Virus record (IMG/VR): IMGVR_UViG_3300045282_000062
Span: 1-60,447 of that record
Reading direction: 5' to 3' (one strand)
Origin: a virus
Taxonomy: Duplodnaviria; Caudoviricetes
DNA: 60,447 bases
Shown: positions 1-60,447 of the stretch, in pieces
Numbering within the stretch: the first letter of the stretch is position 1
Layout of the letters: each line of letters opens with the position of its first letter
Notes under the pieces: generated by a model
What the model was told of the DNA's origin: nothing
Database searches by the model: none
Seen by the model: only the letters and a program-made list of their open reading frames with translations
Made by a program: the position numbers and the translations under genes

Positions 1-127
1 TTTCGGCCGCAAATACGCCAGCCTGCGGCCAGATGGTAATTTGATGTAGAATACATTCCGGTCCACCCACATCACAATTCCAAAATTTTTTACGCTAAGT
101 CTTTCCTGCATCACGGTCAGGGCCATT
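1..127. repeat. Contig end overlap, identical to 60321-60447 (circular assembly)
   Basis: Exact 127-nt match; the polymerase frame continues across the join. Confidence 0.95.
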
Positions 128-471
128 TCCTGTAGGCTGTACCAAAAATTCACTATCCGGTCATTTGCTTCGCGCCAGGGGTTTACAATTTCCTGTTTTA
201 TGGCTTCAGCAGACAGGCCCAATTCTTTGCCCCCGGGCATTCGCAGGATGGCCCCACTGCTGCCCTGATAACCTAGCGCCAGTTCAGCTATTTTACCCCG
301 GCTGCGCCAAACGCTTTCCCTTGTCACTTCCTCAATTGGAACGTGAAACATTTTTGCCGCGCTGGCTTCATATATCTTTCCGCCGTTTTCAAATAGATCC
401 ATGCGCCACTTTTCTTTTGCATACCAGGCGATCACACGGGCTTCAATTTGGGCGAAGTCTGAACAAATCAG
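1..471. repeat. 471-bp exact direct repeat inside the polymerase (copy 1)
   Basis: Identical to 58907-59377. Confidence 0.93.
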
Positions 472-1617
472 GCATTTGCCCGGCCGCGAAATCAGGGCCG
501 TCCTGATCAGCTGTGACAGCACCATGGACACGGACCCGAATAGGAAGTCTATGCCATCCATATCACCGGCCTTTACAAGTTTGCGGGCGCTATCCAAATC
601 AGGCAGACTGTTTTTTACTAGGTTATGTGGCTGAAATCCACGGCCTGACCATCTGCCAGTGCGCGCAGCCCCGTGGAATTGAAACATACCGCGTATCCGG
701 TCATCAGGCCCGGCGATATTTGCCAGCGCTTTATATTTTGTTATTGAACTTTTAGAAATCTGCTGCCGGATTTCCAGCAGCCTGCGTACTGTAGGATCAT
801 GTGAATCATCAGTGAGCGCCAGGGCCACCGTTTCTTTTTTCAAATTTGGCATTGGCGCATCTTCGTTTTCCAGCCATGCCCGCATCTGCGCGCCAGATTT
901 AGGGTTTTTAATCCCTGAAATGTCACGGGCTTCCTGCATCAGCAGGGCATGATTGACCTGATCTAATTGAATGGCCCATTTGATCAGCACAGGATCTGAC
1001 AATATACCGGTGCCGTTTATTTTTTGGTCCAATACGTATAGCCGTTTTTCAATCGGCAGCACATCATAAAAACTGATTCGATAGGCTATTGCTTGTTCGC
1101 TTTTTACATCCCAAATGCAGTATCTTTTAAAAGCTTCCCATTCAGTAGGATAATGCCATGGCCGGTTACGAATGCGCCAGTTATTTTTTGCAGTGCCTTT
1201 ACAGGGCATCGTGAATAAGCGAATAAGCGCCTTACCTGCTTTGTCTTTCTGCGCATCTACCAGCAGGACCGCGCCAGCTTGTTCCAAAGACAATGGCAGC
1301 GATAACATGGCCGCTTTAACCATTGTGCAATCCCACTGATCGGCCAGCACAGACAGGCCAAAGCATTGATTTAGGCAGGTCCGTTCAAAAGCAGCATTCC
1401 ACGCTGTTTTCCGTATGGATCTGTCAGACAGCGCCGCCAGAATATCAGCCGGTAAATCCTGCATATCCGTAAAGTCTACTATTTCTATAGGGTTATCATC
1501 TACCTGGTAGGCCATCATCAATATTTCGAAATCATCAGACGCCACGTAATTATACATGCCGCATTTTTTCAGGTCTATGCTGCTGAATGTTTCGATATCG
1601 ATGGCTAGGGTTTTCAA
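1..1617 (-). CDS. polA: Family A phage DNA polymerase, N-terminal 539 codons; continues in frame at 60320..59982 (about 651 aa in total)
   Basis: Partial manual translation from TTG at 1617: MKTLAIDIETFS (exonuclease DxE), TGRWSGRGFQPHNL, motif A SDFAQIEAR, motif B RSRGKIAELALGY. Absent from the ORF track because it crosses the contig end. Confidence 0.93.
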   Translation of the reverse strand, partial: MKTLAIDIETFSSIDLKKCGMYNYVASDDFEILMMAYQVDDNPIEIVDFTDMQDLPADILAALSDRSIRKTAWNAAFERTCLNQCFGLSVLADQWDCTMVKAAMLSLPLSLEQAGAVLLVDAQKDKAGKALIRLFTMPCKGTAKNNWRIRNRPWHYPTEWEAFKRYCIWDVKSEQAIAYRISFYDVLPIEKRLYVLDQKINGTGILSDPVLIKWAIQLDQVNHALLMQEARDISGIKNPKSGAQMRAWLENEDAPMPNLKKETVALALTDDSHDPTVRRLLEIRQQISKSSITKYKALANIAGPDDRIRGMFQFHGAARTGRWSGRGFQPHNLVKNSLPDLDSARKLVKAGDMDGIDFLFGSVSMVLSQLIRTALISRPGKCLICSDFAQIEARVIAWYAKEKWRMDLFENGGKIYEASAAKMFHVPIEEVTRESVWRSRGKIAELALGYQGSSGAILRMPGGKELGLSAEAIKQEIVNPWREANDRIVNFWYSLQEMALTVMQERLSVKNFGIVMWVDRNVFYIKLPSGRRLAYLRPK

Positions 1618-1799
1618 AGTGTTTCGTATTTGGATTTAACCAGCGTTTTACGTTCGTATGATGTCAAATCCAGCCAGCAATCTTTACACACCTGCGGAAA
1701 TCCATCGCCATCTATTAGATCATCATTTTTATCGATGAAATACTGCCCGCATAATTCACATGCGCGGCCTTCAATCATATCATCTGCAATTTCGCCCAT
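1614..1799 (-). CDS. Small Zn-finger-like hypothetical protein
   Basis: CELC and CKDC pairs; stop overlaps the polymerase start. Confidence 0.65.
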   Translation of the reverse strand: MGEIADDMIEGRACELCGQYFIDKNDDLIDGDGFPQVCKDCWLDLTSYERKTLVKSKYETL

Positions 1800-1811
1800 G
1801 ATTAGTTTATT

Positions 1812-2144
1812 TTAAATATCAACATTTAAAGGTTTGTACCCTGGAAAAGCAGGTTTTTGCCGATTGTTTGCCTGTGTAATCCGGTCAGCCCACCGGCAAT
1901 TTGATTTTGAATAATTCCGGTTTACTTTGATCCTGTCTATTGTGTGTTTGAGCGTGGGCCTATCACCCATATCAGCTAAAAAATTTCGGAAATCATGCCA
2001 GCGCTTCATCACTTTGATACCCCGGGCGCCATACCATTTGTAACGGTTATTTGATTGATGATAACACCTACCCATCATAGCCCGCCAGCTGTTATATGTT
2101 GGTGTGCGCTTTCCTGCCTTCGCCTGTCCGTGATGTTTCGCCAT
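1812..2144 (-). CDS. HNH-type homing endonuclease-like protein
   Basis: YNSWRAMMGRC...YGARGI...IDRI...NYSKSNCRWA pattern typical of phage HNH proteins. Confidence 0.8.
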   Translation of the reverse strand: MAKHHGQAKAGKRTPTYNSWRAMMGRCYHQSNNRYKWYGARGIKVMKRWHDFRNFLADMGDRPTLKHTIDRIKVNRNYSKSNCRWADRITQANNRQKPAFPGYKPLNVDI

Positions 2145-2158
2145 ATTTGGTGGAAAAT

Positions 2159-2180
2159 GAAGGCGGTAAAAACCGCCTTC
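2159..2180 (-). terminator. Probable intrinsic terminator
   Basis: GAAGGCGGT-AAAA-ACCGCCTTC hairpin downstream of the SSB gene. Confidence 0.6.
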
Positions 2181-2218
2181 CGATTACTGGTTAACTCTGA
2201 AGTACCCCTGACAAAAAT

Positions 2219-2806
2219 TTAAAGATCATCATCCGGGCCTGCGTTTGTTACTGTAGGCGCATCGATATTTGCAAATGCAGTTCCTACATCCACCCGGCCA
2301 CTAAATGGCTTATCATCCTTAGTTTTCATAATGTGATTCAGCCCCACGCCAATGCCCTTTTTACCTTTATCATACGAAAAGAAAGATAAATTAACATAGC
2401 CCCACATGCCGCTGTAGACTTCAGACTGCCTGGTGATGGGTTCGCGTGCAGTATTAACTACATTCGGCTGATCTTTTGAAGTCGCGTTTAAAATCCAATA
2501 TCCGGCGTATTCAGGGATTATTTTTGGATCTTCCCCCATAGGCAAATCGCCATCCTTTAATGGGCTTTTCATTCCATTAGGTTTCACGCCGCCCCATGTT
2601 TTCACGATACCAATTTCAACTGCCGCTGCGATTGCTTTGCGTATCTGATCAACAATAGCAACGCTTTTTTTCGGAATCATAATAGCAGATGAAAATTTCA
2701 AATCAGGGGAATTTTTACTGCGTTTGGCTACAAATGCATGAAGGTGGGAAAATCTGATTTCACCAATTGTGATAACGTTTGTGCTTGTCATGTTTGTGTC
2801 TGTCAT
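2219..2806 (-). CDS. DUF2815-type ssDNA-binding protein
   Basis: RFSHLHAF, PLKDGD, VYSG, GIGVGLNHIMK motifs, acidic tail; next to the polymerase. Confidence 0.85.
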   Translation of the reverse strand: MTDTNMTSTNVITIGEIRFSHLHAFVAKRSKNSPDLKFSSAIMIPKKSVAIVDQIRKAIAAAVEIGIVKTWGGVKPNGMKSPLKDGDLPMGEDPKIIPEYAGYWILNATSKDQPNVVNTAREPITRQSEVYSGMWGYVNLSFFSYDKGKKGIGVGLNHIMKTKDDKPFSGRVDVGTAFANIDAPTVTNAGPDDDL

Positions 2807-4014
2807 AATTCATCGTTTTGAATGTTAGAAAATGCTTGTTTCGTTTTATCAAGTGAATTTAATTCCGGGCGCGGATCAGTGGCAGGCACAAGTACCGGCG
2901 CGCCGGCAGGTTTGACAATATGATTAAATAGCAGGGTATTTAAATCTTTTTTACCTACTAATTTTTCCAAATCACCAATGCCTTTTAGTTTTGTGTTATA
3001 GATTTCGGCAATTTTAAAATTGTTTTTCACCAAAATCTGCGCAGCTTCATCAGGAAACGGTATAACCCGATTTGCGCGGCCTTCCACTAATTTAAACCCG
3101 GGCCATTTTGTGCCTTTGTTTGCTTCAGCCAGCGCGTATTCCTTTACGGCATCTATCCAGTTAATGAATAGCGGCGCCATATCCAGCACCTTTGCTGTGT
3201 CTGCGGGCGTTAAATGATTAGGATCTATCAAATCTTCTTTTACCATGCTGACGTTTGCAAATGCCACTTTGGCCAGATCCATATTGAAATCTTTTAACGC
3301 TTTGCAATGCACTTTTGCTTTACAAAATCTGCAATGTTCACCAGGCTGGTAATCGCCTTTGCCGTTGAACGCCATCAGCGCCCGGGGCCGTAGTTCAGCG
3401 TCAGCCCACGCCTTCAGGTCATTCACTGAAATTTCAAAATGGGATGAAGGTGATGCACTGGAAATGCGCGGCTGATAGATGATGATTTCGACCATTTGAA
3501 TATCATATAAATGTTCAAAATCATTCAGCCAGCCTAATGCATAAATCATGGCCTGTTTATTTTGATTTGAATCTACTTTAACACCTTTCCCATACTTCAA
3601 ATCAATGATGGATAATTTAGGCTGTGACACTATACCTGCGTCACCTGTGCCCCACGCATCAGGAACGTATGCAGACACGTCCAGCTTCCGTTCCAAAAAT
3701 AGCCGTGCATCCGGTGTAGTGGCCCGGGCTGCATTAAAATGTTCAATCACGAATTCTGCATAATCCGTGCAATACCCCCACATTTCAGTGTTATAATGTT
3801 TGTTTGCTTCAATGGGTATCAATGCTGCTTTGAAATCACGGTCCAACATTTCACCCGTTTTATGCAAAATCATTAGTTCACCTAATTTGTGGGCCAATAC
3901 ACCTTCATCTGCAAATTCACTGCTGCTTTCAGGGTATTTTAATTCCTGACGTGCTGATGGCGTACAGGCCAGCCAGCGTGATGCAGATGAAGGTGATAAA
4001 ATGGCATGGGTCAT
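2803..4014 (-). CDS. DUF2800 Cas4-like PD-(D/E)xK exonuclease
   Basis: HAILSPSSASRWLAC, GTGD, IIDLKYGKG, HCRFCKAK. Confidence 0.88.
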   Translation of the reverse strand: MTHAILSPSSASRWLACTPSARQELKYPESSSEFADEGVLAHKLGELMILHKTGEMLDRDFKAALIPIEANKHYNTEMWGYCTDYAEFVIEHFNAARATTPDARLFLERKLDVSAYVPDAWGTGDAGIVSQPKLSIIDLKYGKGVKVDSNQNKQAMIYALGWLNDFEHLYDIQMVEIIIYQPRISSASPSSHFEISVNDLKAWADAELRPRALMAFNGKGDYQPGEHCRFCKAKVHCKALKDFNMDLAKVAFANVSMVKEDLIDPNHLTPADTAKVLDMAPLFINWIDAVKEYALAEANKGTKWPGFKLVEGRANRVIPFPDEAAQILVKNNFKIAEIYNTKLKGIGDLEKLVGKKDLNTLLFNHIVKPAGAPVLVPATDPRPELNSLDKTKQAFSNIQNDEL

Positions 4015-4412
4015 AGATCATCATTTGCGGCCGGCGCAACGGTTTCAGCCTTTTTGATTTTTTCCAGATCCGCCATGAATGCTTCAAATTTGGACGGATC
4101 TATTTCAGATGTTTTTGCAGCACCGTGGGCGATAATCAGGGCTTTTACTTCCGTGCGCAGTCCAGCTTCACTTTTCGCTGTGGCGGCTTTACGTACATCT
4201 TCCAAAGTGAATTTGGGGGCCGGTTTCACGCCATTTGAAGCGGCTATATCTGCCTGCGTTACCTGAACGGGGGCGGCTGCCGGTGCTGCTTTTTCTTTTT
4301 TGGGTTTGTCAGCCGCGGGCGCCTGATTAGCGCCGGCATTTGATACCAGGGCTTTCAGCCAATCCATGGTTTCGGGTGCTAGTCTGATGACATGATCTAC
4401 TTTGATTTCCAT
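4011..4412 (-). CDS. Hypothetical replication-module protein
   Basis: Ala/Pro/Lys-rich linker plus helical C-terminus; coupled to the DUF2800 gene. Confidence 0.7.
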   Translation of the reverse strand: MEIKVDHVIRLAPETMDWLKALVSNAGANQAPAADKPKKEKAAPAAAPVQVTQADIAASNGVKPAPKFTLEDVRKAATAKSEAGLRTEVKALIIAHGAAKTSEIDPSKFEAFMADLEKIKKAETVAPAANDDL

Positions 4413-4573
4413 TTTTTGATTTGATTTTTAACGTTTAATAATTGGGTTTGCGAATATAGATGTTTGGTTAGTACTTTTTCCGGGCGCAGGACATTCTGAA
4501 TGCGCCAGTTATACATGGTACGGATGGAAATGCCTAAGAATTTTGCAGCTGCTTTTTTATTGTAATATTTCAT
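4397..4573 (-). CDS. MerR/excisionase-like HTH protein (likely start 4573)
   Basis: KKAAAKFLGISIRTMYNW helix-turn-helix. Confidence 0.75.
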   Translation of the reverse strand: MKYYNKKAAAKFLGISIRTMYNWRIQNVLRPEKVLTKHLYSQTQLLNVKNQIKKWKSK

Positions 4574-4701
4574 GGGGCCGTAAATATAAGCGGCAACAAT
4601 AGGCAAATCCAAATAAATTTTAACATTGTGCAAAAGATTTTTTAAAAGCCCACACTTTTAGATAATTGTTATAGTTACCACACAGATAACGCCTATCTTA
4701 A

Positions 4702-4947
4702 TCAAATCCTGCCCTTACTGGCAGTTTTTAATATGTGGGCTTTTCCTAATTTACGCAGCCACCTATGTCTGAAAACCTGATGCATAGGATGGCCATGTGC
4801 ATCCGGGCTGATCACTTTATAAATAATGTATGGCAGGCCGCTGACATCACCAATTTTATGTAGTCTTTGCATCTGGCGTTCGTAATTGCCGGAAACAACT
4901 TCCAAACAAAATTTGCTTTGTTTTTCTATGTGTAATTCAAGTCTCAA
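4702..4947 (-). CDS. Hypothetical protein
   Basis: ORF in a coupled operon. Confidence 0.55.
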   Translation of the reverse strand: MRLELHIEKQSKFCLEVVSGNYERQMQRLHKIGDVSGLPYIIYKVISPDAHGHPMHQVFRHRWLRKLGKAHILKTASKGRI

Positions 4948-5168
4948 ACTTCCTGACTTAATATTTTTATGTCGAATAATTTGTAGGCATCGCGTATAGT
5001 GCCAGCGGCAGGATTATCCACAACATACTTAAAAAATAAAATGGCCACTTCCTGCGCATACATATCAGGTAAAAGATCAGCCACCTGCCCGGGTGTCATT
5101 TTGCCGGCTGTTAAATCAGGCTGCAATTTTTTACCGATAGCAAACATGATGCTTTGTTTTTTGGTCAT
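4944..5168 (-). CDS. Hypothetical protein
   Basis: 4-nt overlaps with both neighbours. Confidence 0.6.
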   Translation of the reverse strand: MTKKQSIMFAIGKKLQPDLTAGKMTPGQVADLLPDMYAQEVAILFFKYVVDNPAAGTIRDAYKLFDIKILSQEV

Positions 5169-5785
5169 ATCATTCGGCCAGCCATGGCCATTTTTTCAAT
5201 TTCAGTTAAATCCCATCCTACCAAAACGACAAAAATATTCCTGGTAATCCTTTCAAGCAGATACGGATCTGTAGGCGGCACCATTTTCCATTCATCCACT
5301 TCCCAAAGTATGTAATGTGTGGGCTTTACAATTTTCGGCATGTATTGTGGGGGCACCAAAGGCACAGGGGCTGTTAAATTCATTTTACGCCATACGTTTT
5401 TATCTTCCCATGCGAATGTGGGCATAGTGCCATCCGGTAAAATTACATCGCGTGCGCTATTTAACGAAAATCGCATATTAGAAAGTGCCATTTTATTATC
5501 CCTGTAATAAACGCCCCCGGATATATTACAATCGCAAAATACTTTTGTGGCGCCTACCTGTGCTATCGCTAACCGGGGCTTCGCAGGTTCAATGCATCCG
5601 GCTTTTGCAATTACTTTATTTATGTCAATTACTTTTTTGCCCTGCCTGACCTGATTATAAATATTTTTCAAATCTTTATAGATAGGTTGTTTTGACGTCC
5701 GGGCCGCTTTGCAGTATTCATGCCATAATTTGTTGGCGTCTTTCTGCGCTTCAGATACACTACAGTCTTTTATGATGTCTTTCAT
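5165..5785 (-). CDS. Hypothetical phage protein
   Basis: 206 aa, coupled ORF; C-terminal ILWEVDEW...DPYLL...WDLTEIE. Confidence 0.7.
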   Translation of the reverse strand: MKDIIKDCSVSEAQKDANKLWHEYCKAARTSKQPIYKDLKNIYNQVRQGKKVIDINKVIAKAGCIEPAKPRLAIAQVGATKVFCDCNISGGVYYRDNKMALSNMRFSLNSARDVILPDGTMPTFAWEDKNVWRKMNLTAPVPLVPPQYMPKIVKPTHYILWEVDEWKMVPPTDPYLLERITRNIFVVLVGWDLTEIEKMAMAGRMI

Positions 5786-6057
5786 TTCTGCGCCGGGTTT
5801 ATTGTTGGGTAAATACTATCTTTTGATTTGAAAGCAATCAGACGCAGATCGGACCCATCCAATGTGTAATAACGATTTCCGCGCCTGGTAATTGTGGGGA
5901 TGTGTTTCGTGGTTATCTGTCGGCCAAAGTCATTTCTATACGTCACATATTCCAAATTACGTATGGTATCACGGGGCGGCGGTCCTAAAATAAATCTTTC
6001 TGTCTGCGCCAGTGCGCCAGTGCAGATGAATATTGAAACTGCTAAAATGATTTTCAT
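5782..6057 (-). CDS. Exported protein
   Basis: Signal peptide MKIILAVSIFICTGALA-Q; DTI and DSI sequons. Confidence 0.65.
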   Translation of the reverse strand: MKIILAVSIFICTGALAQTERFILGPPPRDTIRNLEYVTYRNDFGRQITTKHIPTITRRGNRYYTLDGSDLRLIAFKSKDSIYPTINPAQK

Positions 6058-6296
6058 ATTCTTATAATTAATTCCTGAAGTTCATCTGCCGCAGCTGGCG
6101 CCAGATGGTCATCCAAAATTCCTATCAGCTTATTAAAGCGCTGGCATAGTTCACGATGATCTACCTGCATGTAGTTACTCACTATCTGTGAGTGAAAATT
6201 TACTTTCATGCATGCTATCCACCCCGCTTTATACGCCTGCGGATTTTCTTTAAATCCTTCCTGCATGGCCATTTGTTCTATTTCCACTTCAGTCAT
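6054..6296 (-). CDS. Hypothetical protein
   Basis: Coupled ORF. Confidence 0.55.
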   Translation of the reverse strand: MTEVEIEQMAMQEGFKENPQAYKAGWIACMKVNFHSQIVSNYMQVDHRELCQRFNKLIGILDDHLAPAAADELQELIIRI

Positions 6297-6393
6297 ATCG
6301 GAATGTATTTTAAAACAAAAATAATGGCAGCCACCAGCAGAAATATAAAAATTCCGGCCAGTGTCACATTTCCTATTTTGTCAATTATCTTTT

Positions 6394-6558
6394 TCACAAT
6401 ACGGGGTTAAATACTTTGTATCTGTGCAGCAGAATACTATACAATCTTTGCAGCCGTTTACGTTCATCATCGAATAGCACAGTGGCCCAATAACTACCGG
6501 CTAACTGCTTGCGGGTATCCAAACGGCTGTAGGCTTCAATGATTCTGTCTTTCAACAT
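6394..6558 (-). CDS. Small hypothetical protein (54 aa, MLKDRIIEAYSRL...)
   Basis: Manual translation; starts just after the operator at 6571. Confidence 0.55.
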   Translation of the reverse strand: MLKDRIIEAYSRLDTRKQLAGSYWATVLFDDERKRLQRLYSILLHRYKVFNPVL

Positions 6559-6570
6559 TAGTGCTGATTT

Positions 6571-6587
6571 AGTACTAAAGTAGTACT
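6571..6587. promoter_or_regulatory. AGTACT-N5-AGTACT operator-like site
   Basis: AGTACT-aaagt-AGTACT, intergenic, just upstream of a start codon. Confidence 0.7.
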
Positions 6588-6623
6588 AAATACAATTGCG
6601 CCAAAATTTATTTTTGAAAAAGA

Positions 6624-6649
6624 AAATCCGCTATGGAAATAGCGGATTT
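6624..6649 (-). terminator. Intrinsic terminator after the endolysin
   Basis: AAATCCGCTAT-GGAA-ATAGCGGATTT followed by a T-rich run on the minus strand. Confidence 0.75.
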
Positions 6650-6684
6650 ATATTTAATACCCTTTAAAACCAACATGAAAAAGA

Positions 6685-7173
6685 TCAGGCAAATCTAAGA
6701 AATCCTTTTATTTTCGGGCCAGGAAAATTACGGATTTTCTTAGCCACTTCAATCCCTTCCCTACTGCCAGTATCATTTGTGTTACCTTCAATGGTGTGAA
6801 TTCGCTGCCCTAAAATATCTACACTTTCTACTATACCTGTATGCCCCAATCCGCCACCTAAATCCATAATCATAATATCACCGGGTTTTACATTGCTAAT
6901 AGAATCAGGCTTTATTTTCCATGCCCCCGGCGTATTATTCCACACTGCCAGCACGCCAGCTGATTTGAATAGCGGATTTTCGACGCCTAACTGATGTGCA
7001 GCGTTATTGAAACACCAATACATGAATGCCATGCACCATGATCCTGGAAAATTCAGGCCCACTTCTTTTAAATAATCCTGCACAGGATGGCCCCAATTAC
7101 TGCCCAAGGGGTTTTCTTTTTGGCCTACCTGTCCCTGCGCGATTTCCAGCGCCCTGCTTACTGTATCTGTCAT
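6685..7173 (-). CDS. CHAP-domain endolysin
   Basis: SWCMAF catalytic Cys, GHTGIV His, TIEGNT. Confidence 0.88.
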   Translation of the reverse strand: MTDTVSRALEIAQGQVGQKENPLGSNWGHPVQDYLKEVGLNFPGSWCMAFMYWCFNNAAHQLGVENPLFKSAGVLAVWNNTPGAWKIKPDSISNVKPGDIMIMDLGGGLGHTGIVESVDILGQRIHTIEGNTNDTGSREGIEVAKKIRNFPGPKIKGFLRFA

Positions 7174-7181
7174 AGTGTTAT

Positions 7182-7856
7182 TTATTTACTGTGGGCCAAT
7201 TCATAGACTACTGCGGCCATCGCAATCACAACGCCGCCGGCAATCTTCAGAAAAGTACTTTGATTTTTTATTTTCTTATCAGCTTTTAAAATATCTTTTG
7301 TCAGCTGCTGCCCGTTCGCATGTTCAGCAGTTAGCAGTGAATCAGTTTTGCCTAGTAAAAGTACCTGCGCCACATAGGCGTCATTACCTTCCTGTATCTG
7401 TATTTTTTGGTATGATATAGTCGAATCTTTCATGGCCCGTTCAATGTCAATTCCATAGCGCAAAATGCTGTCCTGCTTTACGATTTCGCCGCAGTCTGCC
7501 AGCTGTAGATCCTTATCGCCTTGCCCTTTAGCTTCCTGATATTTCAGCGCCCAATATGCGCTATTGGCCTGCGCCGTCTTATTTTCTGCCGTTTGAATCA
7601 ATAGCTTAGTGGCTATGCTGTCCTGTTTTTTCTTCGCCAGGGCCGCAGCTGCGCTATCTATGCGCAGCCTATCTGCATCCTGCTTTTTAAGCGTTTGCAG
7701 GGCCTCATAGGCGCTGTCTAAACTATGTTGCTTTGTATTGTAATCGGGCGGCGTAGGGACCGGGCGCAGCATTAAATAGATAATCACCGCTATCAGCAGT
7801 GCAATCAAAACTTTCCACCAGTTTTGCCCTAGCCAGCTATCTTTAAATGGGGCCAT
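7182..7856 (-). CDS. Spanin-like membrane coiled-coil protein
   Basis: N- and C-terminal hydrophobic helices, coiled coil, six D-S-x sequons, next to the endolysin. Confidence 0.6.
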   Translation of the reverse strand: MAPFKDSWLGQNWWKVLIALLIAVIIYLMLRPVPTPPDYNTKQHSLDSAYEALQTLKKQDADRLRIDSAAAALAKKKQDSIATKLLIQTAENKTAQANSAYWALKYQEAKGQGDKDLQLADCGEIVKQDSILRYGIDIERAMKDSTISYQKIQIQEGNDAYVAQVLLLGKTDSLLTAEHANGQQLTKDILKADKKIKNQSTFLKIAGGVVIAMAAVVYELAHSK

Positions 7857-8239
7857 AGAAAAATAAATAAACAGTTTAAAATGATCAGTGCAGCGAAGGT
7901 TATCAGTTTCGGGGTCCAGAAATCTGTACCAAATATATTGCGCGTCTGCTTGTCCGTGGTACTTTTCGGGTCCAGTGTCTGATAGTTTATTGGCAGATGC
8001 CTGAACAAGTTAAGTGATATATCAAAAACCGCTTCCCGGATCAGGCACAGCAGCACAGCATATTCAATCAATGTAAACCAGTTATGCGAAAAAATGATGG
8101 CCAGAATGCCGCCTATGATGAAGTACACAAAAGTCCACCAGCCATGATAAATTGGCAGGTTGTCTTTTATCAGATGGGCATGCCAGCGCGCCATTGCTAT
8201 ATTTACGGCCAGTATGATCAGCTGATAGTAATATGTCAT
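7829..8239 (-). CDS. Multi-pass membrane protein
   Basis: About four hydrophobic segments. Confidence 0.7.
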   Translation of the reverse strand: MTYYYQLIILAVNIAMARWHAHLIKDNLPIYHGWWTFVYFIIGGILAIIFSHNWFTLIEYAVLLCLIREAVFDISLNLFRHLPINYQTLDPKSTTDKQTRNIFGTDFWTPKLITFAALIILNCLFIFLWPHLKIAG

Positions 8240-8655
8240 TTCTTTTTCTTTTGCGCGGGCTGCGGGGCAGCTTTAGGCTTTGCAGCTAAACTGTCATCTA
8301 CGTACCAATCAAATAACTGCTGGCCTATGATCGCATTTATTTTTCTGTAGAATTCTATTTGCCTGCGGGCTGAATCTGCGCTGATATTCTTTTTATGCAG
8401 CGGTAATTCTATTGAATTGTCAAACGCTTCATACATCCAGTATAGCTGATCGGGCGTAAATTTATAGGCGGCCACTTTTGGTTTAGGCGCTGATGCGGTC
8501 GCAATTGTGCCCCCACCTTCGCCCATGGGCAGTGAATCTGATAATTTTTTGGCCGTGGGCACCGAATCTTTCAGACTTTGTGATTTAATGACGGCTGGGC
8601 GGAATGCAGGCGCAGCAAACATGGCGCAAACGGCTAAAGACGCAATTAATTTCAT
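8236..8655 (-). CDS. Exported protein
   Basis: Signal-like N-terminus; DSV, DSL, DSA, DSL sequons. Confidence 0.65.
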   Translation of the reverse strand: MKLIASLAVCAMFAAPAFRPAVIKSQSLKDSVPTAKKLSDSLPMGEGGGTIATASAPKPKVAAYKFTPDQLYWMYEAFDNSIELPLHKKNISADSARRQIEFYRKINAIIGQQLFDWYVDDSLAAKPKAAPQPAQKKKK

Positions 8656-8915
8656 TCCATTAAAAGATTAATAGCAATAGTTACAGCCAGCCCAATACCA
8701 AACCAAATATAGTATGGCAGGTTTTTCGTGGGCTTCATGGGATGCACAATAGCATAGGAAAAAAGAAGTGATGCAAAAACTCCCAATAAAAGCCCATACG
8801 GCCTAAAGGGATGATGGGCATTTAGGTAATTAATGCCCCAATCCGTGGTTTCAAGTAAAACCAACTGGCCCACCAGTAAAAGTGCGCCAGCGAAAATCTG
8901 TAATACAGTTTTCAT
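8652..8915 (-). CDS. Small 3-TM membrane protein
   Basis: Three hydrophobic segments. Confidence 0.65.
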   Translation of the reverse strand: MKTVLQIFAGALLLVGQLVLLETTDWGINYLNAHHPFRPYGLLLGVFASLLFSYAIVHPMKPTKNLPYYIWFGIGLAVTIAINLLME

Positions 8916-9016
8916 TTGAAATTATGTTTATCAGCAGGGTCAGGCTTTGCAGTATAAATAAAATACAAGTTCATCAGCAAAGTCGCAAACGCTACAATGA
9001 GGATAATTTTTAACAT

Positions 9017-9033
9017 GGTACTAAATTAGTACT
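9017..9033. promoter_or_regulatory. Operator-like site GGTACT-N5-AGTACT
   Basis: Abuts the ATG of a 34-aa membrane ORF (9016..8912). Confidence 0.6.
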
Positions 9034-9052
9034 ATTTAAACACCCACCAAAA

Positions 9053-9376
9053 TTATTTTGGCGGCTGTGTGGGGGTTTGCGTTGTTTCACCTGGCGCGGG
9101 CACTGTGACTGTGGTACCAGCTGGCGGCGCAGGGGCCACAATGGTTTGGCTAGGCGTAAAGAAATTTTTACTTAAATAAACAAATGCAGCGATTAATGCC
9201 ACTTTGCCAATATCAGCCCAATGGATATTTGAAAAACTTCCGCCCGTGGTCCCTAGCGCAGAATAAAGGTAATCAGTAATTGCGCCGCCGATTGCCATAA
9301 TCAGCGCTTTTGATATGTCTTTGATATCAACTGAAAACTTTTTACTGGTGCTAACTGTAGTAATTTGGTCAGGCAT
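9053..9376 (-). CDS. Putative holin
   Basis: Two TM segments, IHWADIGK...YLSKNFFT, in the lysis cassette. Confidence 0.6.
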   Translation of the reverse strand: MPDQITTVSTSKKFSVDIKDISKALIMAIGGAITDYLYSALGTTGGSFSNIHWADIGKVALIAAFVYLSKNFFTPSQTIVAPAPPAGTTVTVPAPGETTQTPTQPPK

Positions 9377-9403
9377 AACTGTATTTTTTAGTGAGTAAAA
9401 TTT

Positions 9404-9697
9404 TTACTTTTTATCCTGTTTTTGGATCTTTATAATTTCTATGTCCTGCGTATTCTTATCAATGCGTTCGTCAAGCGCTTTGATTTCTGCATTCCTGCTT
9501 TCAACTCTTGATGATGCTTTTGCGTCCTGCTTTGTCTGATATAATTCAATGGCGGCCACCCTATCTTCCAATCCTTTCCGGTCCACTGCATTTTTAACGT
9601 ACAGCCCCACGGCGCCTGATAAAACCACTACTACAGAAATTATTAACTGAATAAGTGTAATTGATTTCCCGGTTCTCATTTGTTCTTTGATGGGCAT
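9404..9697 (-). CDS. TM plus coiled-coil protein
   Basis: N-terminal TM, charged coiled coil. Confidence 0.65.
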   Translation of the reverse strand: MPIKEQMRTGKSITLIQLIISVVVVLSGAVGLYVKNAVDRKGLEDRVAAIELYQTKQDAKASSRVESRNAEIKALDERIDKNTQDIEIIKIQKQDKK

Positions 9698-9700
9698 AGT

Positions 9701-9964
9701 TTACTTTTTTATAAAAAGTGAAATGACAATTTGCGCAGCAATCGCCAGCCCCATACCAATATACACAAGCTTATTTATGGCCGCAATTTGTTTGCCTATA
9801 TTTTCTTCCAAACTATCACGCTTTTCTGCCACCCTGGAAAGTTCTTCCCGTAGTGATTTGGTATTATTTTCCATATCACGCAGAATATCTTCGCGCTCCC
9901 TACTTTTCAGGGCTTTAATCCAGTTTACCTGATTGTCAATATAATCACGGGTGCTGATTTTCAT
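9701..9964 (-). CDS. Coiled-coil plus C-terminal TM protein
   Basis: XhlA-like architecture. Confidence 0.6.
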   Translation of the reverse strand: MKISTRDYIDNQVNWIKALKSREREDILRDMENNTKSLREELSRVAEKRDSLEENIGKQIAAINKLVYIGMGLAIAAQIVISLFIKK

Positions 9965-10206
9965 TTGCTTAAACTATCCACTTTCCTTTCTGTGCGGACA
10001 CCTCTGATGCTGTCAATTTGCATTTTCTTTTTTATTAGCCGGATGTCAAAAGCTTGTGTGTCTATCTTCCTTTCCATCCGTAAATTTTGGTCATAGGTTT
10101 TATCTGCAATCTTCGCTTTCCAACATATCCAGGGCACCATAGTCATGGCAAACATGGTCAGTACTGCCATCATCCCCTGCATTATATAATTTCTACTATC
10201 TTTCAT
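9961..10206 (-). CDS. TM plus coiled-coil protein
   Basis: N-terminal hydrophobic helix. Confidence 0.6.
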   Translation of the reverse strand: MKDSRNYIMQGMMAVLTMFAMTMVPWICWKAKIADKTYDQNLRMERKIDTQAFDIRLIKKKMQIDSIRGVRTERKVDSLSK

Positions 10207-10409
10207 TTAGGTATAATTTCCAGTAATTGTTTCACTGAAAAGTAACCAAAGATCAGGCCGCCTACACCAATACCAATGGCAATGCCTTTTAAATATGAAA
10301 TAATTGTATCCAGCTTTTTTTCCATCGCATCAGATCGTTTATCCAGCACATCTATACTTTCTTCAATTTTTTCTATCCGCTGTCTTTCATCAATTGTTAA
10401 AGCAGCCAT
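10203..10409 (-). CDS. Coiled-coil plus C-terminal TM protein
   Basis: XhlA-like architecture. Confidence 0.6.
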   Translation of the reverse strand: MAALTIDERQRIEKIEESIDVLDKRSDAMEKKLDTIISYLKGIAIGIGVGGLIFGYFSVKQLLEIIPK

Positions 10410-13400
10410 TACCTGTGTTTAAACTTTTTAGTGCTGTGAAAACAGTTACAATTATTCGCACCAGGCACGCCAGATGGCTGCAATTGTGTATAGCGCCATA
10501 TTACTGCGTCAGATGCTTTTGTAAATGTTGCTGTGTGACCATTCACAGGATCATACAGTAAAAACTTAGGGCCGATCAACTTAGTGGATAGATCGAATAT
10601 TTGTATAGGCTGTCTTATAAAATTAAAATTGTTAGTGTTATACTGTGACCCGGAAACATTTGAAATAAGGGTGGAAACGGATCTACCTAAACTGTCCACC
10701 AGTAAATTGTTTGACACATTACCCGGATTTACTTTTTTCAATGATCCGTGCAGATCCTGTACGCTGATGGCAGGGCTTCCACTTTCAATGTATTCAATGA
10801 TATTGTGGTCAATATTATAGGTGGCGCTGTCAGCTGCCGCACCAGTATTTTCCAGCATAACGCTGGCCGGATTGCCGCAGCACGATTCTGGAAAATAGTG
10901 GATGGGTATGCCTTTAGATCCGCCTACGTTGTTTGTAATTTGTTTTACAATCCAATTCCAGGTTATATCATTATGACCGTGGCCCAATCCACCAAACCCA
11001 TCTTTGCCCCCGTACACTACGTTATATAAAATCGTGGCGAAGTAAGTGCCGCCCCAATCCAGCGTAAATCGCTGCGTGGCTTCATTATTATAGGCCACAT
11101 CATAAAACCAGTTATTTATTTCCTTTGCCACCATGGCCGCGCTGATCTGAAAACCGTCCCTGTACGTTCGCCTAAAAAGTGAATTCATCACGGTGAATGT
11201 GTCCATACGGGTGGATGGAATGCCGTGTGTGGTATTGTTAGACAATCCATTTGGGTTTGTATCGCCATAGTACCCACCTTCCCCATTTTGCGTGGTATCC
11301 ACCATACAGTCATCTATGCACATTTGGGACCATCGCCAATTATTCCACCAGGTTAACGGCCGCGTGGTGTCCTGATCATTTTTTACAAAGTGCCCTGTGG
11401 CGGCATTCCGGGTGTACCATCCGCGCACAGTATCATTTGACCCGAATAGCCACGCCATACCGGCTTTTAAAGCCATTACAGGCCAATCAATCTGAAAACC
11501 ATAATAGGCGCCTACCTTGTTCAGTTTGCCGTCTAAATTGCAATAGGTAAGCCCTGAACTATCGGACCCATACCCCAAACGCACAGTGCCCACGTTCACC
11601 ACTGAATCAAGCGGGCAAATAATGATCCGCCGCCCATCACATCCCATAATGCCGCCTAAAAAGAAGTTATCCCATATTCCATTATTTACGTGATTTCGCT
11701 GCACTTTGATCGTGTCGCCGCCCTGCGGATATTCACCGTAAATAGTTTTAATAGTTTCTGCCAGCTGCTGATATACCAGCTGTGTGGTTGACGTGCCGCT
11801 GATTATATACACATGTGGCGCGCCCACACGGCAGCCATGTTCATGGAATCTTTGAAAATCTTTCACCCTCACCTGCACTGTGTCACTGGCTGAATCTGAC
11901 AAACTTTTGGCCGTTACCCTAAATTGATATTCACCAGGTATTAAATTATATGCCCGTGTCGTGTCGTTTGTTGGATCTGTAAAAGTCACCGTATTTGGCC
12001 CCGCCAGCTGCGTCCACTTTATGGTCAGCGCATTTGGTCCTGTACTGCATATAAGTTTTGCAAATGTGGTGTCATAGGTTTGTGTGGGTCCGTGGCCATT
12101 TTTCTGTGCCAGGGGCTGCGTGAAATATCTGCGCGCAGCAGCAATAGCAGGCACGCCAAATGGATTTACTACCTGCACTGTGGCTGTGCTGGATGAAGAT
12201 GCACCAGCTGTGTCCGTTACTTTTAATGTAAGTGTGTATAGGCCAGCACTATCCATGTGTGTAATCCAGGTACGCGGTGAATCTGAATTTGCTATGATGG
12301 GATTTGACCCGCCGGGGCCTACTATTGTCCACAAATATGTGATGGGGTCATTATTCGGATCATCGCCGTGGCCTACCTGAAAAACAGAATCAAGCGGCAG
12401 GGTAATAATTTTATTAGATCCTGCATCTGAATTGGGCGCGGTATTCTGCGCGGCGCCTTGTTCAGTGATAATTAAATAATCAAAATAGGCACTTGGGTAT
12501 CCTACAGATGGTGAAACTTTCATAGCCAGCTGCCCTGCCAGTGATGGCACTAAATTAATTGCCGTAAATTCATTTGCATAGTTATTGCCGGCAATCATTT
12601 CCGCTGAATCATTTGTGGTAGTGATTTTAAACTTTACTTTTCTGGCCGGGCTAGTCACACTGATAGACGCGGCGGATTTGATTGTATAAAGTTTATTGGG
12701 GTCTAAATTGCTGAATGTGACTGTCATAATACCATTTGACCCGCCATAGGCATAATTATTAAGCGCCTGCCATGGCACTTTCAGCCCGGTAATCGTACTT
12801 GCATACAAACTTGAATTGGCGATGGCTGGCGAATGATACCCGGCCAGCTGGACAGTCCAGCCGTCATTGGTGCCGTCTGTCCTCACTAAATTAAAACTTA
12901 ATGCGCTATCGGGTTTCCATCTTTGCCAGGTAGAATCATAATAGCCCATATTCAGCGTCATTGATACTTTAGATGTCTTATCGGTCCCTGATGATTTATT
13001 GATAACACGTAGCTGCATTTGATCGAAACTAAAAGCGCCGCCATTATCTGTAGCCCCGAATTGCAGGGTATAAAGCCCGGGCGACAAACCGGATACAGTC
13101 ACTGTATCTGTAGTAGTAGATGAAAATATGACGGACCCACCGGCGATTAGGGACCATCCGCGTGATGCAATCGTGCCATCAGGATCACTGGCTGTACCTG
13201 TCAGGAAAATACTGGTTTGCGGCAAAATTATAGTCTGATCTGATCCTGCGCTAACTACTGGCGGAATGTTGGATGATGCCACTACAGTTATTTGCACGTC
13301 ATCTGTGCCCGTTAATCCGTTATTATCTGTAATTGTCACCCTGAATACATACACCCCGGCCACCAGCCCTGTGGCTGTAGTAGTGGCCAGTGTCGCATCA

Positions 13401-14554
13401 GTGATGGTAAAAGTAGATGGCCCTGAAATTTTTGACCATGCGTATGTGGTTATGCTTGTCGCATCACCGTTTACAAAACTGGCAGACGCATCTAAATTAC
13501 CCGTGCTAACCGGCAGCGTTATAGTCTGATCAAATCCTGCATTCGCTGTAGGCGCTATGTGCCCGGACGTATTTGTGGATGTGTCCAGTTTACTGATCAT
13601 CCAGGTATAAACGTTTGTATTGATATCTACAGTGCCGTGTGAACGGCTAACCACACCTGACTTTGAAGTATTCCACACAGCTGTAGGATCTGTGAACGTG
13701 GGGAAACTTCCGTGGGCGCCCGTACCGTAGTGGCAGATATATCGCGTGGCGCTATTGACCACTGCGCTATCCATTTTTGTTGCCCTTGGGGCTTCATCCC
13801 TGCCGCCGTCTGCGTCTTGTTCAAACATCAACATTTTTCCGCCCCTTACAACCCAATCCACATACATGTATGGGTACTTCCGTTCGCCGCCAAATGTACT
13901 TGTTTTAGCATAGGGATTTCCCTGAATACATACGATGGCCCTGATTCCGTCATTGTATGAATGATCACCGGCAGTAGGCTGATAGCCCGCCTGACCGTCT
14001 GCATACTGACTACCTTGCGAAATATCGATTTCAGCCACGCCGTTTTTCTTTACTTTAAAACGGCTGCGCATGATATCCATCGCAGGTTTTTGCGTAGTAG
14101 GATCAAAATAAGTTCCACCAGCAAACGGTAAAAATGATACTATAACAGGGTGGAAAGTTTTGCCATCATACACCACTGACCCATCCCATGTGCCCAATGA
14201 ATCTATATAGTAGTGCGGGCCATATTTGCGAAGTCCTGAAATTTTATTGGCGTTTATTTCGCCTTCCCCGGGCCACCAAACTATCAATAGATTTGAATCT
14301 AAATTATTTTGGTCATACGTGATGATAGCCGGGCGGCCATTTATAAGTGTGTCCTTTGTGACCATGGACGCCCAAAAATATTTGGTTTTCACGGGGTCCT
14401 GTGGATATCCGTAATGCGTGTCAAATATCCTGGCGCGCCTATCTAACCTATAATATTTCGGAATGCTTTTGCGGCCTGATGTTGTAAAGGACAGCAAAAA
14501 CAAACTGAACATGGATATCAAAACGCCCGTAAATATCTTATCTATTTGCTTCAT
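10409..14554 (-). CDS. Large exported multidomain protein: hydrolase-like N-domain, PKD/Ig repeats, beta-helix-like C-domain
   Basis: Signal-like N-terminus; repeats PTANAGFDQTITLP, PVVSAGSDQTIILP, PNSDAGSNKIITLP; Asn/Gly-rich beta-helix-like end. Confidence 0.75.
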   Translation of the reverse strand: MKQIDKIFTGVLISMFSLFLLSFTTSGRKSIPKYYRLDRRARIFDTHYGYPQDPVKTKYFWASMVTKDTLINGRPAIITYDQNNLDSNLLIVWWPGEGEINANKISGLRKYGPHYYIDSLGTWDGSVVYDGKTFHPVIVSFLPFAGGTYFDPTTQKPAMDIMRSRFKVKKNGVAEIDISQGSQYADGQAGYQPTAGDHSYNDGIRAIVCIQGNPYAKTSTFGGERKYPYMYVDWVVRGGKMLMFEQDADGGRDEAPRATKMDSAVVNSATRYICHYGTGAHGSFPTFTDPTAVWNTSKSGVVSRSHGTVDINTNVYTWMISKLDTSTNTSGHIAPTANAGFDQTITLPVSTGNLDASASFVNGDATSITTYAWSKISGPSTFTITDATLATTTATGLVAGVYVFRVTITDNNGLTGTDDVQITVVASSNIPPVVSAGSDQTIILPQTSIFLTGTASDPDGTIASRGWSLIAGGSVIFSSTTTDTVTVSGLSPGLYTLQFGATDNGGAFSFDQMQLRVINKSSGTDKTSKVSMTLNMGYYDSTWQRWKPDSALSFNLVRTDGTNDGWTVQLAGYHSPAIANSSLYASTITGLKVPWQALNNYAYGGSNGIMTVTFSNLDPNKLYTIKSAASISVTSPARKVKFKITTTNDSAEMIAGNNYANEFTAINLVPSLAGQLAMKVSPSVGYPSAYFDYLIITEQGAAQNTAPNSDAGSNKIITLPLDSVFQVGHGDDPNNDPITYLWTIVGPGGSNPIIANSDSPRTWITHMDSAGLYTLTLKVTDTAGASSSSTATVQVVNPFGVPAIAAARRYFTQPLAQKNGHGPTQTYDTTFAKLICSTGPNALTIKWTQLAGPNTVTFTDPTNDTTRAYNLIPGEYQFRVTAKSLSDSASDTVQVRVKDFQRFHEHGCRVGAPHVYIISGTSTTQLVYQQLAETIKTIYGEYPQGGDTIKVQRNHVNNGIWDNFFLGGIMGCDGRRIIICPLDSVVNVGTVRLGYGSDSSGLTYCNLDGKLNKVGAYYGFQIDWPVMALKAGMAWLFGSNDTVRGWYTRNAATGHFVKNDQDTTRPLTWWNNWRWSQMCIDDCMVDTTQNGEGGYYGDTNPNGLSNNTTHGIPSTRMDTFTVMNSLFRRTYRDGFQISAAMVAKEINNWFYDVAYNNEATQRFTLDWGGTYFATILYNVVYGGKDGFGGLGHGHNDITWNWIVKQITNNVGGSKGIPIHYFPESCCGNPASVMLENTGAAADSATYNIDHNIIEYIESGSPAISVQDLHGSLKKVNPGNVSNNLLVDSLGRSVSTLISNVSGSQYNTNNFNFIRQPIQIFDLSTKLIGPKFLLYDPVNGHTATFTKASDAVIWRYTQLQPSGVPGANNCNCFHSTKKFKHR

Positions 14555-14563
14555 CGTGTCAGA

Positions 14564-16999
14564 TTAATAAACGCCAGCGTAAATAAATGATCCGCTTTTT
14601 GTCACAGATGATGAATTAAAAGAAGATGCCAAAGTAGTTTGTGTGCTAATCGTGCCCTGCAAAAACATGCTATGCGTAAAATCTGAACTACTTTTGCTTA
14701 TCGCCGCCGCTGCCAATCCGTTAAAACCTGGCGCCGTTACCTGTGCGCTTTCATTGTACAGCAGGCCGATATAATACAGGCCGATAGCTGCTGAATATGT
14801 GCCGCTGAAAGCCACCCTGACCGCCCCTGATCCGGTCCACGTAGTTCCACTGCTGGCAGATGACGCCACAAGTGTAGCCGCGCCAGTAGTCAGATCCACA
14901 GAATACAGCCCCACCCTGTTTTCATTATTCGCTGTATAGTTTCCAGCCGTCTGCTGATCTAAATCTATGCCCGTTAAAGTTTGCGCGCTTGATACATAGA
15001 CAGCTATGATTCTTAGCTGTGAGTTCGCTAAAGATTGATTTGTAGCTGCCGTACCTTTCTTTACTCCAAGTGATTGAAATTTAAGCGTGCTGCCCATCAA
15101 ATGGTACACGTTCATATCATCATCGATGGCCGCCGCAGCGTCCACATACGCATCCGTGGCCACTTTTGTAGACGCATCTAATGGCGACTGCGTTGTAGCC
15201 GTTATGCCGTTTGGAATGGATGATGTAGTGGAAACTGCATTGGTGCTGGACGCATAATATGCCAGCTGGTTAGCCGTTCCTGTATTCACTGTGCCTGATC
15301 CACCGCCACCGGTGCCATAAGTTGACCACGGCAATTTAACAACGTACCCGGCACTGTTTACGCCGATCGGTTTAATATTCGTGGAATCTAAAACAGGTAT
15401 AGTAAGATTTTTAAACCTGGTGCCGTACTGATCCCATGTAATTGCTATGGATGGTGTATCGGTAACGGGCGAACCTGTCATGCCCGCAATCAGTACGCTG
15501 ATAGATCCCTGTGATGCATTTATTATACTTCGCCCAGATCCACTATTTCTAATCAAAAAACCATCAGGCACAAATCCATTTGTTGAACTTCCTTCATAAG
15601 CCTGAAATGAATGGGTTAAATCGTTCGTAAATAAAAATCCAGAAGCGGCGGCATTTCCTGCATTGGTATTGGTCATTAATATTCGCGGAAAACCATTATT
15701 ATTAGCAGTCAGATTTATCATCGTGCCGCCAGCAGTATTTCCTAAAATTTGTAAGCCCCCGGGCATCCCTGTAAAACTTGCATCAATATCAAGTGAACCG
15801 TTTGTAGAATCATTAGTTAATCCCTTTACTCTGTATAGTGTATTGTCTGTGCCCCAATACGATAGGGTGCCAGCCAAACCGTTACCGGTAACTGTACCTT
15901 GCTGCTGAAATACCAGTGCAGTGGTGCCGGGCGTAATCGTACCGCCTGTTATCTGCATCCACAGGCTACCTATATTTTTAGTGCCGGCTTTTACAGCCAC
16001 CAGTGTCCCTGCTGCCATGTTATCACCCTGCGCAGAATAACTGCCCCACGTTAAAATCCAGGGCTGCGAAACACTGCCTACCTGCGTCACGGTGTAAATT
16101 TCATTCTGCGCGCCGGATGCCTGATTTTTCACTAACACGCGCTGGCCAGCTGATAGCGTCACGCCATCGATAGCCGGCAAAACTAAGTTTGTAGTGGATG
16201 TCAGGGTGCCCGCGCCACTGTTAAACGTGCTGGCCCCAAGTGCAGCTGTAGTGGCTGCGTCCACTGACTGATGTAGCGGCACAGGCTGTGTGGCAAATAG
16301 TCCACTAGGATTGTAGACTACATTATGGGACGCCACCAGTGTCCCTGCATGTTCAGTAACGGTTTGCCATCTTCCTTTATTATCGATGTGTCCACCAGGT
16401 AAAATGTAGGTGGCGTCCACCGCGGATGTAGGCACCAAATATTCACGTATCAATGAATCACCCAATTTTGTGTGGGCTATTTCTGTAGAATCTTTTTGCC
16501 CAAAAGTGTAAAGCGAATCACCTGCATTTGAATTACGCAGTGAATTGACTGTGGCCCCCGGGTATGTGTACAGATTAATAGAATCATTGAACAAACGCCA
16601 GGCGCTGCCACTCCAATTTAAATATCCGGGTGTCAGTGATGGCAATGCATGGGCCAGCAATCCGGTGTTTGTGACCACACCTACATTTGTATTCGTCCAG
16701 TCGCCGCTGATCGTGCGCGCTGTGGCTATGCCTAAATTGTTGCCTATAAAAAAATCTGCATCCGGCAGCGCAGATGTACCGCCGCCGCCCTGTGTGACGG
16801 TATGGAATTCAGTGCGGCCATTTCCCATATTTTGCAGAAATCCGCCTATGGTGTCTTTTGTTTTATTGCGCAGCACCAGTTCAGCATAGCCGCCATTTTT
16901 ATAAATGCGTATGCTATCGCCGCGCAGGTCCACATTACTTTGGGCAATACCGGTCATAGATAGCACCAGTAGCCCGAAAAAAATCAATAATTTTTTCAT
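14564..16999 (-). CDS. Tail-fibre-like protein with a Sec signal peptide
   Basis: MKKLLIFFGLLVLSMTGIA-Q; fibre motifs IDGVTLSAGQRVLVKNQ, GTANQLAYY, STKVATDAYV. Confidence 0.72.
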   Translation of the reverse strand: MKKLLIFFGLLVLSMTGIAQSNVDLRGDSIRIYKNGGYAELVLRNKTKDTIGGFLQNMGNGRTEFHTVTQGGGGTSALPDADFFIGNNLGIATARTISGDWTNTNVGVVTNTGLLAHALPSLTPGYLNWSGSAWRLFNDSINLYTYPGATVNSLRNSNAGDSLYTFGQKDSTEIAHTKLGDSLIREYLVPTSAVDATYILPGGHIDNKGRWQTVTEHAGTLVASHNVVYNPSGLFATQPVPLHQSVDAATTAALGASTFNSGAGTLTSTTNLVLPAIDGVTLSAGQRVLVKNQASGAQNEIYTVTQVGSVSQPWILTWGSYSAQGDNMAAGTLVAVKAGTKNIGSLWMQITGGTITPGTTALVFQQQGTVTGNGLAGTLSYWGTDNTLYRVKGLTNDSTNGSLDIDASFTGMPGGLQILGNTAGGTMINLTANNNGFPRILMTNTNAGNAAASGFLFTNDLTHSFQAYEGSSTNGFVPDGFLIRNSGSGRSIINASQGSISVLIAGMTGSPVTDTPSIAITWDQYGTRFKNLTIPVLDSTNIKPIGVNSAGYVVKLPWSTYGTGGGGSGTVNTGTANQLAYYASSTNAVSTTSSIPNGITATTQSPLDASTKVATDAYVDAAAAIDDDMNVYHLMGSTLKFQSLGVKKGTAATNQSLANSQLRIIAVYVSSAQTLTGIDLDQQTAGNYTANNENRVGLYSVDLTTGAATLVASSASSGTTWTGSGAVRVAFSGTYSAAIGLYYIGLLYNESAQVTAPGFNGLAAAAISKSSSDFTHSMFLQGTISTQTTLASSFNSSSVTKSGSFIYAGVY

Positions 17000-17032
17000 G
17001 GTGCAAAAATTAAGGGGCCGCAGCCCCGTTAA

Positions 17033-17590
17033 TTAAGAAAGATATTCAAAGCAGTTAAATATCCCATCCGGGGTATTGTACGGCACCGGAATATCGTCAT
17101 TTGTCCACTTTACAGTCACGTCATACGTAACTTCATCAGTGGTAGGCGCCGTTACCGGGTTTTTAGGAATTATTTCTACTACTTTGTCCGAAAAATGTAT
17201 TTGGGTGGATGTGCGCCATGCCACGTAGTAATTGCGGCTACGTTTGAGTTCATTATAAAACTGCCCGTTATGTTCGCTATAATTCGGGTCTTTGTAATTC
17301 AGGGTGAAAATGTACCCATTCAGCTTTGTGACCTGATCACCATAGCCATCACTTTCCTGTTCAGCACCACCGTCAAACGTGCCATTTGTGGCAGGTATGA
17401 TGATGATCTGCTTTGACGTAATACCGTTCAGCCATTCCTGTGGGTTTGACGGATTAGTAAATACAAAATTCTTTTTGATGAATGCCACGCTACGTACACG
17501 GGCATTTTCTACCACACCGCAATCACTACAAAGATGATCGGGTATTTGGGCATCGCAATTGGACGGCGTATAGATATTGTAGTAGGCCAT
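17033..17590 (-). CDS. Putative major tail tube protein
   Basis: 185 aa, beta-rich, follows the head-tail genes, hairpin downstream (about 17014-17027). Confidence 0.6.
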   Translation of the reverse strand: MAYYNIYTPSNCDAQIPDHLCSDCGVVENARVRSVAFIKKNFVFTNPSNPQEWLNGITSKQIIIIPATNGTFDGGAEQESDGYGDQVTKLNGYIFTLNYKDPNYSEHNGQFYNELKRSRNYYVAWRTSTQIHFSDKVVEIIPKNPVTAPTTDEVTYDVTVKWTNDDIPVPYNTPDGIFNCFEYLS

Positions 17591-17619
17591 TTTAAAACAT
17601 TTTTTAGGTTATGAACGAT

Positions 17620-18174
17620 TTAAAGACATTTAGGTAGACAAACCGGATCAAATACCGCTTCTATTTGGTACGTGATTGAAAAAATATTTTGCTGCAATCG
17701 CATTTCATTCTGCACGCCCTGGTATTCAGCAGCATAAATCTGCGCTGAATTAAAATTTGCTGACAGCAGGCGCACGATCACGGATCTATAATTAGGCATC
17801 GCAATTACGTTTTGTAAATTCGCCTGTATGTAGTTCACAAGTTCATCAGCCTGCACCCCGCCCAATTTCTTTTTATCAAAGAAAATGTACATGGTATTTG
17901 AATAGGTATTGACCTGGAAACCTAACGAATCACCAAAACTGGACGGCCGGGTGCTAATTTGCAGGCCATTAGATTTGTGGTACAAAATCAGCGGGCTGGT
18001 GTCAGCAGCACCCACATAATTTGCATTTCCATTTTTATCTACGTAGCCTGGCATATTATCTGCGCCCCGTTTGACGTTTTCAGCAATACCGTCATACAAT
18101 TGCGCGCCAGTAAACTTTTCAAAGATCGGCTGTAGCTGGTTATTGATACACGCTATTAGTTCTGTCAGGTTCAT
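17620..18174 (-). CDS. Putative tail terminator protein
   Basis: Size and position. Confidence 0.5.
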   Translation of the reverse strand: MNLTELIACINNQLQPIFEKFTGAQLYDGIAENVKRGADNMPGYVDKNGNANYVGAADTSPLILYHKSNGLQISTRPSSFGDSLGFQVNTYSNTMYIFFDKKKLGGVQADELVNYIQANLQNVIAMPNYRSVIVRLLSANFNSAQIYAAEYQGVQNEMRLQQNIFSITYQIEAVFDPVCLPKCL

Positions 18175-18722
18175 TTTAATGTATCACCGGCCAGCTGATT
18201 TATTCTATCGTATGCGGCTTTTATTTCAGCTTCCGTTAAATCCCAAATTCGCCGCCCGTTATATGTTGCCTGTACCCACTGTGTTTTATCGAAATTCAGT
18301 GAGTTATTAAACCCCACCCCATAACCTTTTTCCGTGGCGATAATCGCATAATCATTTTCCAGCTGCCTGGTTAAACTGGCCACTATTTTTGTCTCACTAC
18401 TGCGATGATACTGCGGCCGCGGTTTTCCTTTTTCTATTCCTTTGGTGAAAACCCCTGTGGGTTTTGGCTGTCCTTTGCGCGGTCCTGATTTAAACGGCTC
18501 ATTTGTTTTAAAAATTCCTGTGCGCACAGCCATGTAACCTTTAGAGTATTCGCCAATCTGATTTCCATCGCTGGCAATACCATCCGTGTGAATTCGCCTG
18601 GTAATCGCTGCTATGGCGTCTGCCGCCACCGGGCGCAGTAGATATTCTTTATTATTAAGCTTTTCTACTGTTTTTGCCAGATTCGTCACCACTTCTTTTA
18701 AATGAATCTTTAAAGAAATCAT
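18171..18722 (-). CDS. Putative neck/tail completion protein
   Basis: Basic protein; RRIHTDG...G...IGEYS pattern; position. Confidence 0.55.
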   Translation of the reverse strand: MISLKIHLKEVVTNLAKTVEKLNNKEYLLRPVAADAIAAITRRIHTDGIASDGNQIGEYSKGYMAVRTGIFKTNEPFKSGPRKGQPKPTGVFTKGIEKGKPRPQYHRSSETKIVASLTRQLENDYAIIATEKGYGVGFNNSLNFDKTQWVQATYNGRRIWDLTEAEIKAAYDRINQLAGDTLK

Positions 18723-19222
18723 GGCAGCTGTATTACTTCCGTATAGTCACCCCCTTCCGGCAGGCAGCATGTTCGCACATCTACCAGCTTTATTGCCTTC
18801 GCTAATGCCGCTTCATATTCAGCTGTATAGTAATTTAATTGCTCTTTAGCTTCGTCCCGGGTCACTGTAGTAAAATAGTTTAACCGGGGCGAATACAGTC
18901 TGAATAGCATTATTTGGGCGCCTAAAGCATATTTCCACGCCGTTAAAAGAACTTTTCTGTTAAGGCAAATCAAATTTTCGTAATCGCAGTATGGTCGAAT
19001 CGTGTAGCACTGCATCAAAGCGTTAAAAAAATCCAGGCTAAACCTGTCCCACGCTTCCGTCTGCACATCTGCCCACACATTCAAATACGTAATTTGTTCA
19101 GCATTTGCCGTGCTGTCTATAGCTTCTATAGATACCCCCGGAAGGGAATTTATGTAAACCCCACTTTCCGGGGGCGTTGTATTGCAGCCCTTAATCCCAA
19201 TATAGTCCGTTAAACAATTCAA
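18719..19222 (-). CDS. Putative head-tail adaptor
   Basis: Directly after the capsid gene; 7 Cys. Confidence 0.55.
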   Translation of the reverse strand: MNCLTDYIGIKGCNTTPPESGVYINSLPGVSIEAIDSTANAEQITYLNVWADVQTEAWDRFSLDFFNALMQCYTIRPYCDYENLICLNRKVLLTAWKYALGAQIMLFRLYSPRLNYFTTVTRDEAKEQLNYYTAEYEAALAKAIKLVDVRTCCLPEGGDYTEVIQLP

Positions 19223-20371
19223 TTAACGGGGGTATCCATACGCATACGTATGTGGATCAGTAGGCTGATTAGTTAAATAATACATCAATGTGCCGTTCGT
19301 GTCATACAGCGGATCTGTAGTCTGATATGCGTCAGCAGGCTGCACCCACAGGGCGTAACGTTTGCTGATGATTACCTGCCAGCCACGGTTAACACTTTGG
19401 CTATTTCCAGCCACGGTCAGCGTAGTGGGGCAATCAATGTAGCGCATCTGCATATCAAAAATCAAATCACGCAGACAGTCATCAGCATTACAGCTGAAAA
19501 CTTCCACAGGCATAGGCAGCATCGTGAAAAAAGACGTGCCTTTAGGGCCGGCGCCCCATCCCTGATAGGCGTTACGGCCAATAAATTTCACGCTGCCAGG
19601 GGCAAACAGGCCTGCTGTATCCGGTCCCCAAATCTGCTGCGTATCCTTATCGAAAAAGAACTTTGGCAAACCGGTTTTGGAAAAATCCATGCCGGCCGCA
19701 TTGCAGCACTGAAGCAATTGCGATGCATTCCACGCGGACCATAATCCACCGCCTACCAGGCACGGATCACCGCAGATTTCATTTTCCTGAATATCGCGTA
19801 GCATATCAATAATGCCGTTATCCAAAACGAATTTTGCGCCATCCTGATCCACATTTATCACCTTACCATGGCTTTGGCCAGTGGTCACATTCACACCGAA
19901 ACGGGTCAGCATCTGTGTCACCAGATCCTGATTGATAGCGCGCATTACCACATTTGCAGTTTCATACATGCGTTCGTACACTTCGCGCATTACAGTGGTG
20001 GGCGGGCGTCCTGCCTGCCGGCTGCTGGCGAAATCAGCACAATACTGCGCCATGGTGGCGTCATCGATGAAAAAAGAAGATTTTTTAAACCCTAAATTTG
20101 GCAGGGTCCATTCCAAATAGGACGGAATGCGGTCCACATTACAATCATCCGTAGATGATACCTGACTAACTACAGGGCGTTTGGTGTACGATACAGTCAG
20201 CGGGCGGATGTTGGGGCCATCGAAACCGCTATTGACAGGATTTACTAACGAATTCTGGCAACAAAAGAGCATTGCCAGGAAACCGGCAATTTGCATTTTA
20301 CGGCCCGGGGCGTTTCCTTCAGCAACATCATTTATGCTGGTAAGTAGCGCAGGGCAAAAGCCTTGTGACAT
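19223..20371 (-). CDS. Putative major capsid protein (Cys-rich)
   Basis: 382 aa, downstream of a scaffold-like gene; 12 Cys. Confidence 0.72.
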   Translation of the reverse strand: MSQGFCPALLTSINDVAEGNAPGRKMQIAGFLAMLFCCQNSLVNPVNSGFDGPNIRPLTVSYTKRPVVSQVSSTDDCNVDRIPSYLEWTLPNLGFKKSSFFIDDATMAQYCADFASSRQAGRPPTTVMREVYERMYETANVVMRAINQDLVTQMLTRFGVNVTTGQSHGKVINVDQDGAKFVLDNGIIDMLRDIQENEICGDPCLVGGGLWSAWNASQLLQCCNAAGMDFSKTGLPKFFFDKDTQQIWGPDTAGLFAPGSVKFIGRNAYQGWGAGPKGTSFFTMLPMPVEVFSCNADDCLRDLIFDMQMRYIDCPTTLTVAGNSQSVNRGWQVIISKRYALWVQPADAYQTTDPLYDTNGTLMYYLTNQPTDPHTYAYGYPR

Positions 20372-20422
20372 ATCAATAAATTTTAGGTATGGTAAATAAA
20401 TGTATTTCTAACTGTCTGAAGG

Positions 20423-21418
20423 TTAGACGACTGAAGCGGATGGGGCTGTGGCTACGTTTTTCATAACGTCACCCATAACCTCTTTCCACACAGATCCTGC
20501 GCCCTTATCGGGGCTATTCTGATTGTTGCCAGCGGCATTATTCCGGCCGTTTTGGTTGCCATTGTTGCCCGCGGCATTAGTCGGGCCTGAAGTGCCATTA
20601 TTGTTGCCAGCCCCATTCTGGCCATTGGGTGGGGTAATCAAAAGTAATTTATTGTTAGCCAGTACTTTTTCAGTGTACTGCTGTGCATTTACTTGTTCAT
20701 TATTTTCGTGGTAGGTGCTGCCATCTACTTTGGTCAAAACTACGCTACCTGCGTCATCAAAATCGAATTTCAACCCCTTCGCCCGCATATCATCCTGTAG
20801 TAAAGTTTGCAGGGCTATACGCTTTGCGGCTGGTGGCAGGGTGTCAAATGTTGTTTTATGGGGCGATAACATGGAATCAATTGCATACCGCAATTCCACG
20901 TTTTTAATGTCTTTTTTATTGCTTTCAATCAGCGCATCGTGCCGTTGTTTGGCCTGCACGATTTCCTGGTTTAGCCTTATGATGTCATCCTGTAGCGTCT
21001 TTTTATCGCCGCTGCCAGCGGTCGCCAGCTTTTCATATTTCTTTTTCAGCTGCGCACCGAGTACGCCGATCTTCTTAAATGAATTTTTTTCCGCAGCGAT
21101 GGCGTTTTTGTCATCATCTTCAGTCAGTCCCAATTCGCCCAAAAGATCATCAATAGTTTTATCCACCGCGTTTAGGGTGGGCGCCACGTAATGATTTTTC
21201 AGATCCTGGTGATTGTTTTTGGCTTCCGAAATGCTGATCAGCTGCGCATTGATTGTTTTAACCACATCTTCAGGTACATCGATTGCAGTCAGGGCGTCAC
21301 TTCCGAAAAATGCTTTGAATTTATCATCTTCCGTATTGATTCCACTTTTCTTTGCAATGTTCTTTAAAATATCCTGAAGATTCATACTACTTTTTTGGTT
21401 TTGGTTTTGGACGGCCAC
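20423..21418 (-). CDS. Putative capsid scaffolding protein
   Basis: Charged coiled coil with a low-complexity Asn/Gly tail; precedes the capsid gene. Confidence 0.68.
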   Translation of the reverse strand: MAVQNQNQKSSMNLQDILKNIAKKSGINTEDDKFKAFFGSDALTAIDVPEDVVKTINAQLISISEAKNNHQDLKNHYVAPTLNAVDKTIDDLLGELGLTEDDDKNAIAAEKNSFKKIGVLGAQLKKKYEKLATAGSGDKKTLQDDIIRLNQEIVQAKQRHDALIESNKKDIKNVELRYAIDSMLSPHKTTFDTLPPAAKRIALQTLLQDDMRAKGLKFDFDDAGSVVLTKVDGSTYHENNEQVNAQQYTEKVLANNKLLLITPPNGQNGAGNNNGTSGPTNAAGNNGNQNGRNNAAGNNQNSPDKGAGSVWKEVMGDVMKNVATAPSASVV

Positions 21419-21449
21419 AGCCTTTACAATATATCATAACAAACTGATT

Positions 21450-21896
21450 TTAAATATCTTCAGTCACAGTGGCTTCAGTCAGATCACGGACAGGTTCAGG
21501 CTGCTTTTTATGGCTTCTTTTAGCTGGTTCAGACTGCTGCACTGGCGCTGCTTTTGCTGCTGCGGGCATTAAATCAGGCACCTGCGTCTGTGCTGGTGCA
21601 TTAGTTTCGCCGCGCAATTCAGCCAGTATTTCTGCCTTCAATTCTGCCCGTAAATCTTCAGCTGTTTTCTGCCGGCCTGTATAGACTGGTATTTCTTCCT
21701 GGAAATCTTCAATTTCATGGCAAAGTTCAGGGCGCCCGGTTATTTTGAATTCTTCATTTTCCCGGCGCAGATGTTGTTCAGCAGATTTCGGTGCAATAGT
21801 TTCTTTGAAAACTACCTGCCGATTGTCATCGTACATCAGCTGCACCCCATTTGTAGTGCGTGGTGTTAGCACTCTGATTTTCTTCCCATTAATCAT
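21450..21896 (-). CDS. Hypothetical head-module protein
   Basis: TACATTTG promoter-like box just upstream of the start codon. Confidence 0.65.
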   Translation of the reverse strand: MINGKKIRVLTPRTTNGVQLMYDDNRQVVFKETIAPKSAEQHLRRENEEFKITGRPELCHEIEDFQEEIPVYTGRQKTAEDLRAELKAEILAELRGETNAPAQTQVPDLMPAAAKAAPVQQSEPAKRSHKKQPEPVRDLTEATVTEDI

Positions 21897-22004
21897 ATTA
21901 GGTCAAATGTAGATAGGAATTTTTTGAAAATGAACAACAATACAAAAAATACCTGTATCAATGATATCAAAAATATTTTTCGTATTATCGTGTAAAATCT
22001 ATTT

Positions 22005-22196
22005 ATGAAATTCGTCTACCAGCCAGATGATGAAGCGCGTGAAATCATTTTGAATCATCAAAACGAAATGAAGTTAATGCGTGGTGCAAAAACTTTTGGG
22101 TGTGCATCCATCATAGACAGGATCGTAAAGGAATGGGCCAAATGTAGAAATGGTGAATTGATACCAAAGCCCTATAGAAAAAATGCCGCCCCGTAA
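22005..22196 (+). CDS. Small ribbon-helix-helix-like regulator
   Basis: Short beta strand plus two helices; divergent from the head genes. Confidence 0.45.
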   Translation: MKFVYQPDDEAREIILNHQNEMKLMRGAKTFGCASIIDRIVKEWAKCRNGELIPKPYRKNAAP

Positions 22197-22197
22197 A

Positions 22198-22225
22198 AAA
22201 GCCCCGCATAGAAATGCAGGGCTTT
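22198..22225. terminator. Bidirectional terminator
   Basis: AAAGCCCcGCAT-AGAA-ATGCaGGGCTTT between convergent genes. Confidence 0.65.
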
Positions 22226-22252
22226 GAAACTTCAATAGACGTACTAAAATAT

Positions 22253-22918
22253 TTACGACTGCCGCAGGTCGAATGTTTTAAAAGTTTCCAGGTCAGGGAA
22301 TGCATTTGAATTTTTTCGCATCACGCAAAGTATATTCCACCCGTCTGTAGTATTTCCCATCGCCGGTATTTGATCAATCAGTATAATTTCCAACCCCGCA
22401 TAGCACGCCAGCCGGTAATAAAACTCTTTTGTGTACCATTGAAAACCATGCCCGGGCCAGTTACCTGTTTTCGGATTTTCGGAAATGATCACGCCGTCAA
22501 TTTTGCAAAGGTGAAATTTAATCTGCCAGCAATGGTAAATAGCTTCCCAATCAAATTTGCCGTCTATGCCCACATGTTCAGACGTGCCAAAGTCTGTGAC
22601 TAAATCACGCTGGTAAAATTTTACATTTTGAAACGCTATCAAATTTGGTAGCCCTTCAAATGCTGCGCGGCCTAAATCAATTGGCCATGCGCCATTTTCC
22701 TGACTTAAATCGATTGCATTGTAATTAAGCCCCCGGGCTTCATACCAGGATTTCATATAAGGTGCTGGCAAATGTGGCTGCGCATAATTATTTTGCGCGC
22801 CTAACTCAATAACGCTTTTCGGCTGATAGTTTTTGATCAGCGTTTCTAAAATCGGAATATCTGCGGATGTCACGCCCATGGTATTTATTTTTAAATTTAA
22901 GGTAATGCAAAAAAGCAA
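22253..22918 (-). CDS. Class I SAM-dependent methyltransferase-like protein (start may be 22879)
   Basis: VIELGA motif I, DLVTDFGTSEHV. Confidence 0.72.
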   Translation of the reverse strand: MLFCITLNLKINTMGVTSADIPILETLIKNYQPKSVIELGAQNNYAQPHLPAPYMKSWYEARGLNYNAIDLSQENGAWPIDLGRAAFEGLPNLIAFQNVKFYQRDLVTDFGTSEHVGIDGKFDWEAIYHCWQIKFHLCKIDGVIISENPKTGNWPGHGFQWYTKEFYYRLACYAGLEIILIDQIPAMGNTTDGWNILCVMRKNSNAFPDLETFKTFDLRQS

Positions 22919-23565
22919 TCATGGCACGGCGGATGAATTTCTAAAATCTTTTCACGCCAATCTGCGCCGGGGTTATCTAAATAAATTTTCGTATCCAGCC
23001 CGCTGCCAATACAGCACGGGTATATTTTACCGTCCACATAGGCCACCGTTTCACTGGTGCCCCGGTCACACATCTTTGTGCCCGGGCGTGCGCTGCGGTC
23101 CATGTGCGTGATTTCACCTACATGTACTTTGATATTATCATAGCAGGGCCACCAATCAGCCACGTAGTTTTCAAAAGTGTTTATGATGTGTAGATTATCT
23201 TTGAAACCAGGATAAAAATTTTCTTTGTAGTGGCTGAAATAGATTTCATCAAAGCCCGTGAAATATGTAGGTCCGTATTTTTCTAAACCAAATCCATTTG
23301 TTTCTATGGTCAGTTTTTTACAATGAAAAATATTTTTCAGTATTGGCACCCACTCATTAAAATGTGGATGCATCGATGGTTCACCGCCAGTTAGGTGGAT
23401 GCGTTCAATACCATGAAATAATTCAGCAGCATGTAAAATATATGCCCAATCATAAAAATGCTTGTCCTTATTTTGCATGTGCGTGATATTACAGCAGCAA
23501 TCAGGGCATTTCATATTGCAGAAAGTAGATAGCGAAAAATTTATATTTGTGATGGGCTGTCTCAT
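22897..23565 (-). CDS. Radical SAM protein with a SPASM/twitch-like tail
   Basis: CNMKCPDC, LTGGEP, IETNG, DGKIYPCC, CHDC. Confidence 0.9.
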   Translation of the reverse strand: MRQPITNINFSLSTFCNMKCPDCCCNITHMQNKDKHFYDWAYILHAAELFHGIERIHLTGGEPSMHPHFNEWVPILKNIFHCKKLTIETNGFGLEKYGPTYFTGFDEIYFSHYKENFYPGFKDNLHIINTFENYVADWWPCYDNIKVHVGEITHMDRSARPGTKMCDRGTSETVAYVDGKIYPCCIGSGLDTKIYLDNPGADWREKILEIHPPCHDCFFALP

Positions 23566-24290
23566 AGTGGCTGATCCACCCCCTTATTTATCCATTCGTA
23601 ATGCCGCCCAAATTCACCAGTGCTATCATGCGGCTGATATACCAGCCATCCATAGGGCAGCATAGGAATGTTATATTTATAGCAAAGTACTGATAAAATC
23701 GCCTGATCATGGCGATGACCTTTGTAGCCGATACGGTCACTGCCGTAATCCTGGAAAGACACGCCGCTGTAGGCGGCTGCATACCACTCATTAAAGATTT
23801 GCAGGCCCATTGGATTGTCTAAATCGAAACACAGGACGCAGGCCATGATTTGTTCCATCTTCGTCAGATCCGCATTACGATAGCCTAAATGATTCAGCGC
23901 TTTGTCACTGATCCAATTCCACAGCGGATGGCCTAAATTATGAAAGACGGCCACACCATGTTGCGCTGCCTGCGCCAGTGTGTGCGTGGGTATCTTTGCC
24001 ATGCATATAGTTGAATCAGCCCAAATGATTTTCCTGTAGCCTGCGTCAGCTGCTTTTTTAATGATGTCAGGTTTGAAACCATACGGAATTTCAGCATGGT
24101 TATAGATGCCCGGGTATTTACCCAATTCCAATTTGATGCCCTGGTATTCATCGCAATCACCGTCCAGTGATAACACCATATAATCGCCGTCCCATCCTGC
24201 TTTAACGCAGGACCGGATCATGCGCAGCTGCGCTTTGTTATAATTTTCCCGGCCTTTGGACGCAAACGAAACAATACATTTATCTGACAT
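23562..24290 (-). CDS. GT-A-like nucleotide-sugar transferase
   Basis: YGFKP, IIWADS, HRHDQAILS. Confidence 0.7.
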   Translation of the reverse strand: MSDKCIVSFASKGRENYNKAQLRMIRSCVKAGWDGDYMVLSLDGDCDEYQGIKLELGKYPGIYNHAEIPYGFKPDIIKKAADAGYRKIIWADSTICMAKIPTHTLAQAAQHGVAVFHNLGHPLWNWISDKALNHLGYRNADLTKMEQIMACVLCFDLDNPMGLQIFNEWYAAAYSGVSFQDYGSDRIGYKGHRHDQAILSVLCYKYNIPMLPYGWLVYQPHDSTGEFGRHYEWINKGVDQPL

Positions 24291-24885
24291 AAATTAAATT
24301 CTCACTGTTTTTATGATACAATCGAAAACCAAAGCGCTGCGCCACTGAATCAAATTTATCCTGATCCTTACCATTGAATTCGACGCACAGGCATCTGCAT
24401 TCCATAGCGTCAAAATTGATTTCACCCATGATGAATAAGTCAAAACCTTCAGCATCTATAGAAATGAAATCGAATTTTTTATACGGCGAAGTCACTAGCA
24501 TGGATTGAATAGTAGCCGTTTCGACTGTGATTTCCTTAAACTCTGTACCGGGCCATCTTTCTTTTTCTTTTGGTATTAATGTACTCAATAATGCCGTGTC
24601 ACCTTTGCCCAAATGCGCCCCCATTTCATGGAACGGTTCAATGCCTATCCGGTCCGCTATGGCTGCATTGAATAACCAAACACGATCTACACCGCGATAT
24701 AAATTATAAAGTTTTTGAAATGTTACGGGCGATGGTTCAACCAATGCGCCCCGCCAGCCACGTTCTATTAAATACCGGCTATTAGACAGCGTGATGCCGT
24801 CATTAGCGCCGATATCCAGCAGCGTGCCTTTGAAACCTCCGAAATACCGGCTAACTATTTCATCTTCGTTATTCTGTGCGTACAT
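24280..24885 (-). CDS. FkbM-family methyltransferase
   Basis: YAQNNED, LLDIGANDG, LVEP, ISIDAEGFD. Confidence 0.88.
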   Translation of the reverse strand: MYAQNNEDEIVSRYFGGFKGTLLDIGANDGITLSNSRYLIERGWRGALVEPSPVTFQKLYNLYRGVDRVWLFNAAIADRIGIEPFHEMGAHLGKGDTALLSTLIPKEKERWPGTEFKEITVETATIQSMLVTSPYKKFDFISIDAEGFDLFIMGEINFDAMECRCLCVEFNGKDQDKFDSVAQRFGFRLYHKNSENLIYVR

Positions 24886-24890
24886 CGAAA

Positions 24891-25511
24891 TTATTTATTT
24901 GTGACAAATCTATAAAAGTACATTGGAAAATCAGCTGTGCATGAATACCGTTGCATAAATTCACGGATTGCTGTGCCTATCGTGGCTTCCGTTTTAATCG
25001 CCTGCGCTTTATTTATCGCCACAGCAAAACTATAATCTTCATGCATCGATATTTCAGGAAATGGAAACTGAATGGCGATACTGCGCCGGATAGGGGCTAT
25101 GTGATTTTGATAGCGCAGGTAAATTGTTTTTCCGCGCTTGTCACGGCTGGCACAGTAGGGATTATCTTTTGCAATAAACCATTTTGTTTCCAGGCGTCCG
25201 TTTGTTGTCATAACGCCATTCATGGCGATGGCGTCAGGATCTGACTGAATAGCTTCTAATATTTTTGCCACATAGTAATGCGGCACTGTGTCATCATCAT
25301 CCACACTGACCACGTATTTACCTACAGCACGATTGTATAATATATTCCGCTTCCTACCTGTAGGCATTTCGCCATCATCGATTTCCACTAGTATTTCTAC
25401 GCGGTCCTTTGCATCAGCTAAAACTATCTGGCTTTCCAAATCACGCAGCAGCCGTGCCAGCATGCCAGCCCTTTTATTCATCGTGCAGATGCAAATAGAA
25501 AGTTCAATCAT
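24891..25511 (-). CDS. GT2-family glycosyltransferase
   Basis: LSICICT, GRKRN, VSVDDDD, HEDY. Confidence 0.85.
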   Translation of the reverse strand: MIELSICICTMNKRAGMLARLLRDLESQIVLADAKDRVEILVEIDDGEMPTGRKRNILYNRAVGKYVVSVDDDDTVPHYYVAKILEAIQSDPDAIAMNGVMTTNGRLETKWFIAKDNPYCASRDKRGKTIYLRYQNHIAPIRRSIAIQFPFPEISMHEDYSFAVAINKAQAIKTEATIGTAIREFMQRYSCTADFPMYFYRFVTNK

Positions 25512-26176
25512 TTCGGTAAATAAAAATTAAAACGTTTACGGGCTTCAAATGTCTTTTTATCTATGGCCCACAGCGATTGTGTGTAGGCCAGCTGTGCGTC
25601 CACCTCTAGCCCGGCCACATTCGCCGGGTGCATGTGTCTGTAGAAACTGGTAGGCGCCTGCCATAGCCTTCCTAATTGCTTTGCGACTATTATAGCCTCT
25701 TCATCACAGAATAAGGATTTATAGGCGTGGTGATATATGTAGTGGGTCCGATCATAGTAAATTTTATCCATGATGGGCAGCGTCAGAATGCCTGTAGTAA
25801 ATCCATCAGGATATTGCAGCACGCCATCACCATCAGGAAATTCACGATTGAAATCATCTATGATTAGTTTGTCAAAACCTGTGTAATCAATTTGCATATC
25901 ATCGCTGGTTAGCATGATGATCCGCCAGCCACTTTCAGGCACGCCACGGTTCACTGCATCGATCTTATTAAATGAATGCCCCCAATCCACGGACACCAGC
26001 GGACCGAATGCCGCTAATTTTTCACGCATTTCCAGGGTATTGGTTAAATAGTCATTTTTATCCAGCGTCAGCAGGATATGATACTGATCAGTCACAGCAT
26101 GATCGATAATATTTTGAATACAGGCCAGTAATTTGCGTGGGCGTGAACGGGAAGGAAATTTTATTAATAATTCCAT
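25508..26176 (-). CDS. GT2-like glycosyltransferase
   Basis: KFPSRSRP, KIDAVN, LTSDDM, LFCDEE. Confidence 0.78.
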   Translation of the reverse strand: MELLIKFPSRSRPRKLLACIQNIIDHAVTDQYHILLTLDKNDYLTNTLEMREKLAAFGPLVSVDWGHSFNKIDAVNRGVPESGWRIIMLTSDDMQIDYTGFDKLIIDDFNREFPDGDGVLQYPDGFTTGILTLPIMDKIYYDRTHYIYHHAYKSLFCDEEAIIVAKQLGRLWQAPTSFYRHMHPANVAGLEVDAQLAYTQSLWAIDKKTFEARKRFNFYLPK

Positions 26177-26556
26177 AGTCTTTTCCAGAATGATTTTTTA
26201 GGCGCTGGTTTTGTCGGAATGTTTTTCACGTATTCATCATAGGGTGAATAGTTTGCAGGTATCGGATTTTTACAAATGAAAAATACCATTGTATAATTGC
26301 TGTCACTTTTTTCGCGTTCAAGTATATGCCAGCCAGCTTTAACATAACTGTCCAGTACCTGAAAAATAGATGCCATATTACCGCGGAAATACTGCATATC
26401 AAAATTTAGCCAACATATTCTGCCTTCATTCAGCGATTCACTGAATGTGACTATATCGCGGTCCACTTTGCGCCTGATTTCTTTTTTAATCGCAGCTATG
26501 CGCGCCAGTTTAGTCATGCGCACTTTTTCGCCGGTCAGGTCACTAGGTTTAATCAT
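26164..26556 (-). CDS. Hypothetical protein
   Basis: Coupled ORF between the regulator and the GT cluster. Confidence 0.6.
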   Translation of the reverse strand: MIKPSDLTGEKVRMTKLARIAAIKKEIRRKVDRDIVTFSESLNEGRICWLNFDMQYFRGNMASIFQVLDSYVKAGWHILEREKSDSNYTMVFFICKNPIPANYSPYDEYVKNIPTKPAPKKSFWKRLWNY

Positions 26557-26744
26557 TTCTTATTCTTTGGCAGTGGTGTACTGACCACATGATCTTCAAT
26601 AATTTTACCTAAATATTGTTTCGTGCTGCGCTTATCGGCTGCCGCCAGGGCGTCTAATTTATCCAAAAGATCATTGCGCACGTCCACTGTTTTAGGCTGA
26701 AAACCAGCCTGTTTTTGAATTTTGTAATAGTTTGGTGTAGGCAT
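26553..26744 (-). CDS. Ribbon-helix-helix (Arc/CopG-like) repressor candidate
   Basis: KTVDV strand, NDLLDKLDALAAAD and RSTKQYLGKIIEDHV helices. Confidence 0.7.
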   Translation of the reverse strand: MPTPNYYKIQKQAGFQPKTVDVRNDLLDKLDALAAADKRSTKQYLGKIIEDHVVSTPLPKNKK

Positions 26745-26752
26745 AATGGGGC

Positions 26753-26827
26753 TAAAGATAGTACTTTTTTGATACCAAAAAAATTTTTGAAATAAATTTG
26801 GTTAGTACTAAAAAAGTACTATCTTTA
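26753..26827. promoter_or_regulatory. Divergent promoter pair with AGTACT operators and an 18-bp inverted repeat
   Basis: TTTG(26797)-N19-TATCTTTA(26820) on plus; TATCTTTA at 26760..26753 on minus; 26753-26770 is the reverse complement of 26810-26827. Confidence 0.8.
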
Positions 26828-26836
26828 CATATCAGA

Positions 26837-27037
26837 ATGAAAAAGGAAAAACAAATACAGGATATAATTGATAAGCTTAATAGTGGCGTAGTATTTCAAA
26901 ATGATGTAGCCGATTATCAATTTATCCAAAAGAAAGACGGCCTGATGTTATTGTTTTCAAATGGTCACTACACATTTTTTACGGACCAAATAAAATTCGC
27001 AAAAAAGATTTTAAAAGCCATGAACGGGCAAATGTAA
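26837..27037 (+). CDS. Early hypothetical protein (likely start 26837)
   Basis: First ATG after the plus-strand promoter. Confidence 0.6.
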   Translation: MKKEKQIQDIIDKLNSGVVFQNDVADYQFIQKKDGLMLLFSNGHYTFFTDQIKFAKKILKAMNGQM

Positions 27038-27094
27038 TAACGGACGGTAAAAACAAGGGGCGCCCATGGCCCCTAAATTTTAAAAACAATCAAA

Positions 27095-27472
27095 ATGACA
27101 ACAGATAACAAGCATCCTAAAACTGTAACCGATTTTGACGGCCACGTAAGAAATATTAAAGACTATCAAAAAAGTCTTATGGATTACCCATCCCTTGTCC
27201 ATAAGGTTATGGCTGATGATGGAAGCACTCACTTAGTCGGCATTACTTTAAGAACGCAAAAGTGTGGTTGCGAAATTGTTGGATGTGGAACTTTGCAATT
27301 TCCGGTAACAATAAAATACTGCCCTTTACATTCAGCCGCACCGGATATGCTGGAAGCGTTGAAAGAGGCCGAAAGCAGGCTGGAACATGGTGATTTTTAT
27401 AAAACATCACCGCTGCTTATTCCATTAATGAAGCAAATCAAAGCAGCCATTTACAATGCAGAAAAAAAATAA
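27095..27472 (+). CDS. Early hypothetical protein
   Basis: CGC...YCPLHSAAPDMLEALK; AAPD-LLEAL-type phage motif. Confidence 0.65.
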   Translation: MTTDNKHPKTVTDFDGHVRNIKDYQKSLMDYPSLVHKVMADDGSTHLVGITLRTQKCGCEIVGCGTLQFPVTIKYCPLHSAAPDMLEALKEAESRLEHGDFYKTSPLLIPLMKQIKAAIYNAEKK

Positions 27473-27653
27473 ATTGATTCGTTCTATTCTTGATCCAAAG
27501 GCAGACTTAACGGGGGTTTGCTATAATTGCTTAAACGGGGCTCACTCTATTTGTGAACACAAGGGGTGTACTTGTAAGAAAAATAAACATAAACCGTGGT
27601 GGTGGAAGCCAGTACCTCCAAAGCACAGGAACAAACAATAAACCAATAGAATC

Positions 27654-27872
27654 ATGCTACTATTTCAGAAAATAAACGGCAAATTTGAAGTCATCCAATG
27701 TGATGACGCGGCAATGTCATTCACTGAAAAAATACGTGAATTAAAAACTACATGGCTCAAAGATGATAATGTAGCGGAAATTGAACAAATCAACTATCAA
27801 AACGGCGACACCAGCATGCGCCTGAAAGATCGGACCGGTAAAATAATCACAGAATATAAATTGACCCACTAA
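27654..27872 (+). CDS. Early hypothetical protein
   Basis: ORF in the plus-strand operon. Confidence 0.55.
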   Translation: MLLFQKINGKFEVIQCDDAAMSFTEKIRELKTTWLKDDNVAEIEQINYQNGDTSMRLKDRTGKIITEYKLTH

Positions 27873-28133
27873 ATGGAAAAGCCTAAATTAAAAATTCAAA
27901 AAACCACGCTGCCACCAGCGCAGCCGTCTTTCAATCACGTATTTCAGAATACGCAGGACAAGCCCAAAAACCAAATCGATTTGGGCCGCGCATTTGATCA
28001 GCTGAAAAACCGGCTGATTGCAGCTGGCGTTATCGCGCTAATTTGTTTCACCGTTTCCTGTGCAGGCGGCCATGCATACGCTGGCGGTCCGTGCAGCGCA
28101 AACAAAAACATGGTGGGCTATGGCGGAAAATAA
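27873..28133 (+). CDS. Early membrane/lipoprotein-like protein
   Basis: Hydrophobic stretch ending in VSC. Confidence 0.55.
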   Translation: MEKPKLKIQKTTLPPAQPSFNHVFQNTQDKPKNQIDLGRAFDQLKNRLIAAGVIALICFTVSCAGGHAYAGGPCSANKNMVGYGGK

Positions 28134-28359
28134 ATCTATACACGAATTCACCCCGGCCGAAATCGAAACAATCAACGCCCTGAAGGAAGTAACAAACGGC
28201 ACCATTTGGGGTAGTGCTATCCATAATTTTTTGCACAGCGATTTCAGCCGATCAGATTTTTGGATTTTAATCCGTGATTTGCGCAGCCAGAATATGGACA
28301 GCCCTAGTGTGATGCAGGAAATTTTAGGGCCAGCATACCCAAAAGTAATAACGTTATGA
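28060..28359 (+). CDS. Early hypothetical protein (start probably 28120)
   Basis: Coupled ORF. Confidence 0.5.
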   Translation: MQAAMHTLAVRAAQTKTWWAMAENKSIHEFTPAEIETINALKEVTNGTIWGSAIHNFLHSDFSRSDFWILIRDLRSQNMDSPSVMQEILGPAYPKVITL

Positions 28360-28751
28360 AAAAAATATTATCCGCATTCCTGATGGCTGCTATAGTCATC
28401 AGCTGCACAAAATCAAACGACAAACCTAGTGGCCCGGATAATTCCGGCTACAGGATCTATTTAAAGGCGTCTGCGCCCGCGCAGTTCACGTCACTGGAAA
28501 CATCAGTGCTAAGTGATAAGCAGCCCGTAAAAGGCAATTTCCCCACAGCTAATGCGGTCCTGTACACATCTGTAGGCGAAAATGCTGATATCATAGTGGG
28601 CACCAGCAGCCCCGCTACAGGTTATCATATTCTGATTGAACAAAACCTGGCTGTTTTAAAGCAGTACGATATCACGATGGCCGCCAGCGTAATCAAGTTT
28701 GAAAACGTAAACCCGGCCAAGGGTGATATTTGGATTTATCTGGAAAAATGA
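28356..28751 (+). CDS. Lipoprotein
   Basis: MKKILSAFLMAAIVIS-C lipobox followed by KSNDK. Confidence 0.75.
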   Translation: MKKILSAFLMAAIVISCTKSNDKPSGPDNSGYRIYLKASAPAQFTSLETSVLSDKQPVKGNFPTANAVLYTSVGENADIIVGTSSPATGYHILIEQNLAVLKQYDITMAASVIKFENVNPAKGDIWIYLEK

Positions 28752-28976
28752 CAAAGCAGGAAAAACAAAAACAGGACGCATCGCAGGCGCTGATCATGGC
28801 GGCCATTTTATTATTGCAGTCAGGCATTGAAGTATTGCAGGGTGAATTCAAATTTAATGGCCGTCCATACGAAATAATTATAAAACCGGCCTTTGATCCG
28901 GGTCCAATAAAAAACCCCATCAACTAAATGACAGGGTTTACTTTTTTCTAATCGGACAAAATCAAAGAAAGTTCTT

Positions 28977-29372
28977 TTACACTGTGGGCGCTGGCGCGGT
29001 GCCATCAGCTGGCGGTGCTGGTTCAGTCACCGGTGCATCAGGGTTTAAATCATCCAATCCCTGTGCCAATGTTTTCAAACGTGCTATTGCTGCGTCTACA
29101 CCGGGTGTAGATCCACCGCCAGCAGCTATTTCAGCTTCCAGGGTGCCGATTTCAGCAGTGAGTTCAGTTTTCGATTTGTCCAGTTGATCGGCTATGCCGT
29201 TCAATTGGGCCTCTACTTCAGCTTGTGTGGCCATGATTAAATCAGTTTTAACGTTAAAAATATGTTTGAATTCGCTGATTTTTTCCAGTACAAGTTCCAT
29301 GAAGTCTTTCAGCATGCCGTCATGCGGATTTTCAAATTTATGAATAACTTCTACTTTTATTTCCAGCGCCAT
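28977..29372 (-). CDS. Acidic coiled-coil protein
   Basis: Heptad pattern; TAAATTCG box and operator upstream. Confidence 0.65.
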   Translation of the reverse strand: MALEIKVEVIHKFENPHDGMLKDFMELVLEKISEFKHIFNVKTDLIMATQAEVEAQLNGIADQLDKSKTELTAEIGTLEAEIAAGGGSTPGVDAAIARLKTLAQGLDDLNPDAPVTEPAPPADGTAPAPTV

Positions 29373-29384
29373 GGATACGAATTT

Positions 29385-29401
29385 AGTACTTTTTTGTTAC
29401 T
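29385..29401. promoter_or_regulatory. Operator-like site AGTACT-N5-GTTACT
   Basis: Overlaps the promoter-like box upstream of 29372. Confidence 0.55.
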
Positions 29402-29418
29402 AACAAATTAAATTATGA

Positions 29419-29598
29419 TTATCTTGCTACACGTTTAATGCGTGGGTTTTTCATCAGGGCTGAATGGCCTGCATTACGGGCGGCACTGGCCACGATGGCG
29501 TGGGCGCGGTTTAGGCTGATGCCTTCCTTTTTAGAAATGTGGGCTGACACGGCAGCAAAGCCCGGATGTTTGGCGGTATGTTTTACTTTTGGTGGCAT
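29419..29598 (-). CDS. Small basic protein (likely start 29598)
   Basis: MPPKVKHTAKHPGF...NPRIKRVAR, strongly basic. Confidence 0.6.
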   Translation of the reverse strand: MPPKVKHTAKHPGFAAVSAHISKKEGISLNRAHAIVASAARNAGHSALMKNPRIKRVAR

Positions 29599-29785
29599 AG
29601 TATAAAATTTTATTTTATGGAAGTTATGAATTTTTCTGTGGATCTGGATCTGAAAACCATTTTTGCGCAGATATCGGACGGCGGCCAAATTCAAATGGTC
29701 AATATCGATTTAGATAAATACCAGGCGTTTTTGGATCAAAACCGATTGAAACAAAATAAAAAATCTTTGGTGTCCTACCTTACCG

Positions 29786-30022
29786 CTAATCCAGTGGCTG
29801 TTTAAGCCCCATTTTTTGTTTCACTTCATCAAATAGTATGCCCGGCACCTGTCCGGGTATTTCTTTTTTATGATCATTTAGGCCATAGAAAATTTCATCA
29901 GGTATGCCATCCACCGGAAATGCCGGACACGTACCATCTTCAATATCGAAATGAATACAGGCGAAACATATCGGACGGTCATATATCATGGGCGTAATAA
30001 TTTTAAAGTCTCTGCTTTCCAC
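29786..30022 (-). CDS. Small Cys/His protein, candidate immunity partner
   Basis: CFACIHF...CPAFP..GIPDEI..G.NDH; overlaps the end of the MuF-like gene. Confidence 0.6.
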   Translation of the reverse strand: MESRDFKIITPMIYDRPICFACIHFDIEDGTCPAFPVDGIPDEIFYGLNDHKKEIPGQVPGILFDEVKQKMGLKQPLD

Positions 30023-31911
30023 ACGCTGAATTTAGTACCTGTGCCCTGCACAAAATCGGTATAGTAAGTTTGCAGCATTGTGTCACCTATTTCCGTGGCC
30101 AGTTCGCGGGGCTTTGGCGCGCCAATATATTCGGCCCATCCTTCAGCAATCATTTCAGCTTTTAATGAACTTGCACTAGCTGATCGGGCGCCGGCTGTGG
30201 CCGCGTATGTACTTAATTTTGTAGCCACTGATGGTTCACCTAAAGCCCGTTCACGATTATAAATAGCATTGAATTCGGGCGAATTTCTAAACCCTGTCAA
30301 TTTATCAATTTCGTGGCCGTATTCGTGCGTCAGGATCTGCTGATAATCCTGCGTACCCGGCACCCACCAGCCATTTGCTATTTGCTTTTCTACATGCGCG
30401 ATGTAGTCAGTTCTATTTATTTGTTGTTCGTTTGCGTACACGCCGGTATATTTTGCCAGTTTAAGCGTTTTACCTTCGTTAGTATAATCCTGATATTGTA
30501 CACTCATGGCGTGTGTGGTTTTGCCCCACGAAACGGGCGCTGATCTGGCGAATTTAGCCGCAGAATTGTCAGCCACTTTTTGCCCATACAATTTGACATA
30601 GTTTTGATACCGGTCCAAAGATTTATAGAAAGTGAGCGCATCCGCTTTTATTTGGGTTTTCATGGCCTGTAAACTGCCTGTGCCGGTTATTTTGTAATCT
30701 TTAAAAATGGCCAGCTGATCATGTAGCTGCTGATTCATCTGATTAGCGGCTGTTAAATTCAATTTCCCGTAATTCACAAAATCCAGTCCAAGTGATTTTG
30801 CGTAGGCATTCGCTTCAGCAATAGTGGTGGCTTCTTTAAAATCAGGCAGCTGCCTGGTGGCAGGCGCTGGTGCCGGCGCAGGTGCCGGCGCAGGGGGCGG
30901 CACTGGCTTCGTATCTGCCGGGGCTGGTGATGGCGGCGGTTCAGGCTTTGGCGCCGGCACGGGCACTTTGCCCACATTCACGGCAGCCATCACCCTGTTA
31001 TATGTTTCCGGGTCCGTCTGCTGCACGTACTGATCAGTCACCGGCCGGGGCTGGTGCCCGCAGTTATACCCACCTAACAATATCAGAAAATTAGCCGGCG
31101 TTTCGGTCGGATACATACCCTGCGGCAATCCTGTCTTATCGTATAGCGGCACCTTTGTCAGTTCGCCTGTTTTCTTATCTGTGTAATACAGGCCATCAGC
31201 TTTCATCAAAGATGGTATTTCGGACACATGGAAAAACCGGCGTTCGTGCATCGCTATGCAAAATGGCCGGCTGGTTTCTATCAAAGAATTCGCGTAGTCA
31301 TACCATTGAAAATTCAAATCATCTGTCACCGTCTTTGTGTACTGCCTGGTGAATTGATTAATGGCATCCGTAGTTATCTGCCGGACGTATTTAGTCAGCA
31401 GGCCATCATCTTTACTGGTATCCGTCAAAGTTTTCCGCAGCTGGTTTTCCAAACTTTTATACGATCCGCCAGCTGTAATACCTGTCTGTAGAATTTGTGC
31501 TATTTCATCAGCGATATTCGGCCCCACGCCATTTTCTGTTAGCGAATTCACGGTATCCTGGACGGCCTGCGTCCTGATTTCGCGCAGCAGTGGCCCCGGG
31601 GTAAATGAAGCTTCCACCGTTTTCCAATAGGAATTCTGCAAGGTGGCCACTGTCTGATAGGTATCTACAAATTGTTTGACCTGATTTAAATAGTCATCCG
31701 TCATAATCAGGCCATCCAACTTTCCTTTAATACTGTTAACAATTTTAATATTGTTAACTGTAGTTTTGATATCATCATTGGCGTCCGTGTCCAGCCGTTT
31801 CAATTGCTGTAGGATACCATCTAACATATCCTGCTGGATACCCGGAATGCCGGCGTTAAAATCCGCAATGGATTTATTGATAAGCTTTACGATATCATTA
31901 AATGTGGCCAT
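29986..31911 (-). CDS. MuF/gp7-like minor head protein with a C-terminal HExxH domain
   Basis: After the portal; SRPFC and GGYNCGH, Pro/Ala linker, HEYGH and EMIAEGW. Confidence 0.75.
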   Translation of the reverse strand: MATFNDIVKLINKSIADFNAGIPGIQQDMLDGILQQLKRLDTDANDDIKTTVNNIKIVNSIKGKLDGLIMTDDYLNQVKQFVDTYQTVATLQNSYWKTVEASFTPGPLLREIRTQAVQDTVNSLTENGVGPNIADEIAQILQTGITAGGSYKSLENQLRKTLTDTSKDDGLLTKYVRQITTDAINQFTRQYTKTVTDDLNFQWYDYANSLIETSRPFCIAMHERRFFHVSEIPSLMKADGLYYTDKKTGELTKVPLYDKTGLPQGMYPTETPANFLILLGGYNCGHQPRPVTDQYVQQTDPETYNRVMAAVNVGKVPVPAPKPEPPPSPAPADTKPVPPPAPAPAPAPAPATRQLPDFKEATTIAEANAYAKSLGLDFVNYGKLNLTAANQMNQQLHDQLAIFKDYKITGTGSLQAMKTQIKADALTFYKSLDRYQNYVKLYGQKVADNSAAKFARSAPVSWGKTTHAMSVQYQDYTNEGKTLKLAKYTGVYANEQQINRTDYIAHVEKQIANGWWVPGTQDYQQILTHEYGHEIDKLTGFRNSPEFNAIYNRERALGEPSVATKLSTYAATAGARSASASSLKAEMIAEGWAEYIGAPKPRELATEIGDTMLQTYYTDFVQGTGTKFSVWKAETLKLLRP

Positions 31912-33980
31912 TATTTAGCCGCCACGGGGCGTATCACTAAACTATTCCCGTGCAGACTTCCGTCCTGGTTAGTACCTGTTAATTGCGACTGCTGCCCGGG
32001 CTGCGCGCCGACTGCCGGGGGCGCTGCTGCATTGCCGGCCCCTAACGCTGCATCATCTTTTACTACTACCCTTTCCTGTCCTACTGCGCTAATCGGAATA
32101 ACGCGGGCAGCCGCCGTGTTTGCGTCTATTTGTTCTTTTGCGTATTTTTTCATCACCGCTTTCTGATCTTTCAGATTCTTATCCGCAAATTTGTCATCTT
32201 CATCTAATGCCCGCTGCACGAATTCCTGGATATTGCTGCTGATAACATAAGTTTCCTGCGTCACGCCTTTACTGGCCAGCATTCCTAGTTTCGCGTCATC
32301 TGATATATTCGGCAGCGGATCTAATTTTAGCACCAGCACCAGCCTGTCACGCACATCAGGGACCAAACTAAACCGCTTTGAGCAATATTCTATTTCCATA
32401 GCATTCAAAATAACCGGGTTAACCTTGTTCGTTTTCGCATCTGCCAATTCTTTTTCAGCCGTGGCGATGTATAAAATATCAAAGTTTTCCGGCACTGCGA
32501 TTTTAGGCAGCATATCATCTTCAATATCATCCGCAGGATACAGCGCGCCATACCGGTACAGGGCTATAATTTTCATGCAGCTATCCATGGCAGCTACAAT
32601 ATCTTCCGCCACGCCATGCGTGAAATTGTTACTTTCATCCCTATCCACCGCCTTTGCCACGCCTGCCTGCGTCAGCGGGGTGTCAGCCATAAATTGAAAA
32701 TTTATAGCTGCAAGCGCATTGTATAGATGTTGTTCTACTGATTCATCCTGGTATTTAACGGTGGCAACATCTTTTTGAATGTAGCCAGCTGGCGGCGTGG
32801 GCGCTGGTGTCTGACCTTCCAAAGTACTGGACGGCCTGACAATCATTTTACCAAATGGCCCGGCATTTACTACCACACCTAAACCTTTACAATCTTCGCA
32901 TTGCACGGTTTCGGGGCAATTGCAGTTTTCTGTCCACGATGGATTATGTAAAAAACCGTTACCCTTACAATGCGGGCAGTTTACATTTGAATACTGCCAG
33001 CGTTCAGGATAGATATTTAAAACTTTTGCCGCTTGCAGGTCACTGTATTCGCGGACCGCTTCATTTAATTCCGGCAGCATGCCAGCTACTTTGCTTTCAT
33101 ACATGAATTCATCGCCAGCCTGATCAACTAAAATCCCTTTTAATTTGAACGCTGGCAATACACCCAAACCATGCGTAAATGGATAGCCGGGTGAATCAAC
33201 ATAATCACCTTTGCCGTTCGACTGATCATAGCGGAAAATCTGCTGCGTAGTCACTACATAGAAACTGTATCCTGTATGGGCGGTATTTCGGACATAATAG
33301 TTACAGCCTTCAGGAATATTTAAAACGCAGTAATTTCCTTCCGCGTAATCTATGACATCTTCGCTATTAAAAACAGTGGGAAATGGTTTGTAATATTCGT
33401 TATCAGCTTTAACCAAATCCAATGGCTGAATATAAACTACTGCATTCGGGTCCACCAAATATTTGCGCAGCATCGCTGTAAAAATCCAGTTCGTTAATTC
33501 ACCAAAATAAGGAAATTCATGGCATGTATAATGTTCTAAAGTTTCTTCATCTGCTATTCTGGAAAATTCATTTTTATTCGCCCACAATATGGACCAATCA
33601 GATGACCTACGGATTTTTTGCAGCGCTGTCAGTACTTTATTAAACGTGGGTTTTGTTTTCGCTTCATAAATTTGATACCGGTAATCAAAAACAACTTCCG
33701 GTTCATTCGGGCGCCTATCTTTAATTAATTTACCGGGAAAAATGCCGTCTGCATGCACACGCAGCGTTCCTGCATGCCACACAGACATCCTGTAGAATGT
33801 ATGCATGATACCGGGCAGCGGCCTAAATTGCGCGGCTGCATTTTCCAGGCCCACGCCAGTATTTTGATCAGGTAAATTCGGATCACGGTCAAATAAATAA
33901 CTGAATTCATTACGATGCAGACGCGCTACGGCATCTGCATAGTTATCTATTTCTACGGGGGTGAATTCTAATTTAACCAT
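31911..33980 (-). CDS. Putative portal protein with a CxxCxGxG insertion
   Basis: 689 aa upstream of the MuF-like gene; AGVAKAVDRD portal-like motif. Confidence 0.72.
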   Translation of the reverse strand: MVKLEFTPVEIDNYADAVARLHRNEFSYLFDRDPNLPDQNTGVGLENAAAQFRPLPGIMHTFYRMSVWHAGTLRVHADGIFPGKLIKDRRPNEPEVVFDYRYQIYEAKTKPTFNKVLTALQKIRRSSDWSILWANKNEFSRIADEETLEHYTCHEFPYFGELTNWIFTAMLRKYLVDPNAVVYIQPLDLVKADNEYYKPFPTVFNSEDVIDYAEGNYCVLNIPEGCNYYVRNTAHTGYSFYVVTTQQIFRYDQSNGKGDYVDSPGYPFTHGLGVLPAFKLKGILVDQAGDEFMYESKVAGMLPELNEAVREYSDLQAAKVLNIYPERWQYSNVNCPHCKGNGFLHNPSWTENCNCPETVQCEDCKGLGVVVNAGPFGKMIVRPSSTLEGQTPAPTPPAGYIQKDVATVKYQDESVEQHLYNALAAINFQFMADTPLTQAGVAKAVDRDESNNFTHGVAEDIVAAMDSCMKIIALYRYGALYPADDIEDDMLPKIAVPENFDILYIATAEKELADAKTNKVNPVILNAMEIEYCSKRFSLVPDVRDRLVLVLKLDPLPNISDDAKLGMLASKGVTQETYVISSNIQEFVQRALDEDDKFADKNLKDQKAVMKKYAKEQIDANTAAARVIPISAVGQERVVVKDDAALGAGNAAAPPAVGAQPGQQSQLTGTNQDGSLHGNSLVIRPVAAK

Positions 33981-33983
33981 GAT

Positions 33984-34838
33984 TTACATTTTATCCCTGA
34001 CGGTGGGTAAAAAAGATTTTTTATCGAGTATCGAAAACAAATGTTGCAGCCCAATTTTACTGCATGCAGCGCTGGCCAAACGGTCATACATCTTTTTGAT
34101 CGTATTGCTATTGCGATTGCTGCCAAAACTCATTATATAATACTTTTCATAGAGTTCACGCGGCGGCGGCACGATCATATGATTTAACTGGTGCCAGTAA
34201 GAAGCTTTCCATTTATAAATATGCGGTGATATGCCGGCTTCAGCTGCTGCGATATTTACGCCCAATTCATCAGGCACCGCATGTGCAAAATTAGACACTG
34301 TAGCCAGCCCATGATTTTGCGTAATTTCCAGCGCCCTGTTAATGATCTTTGCCCCTTCCTGATTATAGTACATGAATTCTGTGCGCCACTGATGCATGGG
34401 GGCTTTGAATTCATATTTAGTACGCGCTTCGCCAGGATCACACCAAAAATAGTATAGCCCTGTGTCACCTTCCTTGCCTTCCGTCACACCAGTAAAATTA
34501 ACATCTTTTAAGCTTTCAAATAATTCGCTAGGTTTCTTTTCAGGTAGCCAAAGCGTATCGGCGTCAATTACCAGGTTGTTTTCAAACGGGCTGTATTTAG
34601 GCACATGCAATTTAGCGCAGGTATTGGCCGGCACTTCCGGCCCCACTTCAATTATTTCATCGAATACCTTTATTTGATGTTTGCCGATATGATTAAGCGC
34701 GATGCCGCTGTGCAGCACTGCGATATTTACAGATGATTCTACCGCTTTGATCGATGCAGCCAGCGTAAACGCCATACGGCCATACTGTGGGTGTCCCACA
34801 GCCACTATACAGATTCCGTTTTTATATTCTATACGCAT
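33984..34838 (-). CDS. GT-A (GT8-like) glycosyltransferase
   Basis: LAASIK, VIDADTLW (DxD), VPDE. Confidence 0.72.
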   Translation of the reverse strand: MRIEYKNGICIVAVGHPQYGRMAFTLAASIKAVESSVNIAVLHSGIALNHIGKHQIKVFDEIIEVGPEVPANTCAKLHVPKYSPFENNLVIDADTLWLPEKKPSELFESLKDVNFTGVTEGKEGDTGLYYFWCDPGEARTKYEFKAPMHQWRTEFMYYNQEGAKIINRALEITQNHGLATVSNFAHAVPDELGVNIAAAEAGISPHIYKWKASYWHQLNHMIVPPPRELYEKYYIMSFGSNRNSNTIKKMYDRLASAACSKIGLQHLFSILDKKSFLPTVRDKM

Positions 34839-36025
34839 GGGCCAAAATATGAATAACTAAATGATGGATCACCAAAACCATTAATGTATGTGGGCGCTGC
34901 CGGGGCCGTCTGCATAGCACACACACGCCGCGCAAACCCATTAGGCAAATAAATCGTGATGTAGCTGCCATTGCAATCCAAATAGGTTGCATTGATATGG
35001 CCACCCACGCCTGCGCCTGGGCACGGAATACAACTATAAAGTAAATCATACAGGCCGCAAAGTGATGTTTCCGGGGCCGTGGCAAAATCCACTTCAATAT
35101 AATTGCTGGCCGTGCTGTCATCGTGATTATTTGATGGACCGGCGCACTGACTACGCACAAAAACTTTATAATTCGTGGCCGGCGTCAAACCGGTTAGACT
35201 GATCGGGCTGCCGCTGCTATTGCCATCTAATTGGAAAACGCCACCTATATACAGCTGGAAATAGTAGTGGTCAGGCGCTGGCGATGGCGGGGTAAAATGA
35301 ATTTCAGCGCTAGTGGTAGTAACATTCTGCATGTTTACACCAGTAGGCGCCAGGCAGCTGGAAACTTGTGTGCCATTGATATCACCACTTACTGTGGCTT
35401 CATCATAACTGCCATCGCTACAGGTCACGCGGTATGTTACCAGCACGATGCCGTTCGCATCCGGCAGATTCGTTTTAACATGCACAGTAACTTTGCCCGT
35501 TTGATCAATTACTGCGCTGTCTAAAAAATCAGTATTGTATGTAGTTATCGAAAACGTGGCAGGAAAGCAGCAAATTTTATCATTTGTTTCCACCTGAATA
35601 TTGTGCGTAGTGTTTTCGTCTAACGCAGCAGGAAACACATCATTTACCAGGTCCAGCTGCTGCGCTTCATCGCAGGTCATACAGTTACTATTGGTGCCGT
35701 CAAACGGTGTCACATCAGCGTTAAATGCACCTTTGGCTAGTGGATAGTCCAGCAGTTTGACCCAATCCACAGTATAGTCACCGTTTTTAGAAATACCGCC
35801 CACGTATTTATCAGATTCGATTTGCACAGTGTCATGCGCTAGGGCTATATTGATTCGTTCATGCCATTTTTCCGGCAGGTTATCCGTTTCGCCATCATAT
35901 CTTTTGGTGATGACTACGGACAGCGTTTTTATCGTGCCGTCACTTTTGGTAAATACCTGCTTTTTTTCCGGCCATTGGGGCCGTAAAATCTGCATGGGCA
36001 TTCTAATCCTGTTGCGGAATGACAT
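34829..36025 (-). CDS. Cys-rich tail protein with Ig/FN3 domains
   Basis: CLAPTGV...LTGLTPATNYKVFVRSQC FN3 signature; 13 Cys. Confidence 0.7.
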   Translation of the reverse strand: MSFRNRIRMPMQILRPQWPEKKQVFTKSDGTIKTLSVVITKRYDGETDNLPEKWHERINIALAHDTVQIESDKYVGGISKNGDYTVDWVKLLDYPLAKGAFNADVTPFDGTNSNCMTCDEAQQLDLVNDVFPAALDENTTHNIQVETNDKICCFPATFSITTYNTDFLDSAVIDQTGKVTVHVKTNLPDANGIVLVTYRVTCSDGSYDEATVSGDINGTQVSSCLAPTGVNMQNVTTTSAEIHFTPPSPAPDHYYFQLYIGGVFQLDGNSSGSPISLTGLTPATNYKVFVRSQCAGPSNNHDDSTASNYIEVDFATAPETSLCGLYDLLYSCIPCPGAGVGGHINATYLDCNGSYITIYLPNGFARRVCAMQTAPAAPTYINGFGDPSFSYSYFGPCV

Positions 36026-36103
36026 TTTTTACTATATTTGATTTGGTAAATTTTCTTTGTTCCAAGCTAAAAGCATCGGCCTGCATTTTTATGCGGGCTT
36101 CTT

Positions 36104-36385
36104 TTATTGCATGATGTTGGAAAATTCACGGCCATACAATGCCACGTAGTAATTTAAATTTGTCCTTACGCAGTTTTTTATCCTTTCTTCCACCGTCAAA
36201 TCAGGCCGCGCTGCCAGGAATTTATCAATTTCTGCAATCAGCGCCGGATCATCCTGCGCGCTGTCAAACACATCAGCCGGATCAGTGTCCAGTGGGCACT
36301 TAGTTATGTAGATCCAATCAGGGCGATAATTACCGAAATCAATACGGCCCTGATTCTGATTGATTTTAAAACCGTTTAAGTCCAT
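36104..36385 (-). CDS. Hypothetical protein
   Basis: ORF followed by a hairpin at about 36079-36098. Confidence 0.55.
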   Translation of the reverse strand: MDLNGFKINQNQGRIDFGNYRPDWIYITKCPLDTDPADVFDSAQDDPALIAEIDKFLAARPDLTVEERIKNCVRTNLNYYVALYGREFSNIMQ

Positions 36386-36391
36386 AACACT

Positions 36392-37147
36392 TTAATTTAT
36401 TTTTACAAAACCTGACGCACTGCCGCCCAAATCGATATCAATCTGCGTAGGCGGAAACGCATCCAAAGTAACTGACAGGCCTGCATCGATCAGCGTGCCT
36501 GTATCATCATAAATCCACACGCTGACAGTGGGCGCTATGCCATATTTGGCCTGCATGGCTGCTGTGTACGGTATTGCCAGGGTCAGCTGGTTAGTGAATT
36601 GAATAAATGTTGGATCACAATCATCACCGGCGCCATCTACACTTTGATTCGCCCCCGCGCAATATGAAAATCCAAAAGCATTATCTTCATTGCCATAATC
36701 CAAAATGCTGGTGTGGCAGATGCCGTCTATCCGGGTAAAACAATTGCTGCAAAATTCATAGGTGCTGTAAAGTACCTGAATTTCTATTTTGATTATGAAG
36801 CAATCGGCCACACTGAAAACGGAATCAAAGCCCACCAAACCGCCTGTGCAATTATACAAAATTGTTTTTGGCCCGATCCTGAAGCGTTCAGTTTTCCATG
36901 GAAAAGTTACCATTAAATTACTGTCACAATGATCAGTCAGCCCAATGGTCACTAAATCATTTTCCAAATCGCACAGGGCGTTTGCTTCATCTTCAGTATC
37001 GGTATTAATGAAAAATTGCCAGGCTACATCACTGGCGGTGTAAACTGGCAGGCACATATTAATGATCCTGAAATTGCATGAAAGCACTTCGCTTGATTCG
37101 CCAAACTGGACGAAACTATGCTTTGGCGATGCGATTGATAGCGGCAT
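36392..37147 (-). CDS. Cys-rich tail tip protein
   Basis: 11 Cys; C-terminal DLGGxxxG domain shared with three other ORFs. Confidence 0.62.
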   Translation of the reverse strand: MPLSIASPKHSFVQFGESSEVLSCNFRIINMCLPVYTASDVAWQFFINTDTEDEANALCDLENDLVTIGLTDHCDSNLMVTFPWKTERFRIGPKTILYNCTGGLVGFDSVFSVADCFIIKIEIQVLYSTYEFCSNCFTRIDGICHTSILDYGNEDNAFGFSYCAGANQSVDGAGDDCDPTFIQFTNQLTLAIPYTAAMQAKYGIAPTVSVWIYDDTGTLIDAGLSVTLDAFPPTQIDIDLGGSASGFVKIN

Positions 37148-39379
37148 TTATACGGTCCATTTTTTACGTAAAACAATGTGGGCAGTGCCCAAATTCGGCT
37201 GGTATTTTATTTCCTTTATCCATCCTTTTTCAAAATCTGCACTGCCACACTGATAGCTGATATAGCCATAGGGATTTAATTTTATCTTTTTATAGTCGCC
37301 CAATGCCATAGGGTAATCAAATTCTACAGATTCATTTCGCCACAGCGGCGTGGCGTCCAAAGGATCTGCAAACTGTGTAGGCGCTAAATTTTGGTTTTCC
37401 TGTATGGGTAAATTTTCCAGCCGGCAACTGCCCCCATATATGGCGGCTAACTCACCTTTGGCTAAAATATTACCTGTACCGGAATTAAAACTAAGCCTAT
37501 TATCCGAATCAACAATATTTGGAAAACTGGCAGCAATGCTTCTAAACCATCTGAATAGATTGCGGACCGGTGAAATTCCGTAATTCAAAACTGATGTGGG
37601 TGAAAAAATATTTTCAGGCGCAGATACGTTTCCTTGTTCCACGATCATCTGCCCATACGGATATCCGTAGCCTGATGAATTCCTGGTAAGCAGGACAATA
37701 AAAGTATCATCATCATAGCTGGTATCCGCTGCATTGGTGTCATCAAATTGTTGTTCACGGGTAATTTCTATGGCGTATTCACCGGCCACCAGCCCGCTGG
37801 TGATATCCAACTGCGTTTTAATAGAATCTAATGGCGTGCGATACTGTCTATCGGAATTGAATTCGTCCAATCCGAAATTATTTAAGGTTTTCCATTTTTT
37901 ATACCCAATGTTAACTGTATTGTAGGCCCGGGCTTCCTCTATTGTTGCTTCCACTACAGGGATGGCCCCGCAGTTCATAATTTCTTTGTCCTGGTAGAAA
38001 TAGTCAAGTGATTCCACCCGGCATAATATGTTTCCTTCAATGTCAGGATCAGTTTCCAGCCCCATGCCGATATTATCAATGGCCTGTAGCCCTTCAATTA
38101 ATTCTTTTAAACTTGCAAAAAATGTAGCGTTTGGGGCGTTACGGATCTTCAGCCCACTGGTAACAAAACGCAGGCCGCCGCAGCCATCTGTATCAAATGC
38201 AAATGGTTCACTGTCTTTACGGCCATAGTATGTACTTTTTACCCGGCAGCAGCTATTGGTGATGGCTTCCGTCATACGGCTAAGTGTTTCGTGGATCAGA
38301 TACCCTTTAGTTTCTGTGGGCGGGCACCCCTTAATTCCTACAGCGCTAAAAAATGATTCCTTATCAAAACTTACCTGCCCGTTTGGTACACTTGATTCAT
38401 CCACTATGATCTGAATCAAATGAAAAATATTATCTGTGCCGCTGGCTACGGGCGTCCAGCTGTAGACAGGAAAAGTATGATCAAATGTTACATTGGGGTT
38501 ATCAATGCCCGGATTAATTAAATCTGTAGATTCAATAATATCCAAAGTATTTATATCAGCAATATCGCCCCGGATCATTAGGATCTTAGCGCTGGCGTGT
38601 GACCCGATCAGTGTCAATCTGCCCTTCAGGCGCCCTGTCACTGTGATGGGGCTGGTAAAACATTGTATGTTAGCTTCATCAAATAACACCTGACTGCTGA
38701 CTATCGGGCTTTTGCCCGGCGCGTCTGCCAGCACGATGTACCCCACGTTTTCGCCCTGCACTAAATGTGATTGCTTTATATTATTATTCGGATTGTTGCC
38801 GTATTCCGGGCGCACCCATATTACGGCGTCACCATGATGGGATGCAGGAAATTCAATTGGTTCTACATCGCCCGCGTCTACCACAGTTCCTTCCGTCCTG
38901 TAGTCCAGCTGCCTGGTAGGCAGTTCAATATTTTCACCTAAAAAGTTATACGGATTTAGGACCGTCACGCCATCAAAGCCCACACCCTTGTCAACATCTA
39001 TCTGCTGATCATACTGATTATTCAGGATAGTTTCACACGTCACGCTTTCAATGGCTACACTTATCGTGCATTCGTTTCCGCAGGCTTTGTGGTAAGTGCC
39101 CATATTTACTTTGCCCACAAGTACGTCCTGGTAAATGCCGTCATCATCACCACACAGCGTTTGCAATTTAAAAACCACTTTGGCTTTCAGCCCCTGTGCC
39201 GTTTTCACGCTTTCCAAATATGCCGCGCCATCACCGTAAAACTGTAGCGGGCTGGTAGTGCTTTCCAGCCCTATGCCATGATTTTGGTCATCACGCACAA
39301 TGGACAGTTCTAAACTGTCCATGCCTATTGGTTCTTCCACCAATACATCATCTAAAAATACTTTGTAAGTCAGGCCCAT
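37148..39379 (-). CDS. Tail tip/baseplate hub-like protein
   Basis: 743 aa downstream of the tape measure; EEPIGMD start, FGLDEFN motif. Confidence 0.65.
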   Translation of the reverse strand: MGLTYKVFLDDVLVEEPIGMDSLELSIVRDDQNHGIGLESTTSPLQFYGDGAAYLESVKTAQGLKAKVVFKLQTLCGDDDGIYQDVLVGKVNMGTYHKACGNECTISVAIESVTCETILNNQYDQQIDVDKGVGFDGVTVLNPYNFLGENIELPTRQLDYRTEGTVVDAGDVEPIEFPASHHGDAVIWVRPEYGNNPNNNIKQSHLVQGENVGYIVLADAPGKSPIVSSQVLFDEANIQCFTSPITVTGRLKGRLTLIGSHASAKILMIRGDIADINTLDIIESTDLINPGIDNPNVTFDHTFPVYSWTPVASGTDNIFHLIQIIVDESSVPNGQVSFDKESFFSAVGIKGCPPTETKGYLIHETLSRMTEAITNSCCRVKSTYYGRKDSEPFAFDTDGCGGLRFVTSGLKIRNAPNATFFASLKELIEGLQAIDNIGMGLETDPDIEGNILCRVESLDYFYQDKEIMNCGAIPVVEATIEEARAYNTVNIGYKKWKTLNNFGLDEFNSDRQYRTPLDSIKTQLDITSGLVAGEYAIEITREQQFDDTNAADTSYDDDTFIVLLTRNSSGYGYPYGQMIVEQGNVSAPENIFSPTSVLNYGISPVRNLFRWFRSIAASFPNIVDSDNRLSFNSGTGNILAKGELAAIYGGSCRLENLPIQENQNLAPTQFADPLDATPLWRNESVEFDYPMALGDYKKIKLNPYGYISYQCGSADFEKGWIKEIKYQPNLGTAHIVLRKKWTV

Positions 39380-39705
39380 GGTAATTTCAACTGATAGTCA
39401 TGCAAATTTCTATGCACATTTACCTGATTCAACATATTAAATCCAGCGCATTTGTGCATTTCAATATATAGATTTTCATACTTAATTAGCGTCAACTGAT
39501 CGACATCTGCCGGCAGTTCAGTTAGCACAGTAAAAATGTGCTTTTCGTGCCCGAAAACCCGGATTGATTTCGCTATATTATTGTTGTGCCGCCAAATTTC
39601 TTTTAGCCGCCGATAGTAAGCCCATCTTTCTTTTACGTTCCTGGTTTGCCCTATATAAATTTTATTGTCGGGCGCTTCTATTTTGTATATGACAGTTACC
39701 CCCAT
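39370..39705 (-). CDS. GIY-YIG homing endonuclease-like protein
   Basis: VIYKI...KIYIGQT...RW. Confidence 0.85.
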   Translation of the reverse strand: MGVTVIYKIEAPDNKIYIGQTRNVKERWAYYRRLKEIWRHNNNIAKSIRVFGHEKHIFTVLTELPADVDQLTLIKYENLYIEMHKCAGFNMLNQVNVHRNLHDYQLKLPWA

Positions 39706-42700
39706 CGCCGGCGCTTGTTTAAATATTTGGTGAATGAACTTCCTTGCTGCACGAAATCATGGAAATGGCCGTCTTTGTCAAACATCACGCCTTCAGTCCT
39801 GGTATTGGCTGCAATTGTTTGCCCTAACCTGTCATAATCGATACCCCCGGATCTTTGCGGCGCAGATATTCCTGATGGAACGGCCCCTGACGCCACGCGG
39901 CCGGCCATCATGGCCGCCGTTTCGCGTGGATTATAAATAACGTCATCACGTTCTATGTAGGTTAGTGTGGGCTTTGACGCCACGTACATGCGGCCATCGC
40001 GCTGCATTAATTCTGCACCAGCTTCGCCCCATAGCCCCAAACCTTCATAATTTCCGTGTTTACCTGTTTTAAATTGGGGTATGGGCCGCGCAGCTATGAT
40101 TGCAATTTGGGCAGCACCTAGCGCTGCCGTCACCGCGGCCAGCACCACCCCTACTATCGGGCCAGCGGTCAGCGCCGTTACAACGGCCTGCGCTGTAGAT
40201 ATAATCGCATTAAAAATTGCCAGCGCTTTAGCGCGGCGGGCTTGTTCGCGCTGTAGATTTTTTTCGTCCTGATCCAATTTTTTATTTCTGGCCGCCGCTT
40301 CCTTCGCTGATATATCGCCAGCGTCCTGCAATGCCTGTATATTACTACGGGCGGTATCGATTCTTTGTTGTTCAGCCTTATCGGCCGCATCACCAATGGA
40401 TTGAATGAAATTAAATACTACCTGCGCGCCCTGTATGGCGTCATTGGCGGTTTCTTTGAACTTATCCTGCTGAATCTGCCGGGCTTTCAGGGCTAAATCC
40501 ACTTGTTTGTCCTGACCGGCCTGTATTATTTGATCTTTCTGACTTTGCAGATCAGCCTGCTGCGCCAGCAGGTCAGCATCCTGCCCACCCAATATGTCGT
40601 TTTTGGCTTTATTCGCGTCAATCTGTTTTTGGATAGCCGCCGCCTGGATATCCGTCTGCTTATCGATTAGATCGGCCTGCGTGTCAAAGCTTTCCTGATG
40701 GACCCCTGTGATTTGGGCCACTGCTTTACGGCCGCCAATCCCTGTAGCGGTCCTGATTTGGTCCTGCGCTTTCAGTGTCCTGTCAATATCTTTTAAGATC
40801 AAATCATTTTTAGCCTTGTCCAGCTGTAATTCAATTTGCAGTTCATCTTCTATGCTTTGAATGCGGGCCAGCTTTATATCCTGATCACGTTTAGCTTCAA
40901 TTTCCCGGATCTTATCATTTTTGCCCTTGTTCGCAATTATTTCAGCGTCTGCCTGATCTACTATTAATTTGATATTGGCGTTTAACTTTTCCTGATTCGT
41001 GGCTTCAGAATTCTGTAGTGTAATTTGTTCTAAGCTTTCCTGATCAGCAATAGCGTTTAACTGCTGCTGCTTTTCAAACTCCCGATTGTTATCGGCTATT
41101 TTAGCATTTGTTTGTTCAGTCAGCGCCAATTTCTGCACGGACGTTAATTCCAAATTTTTCAGCTGTAGGCTCAATTCATCTAACGCCAATTGATTCTGCG
41201 CATCCAATTGCGCTTTAGTCTGCCGATCACTGATATTTTTAGCCTGCTGATCTGCTTTAGTGGCGGCAATCTGATCCACGGCCAGCTTTTGTTCAGCTAC
41301 GAATTTCTGCCGGTCCAGTTCAATTTGTAAACTCTTTTTGCTGGCTTCCGCCTGGATACGTAAAATAGCTTCAGTATCTTCGCCGGCATTTTTAACGGCC
41401 AATGCGCTTTCTGCATTATTTAATTTTTGTTGGATTGCAAACTTTTTCACTGAATTTTCTGCGGTCAGATTCAATTCAGCGTCCAGCGTATCTACCACGC
41501 CCTGCAAGGTTTCGATTTGCAGCTGTTTATTTTTCTGCTGGCGTAGTTCATTTATTTTGCTGGCGCTGTCTTTATTCGCATTTTCCAGCTTATCGATTTC
41601 AGCGGTGGCGTCCTCAAATGCCTTTTTAAATTCATCTTTTCCGGTGGCTGCCAACTTCAGCTGTGCAGTGTTAGCGTTTTCCTGCTGCTTTGCTATGGCT
41701 TCATTGCGGCGATTAATTAATGCTGCCTGCGCTTCGCCCTGCGCTTCAATGATGGCGCTTTGCTTTGCGCCCAATACGCCTAATGATGCAGCTTGTTCAT
41801 CCGCCAGCCGGCCGAAACTTTGCGCGTCATCTTCCACTAATTTTTTCTGTAAACTGATGGCGTCATTTAGATCCGTTATCTGCTGTTTAGTTTGGCGGGC
41901 AGATGAACTAAATTTAACGAATGCAGCCACCAGCCCGGCGATGGCTGCGATAACCAGCACGCCCGGGTTCACTGCCATGGCAGCATTTAAAGCTACCTGC
42001 GCCACTGTGGCCGCGGTCCTGGCTATTACTGATTCACTTTGTAGGCCGTTTTCGATGGCCAGCTGTGTGTCGTACAGCGCTTCCTGAACAAGTATTTTAG
42101 CAGTAGATATAGCAGCTTCGTCACGGACCAAATTCAGCAGCTGGCCCAAACCTGCGTTAATGGCCATCACCGCATTTACTTTAACCAATACTTCCTGCAA
42201 TTCCTGATTTTGATCGCCAAATAGCGCGGCTGCCCCGGTGGCAGCAGTAAAAGCGCCGGTGATACCTGACGCAGCGGCGGCAAATATTTTAAGTGTGGGC
42301 ACATCGCTGCCCAAATTGGCGACCGTCTGCTGCGTATCCTTTAATGCGTTTTTAAGCTTTCCGACTTTCAGGGCGATATCATTGTACTGCGCGGAATTAC
42401 CTTCCCCCGCTGCGGTCAATTCGGCCAGCTGGTTAGTCAGCTGAAGTATTTGTGTGCGTAGTGTAGTACTGGATTTGGCAACTGCATCCTGCCCCGTGGT
42501 GGCCCCTTCAAGCGCGGCCACATAATCATCCACATTCACAGCAGCCTGCTGAAATCCCTGCGCCACCTGTCCTGCTGACATTTTTAGAAGTGTCTGCACA
42601 GCTTCTTTACTGGCGCCGGTCAGGTTTTTAACGGACGCCACCAATTTATTGTATATGGCTTGTTGTTCAGTAACGCCTACAGATAACTGATCCTGGCCCT

Positions 42701-42875
42701 GTATGGCAGTTTTAATGAGGTCATTTCTGGCCTTTAACTGATCGTTTGTTTTCTTGAAAACTGCCGCGGTGCCGGCGTCAATATCACCCATCGATTGTAG
42801 CTGATCGATGCCTGACTGTAATTGTGATGTGTCACTGACAAATTCAACGACTACCTGCTGCGTGGTGTCTGCCAT
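39696..42875 (-). CDS. Tape measure protein
   Basis: 1059 aa, Ala/Gln-rich helical, hydrophobic patches, C-terminal FKTG...GEAGAE. Confidence 0.88.
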   Translation of the reverse strand: MADTTQQVVVEFVSDTSQLQSGIDQLQSMGDIDAGTAAVFKKTNDQLKARNDLIKTAIQGQDQLSVGVTEQQAIYNKLVASVKNLTGASKEAVQTLLKMSAGQVAQGFQQAAVNVDDYVAALEGATTGQDAVAKSSTTLRTQILQLTNQLAELTAAGEGNSAQYNDIALKVGKLKNALKDTQQTVANLGSDVPTLKIFAAAASGITGAFTAATGAAALFGDQNQELQEVLVKVNAVMAINAGLGQLLNLVRDEAAISTAKILVQEALYDTQLAIENGLQSESVIARTAATVAQVALNAAMAVNPGVLVIAAIAGLVAAFVKFSSSARQTKQQITDLNDAISLQKKLVEDDAQSFGRLADEQAASLGVLGAKQSAIIEAQGEAQAALINRRNEAIAKQQENANTAQLKLAATGKDEFKKAFEDATAEIDKLENANKDSASKINELRQQKNKQLQIETLQGVVDTLDAELNLTAENSVKKFAIQQKLNNAESALAVKNAGEDTEAILRIQAEASKKSLQIELDRQKFVAEQKLAVDQIAATKADQQAKNISDRQTKAQLDAQNQLALDELSLQLKNLELTSVQKLALTEQTNAKIADNNREFEKQQQLNAIADQESLEQITLQNSEATNQEKLNANIKLIVDQADAEIIANKGKNDKIREIEAKRDQDIKLARIQSIEDELQIELQLDKAKNDLILKDIDRTLKAQDQIRTATGIGGRKAVAQITGVHQESFDTQADLIDKQTDIQAAAIQKQIDANKAKNDILGGQDADLLAQQADLQSQKDQIIQAGQDKQVDLALKARQIQQDKFKETANDAIQGAQVVFNFIQSIGDAADKAEQQRIDTARSNIQALQDAGDISAKEAAARNKKLDQDEKNLQREQARRAKALAIFNAIISTAQAVVTALTAGPIVGVVLAAVTAALGAAQIAIIAARPIPQFKTGKHGNYEGLGLWGEAGAELMQRDGRMYVASKPTLTYIERDDVIYNPRETAAMMAGRVASGAVPSGISAPQRSGGIDYDRLGQTIAANTRTEGVMFDKDGHFHDFVQQGSSFTKYLNKRRRWG

Positions 42876-43022
42876 GGCCCGAATTTACTGCATTTTCTTT
42901 TAGAATGTCACCTATCTTTTTGTCTAATAGGAACATGTAGCCTAAAATATCCATCTTTTCAAATTCCTTCAGCCGCACAGGATCTTCATTTGCCAGCCAC
43001 CACATTTGCGAAAACCTGCTTT

Positions 43023-43601
43023 CTATTGCACTTTGGATAGCGCCGCTGACATGTACGCCTGCGACTGCTTTGCCAGCGCGTCTGTCACCTGGAAATAAGT
43101 TTTTAAACTTTCTTTGGGCAACTCCGAAAATGGCATCAAAGCTTTTAACGGCCCCGCCACTAAAAAAGGGAGCATATCAGTGTCCTCACGCCACTCTGCA
43201 ATCTTTTTATTATTGTATGCCATATCATAGGCAAATGGGCTTTCTGATTCATCGAAAAACAGGACACTGGCCAGCTTGTAAATATGTTCAGGTAATGGGT
43301 GGGCCAGTTCTACACGTTCGCGTAGATTTTGATGGATCTGCGCCACATCGATAATATTGACCTTTGGGCCCTTCAGTAAAATATCAATGGCCTTGCAGTG
43401 CAATTTCAGATAGTCATAATCACAGCGCATTTGAAATTCCTGGTAAAAGGTCATCGCAGTTAGCCCACGGCCGGCAGATATTTCAAATCCGTTTTCAAAC
43501 TGGTAGTATTTCTTACCGTTATGTTCAAACGCTAAAAGTAATTTAGCTTTTGTTTCCGGTATGAATACCTTCAGGCGCCGGCTTTTGAATAATTGGAACA
43601 T
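43023..43601 (-). CDS. Tail assembly chaperone; probable -1 frameshift product extends to 42844
   Basis: Upstream of the tape measure; slippery site in frame; -1 frame open for 109 codons. Confidence 0.7.
   Translation of the reverse strand: MFQLFKSRRLKVFIPETKAKLLLAFEHNGKKYYQFENGFEISAGRGLTAMTFYQEFQMRCDYDYLKLHCKAIDILLKGPKVNIIDVAQIHQNLRERVELAHPLPEHIYKLASVLFFDESESPFAYDMAYNNKKIAEWREDTDMLPFLVAGPLKALMPFSELPKESLKTYFQVTDALAKQSQAYMSAALSKVQ
43161..43170 (-). other. Programmed -1 frameshift site C CCT TTT TTA
   Basis: X XXY YYZ heptamer in the correct phase. Confidence 0.7.
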
Positions 43602-43884
43602 ATATTTTACCCATTTCGTTTTCTAATTCAGTCACCGCAAACCATCCATTTTTCTTTGACCTACCAAATACCAGCGCTACTTTCTGTGCGTATTTGCGCC
43701 ATTTTAACGTAGTGAAATCCTGCGGATGTTTCCAGTTATGCGTTTCGTACCCATCACAGAAACAACTGCCTTTGTATTCATAGCCGTACTTCTTTGCCAG
43801 TTCGTCTACACTCATTTGTCCGGGTGGCTTAATTTTCCAATGATGATTTGAATGCCCATAGCAGTAGATACCACAATCGCCCAC
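43543..43884 (-). CDS. Hypothetical protein (start probably about 43815)
   Basis: Coupled ORF; CFC motif. Confidence 0.5.
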   Translation of the reverse strand: MGDCGIYCYGHSNHHWKIKPPGQMSVDELAKKYGYEYKGSCFCDGYETHNWKHPQDFTTLKWRKYAQKVALVFGRSKKNGWFAVTELENEMGKIYVPIIQKPAPEGIHTGNKS

Positions 43885-44093
43885 ATTTTCACACTTTCAT
43901 GCCAGATCAGCCAATATAGGATGGACCCATACCATGGCGTCATGCACACAGGGCACGCAAAGACAGGATTGTGTAGCTGATCCGGCAGCGTTTTATTAAA
44001 CCAGTTACCCAATGCACCAAAGATTTCACCCTGCTGCATCACATACCAAATGCACTGAATAAACGCCGCTATGATAAATGCCTGTGCTATCAC
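43812..44093 (-). CDS. Small membrane protein with CPVC motif (DUF1360-like)
   Basis: About three hydrophobic segments; FACPVCMTPW at the start of a TM helix. Confidence 0.68.
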   Translation of the reverse strand: MIAQAFIIAAFIQCIWYVMQQGEIFGALGNWFNKTLPDQLHNPVFACPVCMTPWYGSILYWLIWHESVKMWAIVVSTAMGIQIIIGKLSHPDK

Positions 44094-44332
44094 TCACCTG
44101 TGTATTTAAGATAAAATTTCAATTTCATCGTGCTGGTAGTTTCGTCATGGTCAAAACTAAATTGCTTGTATCCGGGGGGCGCGCCCGCGTTCACTTTTTC
44201 AATCAGCGCCGTGATGATATCCGCAATTTCCTTATCCGTGAACTTTTCCCATGTTTCGATTTCTGCAAATGTGTGGATGACCGGGTGCAGATGTTTCGTT
44301 ACTTTTTTCCCTAAAACTTTCTTTAACCCCAT
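44090..44332 (-). CDS. Hypothetical protein
   Basis: Coupled ORF. Confidence 0.55.
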   Translation of the reverse strand: MGLKKVLGKKVTKHLHPVIHTFAEIETWEKFTDKEIADIITALIEKVNAGAPPGYKQFSFDHDETTSTMKLKFYLKYTGE

Positions 44333-44580
44333 TATGAAATTTTTACCAGGCCTGACGCCAGGCCGCCAAAATCTAAAATAATATTGGACCCATCAAATTT
44401 GGTAGATCCTATCGGTATGCCGTTATTCAGTTTAAATTTCCCTGTCACGTCATCACGGTAATATACATCTACGCGCGGTTCAGGGCCGTACTTGTCAGAC
44501 AGCGCCGCGCCATAGACTATGGTCATGTTAGGCTGATTGCTGAACGTCAGCGATGTGCCCGGGCAACATGGCATTGGCAA
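44332..44580 (-). CDS. Stand-alone copy of the shared tail-adaptor-like domain
   Basis: PCC N-terminus; KYGPEPRVDVY...DFGGLASGLVKIS. Confidence 0.65.
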   Translation of the reverse strand: MPMPCCPGTSLTFSNQPNMTIVYGAALSDKYGPEPRVDVYYRDDVTGKFKLNNGIPIGSTKFDGSNIILDFGGLASGLVKIS

Positions 44581-44703
44581 TTTGTTTAGCTGCTTTTAAA
44601 TTAGCGATTTTCTGCCGGCATATTTTCTGCGCGGCGCCGTACTCTAGTAACTGGCGCACATGATTATTTTGCCGGGCTGATTCACGAATAAGTTTGTTTA
44701 TAT

Positions 44704-45318
44704 TCATGCTGATAAAATTGCGTATCCTGTCATAGTGCCCCCCAAATCAATATCCACACTTTGCAGCACATTGGACCCATCACGGTTTTGTGTGACGCCT
44801 ACAATCCGCAGTTCATACACCCCACCGCCTGCATCTTCGTAAATCTGAATTATCGGGCTATTGCCTAATGCGATGTATGGCATCACCAGCCAATCAAAAT
44901 GCAATGTGGATACACCAGTGAACGGCACCAGTAATTGTTCCTGACCGCCGCCACCGCCACCACTTATGCCCGGCAGGCCTATCTGATCTTCCGTATCATT
45001 GCCCCCGGTTATCTGTGCCTGCACGCAATCGTAATACCTGCACAGACGCATGGGCTGTGGCACGTTTGTCACCGGGTCCACGATCTGTAGCCCGAATTCA
45101 CCGGCGAACGGATTAAAAAAGCCAGCTGGCAGATCCGCAGCAGCAATTACTATACTTCCATTGCCGTCTGCCACCACTGTATTTTGGTATCTGCTTTGAA
45201 ATTTATCTGTGATGATCCATTTATATGATTCGGCAGGCGTTAGCCCGGCATTCACAGTTATGCCTGTAGGGCAGTTACTTAAAAATGAATCAAAGCAATT
45301 ATCGCAGCAGACGTTCAT
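44704..45318 (-). CDS. Cys-rich structural protein, paralog A
   Basis: Aligns end to end with 45351..45944. Confidence 0.7.
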   Translation of the reverse strand: MNVCCDNCFDSFLSNCPTGITVNAGLTPAESYKWIITDKFQSRYQNTVVADGNGSIVIAAADLPAGFFNPFAGEFGLQIVDPVTNVPQPMRLCRYYDCVQAQITGGNDTEDQIGLPGISGGGGGGQEQLLVPFTGVSTLHFDWLVMPYIALGNSPIIQIYEDAGGGVYELRIVGVTQNRDGSNVLQSVDIDLGGTMTGYAILSA

Positions 45319-45350
45319 AACGTGAATTTATGGAATTACTTAATGAGTAC

Positions 45351-45944
45351 CTAAACGAAAACCACAAAGCCATCAAAAGTGCCGCCCAAATCAATGTGTA
45401 CGCTTTGTAGGACACCATTGATGTCAAAAGTCTGCTGAATAGTGGGCGCCATCAGTTCGTACTGAAATAATCCGATAGATTTATACACCTGAATCAGTGG
45501 CGCAGTGATGGTATTGAATGGCGCCAGGGTCCAATCATAATCAAGTGTGGCCGCAGCAGTAAACGCCCGTTTAATCTTTGCCCCGCCATCGCTGGTGCAA
45601 TTTCCTATTTCAGTTTCAATGACATCCGGCGTATTCTTTTTGATTTTGATATTGACGCATTCGTAAACCTGACAAACGGCCACCGGCACTGGTTTGCCAT
45701 CTACGGCATCTGTGAAAGATAAAAGCAAATCACCTGCATACGGATTTAAAAACCCTTCTGGCAGGTCCGCAGGATCTATAAAAATGCTGCCATCTTCGCC
45801 AGCTATGACAGGCGATGAATATTTATTGCTGAATTTATCAGTGATTAGCCATTTGTAGACATGGCCTGAAATAAACCCACCATTTACGGTGATGCCGTCC
45901 AGACAATTGGATAGGACCGCATTAAAACATGGGATGCATTGCAA
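45351..45944 (-). CDS. Cys-rich structural protein, paralog B
   Basis: Shared CF...LSNC..GITVN.G, YKW.ITDKF, DLP.GF.NP.AG. Confidence 0.7.
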   Translation of the reverse strand: MQCIPCFNAVLSNCLDGITVNGGFISGHVYKWLITDKFSNKYSSPVIAGEDGSIFIDPADLPEGFLNPYAGDLLLSFTDAVDGKPVPVAVCQVYECVNIKIKKNTPDVIETEIGNCTSDGGAKIKRAFTAAATLDYDWTLAPFNTITAPLIQVYKSIGLFQYELMAPTIQQTFDINGVLQSVHIDLGGTFDGFVVFV

Positions 45945-45988
45945 TGGGCTGGTTTTGCCAGTAAAAGTAGGGGAAAATCAAATACCCA

Positions 45989-46186
45989 TCAAATCGCATG
46001 CATTTCTATGCTGTGCCAGGGTTCATCTATCCGCCAGCAGTCTATAATTTTCTGCTTTGGAAATCGCCTTTTAAATTTCCTTCGCGCTTCTTTTTGATTC
46101 AGGGCTTTGACGCCCTGAAGTCCAAAACCAAATTGCGTAGTGCAGTAAACGCCGTAAATAGGTTTCTTTTTCATTGTGCTAACCAT
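45989..46186 (-). CDS. Small basic hypothetical protein
   Basis: Coupled ORF. Confidence 0.5.
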   Translation of the reverse strand: MVSTMKKKPIYGVYCTTQFGFGLQGVKALNQKEARRKFKRRFPKQKIIDCWRIDEPWHSIEMHAI

Positions 46187-47037
46187 TTTTGTATTTCGTC
46201 CACTTGTTTTTCAACTTTCAAGCGCTGTAGTAGTGTTTGTTTTTTACCCTTGTATTCGCTATGCTTTACAGTGCCTTTAACCAAATAGAACGCGCCACGA
46301 TCTGCAAACTGTGGGGGCGTGGTGCCCTTGTAGTAAACTACTTTGCCGTCATCGCTGATCAGGGTCATTATCGACACGTAGCCAAACTGTGTATCATATC
46401 CGAATTCCTTTACAAATTTCACACGCATTTGCACCCTGGCGCCTTCAGTGAAATGGTGGCCAGCCGCCATAGCTTCAATCCGATAAGCTTCTAACCATTC
46501 ACGTTTTTTAGCTGTGCAATATTTGTGGGCCACTGTCTTTGTCACAAAGTATTCAGGTAATATCTGGCCATCGGGGCCATAGCAGTTATTGTCACCATAA
46601 TTAGCAGTGCATTCCTTTACTACTTCAGTCCAATCATAGCGGACAAGTTCACCAATTTCTACGGCCCGCTGACGTGCGTAAACCCTAGTGCGCATATTCG
46701 GTTCCTGATTCATGGCGCGGTTTAACTGCCAGCCGTCTGTACATGTGCGTATATCCTGCCCTGTTAGTTTGCCAAATGAAAATTGCCATGCGTTCAGATT
46801 TGCTATCCTGGTTTTGGTCCAATATCTGCGGCCATCACTTTTTAAATCCAAATCCACTGCATATAATTCAGTCATCACCTTTACTTTTTCTTCAGCAGCA
46901 GCGAAATCCATCGATAGATTCTGAATGTACCTGTAGTGTGTAGTGATGTACGTGCAATGATCATACGGATTTAGCGTCTGCGTTTCGTGAACGTTCCAAA
47001 GTGTGTAGTAGTGATTTGTAAAACCGATTGTTAACAT
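46171..47037 (-). CDS. Hypothetical protein with an OB-fold-like C-terminus
   Basis: YLVKGTVKHSEYKGKKQTLLQR. Confidence 0.65.
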   Translation of the reverse strand: MLTIGFTNHYYTLWNVHETQTLNPYDHCTYITTHYRYIQNLSMDFAAAEEKVKVMTELYAVDLDLKSDGRRYWTKTRIANLNAWQFSFGKLTGQDIRTCTDGWQLNRAMNQEPNMRTRVYARQRAVEIGELVRYDWTEVVKECTANYGDNNCYGPDGQILPEYFVTKTVAHKYCTAKKREWLEAYRIEAMAAGHHFTEGARVQMRVKFVKEFGYDTQFGYVSIMTLISDDGKVVYYKGTTPPQFADRGAFYLVKGTVKHSEYKGKKQTLLQRLKVEKQVDEIQKWLAQ

Positions 47038-47065
47038 GGTGGGTTATTTTACTGGTTTAATTTCA

Positions 47066-47290
47066 TTATCGATTTTTAGATTTTACCACATAAACACCAT
47101 CTACCACACCTTTTTCAAAAACTTTTCTACTAACCCACGCCATTTTCTGATTATTAATACCGTTACCGCCTTTATAGTTAAACCCTACATACCATGATAC
47201 GCGGCTAAGAGTTACTTTGTTGAGTGTGAATTCTTTTCCTGTAGGTGTGAAGATGTACGTAGTGCCTGATGTTGGAATTGTCTGTGTCAT
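47066..47290 (-). CDS. Hypothetical protein, probably leaderless
   Basis: ATG 4 nt after the -7 box. Confidence 0.6.
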   Translation of the reverse strand: MTQTIPTSGTTYIFTPTGKEFTLNKVTLSRVSWYVGFNYKGGNGINNQKMAWVSRKVFEKGVVDGVYVVKSKNR

Positions 47291-47294
47291 CCTG

Positions 47295-47337
47295 TAAAGT
47301 TAGTACTAATTAAGTACTAACCAAATTTATTTCAAAA
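47295..47337 (-). promoter_or_regulatory. Bacteroidota-type promoter with an internal AGTACT-N5-AGTACT operator
   Basis: TTTG-N19-TAACTTTA; near-identical to 26785-26827. Confidence 0.8.
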
Positions 47338-48694
47338 TATTTTTGTGGAACGTATTCAGGTAATACCGCCAGTGGTCCAAATGATCGGCGCGCTTCTTTG
47401 GGTTTTTGCGGTCGCCTTTTTCGATTTCCCCCATTTCATTGACACTCACATTTTTACAGTCAAATATCAGGCCTTTGGCTTTGATGGGGTCGAATGTTAC
47501 AGTGCCCTGGCTGAAGGCAGCATTGACTAAAACCCTGTTTTCCTTTACTTTGGGGTTTATGGTGGGCACGCGCAGCTGCGTGGGCGCCAGCTTCAGTTCG
47601 GACCGGATCACGGTGTAGTAGTTTATGCCGTCCTGCACCAGTGCTGTAGTGCCCTGTCCTGTGGCGTCACCTGTCACCGTGAATATGCAGCCCCGGTATG
47701 CCGCCCTGATATAATCGCACAGCTTGTAGATGTCTGATTTGGCCAGCTGAATGGCTTCAATACATTTGATGCCCTGATAGTGCTGATAGACGCCGCAGGT
47801 AATCGGGTTCACGTTAAAGTCAAATGACAGATACACATCATAGCGGTTATTCAGCACCGTTATACCTACATGTTTCTTTTCATCGAAACACATGGCATAC
47901 GGATCATCCACCTTTAAATTGCCCCACTTCCCAAGTGTGTAAACCTGGTAATGGTATGGATCTATTTCTGCAAGCTTTTCCAGAAAGATCACACGCATAG
48001 GGCTAACAAAACGGTTATCTTTGTATGTGGTCCACGTAGAATTATAACTGAATGTGTGCCTTTTTACCGCGCCTGTTTTTTCATCTGTGAAATCCATACT
48101 CCAATCAGATGAAAAATTACTGTATGGATCTGCCGCGTCTTTGTAAAATGTTTTATAGATCCAATGTTCCTGATAATCACCTTCCGTTTCCGGGTTAAAT
48201 GAAAGCCATACTTTTGGATTTCCTTTGTTACTTCTAAGCGATGTCATCAGCACCACAAAATCATCCATATCGCATTGGTTCATTTCTTCCCCCCACATAT
48301 CGGATGGGTTTGCAGTAGATTTCACTTTGCCTGGTTCATCCATGCCCCGGCAAATAAATTTGTTTCCGTTGATGCACCGGATTTCCAGCGGATTTGCGAT
48401 AAATTGGAAAAGATGATCAACGCCCCACGCCTGCGCTATATCCTTAAGCATCTGCCATTGACTTTCCTTAATGGTGTCTTTTACTTTGCGGACCAAAATG
48501 CACCTAAAATATTTTTCAGCCATGCACCGGGTCAGTAGCCAGCTGGCGATAAAATACGATTTACCTGAATCACGGCCGCCGTACAGTAGTTCAATGATGG
48601 CTGTGGAATAACGTAAATCACGATAGGCCGGCAGAAACGCTTCCCGTGGAATATTGACTACCTGAAATGGTGGGGGCTGTTTAACGTTCAACAT
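47327..48694 (-). CDS. terL: Terminase large subunit (PBSX-like)
   Basis: YGGRDSGKS Walker A, WGEE Walker B, SFNP, SFDFN, DHLDHWRY. Confidence 0.92.
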   Translation of the reverse strand: MLNVKQPPPFQVVNIPREAFLPAYRDLRYSTAIIELLYGGRDSGKSYFIASWLLTRCMAEKYFRCILVRKVKDTIKESQWQMLKDIAQAWGVDHLFQFIANPLEIRCINGNKFICRGMDEPGKVKSTANPSDMWGEEMNQCDMDDFVVLMTSLRSNKGNPKVWLSFNPETEGDYQEHWIYKTFYKDAADPYSNFSSDWSMDFTDEKTGAVKRHTFSYNSTWTTYKDNRFVSPMRVIFLEKLAEIDPYHYQVYTLGKWGNLKVDDPYAMCFDEKKHVGITVLNNRYDVYLSFDFNVNPITCGVYQHYQGIKCIEAIQLAKSDIYKLCDYIRAAYRGCIFTVTGDATGQGTTALVQDGINYYTVIRSELKLAPTQLRVPTINPKVKENRVLVNAAFSQGTVTFDPIKAKGLIFDCKNVSVNEMGEIEKGDRKNPKKRADHLDHWRYYLNTFHKNILK

Positions 48695-49175
48695 TTACCT
48701 GTATTGCGGGGCGCAATTGATTGTTATCTTTTTCAAAGATTCCGAAATACCGGCCTAGCATTTCCAGCGCCCGGGTTTTGTCCCATAGCGTCAATTCTTT
48801 TTTAGTTTTGGTGCCAAATTCATTTTCAGTCACTGTGATTTTAACGCCGGCCACTGCTGCGCTGTATTCCTTATCCACATCCTGCAAGTCCAGCGGTTCG
48901 TTATCATCACCCAAAACTGTGTTTATATCGGAAAAAGCAATTTTGCGAAGTTCGTCTATCACTTTTTCCCTTGTGAGTTTGCCGGATGCAACCATTTCCT
49001 GCTTAATTCGTTGCAATTCAGCGATAATGTTATGATTTCTTAATAATCTAACTGCCTGCACAGCAGCCGTTTTTGTGGAAAATCCTGCGGCAATCGCCGC
49101 CCGTGTGCCATTATAGTCCACCTGGTATTCCTGTACGAATTTTGTTTGTTTTAGTGTCATTTGAAACAATTTCAA
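48681..49175 (-). CDS. terS: Terminase small subunit
   Basis: KQTKFVQEY..DYNGTRAAIAAGFS, DKTRALEMLGRY. Confidence 0.9.
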   Translation of the reverse strand: MKLFQMTLKQTKFVQEYQVDYNGTRAAIAAGFSTKTAAVQAVRLLRNHNIIAELQRIKQEMVASGKLTREKVIDELRKIAFSDINTVLGDDNEPLDLQDVDKEYSAAVAGVKITVTENEFGTKTKKELTLWDKTRALEMLGRYFGIFEKDNNQLRPAIQVNVER

Positions 49176-49193
49176 TACTAAATCAGTACGAAT

Positions 49194-50552
49194 TTATATA
49201 ATTTCCTGCATATATTTTTCAATCCTGAATTTCACGGCGTCCATAAGTGCGTCCTGCGTCTGCATTCTGTCTGCTATCCTGACCATCACATCTTCGTCAA
49301 TTGTACCTTCAGCAATCAGTGTATAGATCCTGACCGGGGCCGTAACACCCTGCCTGTGTAGCCTTGCATTTGCCTGTAGCCAAAGTTCAAGTGAATACGT
49401 AGGACCAAACCAAATGGCTACGTGCCCACCAAATTGCAGATTCAGGCCGTGCCCCGCACTGGCCGGGTGTAATATGAAAATCGGAATATTGCCCGCATTC
49501 CAATCTTCAATATCAGACGGCCTTTCCAGTTTCCTGGCATTTTTGTGCCGCTGTAAAATCCGGTCAATGTCGTGCTGATAGCTGTAAAAAACCAAAACGT
49601 TTTCACCCTGATTTTCGGCCATTTCCAAAAGTTCATCAAGTGCGTCCAGTTTTTCACTGTGTATGGCCCGGGCCACTTTGTTTGCGTCATACACAGCACC
49701 GTTACTGAATTGCAAAAGCTTTGTGACCAAAGCCCCCGCATTCACGGCGGTTATGTGTTTGTCCTCAATTTCCATCACTTGTGTCCGTTCAAATTCATTG
49801 TACTGCTGTAGCGCTTTGTCACTCAAACGCACAGGCACTGGTATTTCAATCATATCCGGCAGGTCTAAATAATCTTCCGTTTTCATCGATATGCAGATAT
49901 CACTGATAAGTTCATGTATTGTGTCATCCGCATCATTTTTTGGTTCGTACCCCCACCCGGATGGGCGTTTGTTGTAATACCGCGTCCTGTAGCCCCCTAT
50001 GTGGTCGCCTAGCCGCTGCCCGCGGTCCAGCAGGTAAATCTGTGCCCACAAATCCATTAGCCCGTTAGGGGCCGGTGTGCCCGTTAAATTGATCACCCGT
50101 TTTACCAGCGGCCGGATCATCTTCAGGGCTTTGAATCTGTGCGTATCACTGTTTTTGTAGCTGCTTGATTCGTCCAGCACAAGGCAGTCAAACGGGAAAT
50201 GCGGCATGAAGGCAATCAGCCACACAATGTTATCACGCCCAATTATGTAGATATCTGCTTTGCGTTTTATGGCCGCAATGCGCTGGTTTTGATTTCCGGC
50301 AATGATGGAAATGGTCATATTCTTAAATTGATCCCATTTTGCGATTTCCGCGGGCCAGGTAGATTCAGCCACATTTTTGGGCGCCACAATCAATGGTTTA
50401 TCAATTTCCAGTTCAGTGAACATTAAGTATTTAAGCGCTAGCAGGGTGGCGGATGTCTTACCTAATCCCATTTGAGCAAAAACCCCGCATGCCGGATTTT
50501 TCACGATGTGGTCAGCAATCGCCTGCTGGTATTTATAGGGGCTGTATTTCAT
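49194..50552 (-). CDS. SNF2-family helicase
   Basis: MGLGKT, LDESS, LTGTP, GHGLNLQ, QANARLHRQG. Confidence 0.92.
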   Translation of the reverse strand: MKYSPYKYQQAIADHIVKNPACGVFAQMGLGKTSATLLALKYLMFTELEIDKPLIVAPKNVAESTWPAEIAKWDQFKNMTISIIAGNQNQRIAAIKRKADIYIIGRDNIVWLIAFMPHFPFDCLVLDESSSYKNSDTHRFKALKMIRPLVKRVINLTGTPAPNGLMDLWAQIYLLDRGQRLGDHIGGYRTRYYNKRPSGWGYEPKNDADDTIHELISDICISMKTEDYLDLPDMIEIPVPVRLSDKALQQYNEFERTQVMEIEDKHITAVNAGALVTKLLQFSNGAVYDANKVARAIHSEKLDALDELLEMAENQGENVLVFYSYQHDIDRILQRHKNARKLERPSDIEDWNAGNIPIFILHPASAGHGLNLQFGGHVAIWFGPTYSLELWLQANARLHRQGVTAPVRIYTLIAEGTIDEDVMVRIADRMQTQDALMDAVKFRIEKYMQEII

Positions 50553-50832
50553 CTAAAAATTTGTTTAACGAATCATCTGAATTTATTAATCGTACTTTTT
50601 GGCCAAGCGCCCGCAGTTCTGCCGCCTCAATTTTCTGTAACGGGCTGAAGTCTTTGCCCGCGTCTTTGAATTCAACAAACCAGGGCCATGCGTGCGGCAT
50701 GATCACTAACCGGTCCAACTTACCAGATGAATAACGTGAATCGCTTTTTGTGTATTTTCCACCTAACTTTTTCACGTTGTTTTTGCACCGGTTTTCCAGT
50801 CTTTTTTCAATCGAAAATCTAAGTTTTTTCAC
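50533..50832 (-). CDS. VRR-NUC domain nuclease
   Basis: EKRLE...DRLV...FVEFK...SPLQ. Confidence 0.82.
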   Translation of the reverse strand: MKKLRFSIEKRLENRCKNNVKKLGGKYTKSDSRYSSGKLDRLVIMPHAWPWFVEFKDAGKDFSPLQKIEAAELRALGQKVRLINSDDSLNKFLDEIQPL

Positions 50833-50836
50833 GTGT

Positions 50837-51099
50837 GGTACAAGTTTATTCCCCCTATATAGTATATGCTACTTAAATTAATATAGTATCACTATAAGAT
50901 ATAATAGTATCATTATATTACTCTATTTTTTCTTTTTCTTTAAGTCTTATTATTATCTGTACCATTGTACCATATAGTATAGTAGTATAAATAACAGTGA
51001 ATTAGATGGTACATTTGCGGTACAGCCCCGGTACAAAAAACATATTAATATTTTTTTTAATGGTACAGCTTGTACCAGCATTTTCAATGTTTGCGTACC
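50837..51099. other. Candidate replication origin: AT-rich tract with GGTACA/TGTACC repeats
   Basis: Eight perfect copies; non-coding; directly downstream of the primase-helicase. Confidence 0.55.
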
Positions 51100-51109
51100 G
51101 TATAATGTG

Positions 51110-53581
51110 TTATATATCAAAGGTTTCTGTTTTAACAAAACCGTTCCTTTGACGGCCATAATTGCCGAATCTGATAGCCCGCATTTCCATCTTCCATCCA
51201 TCCATATTTAGCATGATATTTTTAATGATTAATGCGGATCTTTCATCTATGGTTACATTCATTCCAAGGCATTCCACCCAAATTTCCAGGACACAAACCC
51301 GGTCACGTTCTATTTTACCTTCAGGCAACAAATCTGCGTCACCTTGCAGAAACGCCCGCCTTTCATACCGCGTCAGTTTTTCCCATCCTTCCGGTAGTTT
51401 CTTATTCAGGTAATCATGCACTGTAGGATACCACGGATGCACTTCCGTATGCTGCGTCTGAACGCTGCGGGCTATGGTTTCTAATTCGCTGTCTAAATAC
51501 AGTGTTTCACCGCGTTTGTAGTTTTCATAGGCTTCCGCCCATATCTGCGCCACCAGCGCGCTGTCCATCTTAAACACGTCTGCCACTGCTTTGTCTGCAT
51601 CGATCACCACGGGCCAAAATCTGCGATTTCCTGACTGATCACGCAGGAAATCCACTTTATTGGTAGTGGCCATGAATATGCATTGGCGTGGGTAATCTTC
51701 CACCATCCGGCCGTAGGCTGACCTGTAACGGTCCGTGCCGGATGCCACAAAGCTTTTAATGCGTTCCACTTCAGTTTTAGCCATCCCTGACAGTTCACCT
51801 ATTTCTATTATCCAGGCGCCCCGCATTTGTTCATAACCCTGATTGCCTTGTAGCATGTGCAGGCTGAACGTATCTGAAAACCACGGCCCCCCTAATTTGC
51901 GAATCAGTGTGGATTTTCCTTTGCCTTGCTCACCTATTAAGGTCAGTATGCTGTCAAATTTCACCCCCGGATCGAATACCCGGGCCACGGCTGCTGTCAG
52001 TGTTTTCCGGGTCACGGCGCGCAGATAATCACTATCCCATGCACCTAAATAGTCTGCGAACAAGGTGCCCATGCGTGGGGTGCCGTCCCATTTGCAGGCT
52101 TTCAGGTATTCTTTAATTGGATGCACTTTATTACGGACATAGATGATGTCCAGCGCCTTTAAAATCTTCCCTGTGGTGATGTTGTAGGCTGATTCAATAA
52201 AATGTTCAATGTTGCTTAAATCCTGATCATTTAAAAACCGGTCCACGTAATCAATGCGCCGCCAGGGCACTGCACGGTTGAAACATCCACGGTGCTGTAG
52301 TTCATCATAAATGATGTTACCCCGGAAACGGTCATCATTTTTCAGAATCATGTGCAGGTTATTCAGCGTGGGTTTGAAATGGCCGTGTTTGTCCACATCC
52401 ATTTTACTGTGCCAGTCAGGATCTTCCACGGGCGGTACAGCTGGTATATTACTGTAAACACTTACACCGTTACCGCCAGGATCTGCATGGCCGTTTCCGG
52501 TCACGTTCACATCTTCAAAAGCAGTTTGGGCACCGGCTATGATATCACTGGCCACCTGCGCTTTGACTGACTTAAGCGTGCCCACCCATTCAAGCATAGC
52601 AGTGAATGAAGGCGCCCTGAAATTCAAATCTTCCGCCAGTTCATTGCCATCCTTATCACGGTCACGCAATCCGAATTTATGCAGGCGGACCATATCAAAG
52701 GCATTGCACAGCTGGCCGCTGCATGGGTCTGTGGCGTGATGTGAATAGATAAATTTGTCATCATACACGATGGCCCCACCAGCTGTAGATCCATGGACGT
52801 ATGTGTATCTGTCATCAGATCCGTCCGCCAGGGTGTAATCATCCTTTAAAAATTCATCGATTGCATCGCTGATAGTATGCGCCCGGCAGAATGCGCCAAT
52901 CAATCCGGGTTTGGTTAGCGGATCGGCAGCGGCTTTGATATCTGTCCTGATCCGCAGATTTTCAGCAGCGGCCCGGGGCCATTGGGTAATATCCTGCCAA
53001 TTTCTGTACGTTCCTAAAATATCATTTGCAGATAACGCCGGGCCATGCTGCACCCTGTATTCATATTCGCCATCACTTGACACAGATGGCCAGTACATCA
53101 GCCGTTCAGCCTGATAGGTTGTAGGGTCCATTTGTTCTATGCCAATGTATTCAGCCATCCGGCGCATGATGGCTTCATATTCGTCCGGGCGCACTTCGCG
53201 GTCCAATGGTATTATAAGCCTGTAGCGGGGCTTTTCCGGGCTGTGTTTGTGTGTCGAATATAAACAGGCGGCACAATCGAAATCAAGCGTAAAAGCTTGC
53301 CAGAAATTCGTGTGGGCGCTATCTGCGTCCAGTGTCAGCAGCTGGCGTGATAACACGTTATTCTTTTTGCGCCGGCCATTGGCCAGCACGCCGCCCACAA
53401 ATCCACCGATATCTTTGATTTCATCCTGCCGGTCCTTTTTTGCCGCCAGGTAGGTTTTGTATGTTTCCGCGGTCCTGTGCGGTTCCTGAAGTCTGAAGCA
53501 AAACTGCGCCCATTCGTACCGGGCTATTTTCCAATTTGTATCGTGCCGTGATTTCCCGGTGGATATATCAAATTCAATCAT
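51110..53581 (-). CDS. Primase-helicase (VirE/VapE-type)
   Basis: LTLDAD, YSTHKH, RYRLIIP, GEQGKGKST, IEIGEL, MATTN, GNRRFWP. Confidence 0.9.
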   Translation of the reverse strand: MIEFDISTGKSRHDTNWKIARYEWAQFCFRLQEPHRTAETYKTYLAAKKDRQDEIKDIGGFVGGVLANGRRKKNNVLSRQLLTLDADSAHTNFWQAFTLDFDCAACLYSTHKHSPEKPRYRLIIPLDREVRPDEYEAIMRRMAEYIGIEQMDPTTYQAERLMYWPSVSSDGEYEYRVQHGPALSANDILGTYRNWQDITQWPRAAAENLRIRTDIKAAADPLTKPGLIGAFCRAHTISDAIDEFLKDDYTLADGSDDRYTYVHGSTAGGAIVYDDKFIYSHHATDPCSGQLCNAFDMVRLHKFGLRDRDKDGNELAEDLNFRAPSFTAMLEWVGTLKSVKAQVASDIIAGAQTAFEDVNVTGNGHADPGGNGVSVYSNIPAVPPVEDPDWHSKMDVDKHGHFKPTLNNLHMILKNDDRFRGNIIYDELQHRGCFNRAVPWRRIDYVDRFLNDQDLSNIEHFIESAYNITTGKILKALDIIYVRNKVHPIKEYLKACKWDGTPRMGTLFADYLGAWDSDYLRAVTRKTLTAAVARVFDPGVKFDSILTLIGEQGKGKSTLIRKLGGPWFSDTFSLHMLQGNQGYEQMRGAWIIEIGELSGMAKTEVERIKSFVASGTDRYRSAYGRMVEDYPRQCIFMATTNKVDFLRDQSGNRRFWPVVIDADKAVADVFKMDSALVAQIWAEAYENYKRGETLYLDSELETIARSVQTQHTEVHPWYPTVHDYLNKKLPEGWEKLTRYERRAFLQGDADLLPEGKIERDRVCVLEIWVECLGMNVTIDERSALIIKNIMLNMDGWKMEMRAIRFGNYGRQRNGFVKTETFDI

Positions 53582-53625
53582 TAGAATGGGAGTTTTTTGG
53601 AAGGGTAATAAATATAAGGAAAAAA

Positions 53626-54021
53626 TTAACGGCCGTTATAATATTCTGTGCCTTCCGAATAAATGAAAATTCTGGACCCTACACGGCGGCTGACTTCATT
53701 AAATTTTCTGATAGTGGCAGCGCCTAAATCAATATTTAACTGCTTTGCAAGTATGTCCAGATAAATTTGCACGTCTGCTAATTCTTTTTCAGCTTCCACT
53801 AAAAATTCAGCTTCCGTGATATCGCCCCGTTCAAATTTTTTACGCATATTGGCGTATTCGCCGATCTCACCCACCACGGCCTGTAGCCATTGCGCGGGCG
53901 TCCAGTCTGACCCATCTGCTTTTGCATGCGCAGGTTCGCCCCACTTGTTTTTGAATTCAGGCAGCCGGGCTTCGTTTGCAGCGCGCAGGGTGTTAAATGT
54001 TAATCCAGTTTCGGTATTCAT
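53626..54021 (-). CDS. MazG-like nucleotide pyrophosphohydrolase
   Basis: GEIGE...KK...ELADVQIYL...KFN. Confidence 0.82.
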   Translation of the reverse strand: MNTETGLTFNTLRAANEARLPEFKNKWGEPAHAKADGSDWTPAQWLQAVVGEIGEYANMRKKFERGDITEAEFLVEAEKELADVQIYLDILAKQLNIDLGAATIRKFNEVSRRVGSRIFIYSEGTEYYNGR

Positions 54022-54027
54022 GTTGTT

Positions 54028-54444
54028 TTATTTTATGACTTTGATTGTTTTGGCATCTATAGGCAGTATCATCCAAACCAGCAAGGGTAAATGTGTTTTT
54101 GATATCCCTGTCAGGTATTCAATGTGTTTCCTGTCATGGCCTATTTCAGTGGTGAAATATCCAGCCATCAAAGTAGTGCCGCCGCCGATTGTAGGCTGGT
54201 TTGGATCATGGTATTTCTGCCAGTAATACGCGCTATCGTAAATCACATCGTGGATGATTGCTTTAAAAACGCCGTCAAAAGCTTCATAATTATTAGAGAC
54301 AAGCCCAAACACTTTTACAGTATCATAGTGATTTTTAGGCAGCTTTGGCGCATTTACAGAATCAATGCTGATAGTGGTATGACTTATTTGCGCAGTACTG
54401 CACAGCGAAATCAAAAGCGCGATGATCGTGAAAAACTTTTTCAT
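54028..54444 (-). CDS. Exported protein
   Basis: Signal peptide ending STA-Q. Confidence 0.7.
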   Translation of the reverse strand: MKKFFTIIALLISLCSTAQISHTTISIDSVNAPKLPKNHYDTVKVFGLVSNNYEAFDGVFKAIIHDVIYDSAYYWQKYHDPNQPTIGGGTTLMAGYFTTEIGHDRKHIEYLTGISKTHLPLLVWMILPIDAKTIKVIK

Positions 54445-54833
54445 GGTTCAATATTTTCAAAAATGATAGAATCAGGCGAATAGTAAGTGCTGTCATCGCC
54501 GTACTTGTCTTTGAAGATGTAAAGGCGGCCATCAGGTTTTAATGAATCTACAGGCGTCAGCATGCCGCCGCCACTGAATTCATGTAGCGTGTCAGATTTT
54601 CCATTTTTCCAGCTGATGGCCCTGTATTTTGCACCAGCGCTGCCACTCCACCACTTACCCCCGTAGTGCCCGGGTATGTGAATATGCAGATGCCGGTCAT
54701 ATTTATCAGCCCACGTATCTACGTGATGGGTGGGGGCTATGGTCATGCTGGCCACCGCTAATATAGTCGCAATCACCATAGCTGAAAGCAATACAGTCAG
54801 GATGATAAAAAATATTTTGATTTCCGTTTTCAT
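54441..54833 (-). CDS. Membrane-anchored protein
   Basis: N-terminal TM; four sequons. Confidence 0.65.
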   Translation of the reverse strand: MKTEIKIFFIILTVLLSAMVIATILAVASMTIAPTHHVDTWADKYDRHLHIHIPGHYGGKWWSGSAGAKYRAISWKNGKSDTLHEFSGGGMLTPVDSLKPDGRLYIFKDKYGDDSTYYSPDSIIFENIEP

Positions 54834-55147
54834 TTTTGCATTCCTTTATAGAAAGTTTCCATAGACATTTTCATACCGTGCAGCTGTCCTAAATAGTAAA
54901 TCAGTGAATCACGATTTAATTTACCCCGTTTGCGCATGCTGGACACGCTGATGGCGTTTACTTCCTTTGTGAGTTCATCGATCACCGCCCCAGTTTTTTC
55001 CAGGGTTTCTGCATGGTCCTGTAGTTTTTGCGTTTGCTTCGCCCTGTCCATATCAGACATGCTGTATAGATTGCTGTCAGTGGCTACGGGCGAATCACAG
55101 GACACTGACATGATGAACATAAAAATGCTACTTAATAAAATTTTCAT
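54830..55147 (-). CDS. Lipoprotein
   Basis: SVS-C lipobox. Confidence 0.68.
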   Translation of the reverse strand: MKILLSSIFMFIMSVSCDSPVATDSNLYSMSDMDRAKQTQKLQDHAETLEKTGAVIDELTKEVNAISVSSMRKRGKLNRDSLIYYLGQLHGMKMSMETFYKGMQK

Positions 55148-55559
55148 AATCTTCTTTGTTTTTAAATTCGTAAATAGATTCTATTATAATGTGATGGCCG
55201 TGTGTAGTGTCTATTTTATTCCACTTTGCAACTGAATCGCATATATCTTTTTCACGGGTCATCGCCTGCCCCCATGCAGTGGACCATCCGCGCTCTGTTT
55301 TGAAATTATCGGACCAAAACCAGGTAAATGAAAAATATCTTTTTGGGTGGCTAGGGATGTAAGTGTAAACTGTATCCATAATAAGTTTGACACTTAAACT
55401 ATATCCGGTGTCAGATCCCATGAATAGTGTAGTATCTGGCGTTAGTCTGCTGGTATCAATTTTGTATTCGATTGTTACGTGTGGCGTAACTTCAGCGGGG
55501 GTCACGTCTTTTTGATGGCAGGCAGCGCAGAAAAGTAAGACAGTTAAAAAATATTTCAT
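55128..55559 (-). CDS. Lipoprotein
   Basis: CAA-C lipobox. Confidence 0.68.
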   Translation of the reverse strand: MKYFLTVLLFCAACHQKDVTPAEVTPHVTIEYKIDTSRLTPDTTLFMGSDTGYSLSVKLIMDTVYTYIPSHPKRYFSFTWFWSDNFKTERGWSTAWGQAMTREKDICDSVAKWNKIDTTHGHHIIIESIYEFKNKEDYENFIK

Positions 55560-55560
55560 G

Positions 55561-56079
55561 TTAAGGGTGTTTTTGAATGTAATCTAATGGCGCAGCAATA
55601 TTACCATCAGGCCATTTTTCATAACCTATTGACTGATCTATAGGGTTCAGTATTCTATATGACGCCCCGTAATTAGTTAGCGTAAATACATCTGCTTTTT
55701 CTTCTTTGATGGCTTGGGCTTCCACTAAATCTGCCATGTGCATGGCGTTTCCGTAGCGGTCACACATTGGGCACAACCAATATTTTTCACCGCGCCAAAT
55801 GATCCATGGTAATATATCACCGGCCTTTGTGGCTGCTAATTGCGAAGGTTTCGCCCATCCGGGCGATGCTGTGTAGATAACTGCCTGCCCACTCATTTGC
55901 TGTGATACCGGCGCTTCAATTCGTATAGTCATCATTGTAACTGCACATGGACCCGTGTGCCTGATTGTGTCACTGTGCCGCGATGACACATAGGGCGTGT
56001 CCTTACAATCTTTAGTGGGCCACACCTGCCCGTAACTGCTGATGGACAGCAGCATGAAAATGGTTATGATTGTTTTCAT
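55561..56079 (-). CDS. Exported protein
   Basis: Signal peptide ending SYG-Q. Confidence 0.7.
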   Translation of the reverse strand: MKTIITIFMLLSISSYGQVWPTKDCKDTPYVSSRHSDTIRHTGPCAVTMMTIRIEAPVSQQMSGQAVIYTASPGWAKPSQLAATKAGDILPWIIWRGEKYWLCPMCDRYGNAMHMADLVEAQAIKEEKADVFTLTNYGASYRILNPIDQSIGYEKWPDGNIAAPLDYIQKHP

Positions 56080-56981
56080 TTGAAAAATATTTTTAAAGCT
56101 AAAAGAAGTACAGCTACAAAAAGTAACGCCAGCAGAAAAAGTATCAACGGATCATGGTGCTGATCCGCGTAAAAAACTTCAGTAGTGCCCGTGGGCATAG
56201 GTTTTATTACGTATCCACTTTGTACCCCTGCGTATTGGCTGGTGCCGTCTACACTTGCAGCACATGGGCACGGCATTCTGATTGTATCATGTTTAGGAAT
56301 AAATCCACCAATTTGTAATGGTGTATAGGTGCCATCCGGGTGTCGGGCTAAATGGATTGTATCACCGTATTTTACTACAAAGGCAGCAGCTAAACTATCA
56401 TGGTGAATTTGTTTTTTGCCTGCGACATACCACGCATCTAAGCTACGCCGCACATCACCATTCACCCCGGCCTTAAACTTTTTCATGTTGTTGTGTACGC
56501 CCTTGCCAAATGATTCACCATCGCCAAAATAGGGCGCTGTGTCGGCGGGCGATGCCACTGTGCGGGCGCTATCAATTTTCCACCTAATAAATCCATTTGC
56601 ATCAGTGTCAGTGTAAAATGGATCAGGATCAGATCCTACGGCGATAGGAAAATAAATAGTATCACCGCCCTGCAAATATCCAACTGCCACAGGCTGATGC
56701 GGCACAGGTTTAGGATGGCAGGATAACATAAACATGATCGGCAGTAAAATCCAAATCCTTTTAATTAGCCACTTCATTGTGGCGCCCGCAGCCAGCTGCC
56801 CCCACCCAAGGAACACTATACTAATAGGAAATACGTATTTATCTTTATCAAAATGCCAGGCAGTAGCGATGGCAACTAAATATATCATAAAGATGCCCGC
56901 GGCCACTATAGCGTATCTTCTTTTAAATGTTTTCCATTTCATTTGTTCATCTTCGTCATCCAGTAAATTTTCTGTGCTCAT
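56076..56981 (-). CDS. Membrane protein with an internal lipoprotein-like signal
   Basis: Two TMs, then MKWLIKRIWILLPIMFMLS-C; C-terminal TM. Confidence 0.65.
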   Translation of the reverse strand: MSTENLLDDEDEQMKWKTFKRRYAIVAAGIFMIYLVAIATAWHFDKDKYVFPISIVFLGWGQLAAGATMKWLIKRIWILLPIMFMLSCHPKPVPHQPVAVGYLQGGDTIYFPIAVGSDPDPFYTDTDANGFIRWKIDSARTVASPADTAPYFGDGESFGKGVHNNMKKFKAGVNGDVRRSLDAWYVAGKKQIHHDSLAAAFVVKYGDTIHLARHPDGTYTPLQIGGFIPKHDTIRMPCPCAASVDGTSQYAGVQSGYVIKPMPTGTTEVFYADQHHDPLILFLLALLFVAVLLLALKIFFK

Positions 56982-56985
56982 TTTG

Positions 56986-57426
56986 TTAATTTTTATAGAT
57001 GTATGTATGATTGCAGCGGCGGATGGAATCAGCCACTACAGCTTCCCTGTTTTTCAGTGAATCAACAATAAAATTGCGCCTGTTTACACGGGCCAAATAA
57101 CTTGTATAGGCGTCAATAGCTTTCTGCTTTGTGTCAAATGTCAGTTCGTCACCTAATGAATAGTGCGCCGAATCAAGCGGCACTAAGCGGCCAGCCGAAA
57201 CATACACCGCACCTTTACGCCGGGCGCCAAAATAATAGTCACGCTGCAAAGTATAATCATCCTGATCCTGGTGATGGGTCCATACAGCCCATTTACTGGT
57301 GCAGGTATCATATACATACCGTGGCAGCGAATCTTCAAGTGATGGCTTTTTTGGAATTTCCAGCGATACAGGTACATGTTTGTGCGTACAGCTGACAATA
57401 AGAAGTGCGAATAGTAATTTTTTCAT
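56986..57426 (-). CDS. Lipoprotein
   Basis: MKKLLFALLIVS-C. Confidence 0.72.
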   Translation of the reverse strand: MKKLLFALLIVSCTHKHVPVSLEIPKKPSLEDSLPRYVYDTCTSKWAVWTHHQDQDDYTLQRDYYFGARRKGAVYVSAGRLVPLDSAHYSLGDELTFDTKQKAIDAYTSYLARVNRRNFIVDSLKNREAVVADSIRRCNHTYIYKN

Positions 57427-57692
57427 GGTTCAAAATTGATGTATTGCCAATGGGTTTCGTCTGAATAAAATCTAAATCCTTTGCTAACTTCCCAAGCTTT
57501 ATATCCGCGTTCTGTTTTTACTACAATATATCTATCCGCTTCCGGCATTTCACACCCTTCCTTTATTTCCACCCACCTTGTAGCGTATGATGCTCCGTCA
57601 ATGAAACCACATTCATACGCGAACGATTCTTCACGGTTGTATTCTATTGGGCATCCCCTTTTGGCTACCCGAGTTATTTTATCCTGTGTCAT
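57423..57692 (-). CDS. Hypothetical protein (DUF551-like C-terminus)
   Basis: WVEIKEGCEMPE...THWQYI. Confidence 0.6.
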   Translation of the reverse strand: MTQDKITRVAKRGCPIEYNREESFAYECGFIDGASYATRWVEIKEGCEMPEADRYIVVKTERGYKAWEVSKGFRFYSDETHWQYINFEP

Positions 57693-57904
57693 AACATTAG
57701 TTTATAAGATACAAGATCGTGGATCATCATGCTGCCGTTATCGCAGTTGCATTGTTTGTGGATCGGATAAGCTGCATGCTCATTAGCCCAAAACCGCAAT
57801 GCTTTATCAACCCCTTCATATTGGCCGAAAAACATTTCTTCTATCTTGCCGCATTTTCGGCATTTAACTTTGTACGTGGCGTAGTTTTTATCCTGGTTGT
57901 TCAT
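57689..57904 (-). CDS. Small Zn-ribbon-like protein
   Basis: CRKC and CNC. Confidence 0.55.
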   Translation of the reverse strand: MNNQDKNYATYKVKCRKCGKIEEMFFGQYEGVDKALRFWANEHAAYPIHKQCNCDNGSMMIHDLVSYKLML

Positions 57905-58263
57905 TGCTGGTTGGGTTTTGTTGGTTCAAAGATATTGCCGATGACAGTTAAATCCTTGCTGCCATAAGCGAAACTTCCCCAATGAAATATATGCGGGTAT
58001 TTAATATTCTTGCAATTCAGTTGCAGGTCAGGGTCGTATTCAACCGTAGCAATTCTTTCTTCCATTTCAATTGGCGGTTTCCCCCAACTCACAATATCAC
58101 CTTCATATATCTCAACACCTTTGGAGTCGCGTAGGCCGGTGAATTGCATAACCACACATTCGGGTGTAAACTGTATTTTCTTTTCCTGTAAATCCTGTAA
58201 GGTGAATGGACTTGACATATAGTCAATATTGTCCCAAACTCTGAATTTTAGTTCTCTGTTCAT
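57901..58263 (-). CDS. YopX-family protein (likely start 58263)
   Basis: RELKFRVWD, MQFTGLRDSKGVEIYEGDI, VIGNIFE. Confidence 0.85.
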   Translation of the reverse strand: MNRELKFRVWDNIDYMSSPFTLQDLQEKKIQFTPECVVMQFTGLRDSKGVEIYEGDIVSWGKPPIEMEERIATVEYDPDLQLNCKNIKYPHIFHWGSFAYGSKDLTVIGNIFEPTKPNQQ

Positions 58264-58567
58264 AAATAGGTTTATTTTAGATGCGTTCTGCTTTGTTAAG
58301 TGATCTATTTTAAAAGTATTTGGCGGGGCAGGATTTGATACCTGCATTACTGAATTGGGTCTTCGCCAACCAGCATACCGTACTTAGAAGAAGCTATTTT
58401 ATGGGTGTGCCCCCTGGTAGCGGAGGGAGTTCGGTTACCTCCCCTGCGCCGTCGCCTCTAAGCTATTATTGTTAGCGTCTAATTCCGCCACCCACCAAAT
58501 TCGTTTATGCCATGGGTTACTTTGATTGTTTACGTGTTGTGAGTGAAAATAGGTTTATTTAGATGCG
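58264..58567. repeat. 21/22-bp direct repeats flanking the tRNA-like element
   Basis: aaataggtttattttagatgcg (58264-58285) and aaataggtttatttagatgcg (58547-58567). Confidence 0.8.
58320..58497 (-). ncRNA. tRNA-like structured RNA with an expanded central domain
   Basis: Acceptor stem TGGTGGG/CCCGCCA, D-arm-like GCGGAATTAGACGC, T-arm GCAGG-TATCAAAT-CCTGC. Confidence 0.65.
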
Positions 58568-59563
58568 CTATAAATCTTTTTTGTAATAAAATCCTGTGGC
58601 AGTGTCAGCGCCCAATGGCAGCCCCACGGCCCATGATATCGGCGCTTTCATTATTTCATGTATCTGCTTTTTGGCGTCAGCGCTGGCGGCCACATCGCAT
58701 TCTATAATCACTTCATCATGCACATGGCCCACGATTTGAAAGCCAGCTGCGTCCAGCGCCAGCATTTTTTCAGCCAGCAGATCCCGGGCCGTGGCCTGGG
58801 TAATATTTTCAGCCAGCTTTCCGCCATAAGTAGGGACGCGCGCCCATTTATTTTTATCATCCACGCCCTCATAGGTTAGCTGCGGTCCAAATTTTCCATC
58901 TTCTAATTTCGGCCGCAAATACGCCAGCCTGCGGCCAGATGGTAATTTGATGTAGAATACATTCCGGTCCACCCACATCACAATTCCAAAATTTTTTACG
59001 CTAAGTCTTTCCTGCATCACGGTCAGGGCCATTTCCTGTAGGCTGTACCAAAAATTCACTATCCGGTCATTTGCTTCGCGCCAGGGGTTTACAATTTCCT
59101 GTTTTATGGCTTCAGCAGACAGGCCCAATTCTTTGCCCCCGGGCATTCGCAGGATGGCCCCACTGCTGCCCTGATAACCTAGCGCCAGTTCAGCTATTTT
59201 ACCCCGGCTGCGCCAAACGCTTTCCCTTGTCACTTCCTCAATTGGAACGTGAAACATTTTTGCCGCGCTGGCTTCATATATCTTTCCGCCGTTTTCAAAT
59301 AGATCCATGCGCCACTTTTCTTTTGCATACCAGGCGATCACACGGGCTTCAATTTGGGCGAAGTCTGAACAAATCAGTAAACAGATCAGTATAGTGGAAA
59401 CGCCCAAACGCACAAAACCACACAGCCAGTATTCCATAAAAAAGCCCATCAAAGGCAGCCTGTTAAAAAAGTCAACGCCAGGAATATTTCCATGGCCTGC
59501 TATCCACGGAATGAACACAATAGTGAGTGCAGTTAGTATTACAATACAAATGCGTTTGATCAT
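58568..59563 (-). CDS. Fusion of a 2-TM N-terminus with a second copy of the polymerase catalytic half (possibly a pseudogene)
   Basis: About 62 hydrophobic residues in frame with SDFAQIEAR...KIAELALGY...HVHDE. Confidence 0.65.
   Translation of the reverse strand: MIKRICIVILTALTIVFIPWIAGHGNIPGVDFFNRLPLMGFFMEYWLCGFVRLGVSTILICLLICSDFAQIEARVIAWYAKEKWRMDLFENGGKIYEASAAKMFHVPIEEVTRESVWRSRGKIAELALGYQGSSGAILRMPGGKELGLSAEAIKQEIVNPWREANDRIVNFWYSLQEMALTVMQERLSVKNFGIVMWVDRNVFYIKLPSGRRLAYLRPKLEDGKFGPQLTYEGVDDKNKWARVPTYGGKLAENITQATARDLLAEKMLALDAAGFQIVGHVHDEVIIECDVAASADAKKQIHEIMKAPISWAVGLPLGADTATGFYYKKDL
58907..59377. repeat. 471-bp exact direct repeat (copy 2)
   Basis: Identical to 1-471. Confidence 0.93.
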
Positions 59564-59569
59564 TTTATT

Positions 59570-59860
59570 TTATCTGTTTGATGTTTTATTGTGTTTGCAA
59601 TAAGAACAAACGCCCGCTATAATTGCCGATACTACAAGTAGGCACCAGTTTATTGCTAACATTTCTCCAAACCACTTTTCGGATTCATATTTAAATTCAA
59701 AAGACATTCCGATTAAAGTCAGCCCCACTTCAGCTACATTAATAAAAATCATCAGGACGAAAAAAACATTAGGCAAATTATTTTTCATTTCATTGCATTT
59801 AAAGATTAATGGTTTAGATAACCCCCGGAAAATATGCCATGCCATTTTCTTTTTCCGCAT
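59570..59860 (-). CDS. 2-TM membrane protein (start probably about 59788)
   Basis: Two hydrophobic segments. Confidence 0.55.
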   Translation of the reverse strand: MRKKKMAWHIFRGLSKPLIFKCNEMKNNLPNVFFVLMIFINVAEVGLTLIGMSFEFKYESEKWFGEMLAINWCLLVVSAIIAGVCSYCKHNKTSNR

Positions 59861-59979
59861 CTAGCGCACACACTGAATTCATCCACCACATTAAACATAT
59901 TATTAGGCCGCTTTAAATAATGCCACACTATTTTGTGGCCAGTGAAAAAGCAAACAATTTTTGAAAGTAGTTTTTTCAT
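59806..59979 (-). CDS. Small C-H-CxxC protein (DUF1660-like, 57 aa)
   Basis: Manual translation MKKLLSKIVCFFTGHK...VCARCGK. Confidence 0.55.
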   Translation of the reverse strand: MKKLLSKIVCFFTGHKIVWHYLKRPNNMFNVVDEFSVCARCGKRKWHGIFSGGYLNH

Positions 59980-59981
59980 TG

Positions 59982-60447
59982 TCACATATCTTTTCTGTAG
60001 TAAAATCCATCAGTAGTATCGGCACCCAAAGGCAAACCCGGCGCCCATGAAATTGGCGCCTTCATTATTTCATGTACCCGTTTTTTATCTGCAGCCACAG
60101 TTTTTGTGTCGCATTCAATTATCACTTCATCATGCACATGGCCCACAATACAAAAACCAGCAGCATCCAGCGCCAACATTTTTTCAGCCAGCAGATCACG
60201 CGCCGTGGCCTGCACAATATTTTCTGCCAGCTTTCCGCCGTAGGTAGGAATTCGGCCCCACTTATTCTTTTCGTCCACACCTTCATAGGTCAGCTGCGGG
60301 CCAAATTTGCCATCTTCAAGTTTCGGCCGCAAATACGCCAGCCTGCGGCCAGATGGTAATTTGATGTAGAATACATTCCGGTCCACCCACATCACAATTC
60401 CAAAATTTTTTACGCTAAGTCTTTCCTGCATCACGGTCAGGGCCATT
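59982..60447 (-). CDS. polA: C-terminal part of the full-length DNA polymerase (joins 1617..1)
   Basis: TYGGKLAENIVQATARD, motif C HVHDE, YYRKD end. Confidence 0.9.
   Translation of the reverse strand, partial: MALTVMQERLSVKNFGIVMWVDRNVFYIKLPSGRRLAYLRPKLEDGKFGPQLTYEGVDEKNKWGRIPTYGGKLAENIVQATARDLLAEKMLALDAAGFCIVGHVHDEVIIECDTKTVAADKKRVHEIMKAPISWAPGLPLGADTTDGFYYRKDM

Follow-up and report, generated by a model that had tools for sequence, protein, structure and literature searches.

Genome and gene content

The window analysed here, a stretch of 60,447 nucleotides, is the virus record IMGVR_UViG_3300045282_000062 (1..60447), the complete genome of an uncultured soil phage (Duplodnaviria; Caudoviricetes) whose ends overlap by 127 bases. 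The interval 2195..4945, in which the absence of the trinucleotide GAG and its complement CTC was first noted, contains genes for a Gp2.5-like SSB and a DUF2800/PD-(D/E)XK exonuclease together with small ORFs. Structural genes shared with other phages occupy two blocks, and these structural relatives have an unrelated replication module; small endonuclease genes lie in several parts of the genome (Table 1). A single-protein scan of viral contigs found no close relatives, GenBank phages gave no DNA match and at best a partial portal match at 26%, and tRNA and Rfam scans of the 60,447-base genome returned no match. The host is probably a soil member of the Chitinophagaceae.

Table 1. Features of the phage genome referred to in the text
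Feature	Coordinates	Strand	Remarks
Small HNH-type endonuclease gene	1812..2144	-	phrog_374, 5.8e-38; PHROG match only
Site-free stretch with the first-noted absence	2195..4945		Sites at 2195 and 4943 flank 2,748 bases without GAG/CTC
Shared structural module, part 1	17033..21418	-	Common with relatives; used for like-for-like comparison
Shared structural module, part 2	29986..48694	-	Head morphogenesis, portal (31911-33980), tail genes, terminase
Two longest site-free stretches	34152..41081		34152-37451 (3,299 bases) and 37937-41079 (3,142 bases); structural genes
GIY-YIG homing-type endonuclease gene	39370..39705	-	Sits among structural genes; found in 3 of 5 complete relatives
Small endonuclease gene (phrog_93)	50533..50832	-	Adjoins SNF2 helicase
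Near-normal-density island	58051..58550		10 sites in 500 bases; YopX-family gene (57901-58347) and its upstream spacer

Depletion of GAG and CTC

With the strands pooled, the whole genome holds 108 GAG/CTC sites where its dinucleotides predict about 915, a ratio of 0.118; the second-lowest trinucleotide on the same dinucleotide-conditioned scale, CGA/TCG, stands at 0.65. On the + strand GAG occurs 33 times (646 expected) and CTC 75 times (1030 expected), and the two rank at the bottom of the 64 trinucleotides. The original prediction, made by eye, was that both words are absent from 2198-4942 and from 12001-12600 and similarly sparse in other core regions, and direct counting bears this out. 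The first interval contains 0 + 0 sites against 28.8 + 43.6 predicted by base composition and the second 0 and 0 against 9.2 + 8.1, while the depletion extends to the whole genome, all four parts of which are equally affected (ratios 0.09-0.16). Since it is not limited to one end or to an early region, a motif-free leading segment that is injected first is ruled out. The two shared structural parts combined (17033..21418 and 29986..48694) give 0.10.

It had further been proposed that both strands and all frames are affected beyond what codon bias could explain, with codon-shuffled and dinucleotide controls as the means of checking. Neither control reproduces the depletion. The coding DNA of 55 ORFs contains 73 sites as compared with 502.1 +/- 16.9 in 200 synonymous-codon shuffles, the lowest of which has 456, and off-frame sites number 30 against about 459 in the shuffles. 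Outside ORFs of at least 100 aa the ratio is 0.24. The depletion thus hits both strands, every frame, every module and the non-coding DNA; it is independent of coding constraints, and these results support the conclusion that neither codon bias nor dinucleotide content accounts for it. An assembly or sequencing artefact, or ordinary codon usage, has a negligible probability as the explanation. Apart from the fact that the phage record is a metagenome assembly we found no point in its favour, and against it stand the failure of codon-preserving shuffles to give the depletion, the retention of the invariant glutamates of the portal family, and the identical pieces of this genome carried by contigs from three additional soil runs belonging to other studies.

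For the sites that survive, mutational locking in particular codon pairs is rejected, as only seven of the 75 coding survivors qualify and the other 68 are removable by one synonymous change. Four folds with z-scores from -1.6 to +0.9 make an unconvincing case for survivors as parts of hairpins, and reservation of the word as a gene-start or Shine-Dalgarno signal is also rejected, since the 40-nt stretches preceding the 59 gene starts contain just four sites, at scattered positions.

Comparison with related phages and the host family

Related phages and host chromosomes had been named as the comparisons to make, and both differ from this phage. The five complete relatives carry 747-1166 sites each (ratios 0.76-0.90), all 80 IMG/VR portal loci have ratios of 0.52-1.19, all 80 loci with a related primase-helicase have ratios of 0.58-1.62, and all 40 of the 20-kb samples taken from chromosomes of the Chitinophagaceae, the likely host family, fall within 0.62-1.13. 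The depletion is therefore specific to the lineage of the phage. In the portal, comparison with 65 relatives provides 17,578 identical residue pairs at which the relatives use 530 in-frame GAG/CTC and the phage 0, and 9,196 identical dipeptides in which the relatives have 184 and the phage 0, giving a total at identical residues of 714 against 0. The protein sequence has, on this evidence, been preserved while its codons were altered.

A second group among the related phages has acquired the same depletion independently. It comprises six metagenome loci (L154, L156, L157, L168, L169 and L170), on contigs 4.8-15 kb long, which have ratios of 0.15-0.56 and form one well-supported clade that is remote from the phage in the portal tree; their sister, L172, has a ratio of 1.00. 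Codon shuffles on five of the six loci revealed off-frame depletion in every one. Variant stretches from another soil run, at about 82% identity, have 0 GAG/CTC in 218 bases, which include 40 changes out of 323 listed differences; they are compatible with shared avoidance, with little power. Depth gaps in contig-only runs were given no weight.

Distribution along the genome

Accessory segments had been expected to relax the depletion, at 58081-58560 and at 27220-27760, and this holds for the former, with 4 + 6 = 10 sites. The latter contains 1 + 5 = 6 sites and is unsupported, since the overlapping window 27351-27850, with five sites (P = 0.0022), fails the multiplicity of the approximately 1,170 windows scanned. 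The interval 58051-58550 (Poisson 3.9e-8 against the genome mean in the same scan) is the only statistically supported relaxed island, and it is probably recently acquired DNA; the broader proposal that GAG/CTC density marks recent acquisitions stands for this island, and no other segment supports it. A 14-base direct repeat lies at 58264-58277 and 58547-58560; as a motif around the island it was rejected, having two exact copies only and a one-mismatch count not above chance. The equal purge of all modules, despite the unrelated replication module, together with a near-neutral island, fits a continuing genome-wide pressure.

Loss of glutamate and possible mutation pressure

Context-specific mutation pressure without selection, by a deaminase, by methyl-cytosine decay or through a lesion at the G of GAG, might also produce the depletion. 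In its favour, glutamate is 24% below the level in relatives and is replaced chiefly by D and Q, and CAG/CTG is enriched (1.44-1.79). We nevertheless consider it improbable. The transition products AAG/CTT (0.67-0.81) and GAA/TTC (0.86-0.93) are themselves low rather than enriched, so a deaminase-type editing footprint was rejected, and CAG/CTG reaches 1.80 in relatives without strong GAG loss. Glutamate is retained at 0.24 when the next base is G and at 0.41 when it is A, with Asp flat, so that glutamate loss tracks avoidance of the GAA-containing words GAAG and GAAC and not the hazard of a GAG context. The avoidance of many unrelated palindromes, described below, also argues for selection. 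The glutamate deficit does count against selection to this extent, that the synonymous codon GAA exists and that a mutational push could also lower glutamate by 24%. A partial parallel is the depletion of TC by APOBEC3 in animal viruses (PMC7449416), likewise a graded per-site cost on a word of 2-3 nt that affects the whole genome and amino-acid usage; that footprint, however, results from editing, the products of which are left enriched.

Other avoided words

GAG/CTC is the most extreme of many words that the phage avoids. Eleven six-base palindromes are absent and another eight occur at less than 0.2 of expectation, whereas the relatives lack just one to three. Five tetramers (out of 128) and 16 pentamers (out of 465) have strongly low counts in the phage; in the relatives such words are confined to those containing CTAG, plus CCCCC in one relative. 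As a fraction of the relatives' level, CGAC stands at 0.23, CAAC at 0.26, CCCAG at 0.07 and CTGCAG at 0.05, and CAAG is also among the words in which the phage is poor. With respect to restriction-type words, the phage is an outlier. Comparison of 58 + 36 ORFs with PHROGs and of 40 + 10 with Pfam detected neither a DNA methyltransferase nor a known anti-restriction gene.

This pattern resembles restriction-site avoidance (Rusinov et al. 2018, PMC6286503), in which phages without protective methylation selectively lose short words from either strand and in any frame. As in the classical cases, GAG/CTC is rarer than under nulls in which composition and codons are preserved. The known cases are mostly 4-6-bp palindromes read by orthodox Type II enzymes, a form that the eleven absent palindromes do have, whereas GAG/CTC is an asymmetric word of 3 bp, of which about 100 sites persist in the phage instead of none.

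The words avoided might alternatively include a target of the phage's own. If the phage encodes a nickase of short specificity for use against host DNA or during packaging, for which the HNH protein encoded at 1812-2144 is the candidate, its own genome could have been purged of the GAG-containing target of that enzyme. According to Xu and Gupta (2013, PMC3592412), the HNH endonucleases of phages nick in a strand-specific manner with specificities of 3 to 7 bp, and one of them, N.phiSal2, nicks at GAG^CA; such words are, like GAG/CTC, very short and asymmetric. The candidate is also unmatched in four of the five complete, non-depleted relatives, the fifth having one that is 34-37% identical. 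Against this, a single nuclease cannot account for the avoidance of so many further words and palindromes, the gene is not next to the terminase genes, and its product matches PHROG HNH families only, with no Pfam or PDB sequence match. The passages on these nickases in Xu and Gupta (2013) do not report that the phages concerned avoid the sites of their own enzymes. We regard self-avoidance as decidedly unlikely.

Strand asymmetry

A purely double-stranded picture, as originally envisaged, leaves part of the data unexplained. Among off-frame sites the sense strand is more deeply depleted of CTC (0.03) than of GAG (0.11). CTT is low in the sense orientation alone, at 0.61 compared with 0.93 for the antisense strand, and TCT stands at 0.62 compared with 0.77. 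All five of the depleted relatives tested show asymmetry in the same direction. The CTC and CTT values, which count against the host-factor reading given below, hint that a component may act on single strands or at the RNA level.

A reader of single-stranded nucleic acid that prefers CTC over CTT, such as a DarT-like ssDNA ADP-ribosyltransferase, an ssDNA nuclease or an mRNA interferase, would account for this asymmetry, as replication would expose both strands and transcription or mRNA would expose the sense strand more. We consider it unlikely. In its favour, DarT enzymes recognize ssDNA motifs of four bases, of which two or three are fixed, and DarT1 prefers two G separated by one base (PMC11543638). 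Against it, the DarT2 motif TNTC is not avoided here (TATC 1.03, TGTC 0.95, TTTC 1.21), TCTC alone being low (0.02), and with GTG (1.14), GCG (1.06) and GGG (0.82) not depleted the data do not suit a preference for G-N-G in general. A factor confined to RNA could not give the approximately 5- to 10-fold depletion on the antisense strand or the depletion of non-coding DNA.

Possible host factors that read GAG

We infer that GAG/CTC has been purged by selection against a putative host DNA-targeting factor whose recognition core is GAG, a reading to which we give an even chance of being correct. The original prediction of selection by a host DNA-targeting defence is favoured by several of the findings above, namely that codon and dinucleotide effects do not explain the loss, that protein sequence is kept, that the depletion is lineage-specific, that palindromes are avoided and that no methyltransferase was found. 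The R-M, BREX-like or PAM motifs that it named are candidates for what such a defence would read. No R-M, BREX, Dnd or CRISPR system is known to recognize a word of 3 bp by itself.

The number of survivors bears on how the factor might act. With 108 sites left, 75 of them coding and 68 of these easily removable, an efficient all-or-none restriction enzyme would not have been escaped, and the agent must therefore act at low probability per site. Such a factor would harm the phage with a modest per-site probability, so that every lost site would pay. Sites would be lost mainly by synonymous changes and partly at the expense of glutamate, and the factor would favour C or G 5' of GAG and a base other than T 3' of it. 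The counter-defence of the phage would then consist in the loss of target words, with GAG as the shortest.

In the concrete form that we prefer, the agents would be restriction-type enzymes (Type I, IIB, IIG and similar systems) with recognition domains of the adenine-methyltransferase type for which GAG would be a half-site of 3 bp. If the host population offers many alternative partner half-sites, only loss of the constant half-site would give lasting escape. Domains that read GAG do occur, as Loenen et al. (2014, PMC3874165) record for the Type I enzymes EcoAI (GAG N7 GTCA), EcoEI and StyLTIII and for PpiI; GAG is thus a known recognition-domain specificity on literature evidence, and, as for the proposed factor, the half-site is 3 bp long and its modular domain recombines with domains for other half-sites. 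The papers found contain no description of avoidance of a half-site alone, and the large survey of Rusinov et al. (2018, PMC6286503) saw no avoidance of Type I or IIG sites, which counts against the half-site form.

Avoidance of a CRISPR PAM, by which a type I system with the 3-nt PAM GAG/CTC would find fewer protospacers in a genome with fewer PAMs, seems to us very improbable, even though the word length and the depletion on two strands suit a PAM. Phage PAM depletion has been reported (Kupczok and Bollback 2014, PMC4246573), and it is similar in kind, a word of 2-3 nt being under-represented because host immunity needs it. Yet the 108 PAMs remaining are still ample targets, so that selection per site would be weak. 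A search of 401 Chitinophagaceae genomes with 19,190 of the 60,447 bases of the phage gave short matches only and, in the best two of the 38 matches listed, both of which lie outside any tandem repeat array, no spacer match. Nor does a PAM explain the many other avoided words, or the dependence on flanking bases and the strand asymmetry, neither of which is expected for a PAM.

More speculatively, and in our estimation rather doubtful, GAG/CTC may be read by a widespread, undescribed DNA-targeting activity specific for 3 bp (a defence nuclease, a nickase or a base-modifying enzyme) that acts with small probability per site and has reshaped several phage lineages independently. We found no literature report of avoidance of GAG/CTC, or of trinucleotides, in phage genomes, and one may have been missed because retroviral Gag swamps searches for 'GAG'.

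Word avoidance in phages serves to infer host defences, and the cases known are restriction sites of 4-6 bp. The near-complete purge of an asymmetric 3-bp word implies selection able to rewrite some 800 or more sites (915 against 108) and to lower glutamate, and selection of that strength would point either to a short-word reader outside the current catalogue of defences or to removal of a half-site in escape from combinatorial, Type I-like specificities. Were an undescribed 3-bp reader involved, its most extreme genome-wide effect would be seen in this soil phage, the 24% loss of glutamate included, and a simple trinucleotide statistic over all viral contigs could locate where such a reader exists. 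The depletion also offers a handle in the laboratory, since GAG-free and GAG-rich DNA could be compared in Chitinophagaceae hosts.

Depletion of GAG and CTC

Of the 64 trinucleotides, GAG and CTC rank lowest on the plus strand of the entire window (33 and 75 occurrences, compared with 646 and 1030 expected), and with dinucleotides fixed and strands pooled there are 108 GAG/CTC sites where 915 are expected, a ratio of 0.118; under the same null CGA/TCG comes next, at 0.65. The original prediction that both words are missing from 2198-4942 and 12001-12600 proved exact (no site in either, with 72 expected from base composition in the first), as did its count of about 10 at 58081-58560 (10 found), and its 'several' sites at 27220-27760 number six. 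Ratios in four parts of the genome are 0.09-0.16, and DNA outside ORFs of at least 100 aa is at 0.24. All NGAGN contexts are depleted, from 0 (CGAGA, CGAGC, CGAGG and GGAGA) up to 0.39 (TGAGT), with flank contexts at 0.015 for CGAG and 0.27 for GAGT.

The depletion is neither an artefact nor a coding constraint. When synonymous codons were permuted within each of 55 ORFs (200 shuffles), coding DNA held 502 +/- 17 GAG/CTC sites (minimum 456), compared with 73 observed; off-frame sites alone number 30 rather than about 459. The skew in codon use is just as strong: among 735 Glu codons 30 are GAG, and among 1,243 Leu codons 13 are CTC. In the portal, 17,578 residue pairs identical between the window and 65 relatives contain in-frame GAG/CTC 530 times in the relatives and never in the window, and 9,196 identical dipeptides contain GAG/CTC 184 times in the relatives and again never in the window. 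An artefact is scarcely credible, since the window portal retains its family's invariant residues, seven glutamates among them, and pieces identical to the window turn up in contigs from three additional soil runs belonging to other studies; the probable source run contains the entire genome.

A single synonymous change would remove 68 of 75 coding sites, and the state of the sequence therefore looks like a balance of fresh mutation against a modest cost at each site, unlike the all-or-none escape at 6 bp sites; the other seven are locked, being Met or Trp followed by an AGY serine. Surviving sites show no favoured position upstream of genes. Accessory segments had been predicted to be relaxed, and this held for an island of 10 sites at a YopX-family gene (Poisson 3.9e-8; Table), the sole outlier among about 1,170 windows tested, which we read as recently acquired DNA with the purge still incomplete; the segment 27351-27850, overlapping the second candidate (27220-27760; five sites, P = 0.0022), does not withstand correction for that number of windows. 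A 14-base exact direct repeat inside the island may be a trace of the segment's acquisition, or a promoter pair.

Relatives, likely host family and recurrence

Among cultured phages the portal has at most a weak partial match. The portal profile (A1) matched 80 loci in IMG/VR, 80 in metagenomes and 15 in GTDB genomes, nine of the latter with Chitinophagales names (Chitinophagaceae, Taibaiella, Puia, Ferruginibacter, Flavihumibacter) and the other six from further Bacteroidota; some GTDB loci sit within contigs of 0.6-1.2 Mb. GAG/CTC ratios are 0.52-1.19 in the 80 IMG/VR loci, have a median of 0.86 across all 174 portal loci of at least 2 kb, and are 0.76-0.90 in five complete relatives, G066-G070 (747-1166 sites). 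Eighty loci carrying the window's primase-helicase (40-48% identity) are at 0.58-1.62 (median 0.92). Host chromosomes had been proposed as a check, and 40 chromosomal 20 kb samples from 40 genomes of the likely host family, Chitinophagaceae (that of genome G001), are at 0.62-1.13 (median 0.80), with window-like depletion absent. The depletion is therefore not inherited from the phage family, the replication module or host-like composition. The genome is mosaic, sharing only the structural module with G066-G070 (Table); its genes for replication and lysis and its early genes are not related to those of these five.

Five metagenome loci (L157, L156, L154, L170 and L168) have ratios of 0.15-0.44, and all five are depleted off-frame too, as in L156, where the sense strand has GAG 6 vs 38 and CTC 1 vs 51. 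In a FastTree tree of 146 portals these loci and L169 (0.56) form one clade (local support 97), whose sister, L172, is at 1.00, and the window lies apart from them on a long branch among portals at 0.59-0.97. Given that separation, the trait appears in that tree to have arisen at least twice, which a FastTree tree with long branches does not prove. CAG/CTG, over-used in the window, is a further avoided word in L156 and L157 (0.27-0.41), and thus the agents are similar but not identical; both loci over-use AAG/CTT about twofold. A different strong trinucleotide depletion, of GCG/CGC (0.24 of dinucleotide expectation), is seen in another family member, the IMG/VR locus L077 of 5,583 bases.

Other avoided words and the proposed agent of selection

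Both codon shuffles and the five complete relatives show the window to be short of further words: CGAC (0.23 of the relatives' level), CAAC (0.26), CAAG (0.40), GGGA (0.43), CGACG (0.06), CCCAG (0.07), CAAGA (0.10), AGACC (0.10) and CTGCAG (0.05). With words containing GAG/CTC left out, strong depletion affects 5 of 128 tetramers and 16 of 465 pentamers; the relatives show it only for words containing CTAG and, in one, for CCCCC. Among six-base palindromes with an expectation of at least 5, 11 are absent from the window, compared with only 1-3 in the relatives, and eight more are below 0.2. This is a classical restriction-avoidance signature, unusually broad here, and is our chief ground for attributing the GAG purge to selection by defences that target DNA.

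We put at about even the chance that the purge reflects selection by a DNA-targeting factor of the host that reads a GAG core and costs the phage little at each site. In the favoured form, enzymes of the adenine-methyltransferase lineage would take GAG as a half-site through a modular recognition domain, and with many partner half-sites circulating among hosts, durable escape would come only by losing GAG itself. PMC3874165 documents GAG half-site recognition for EcoAI, EcoEI, StyLTIII and PpiI, although this form is weakened by Rusinov et al. (2018; PMC6286503), who saw no avoidance of Type I or IIG sites. That the avoided word is instead a PAM is very improbable. A limited literature search, in which 'GAG' mostly returned retroviral Gag, found no phage in which avoidance of a trinucleotide had been reported.

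Among off-frame sites, the sense strand has CTC at 0.03 and GAG at 0.11, with CTT and TCT low too (0.48 each); in all frames CTT is at 0.61 on the sense strand and 0.93 on the antisense. This asymmetry runs in the same direction in the five depleted relatives that were tested. Off-frame, TTT is enriched on the sense strand (1.58), and the CTT/TCT depletion there is confined to that strand. Such asymmetry is not predicted for a reader of double strands alone; it would be for a single-strand reader, or for a lesion or nick costlier for transcription in one strand. We nevertheless think a single-strand reader unlikely, and one of the DarT2 type is opposed by the fact that the window does not avoid TNTC, the word known for DarT2. 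A nickase of short specificity encoded by the phage itself (cf. the account of such enzymes in PMC3592412) is an unlikely source of the purge as well.

Glutamate makes up 5.05% of the window's residues and 6.64% of those of its relatives (shared proteins, 28,547 aligned columns, the five relatives not being independent), and no other of the 20 amino acids has so low a ratio (0.76); the replacements are mainly D and Q. Mutation pressure as the cause of the purge is decidedly unlikely. Glutamate retention varies with the next window base (A 0.41, T 0.38, C 0.33, G 0.24), that of aspartate being flat (0.44-0.50), and it tracks the avoidance of GAAG (0.61) and GAAC (0.55), not the hazard of the GAG flanks, of which GAGA is the most depleted. 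We therefore read the glutamate loss as selection on words rather than a GAG-specific mutation process.

Genome organization

The window spans 60,447 bases and is a complete virus record in IMG/VR, its last 127 bases copying the first 127 and leaving a unique circle of 60,320 bases; nearly all ORFs are on the minus strand.

Features of the genome and their positions
Feature	Position	Remarks
Family-A DNA polymerase; Gp2.5-like SSB; DUF2800/PD-(D/E)XK exonuclease		PHROG and Pfam
VirE-type primase-helicase; SNF2 helicase		PHROG and Pfam
Small and large terminase, portal, tail genes, CHAP lysin		PHROG and Pfam
Three small nucleases		PHROG and Pfam
Cluster: radical-SAM protein, FkbM methyltransferase, GT2 glycosyltransferase(s), unknown genes	22253-26556	PHROG and Pfam
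GIY-YIG homing-type endonuclease gene	39370-39705	Wedged between two large structural genes
Structural module shared with G066-G070	17033-21418, 29986-48694	31-60% identity
Island of near-normal GAG/CTC density	58051-58550	YopX-family gene and its upstream spacer
14-base exact direct repeat	58264-58277, 58547-58560	283 bases apart
471-base exact direct repeat	1-471, 58907-59377
DNA polymerase C-terminal third, with a second, diverged copy	ORFs 58568-59563 and 59982-60447 continuing into 1-1617

Neither a DNA methyltransferase nor a known anti-restriction gene was found with PHROGs (58 + 36 ORFs) or Pfam (40 + 10 ORFs). The radical-SAM cluster, absent from all five complete relatives, may glycosylate or otherwise modify virion proteins or another substrate, and no connection to DNA was found for it; the GIY-YIG gene is present in three of the five.

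In the assembly graph of the source run the 471-base repeat is a unitig of depth 39 with neighbours at 17.5 and 19.9, and the duplication therefore looks real rather than an assembly slip; the flank preceding the repeat is 89% identical across 300 bases. No Shine-Dalgarno signal is seen in the 40 nt preceding 59 gene starts, where positions -14 to -10 are poor in G and rich in A (A in 28-35 of the 59 genes), a pattern that fits Bacteroidota.
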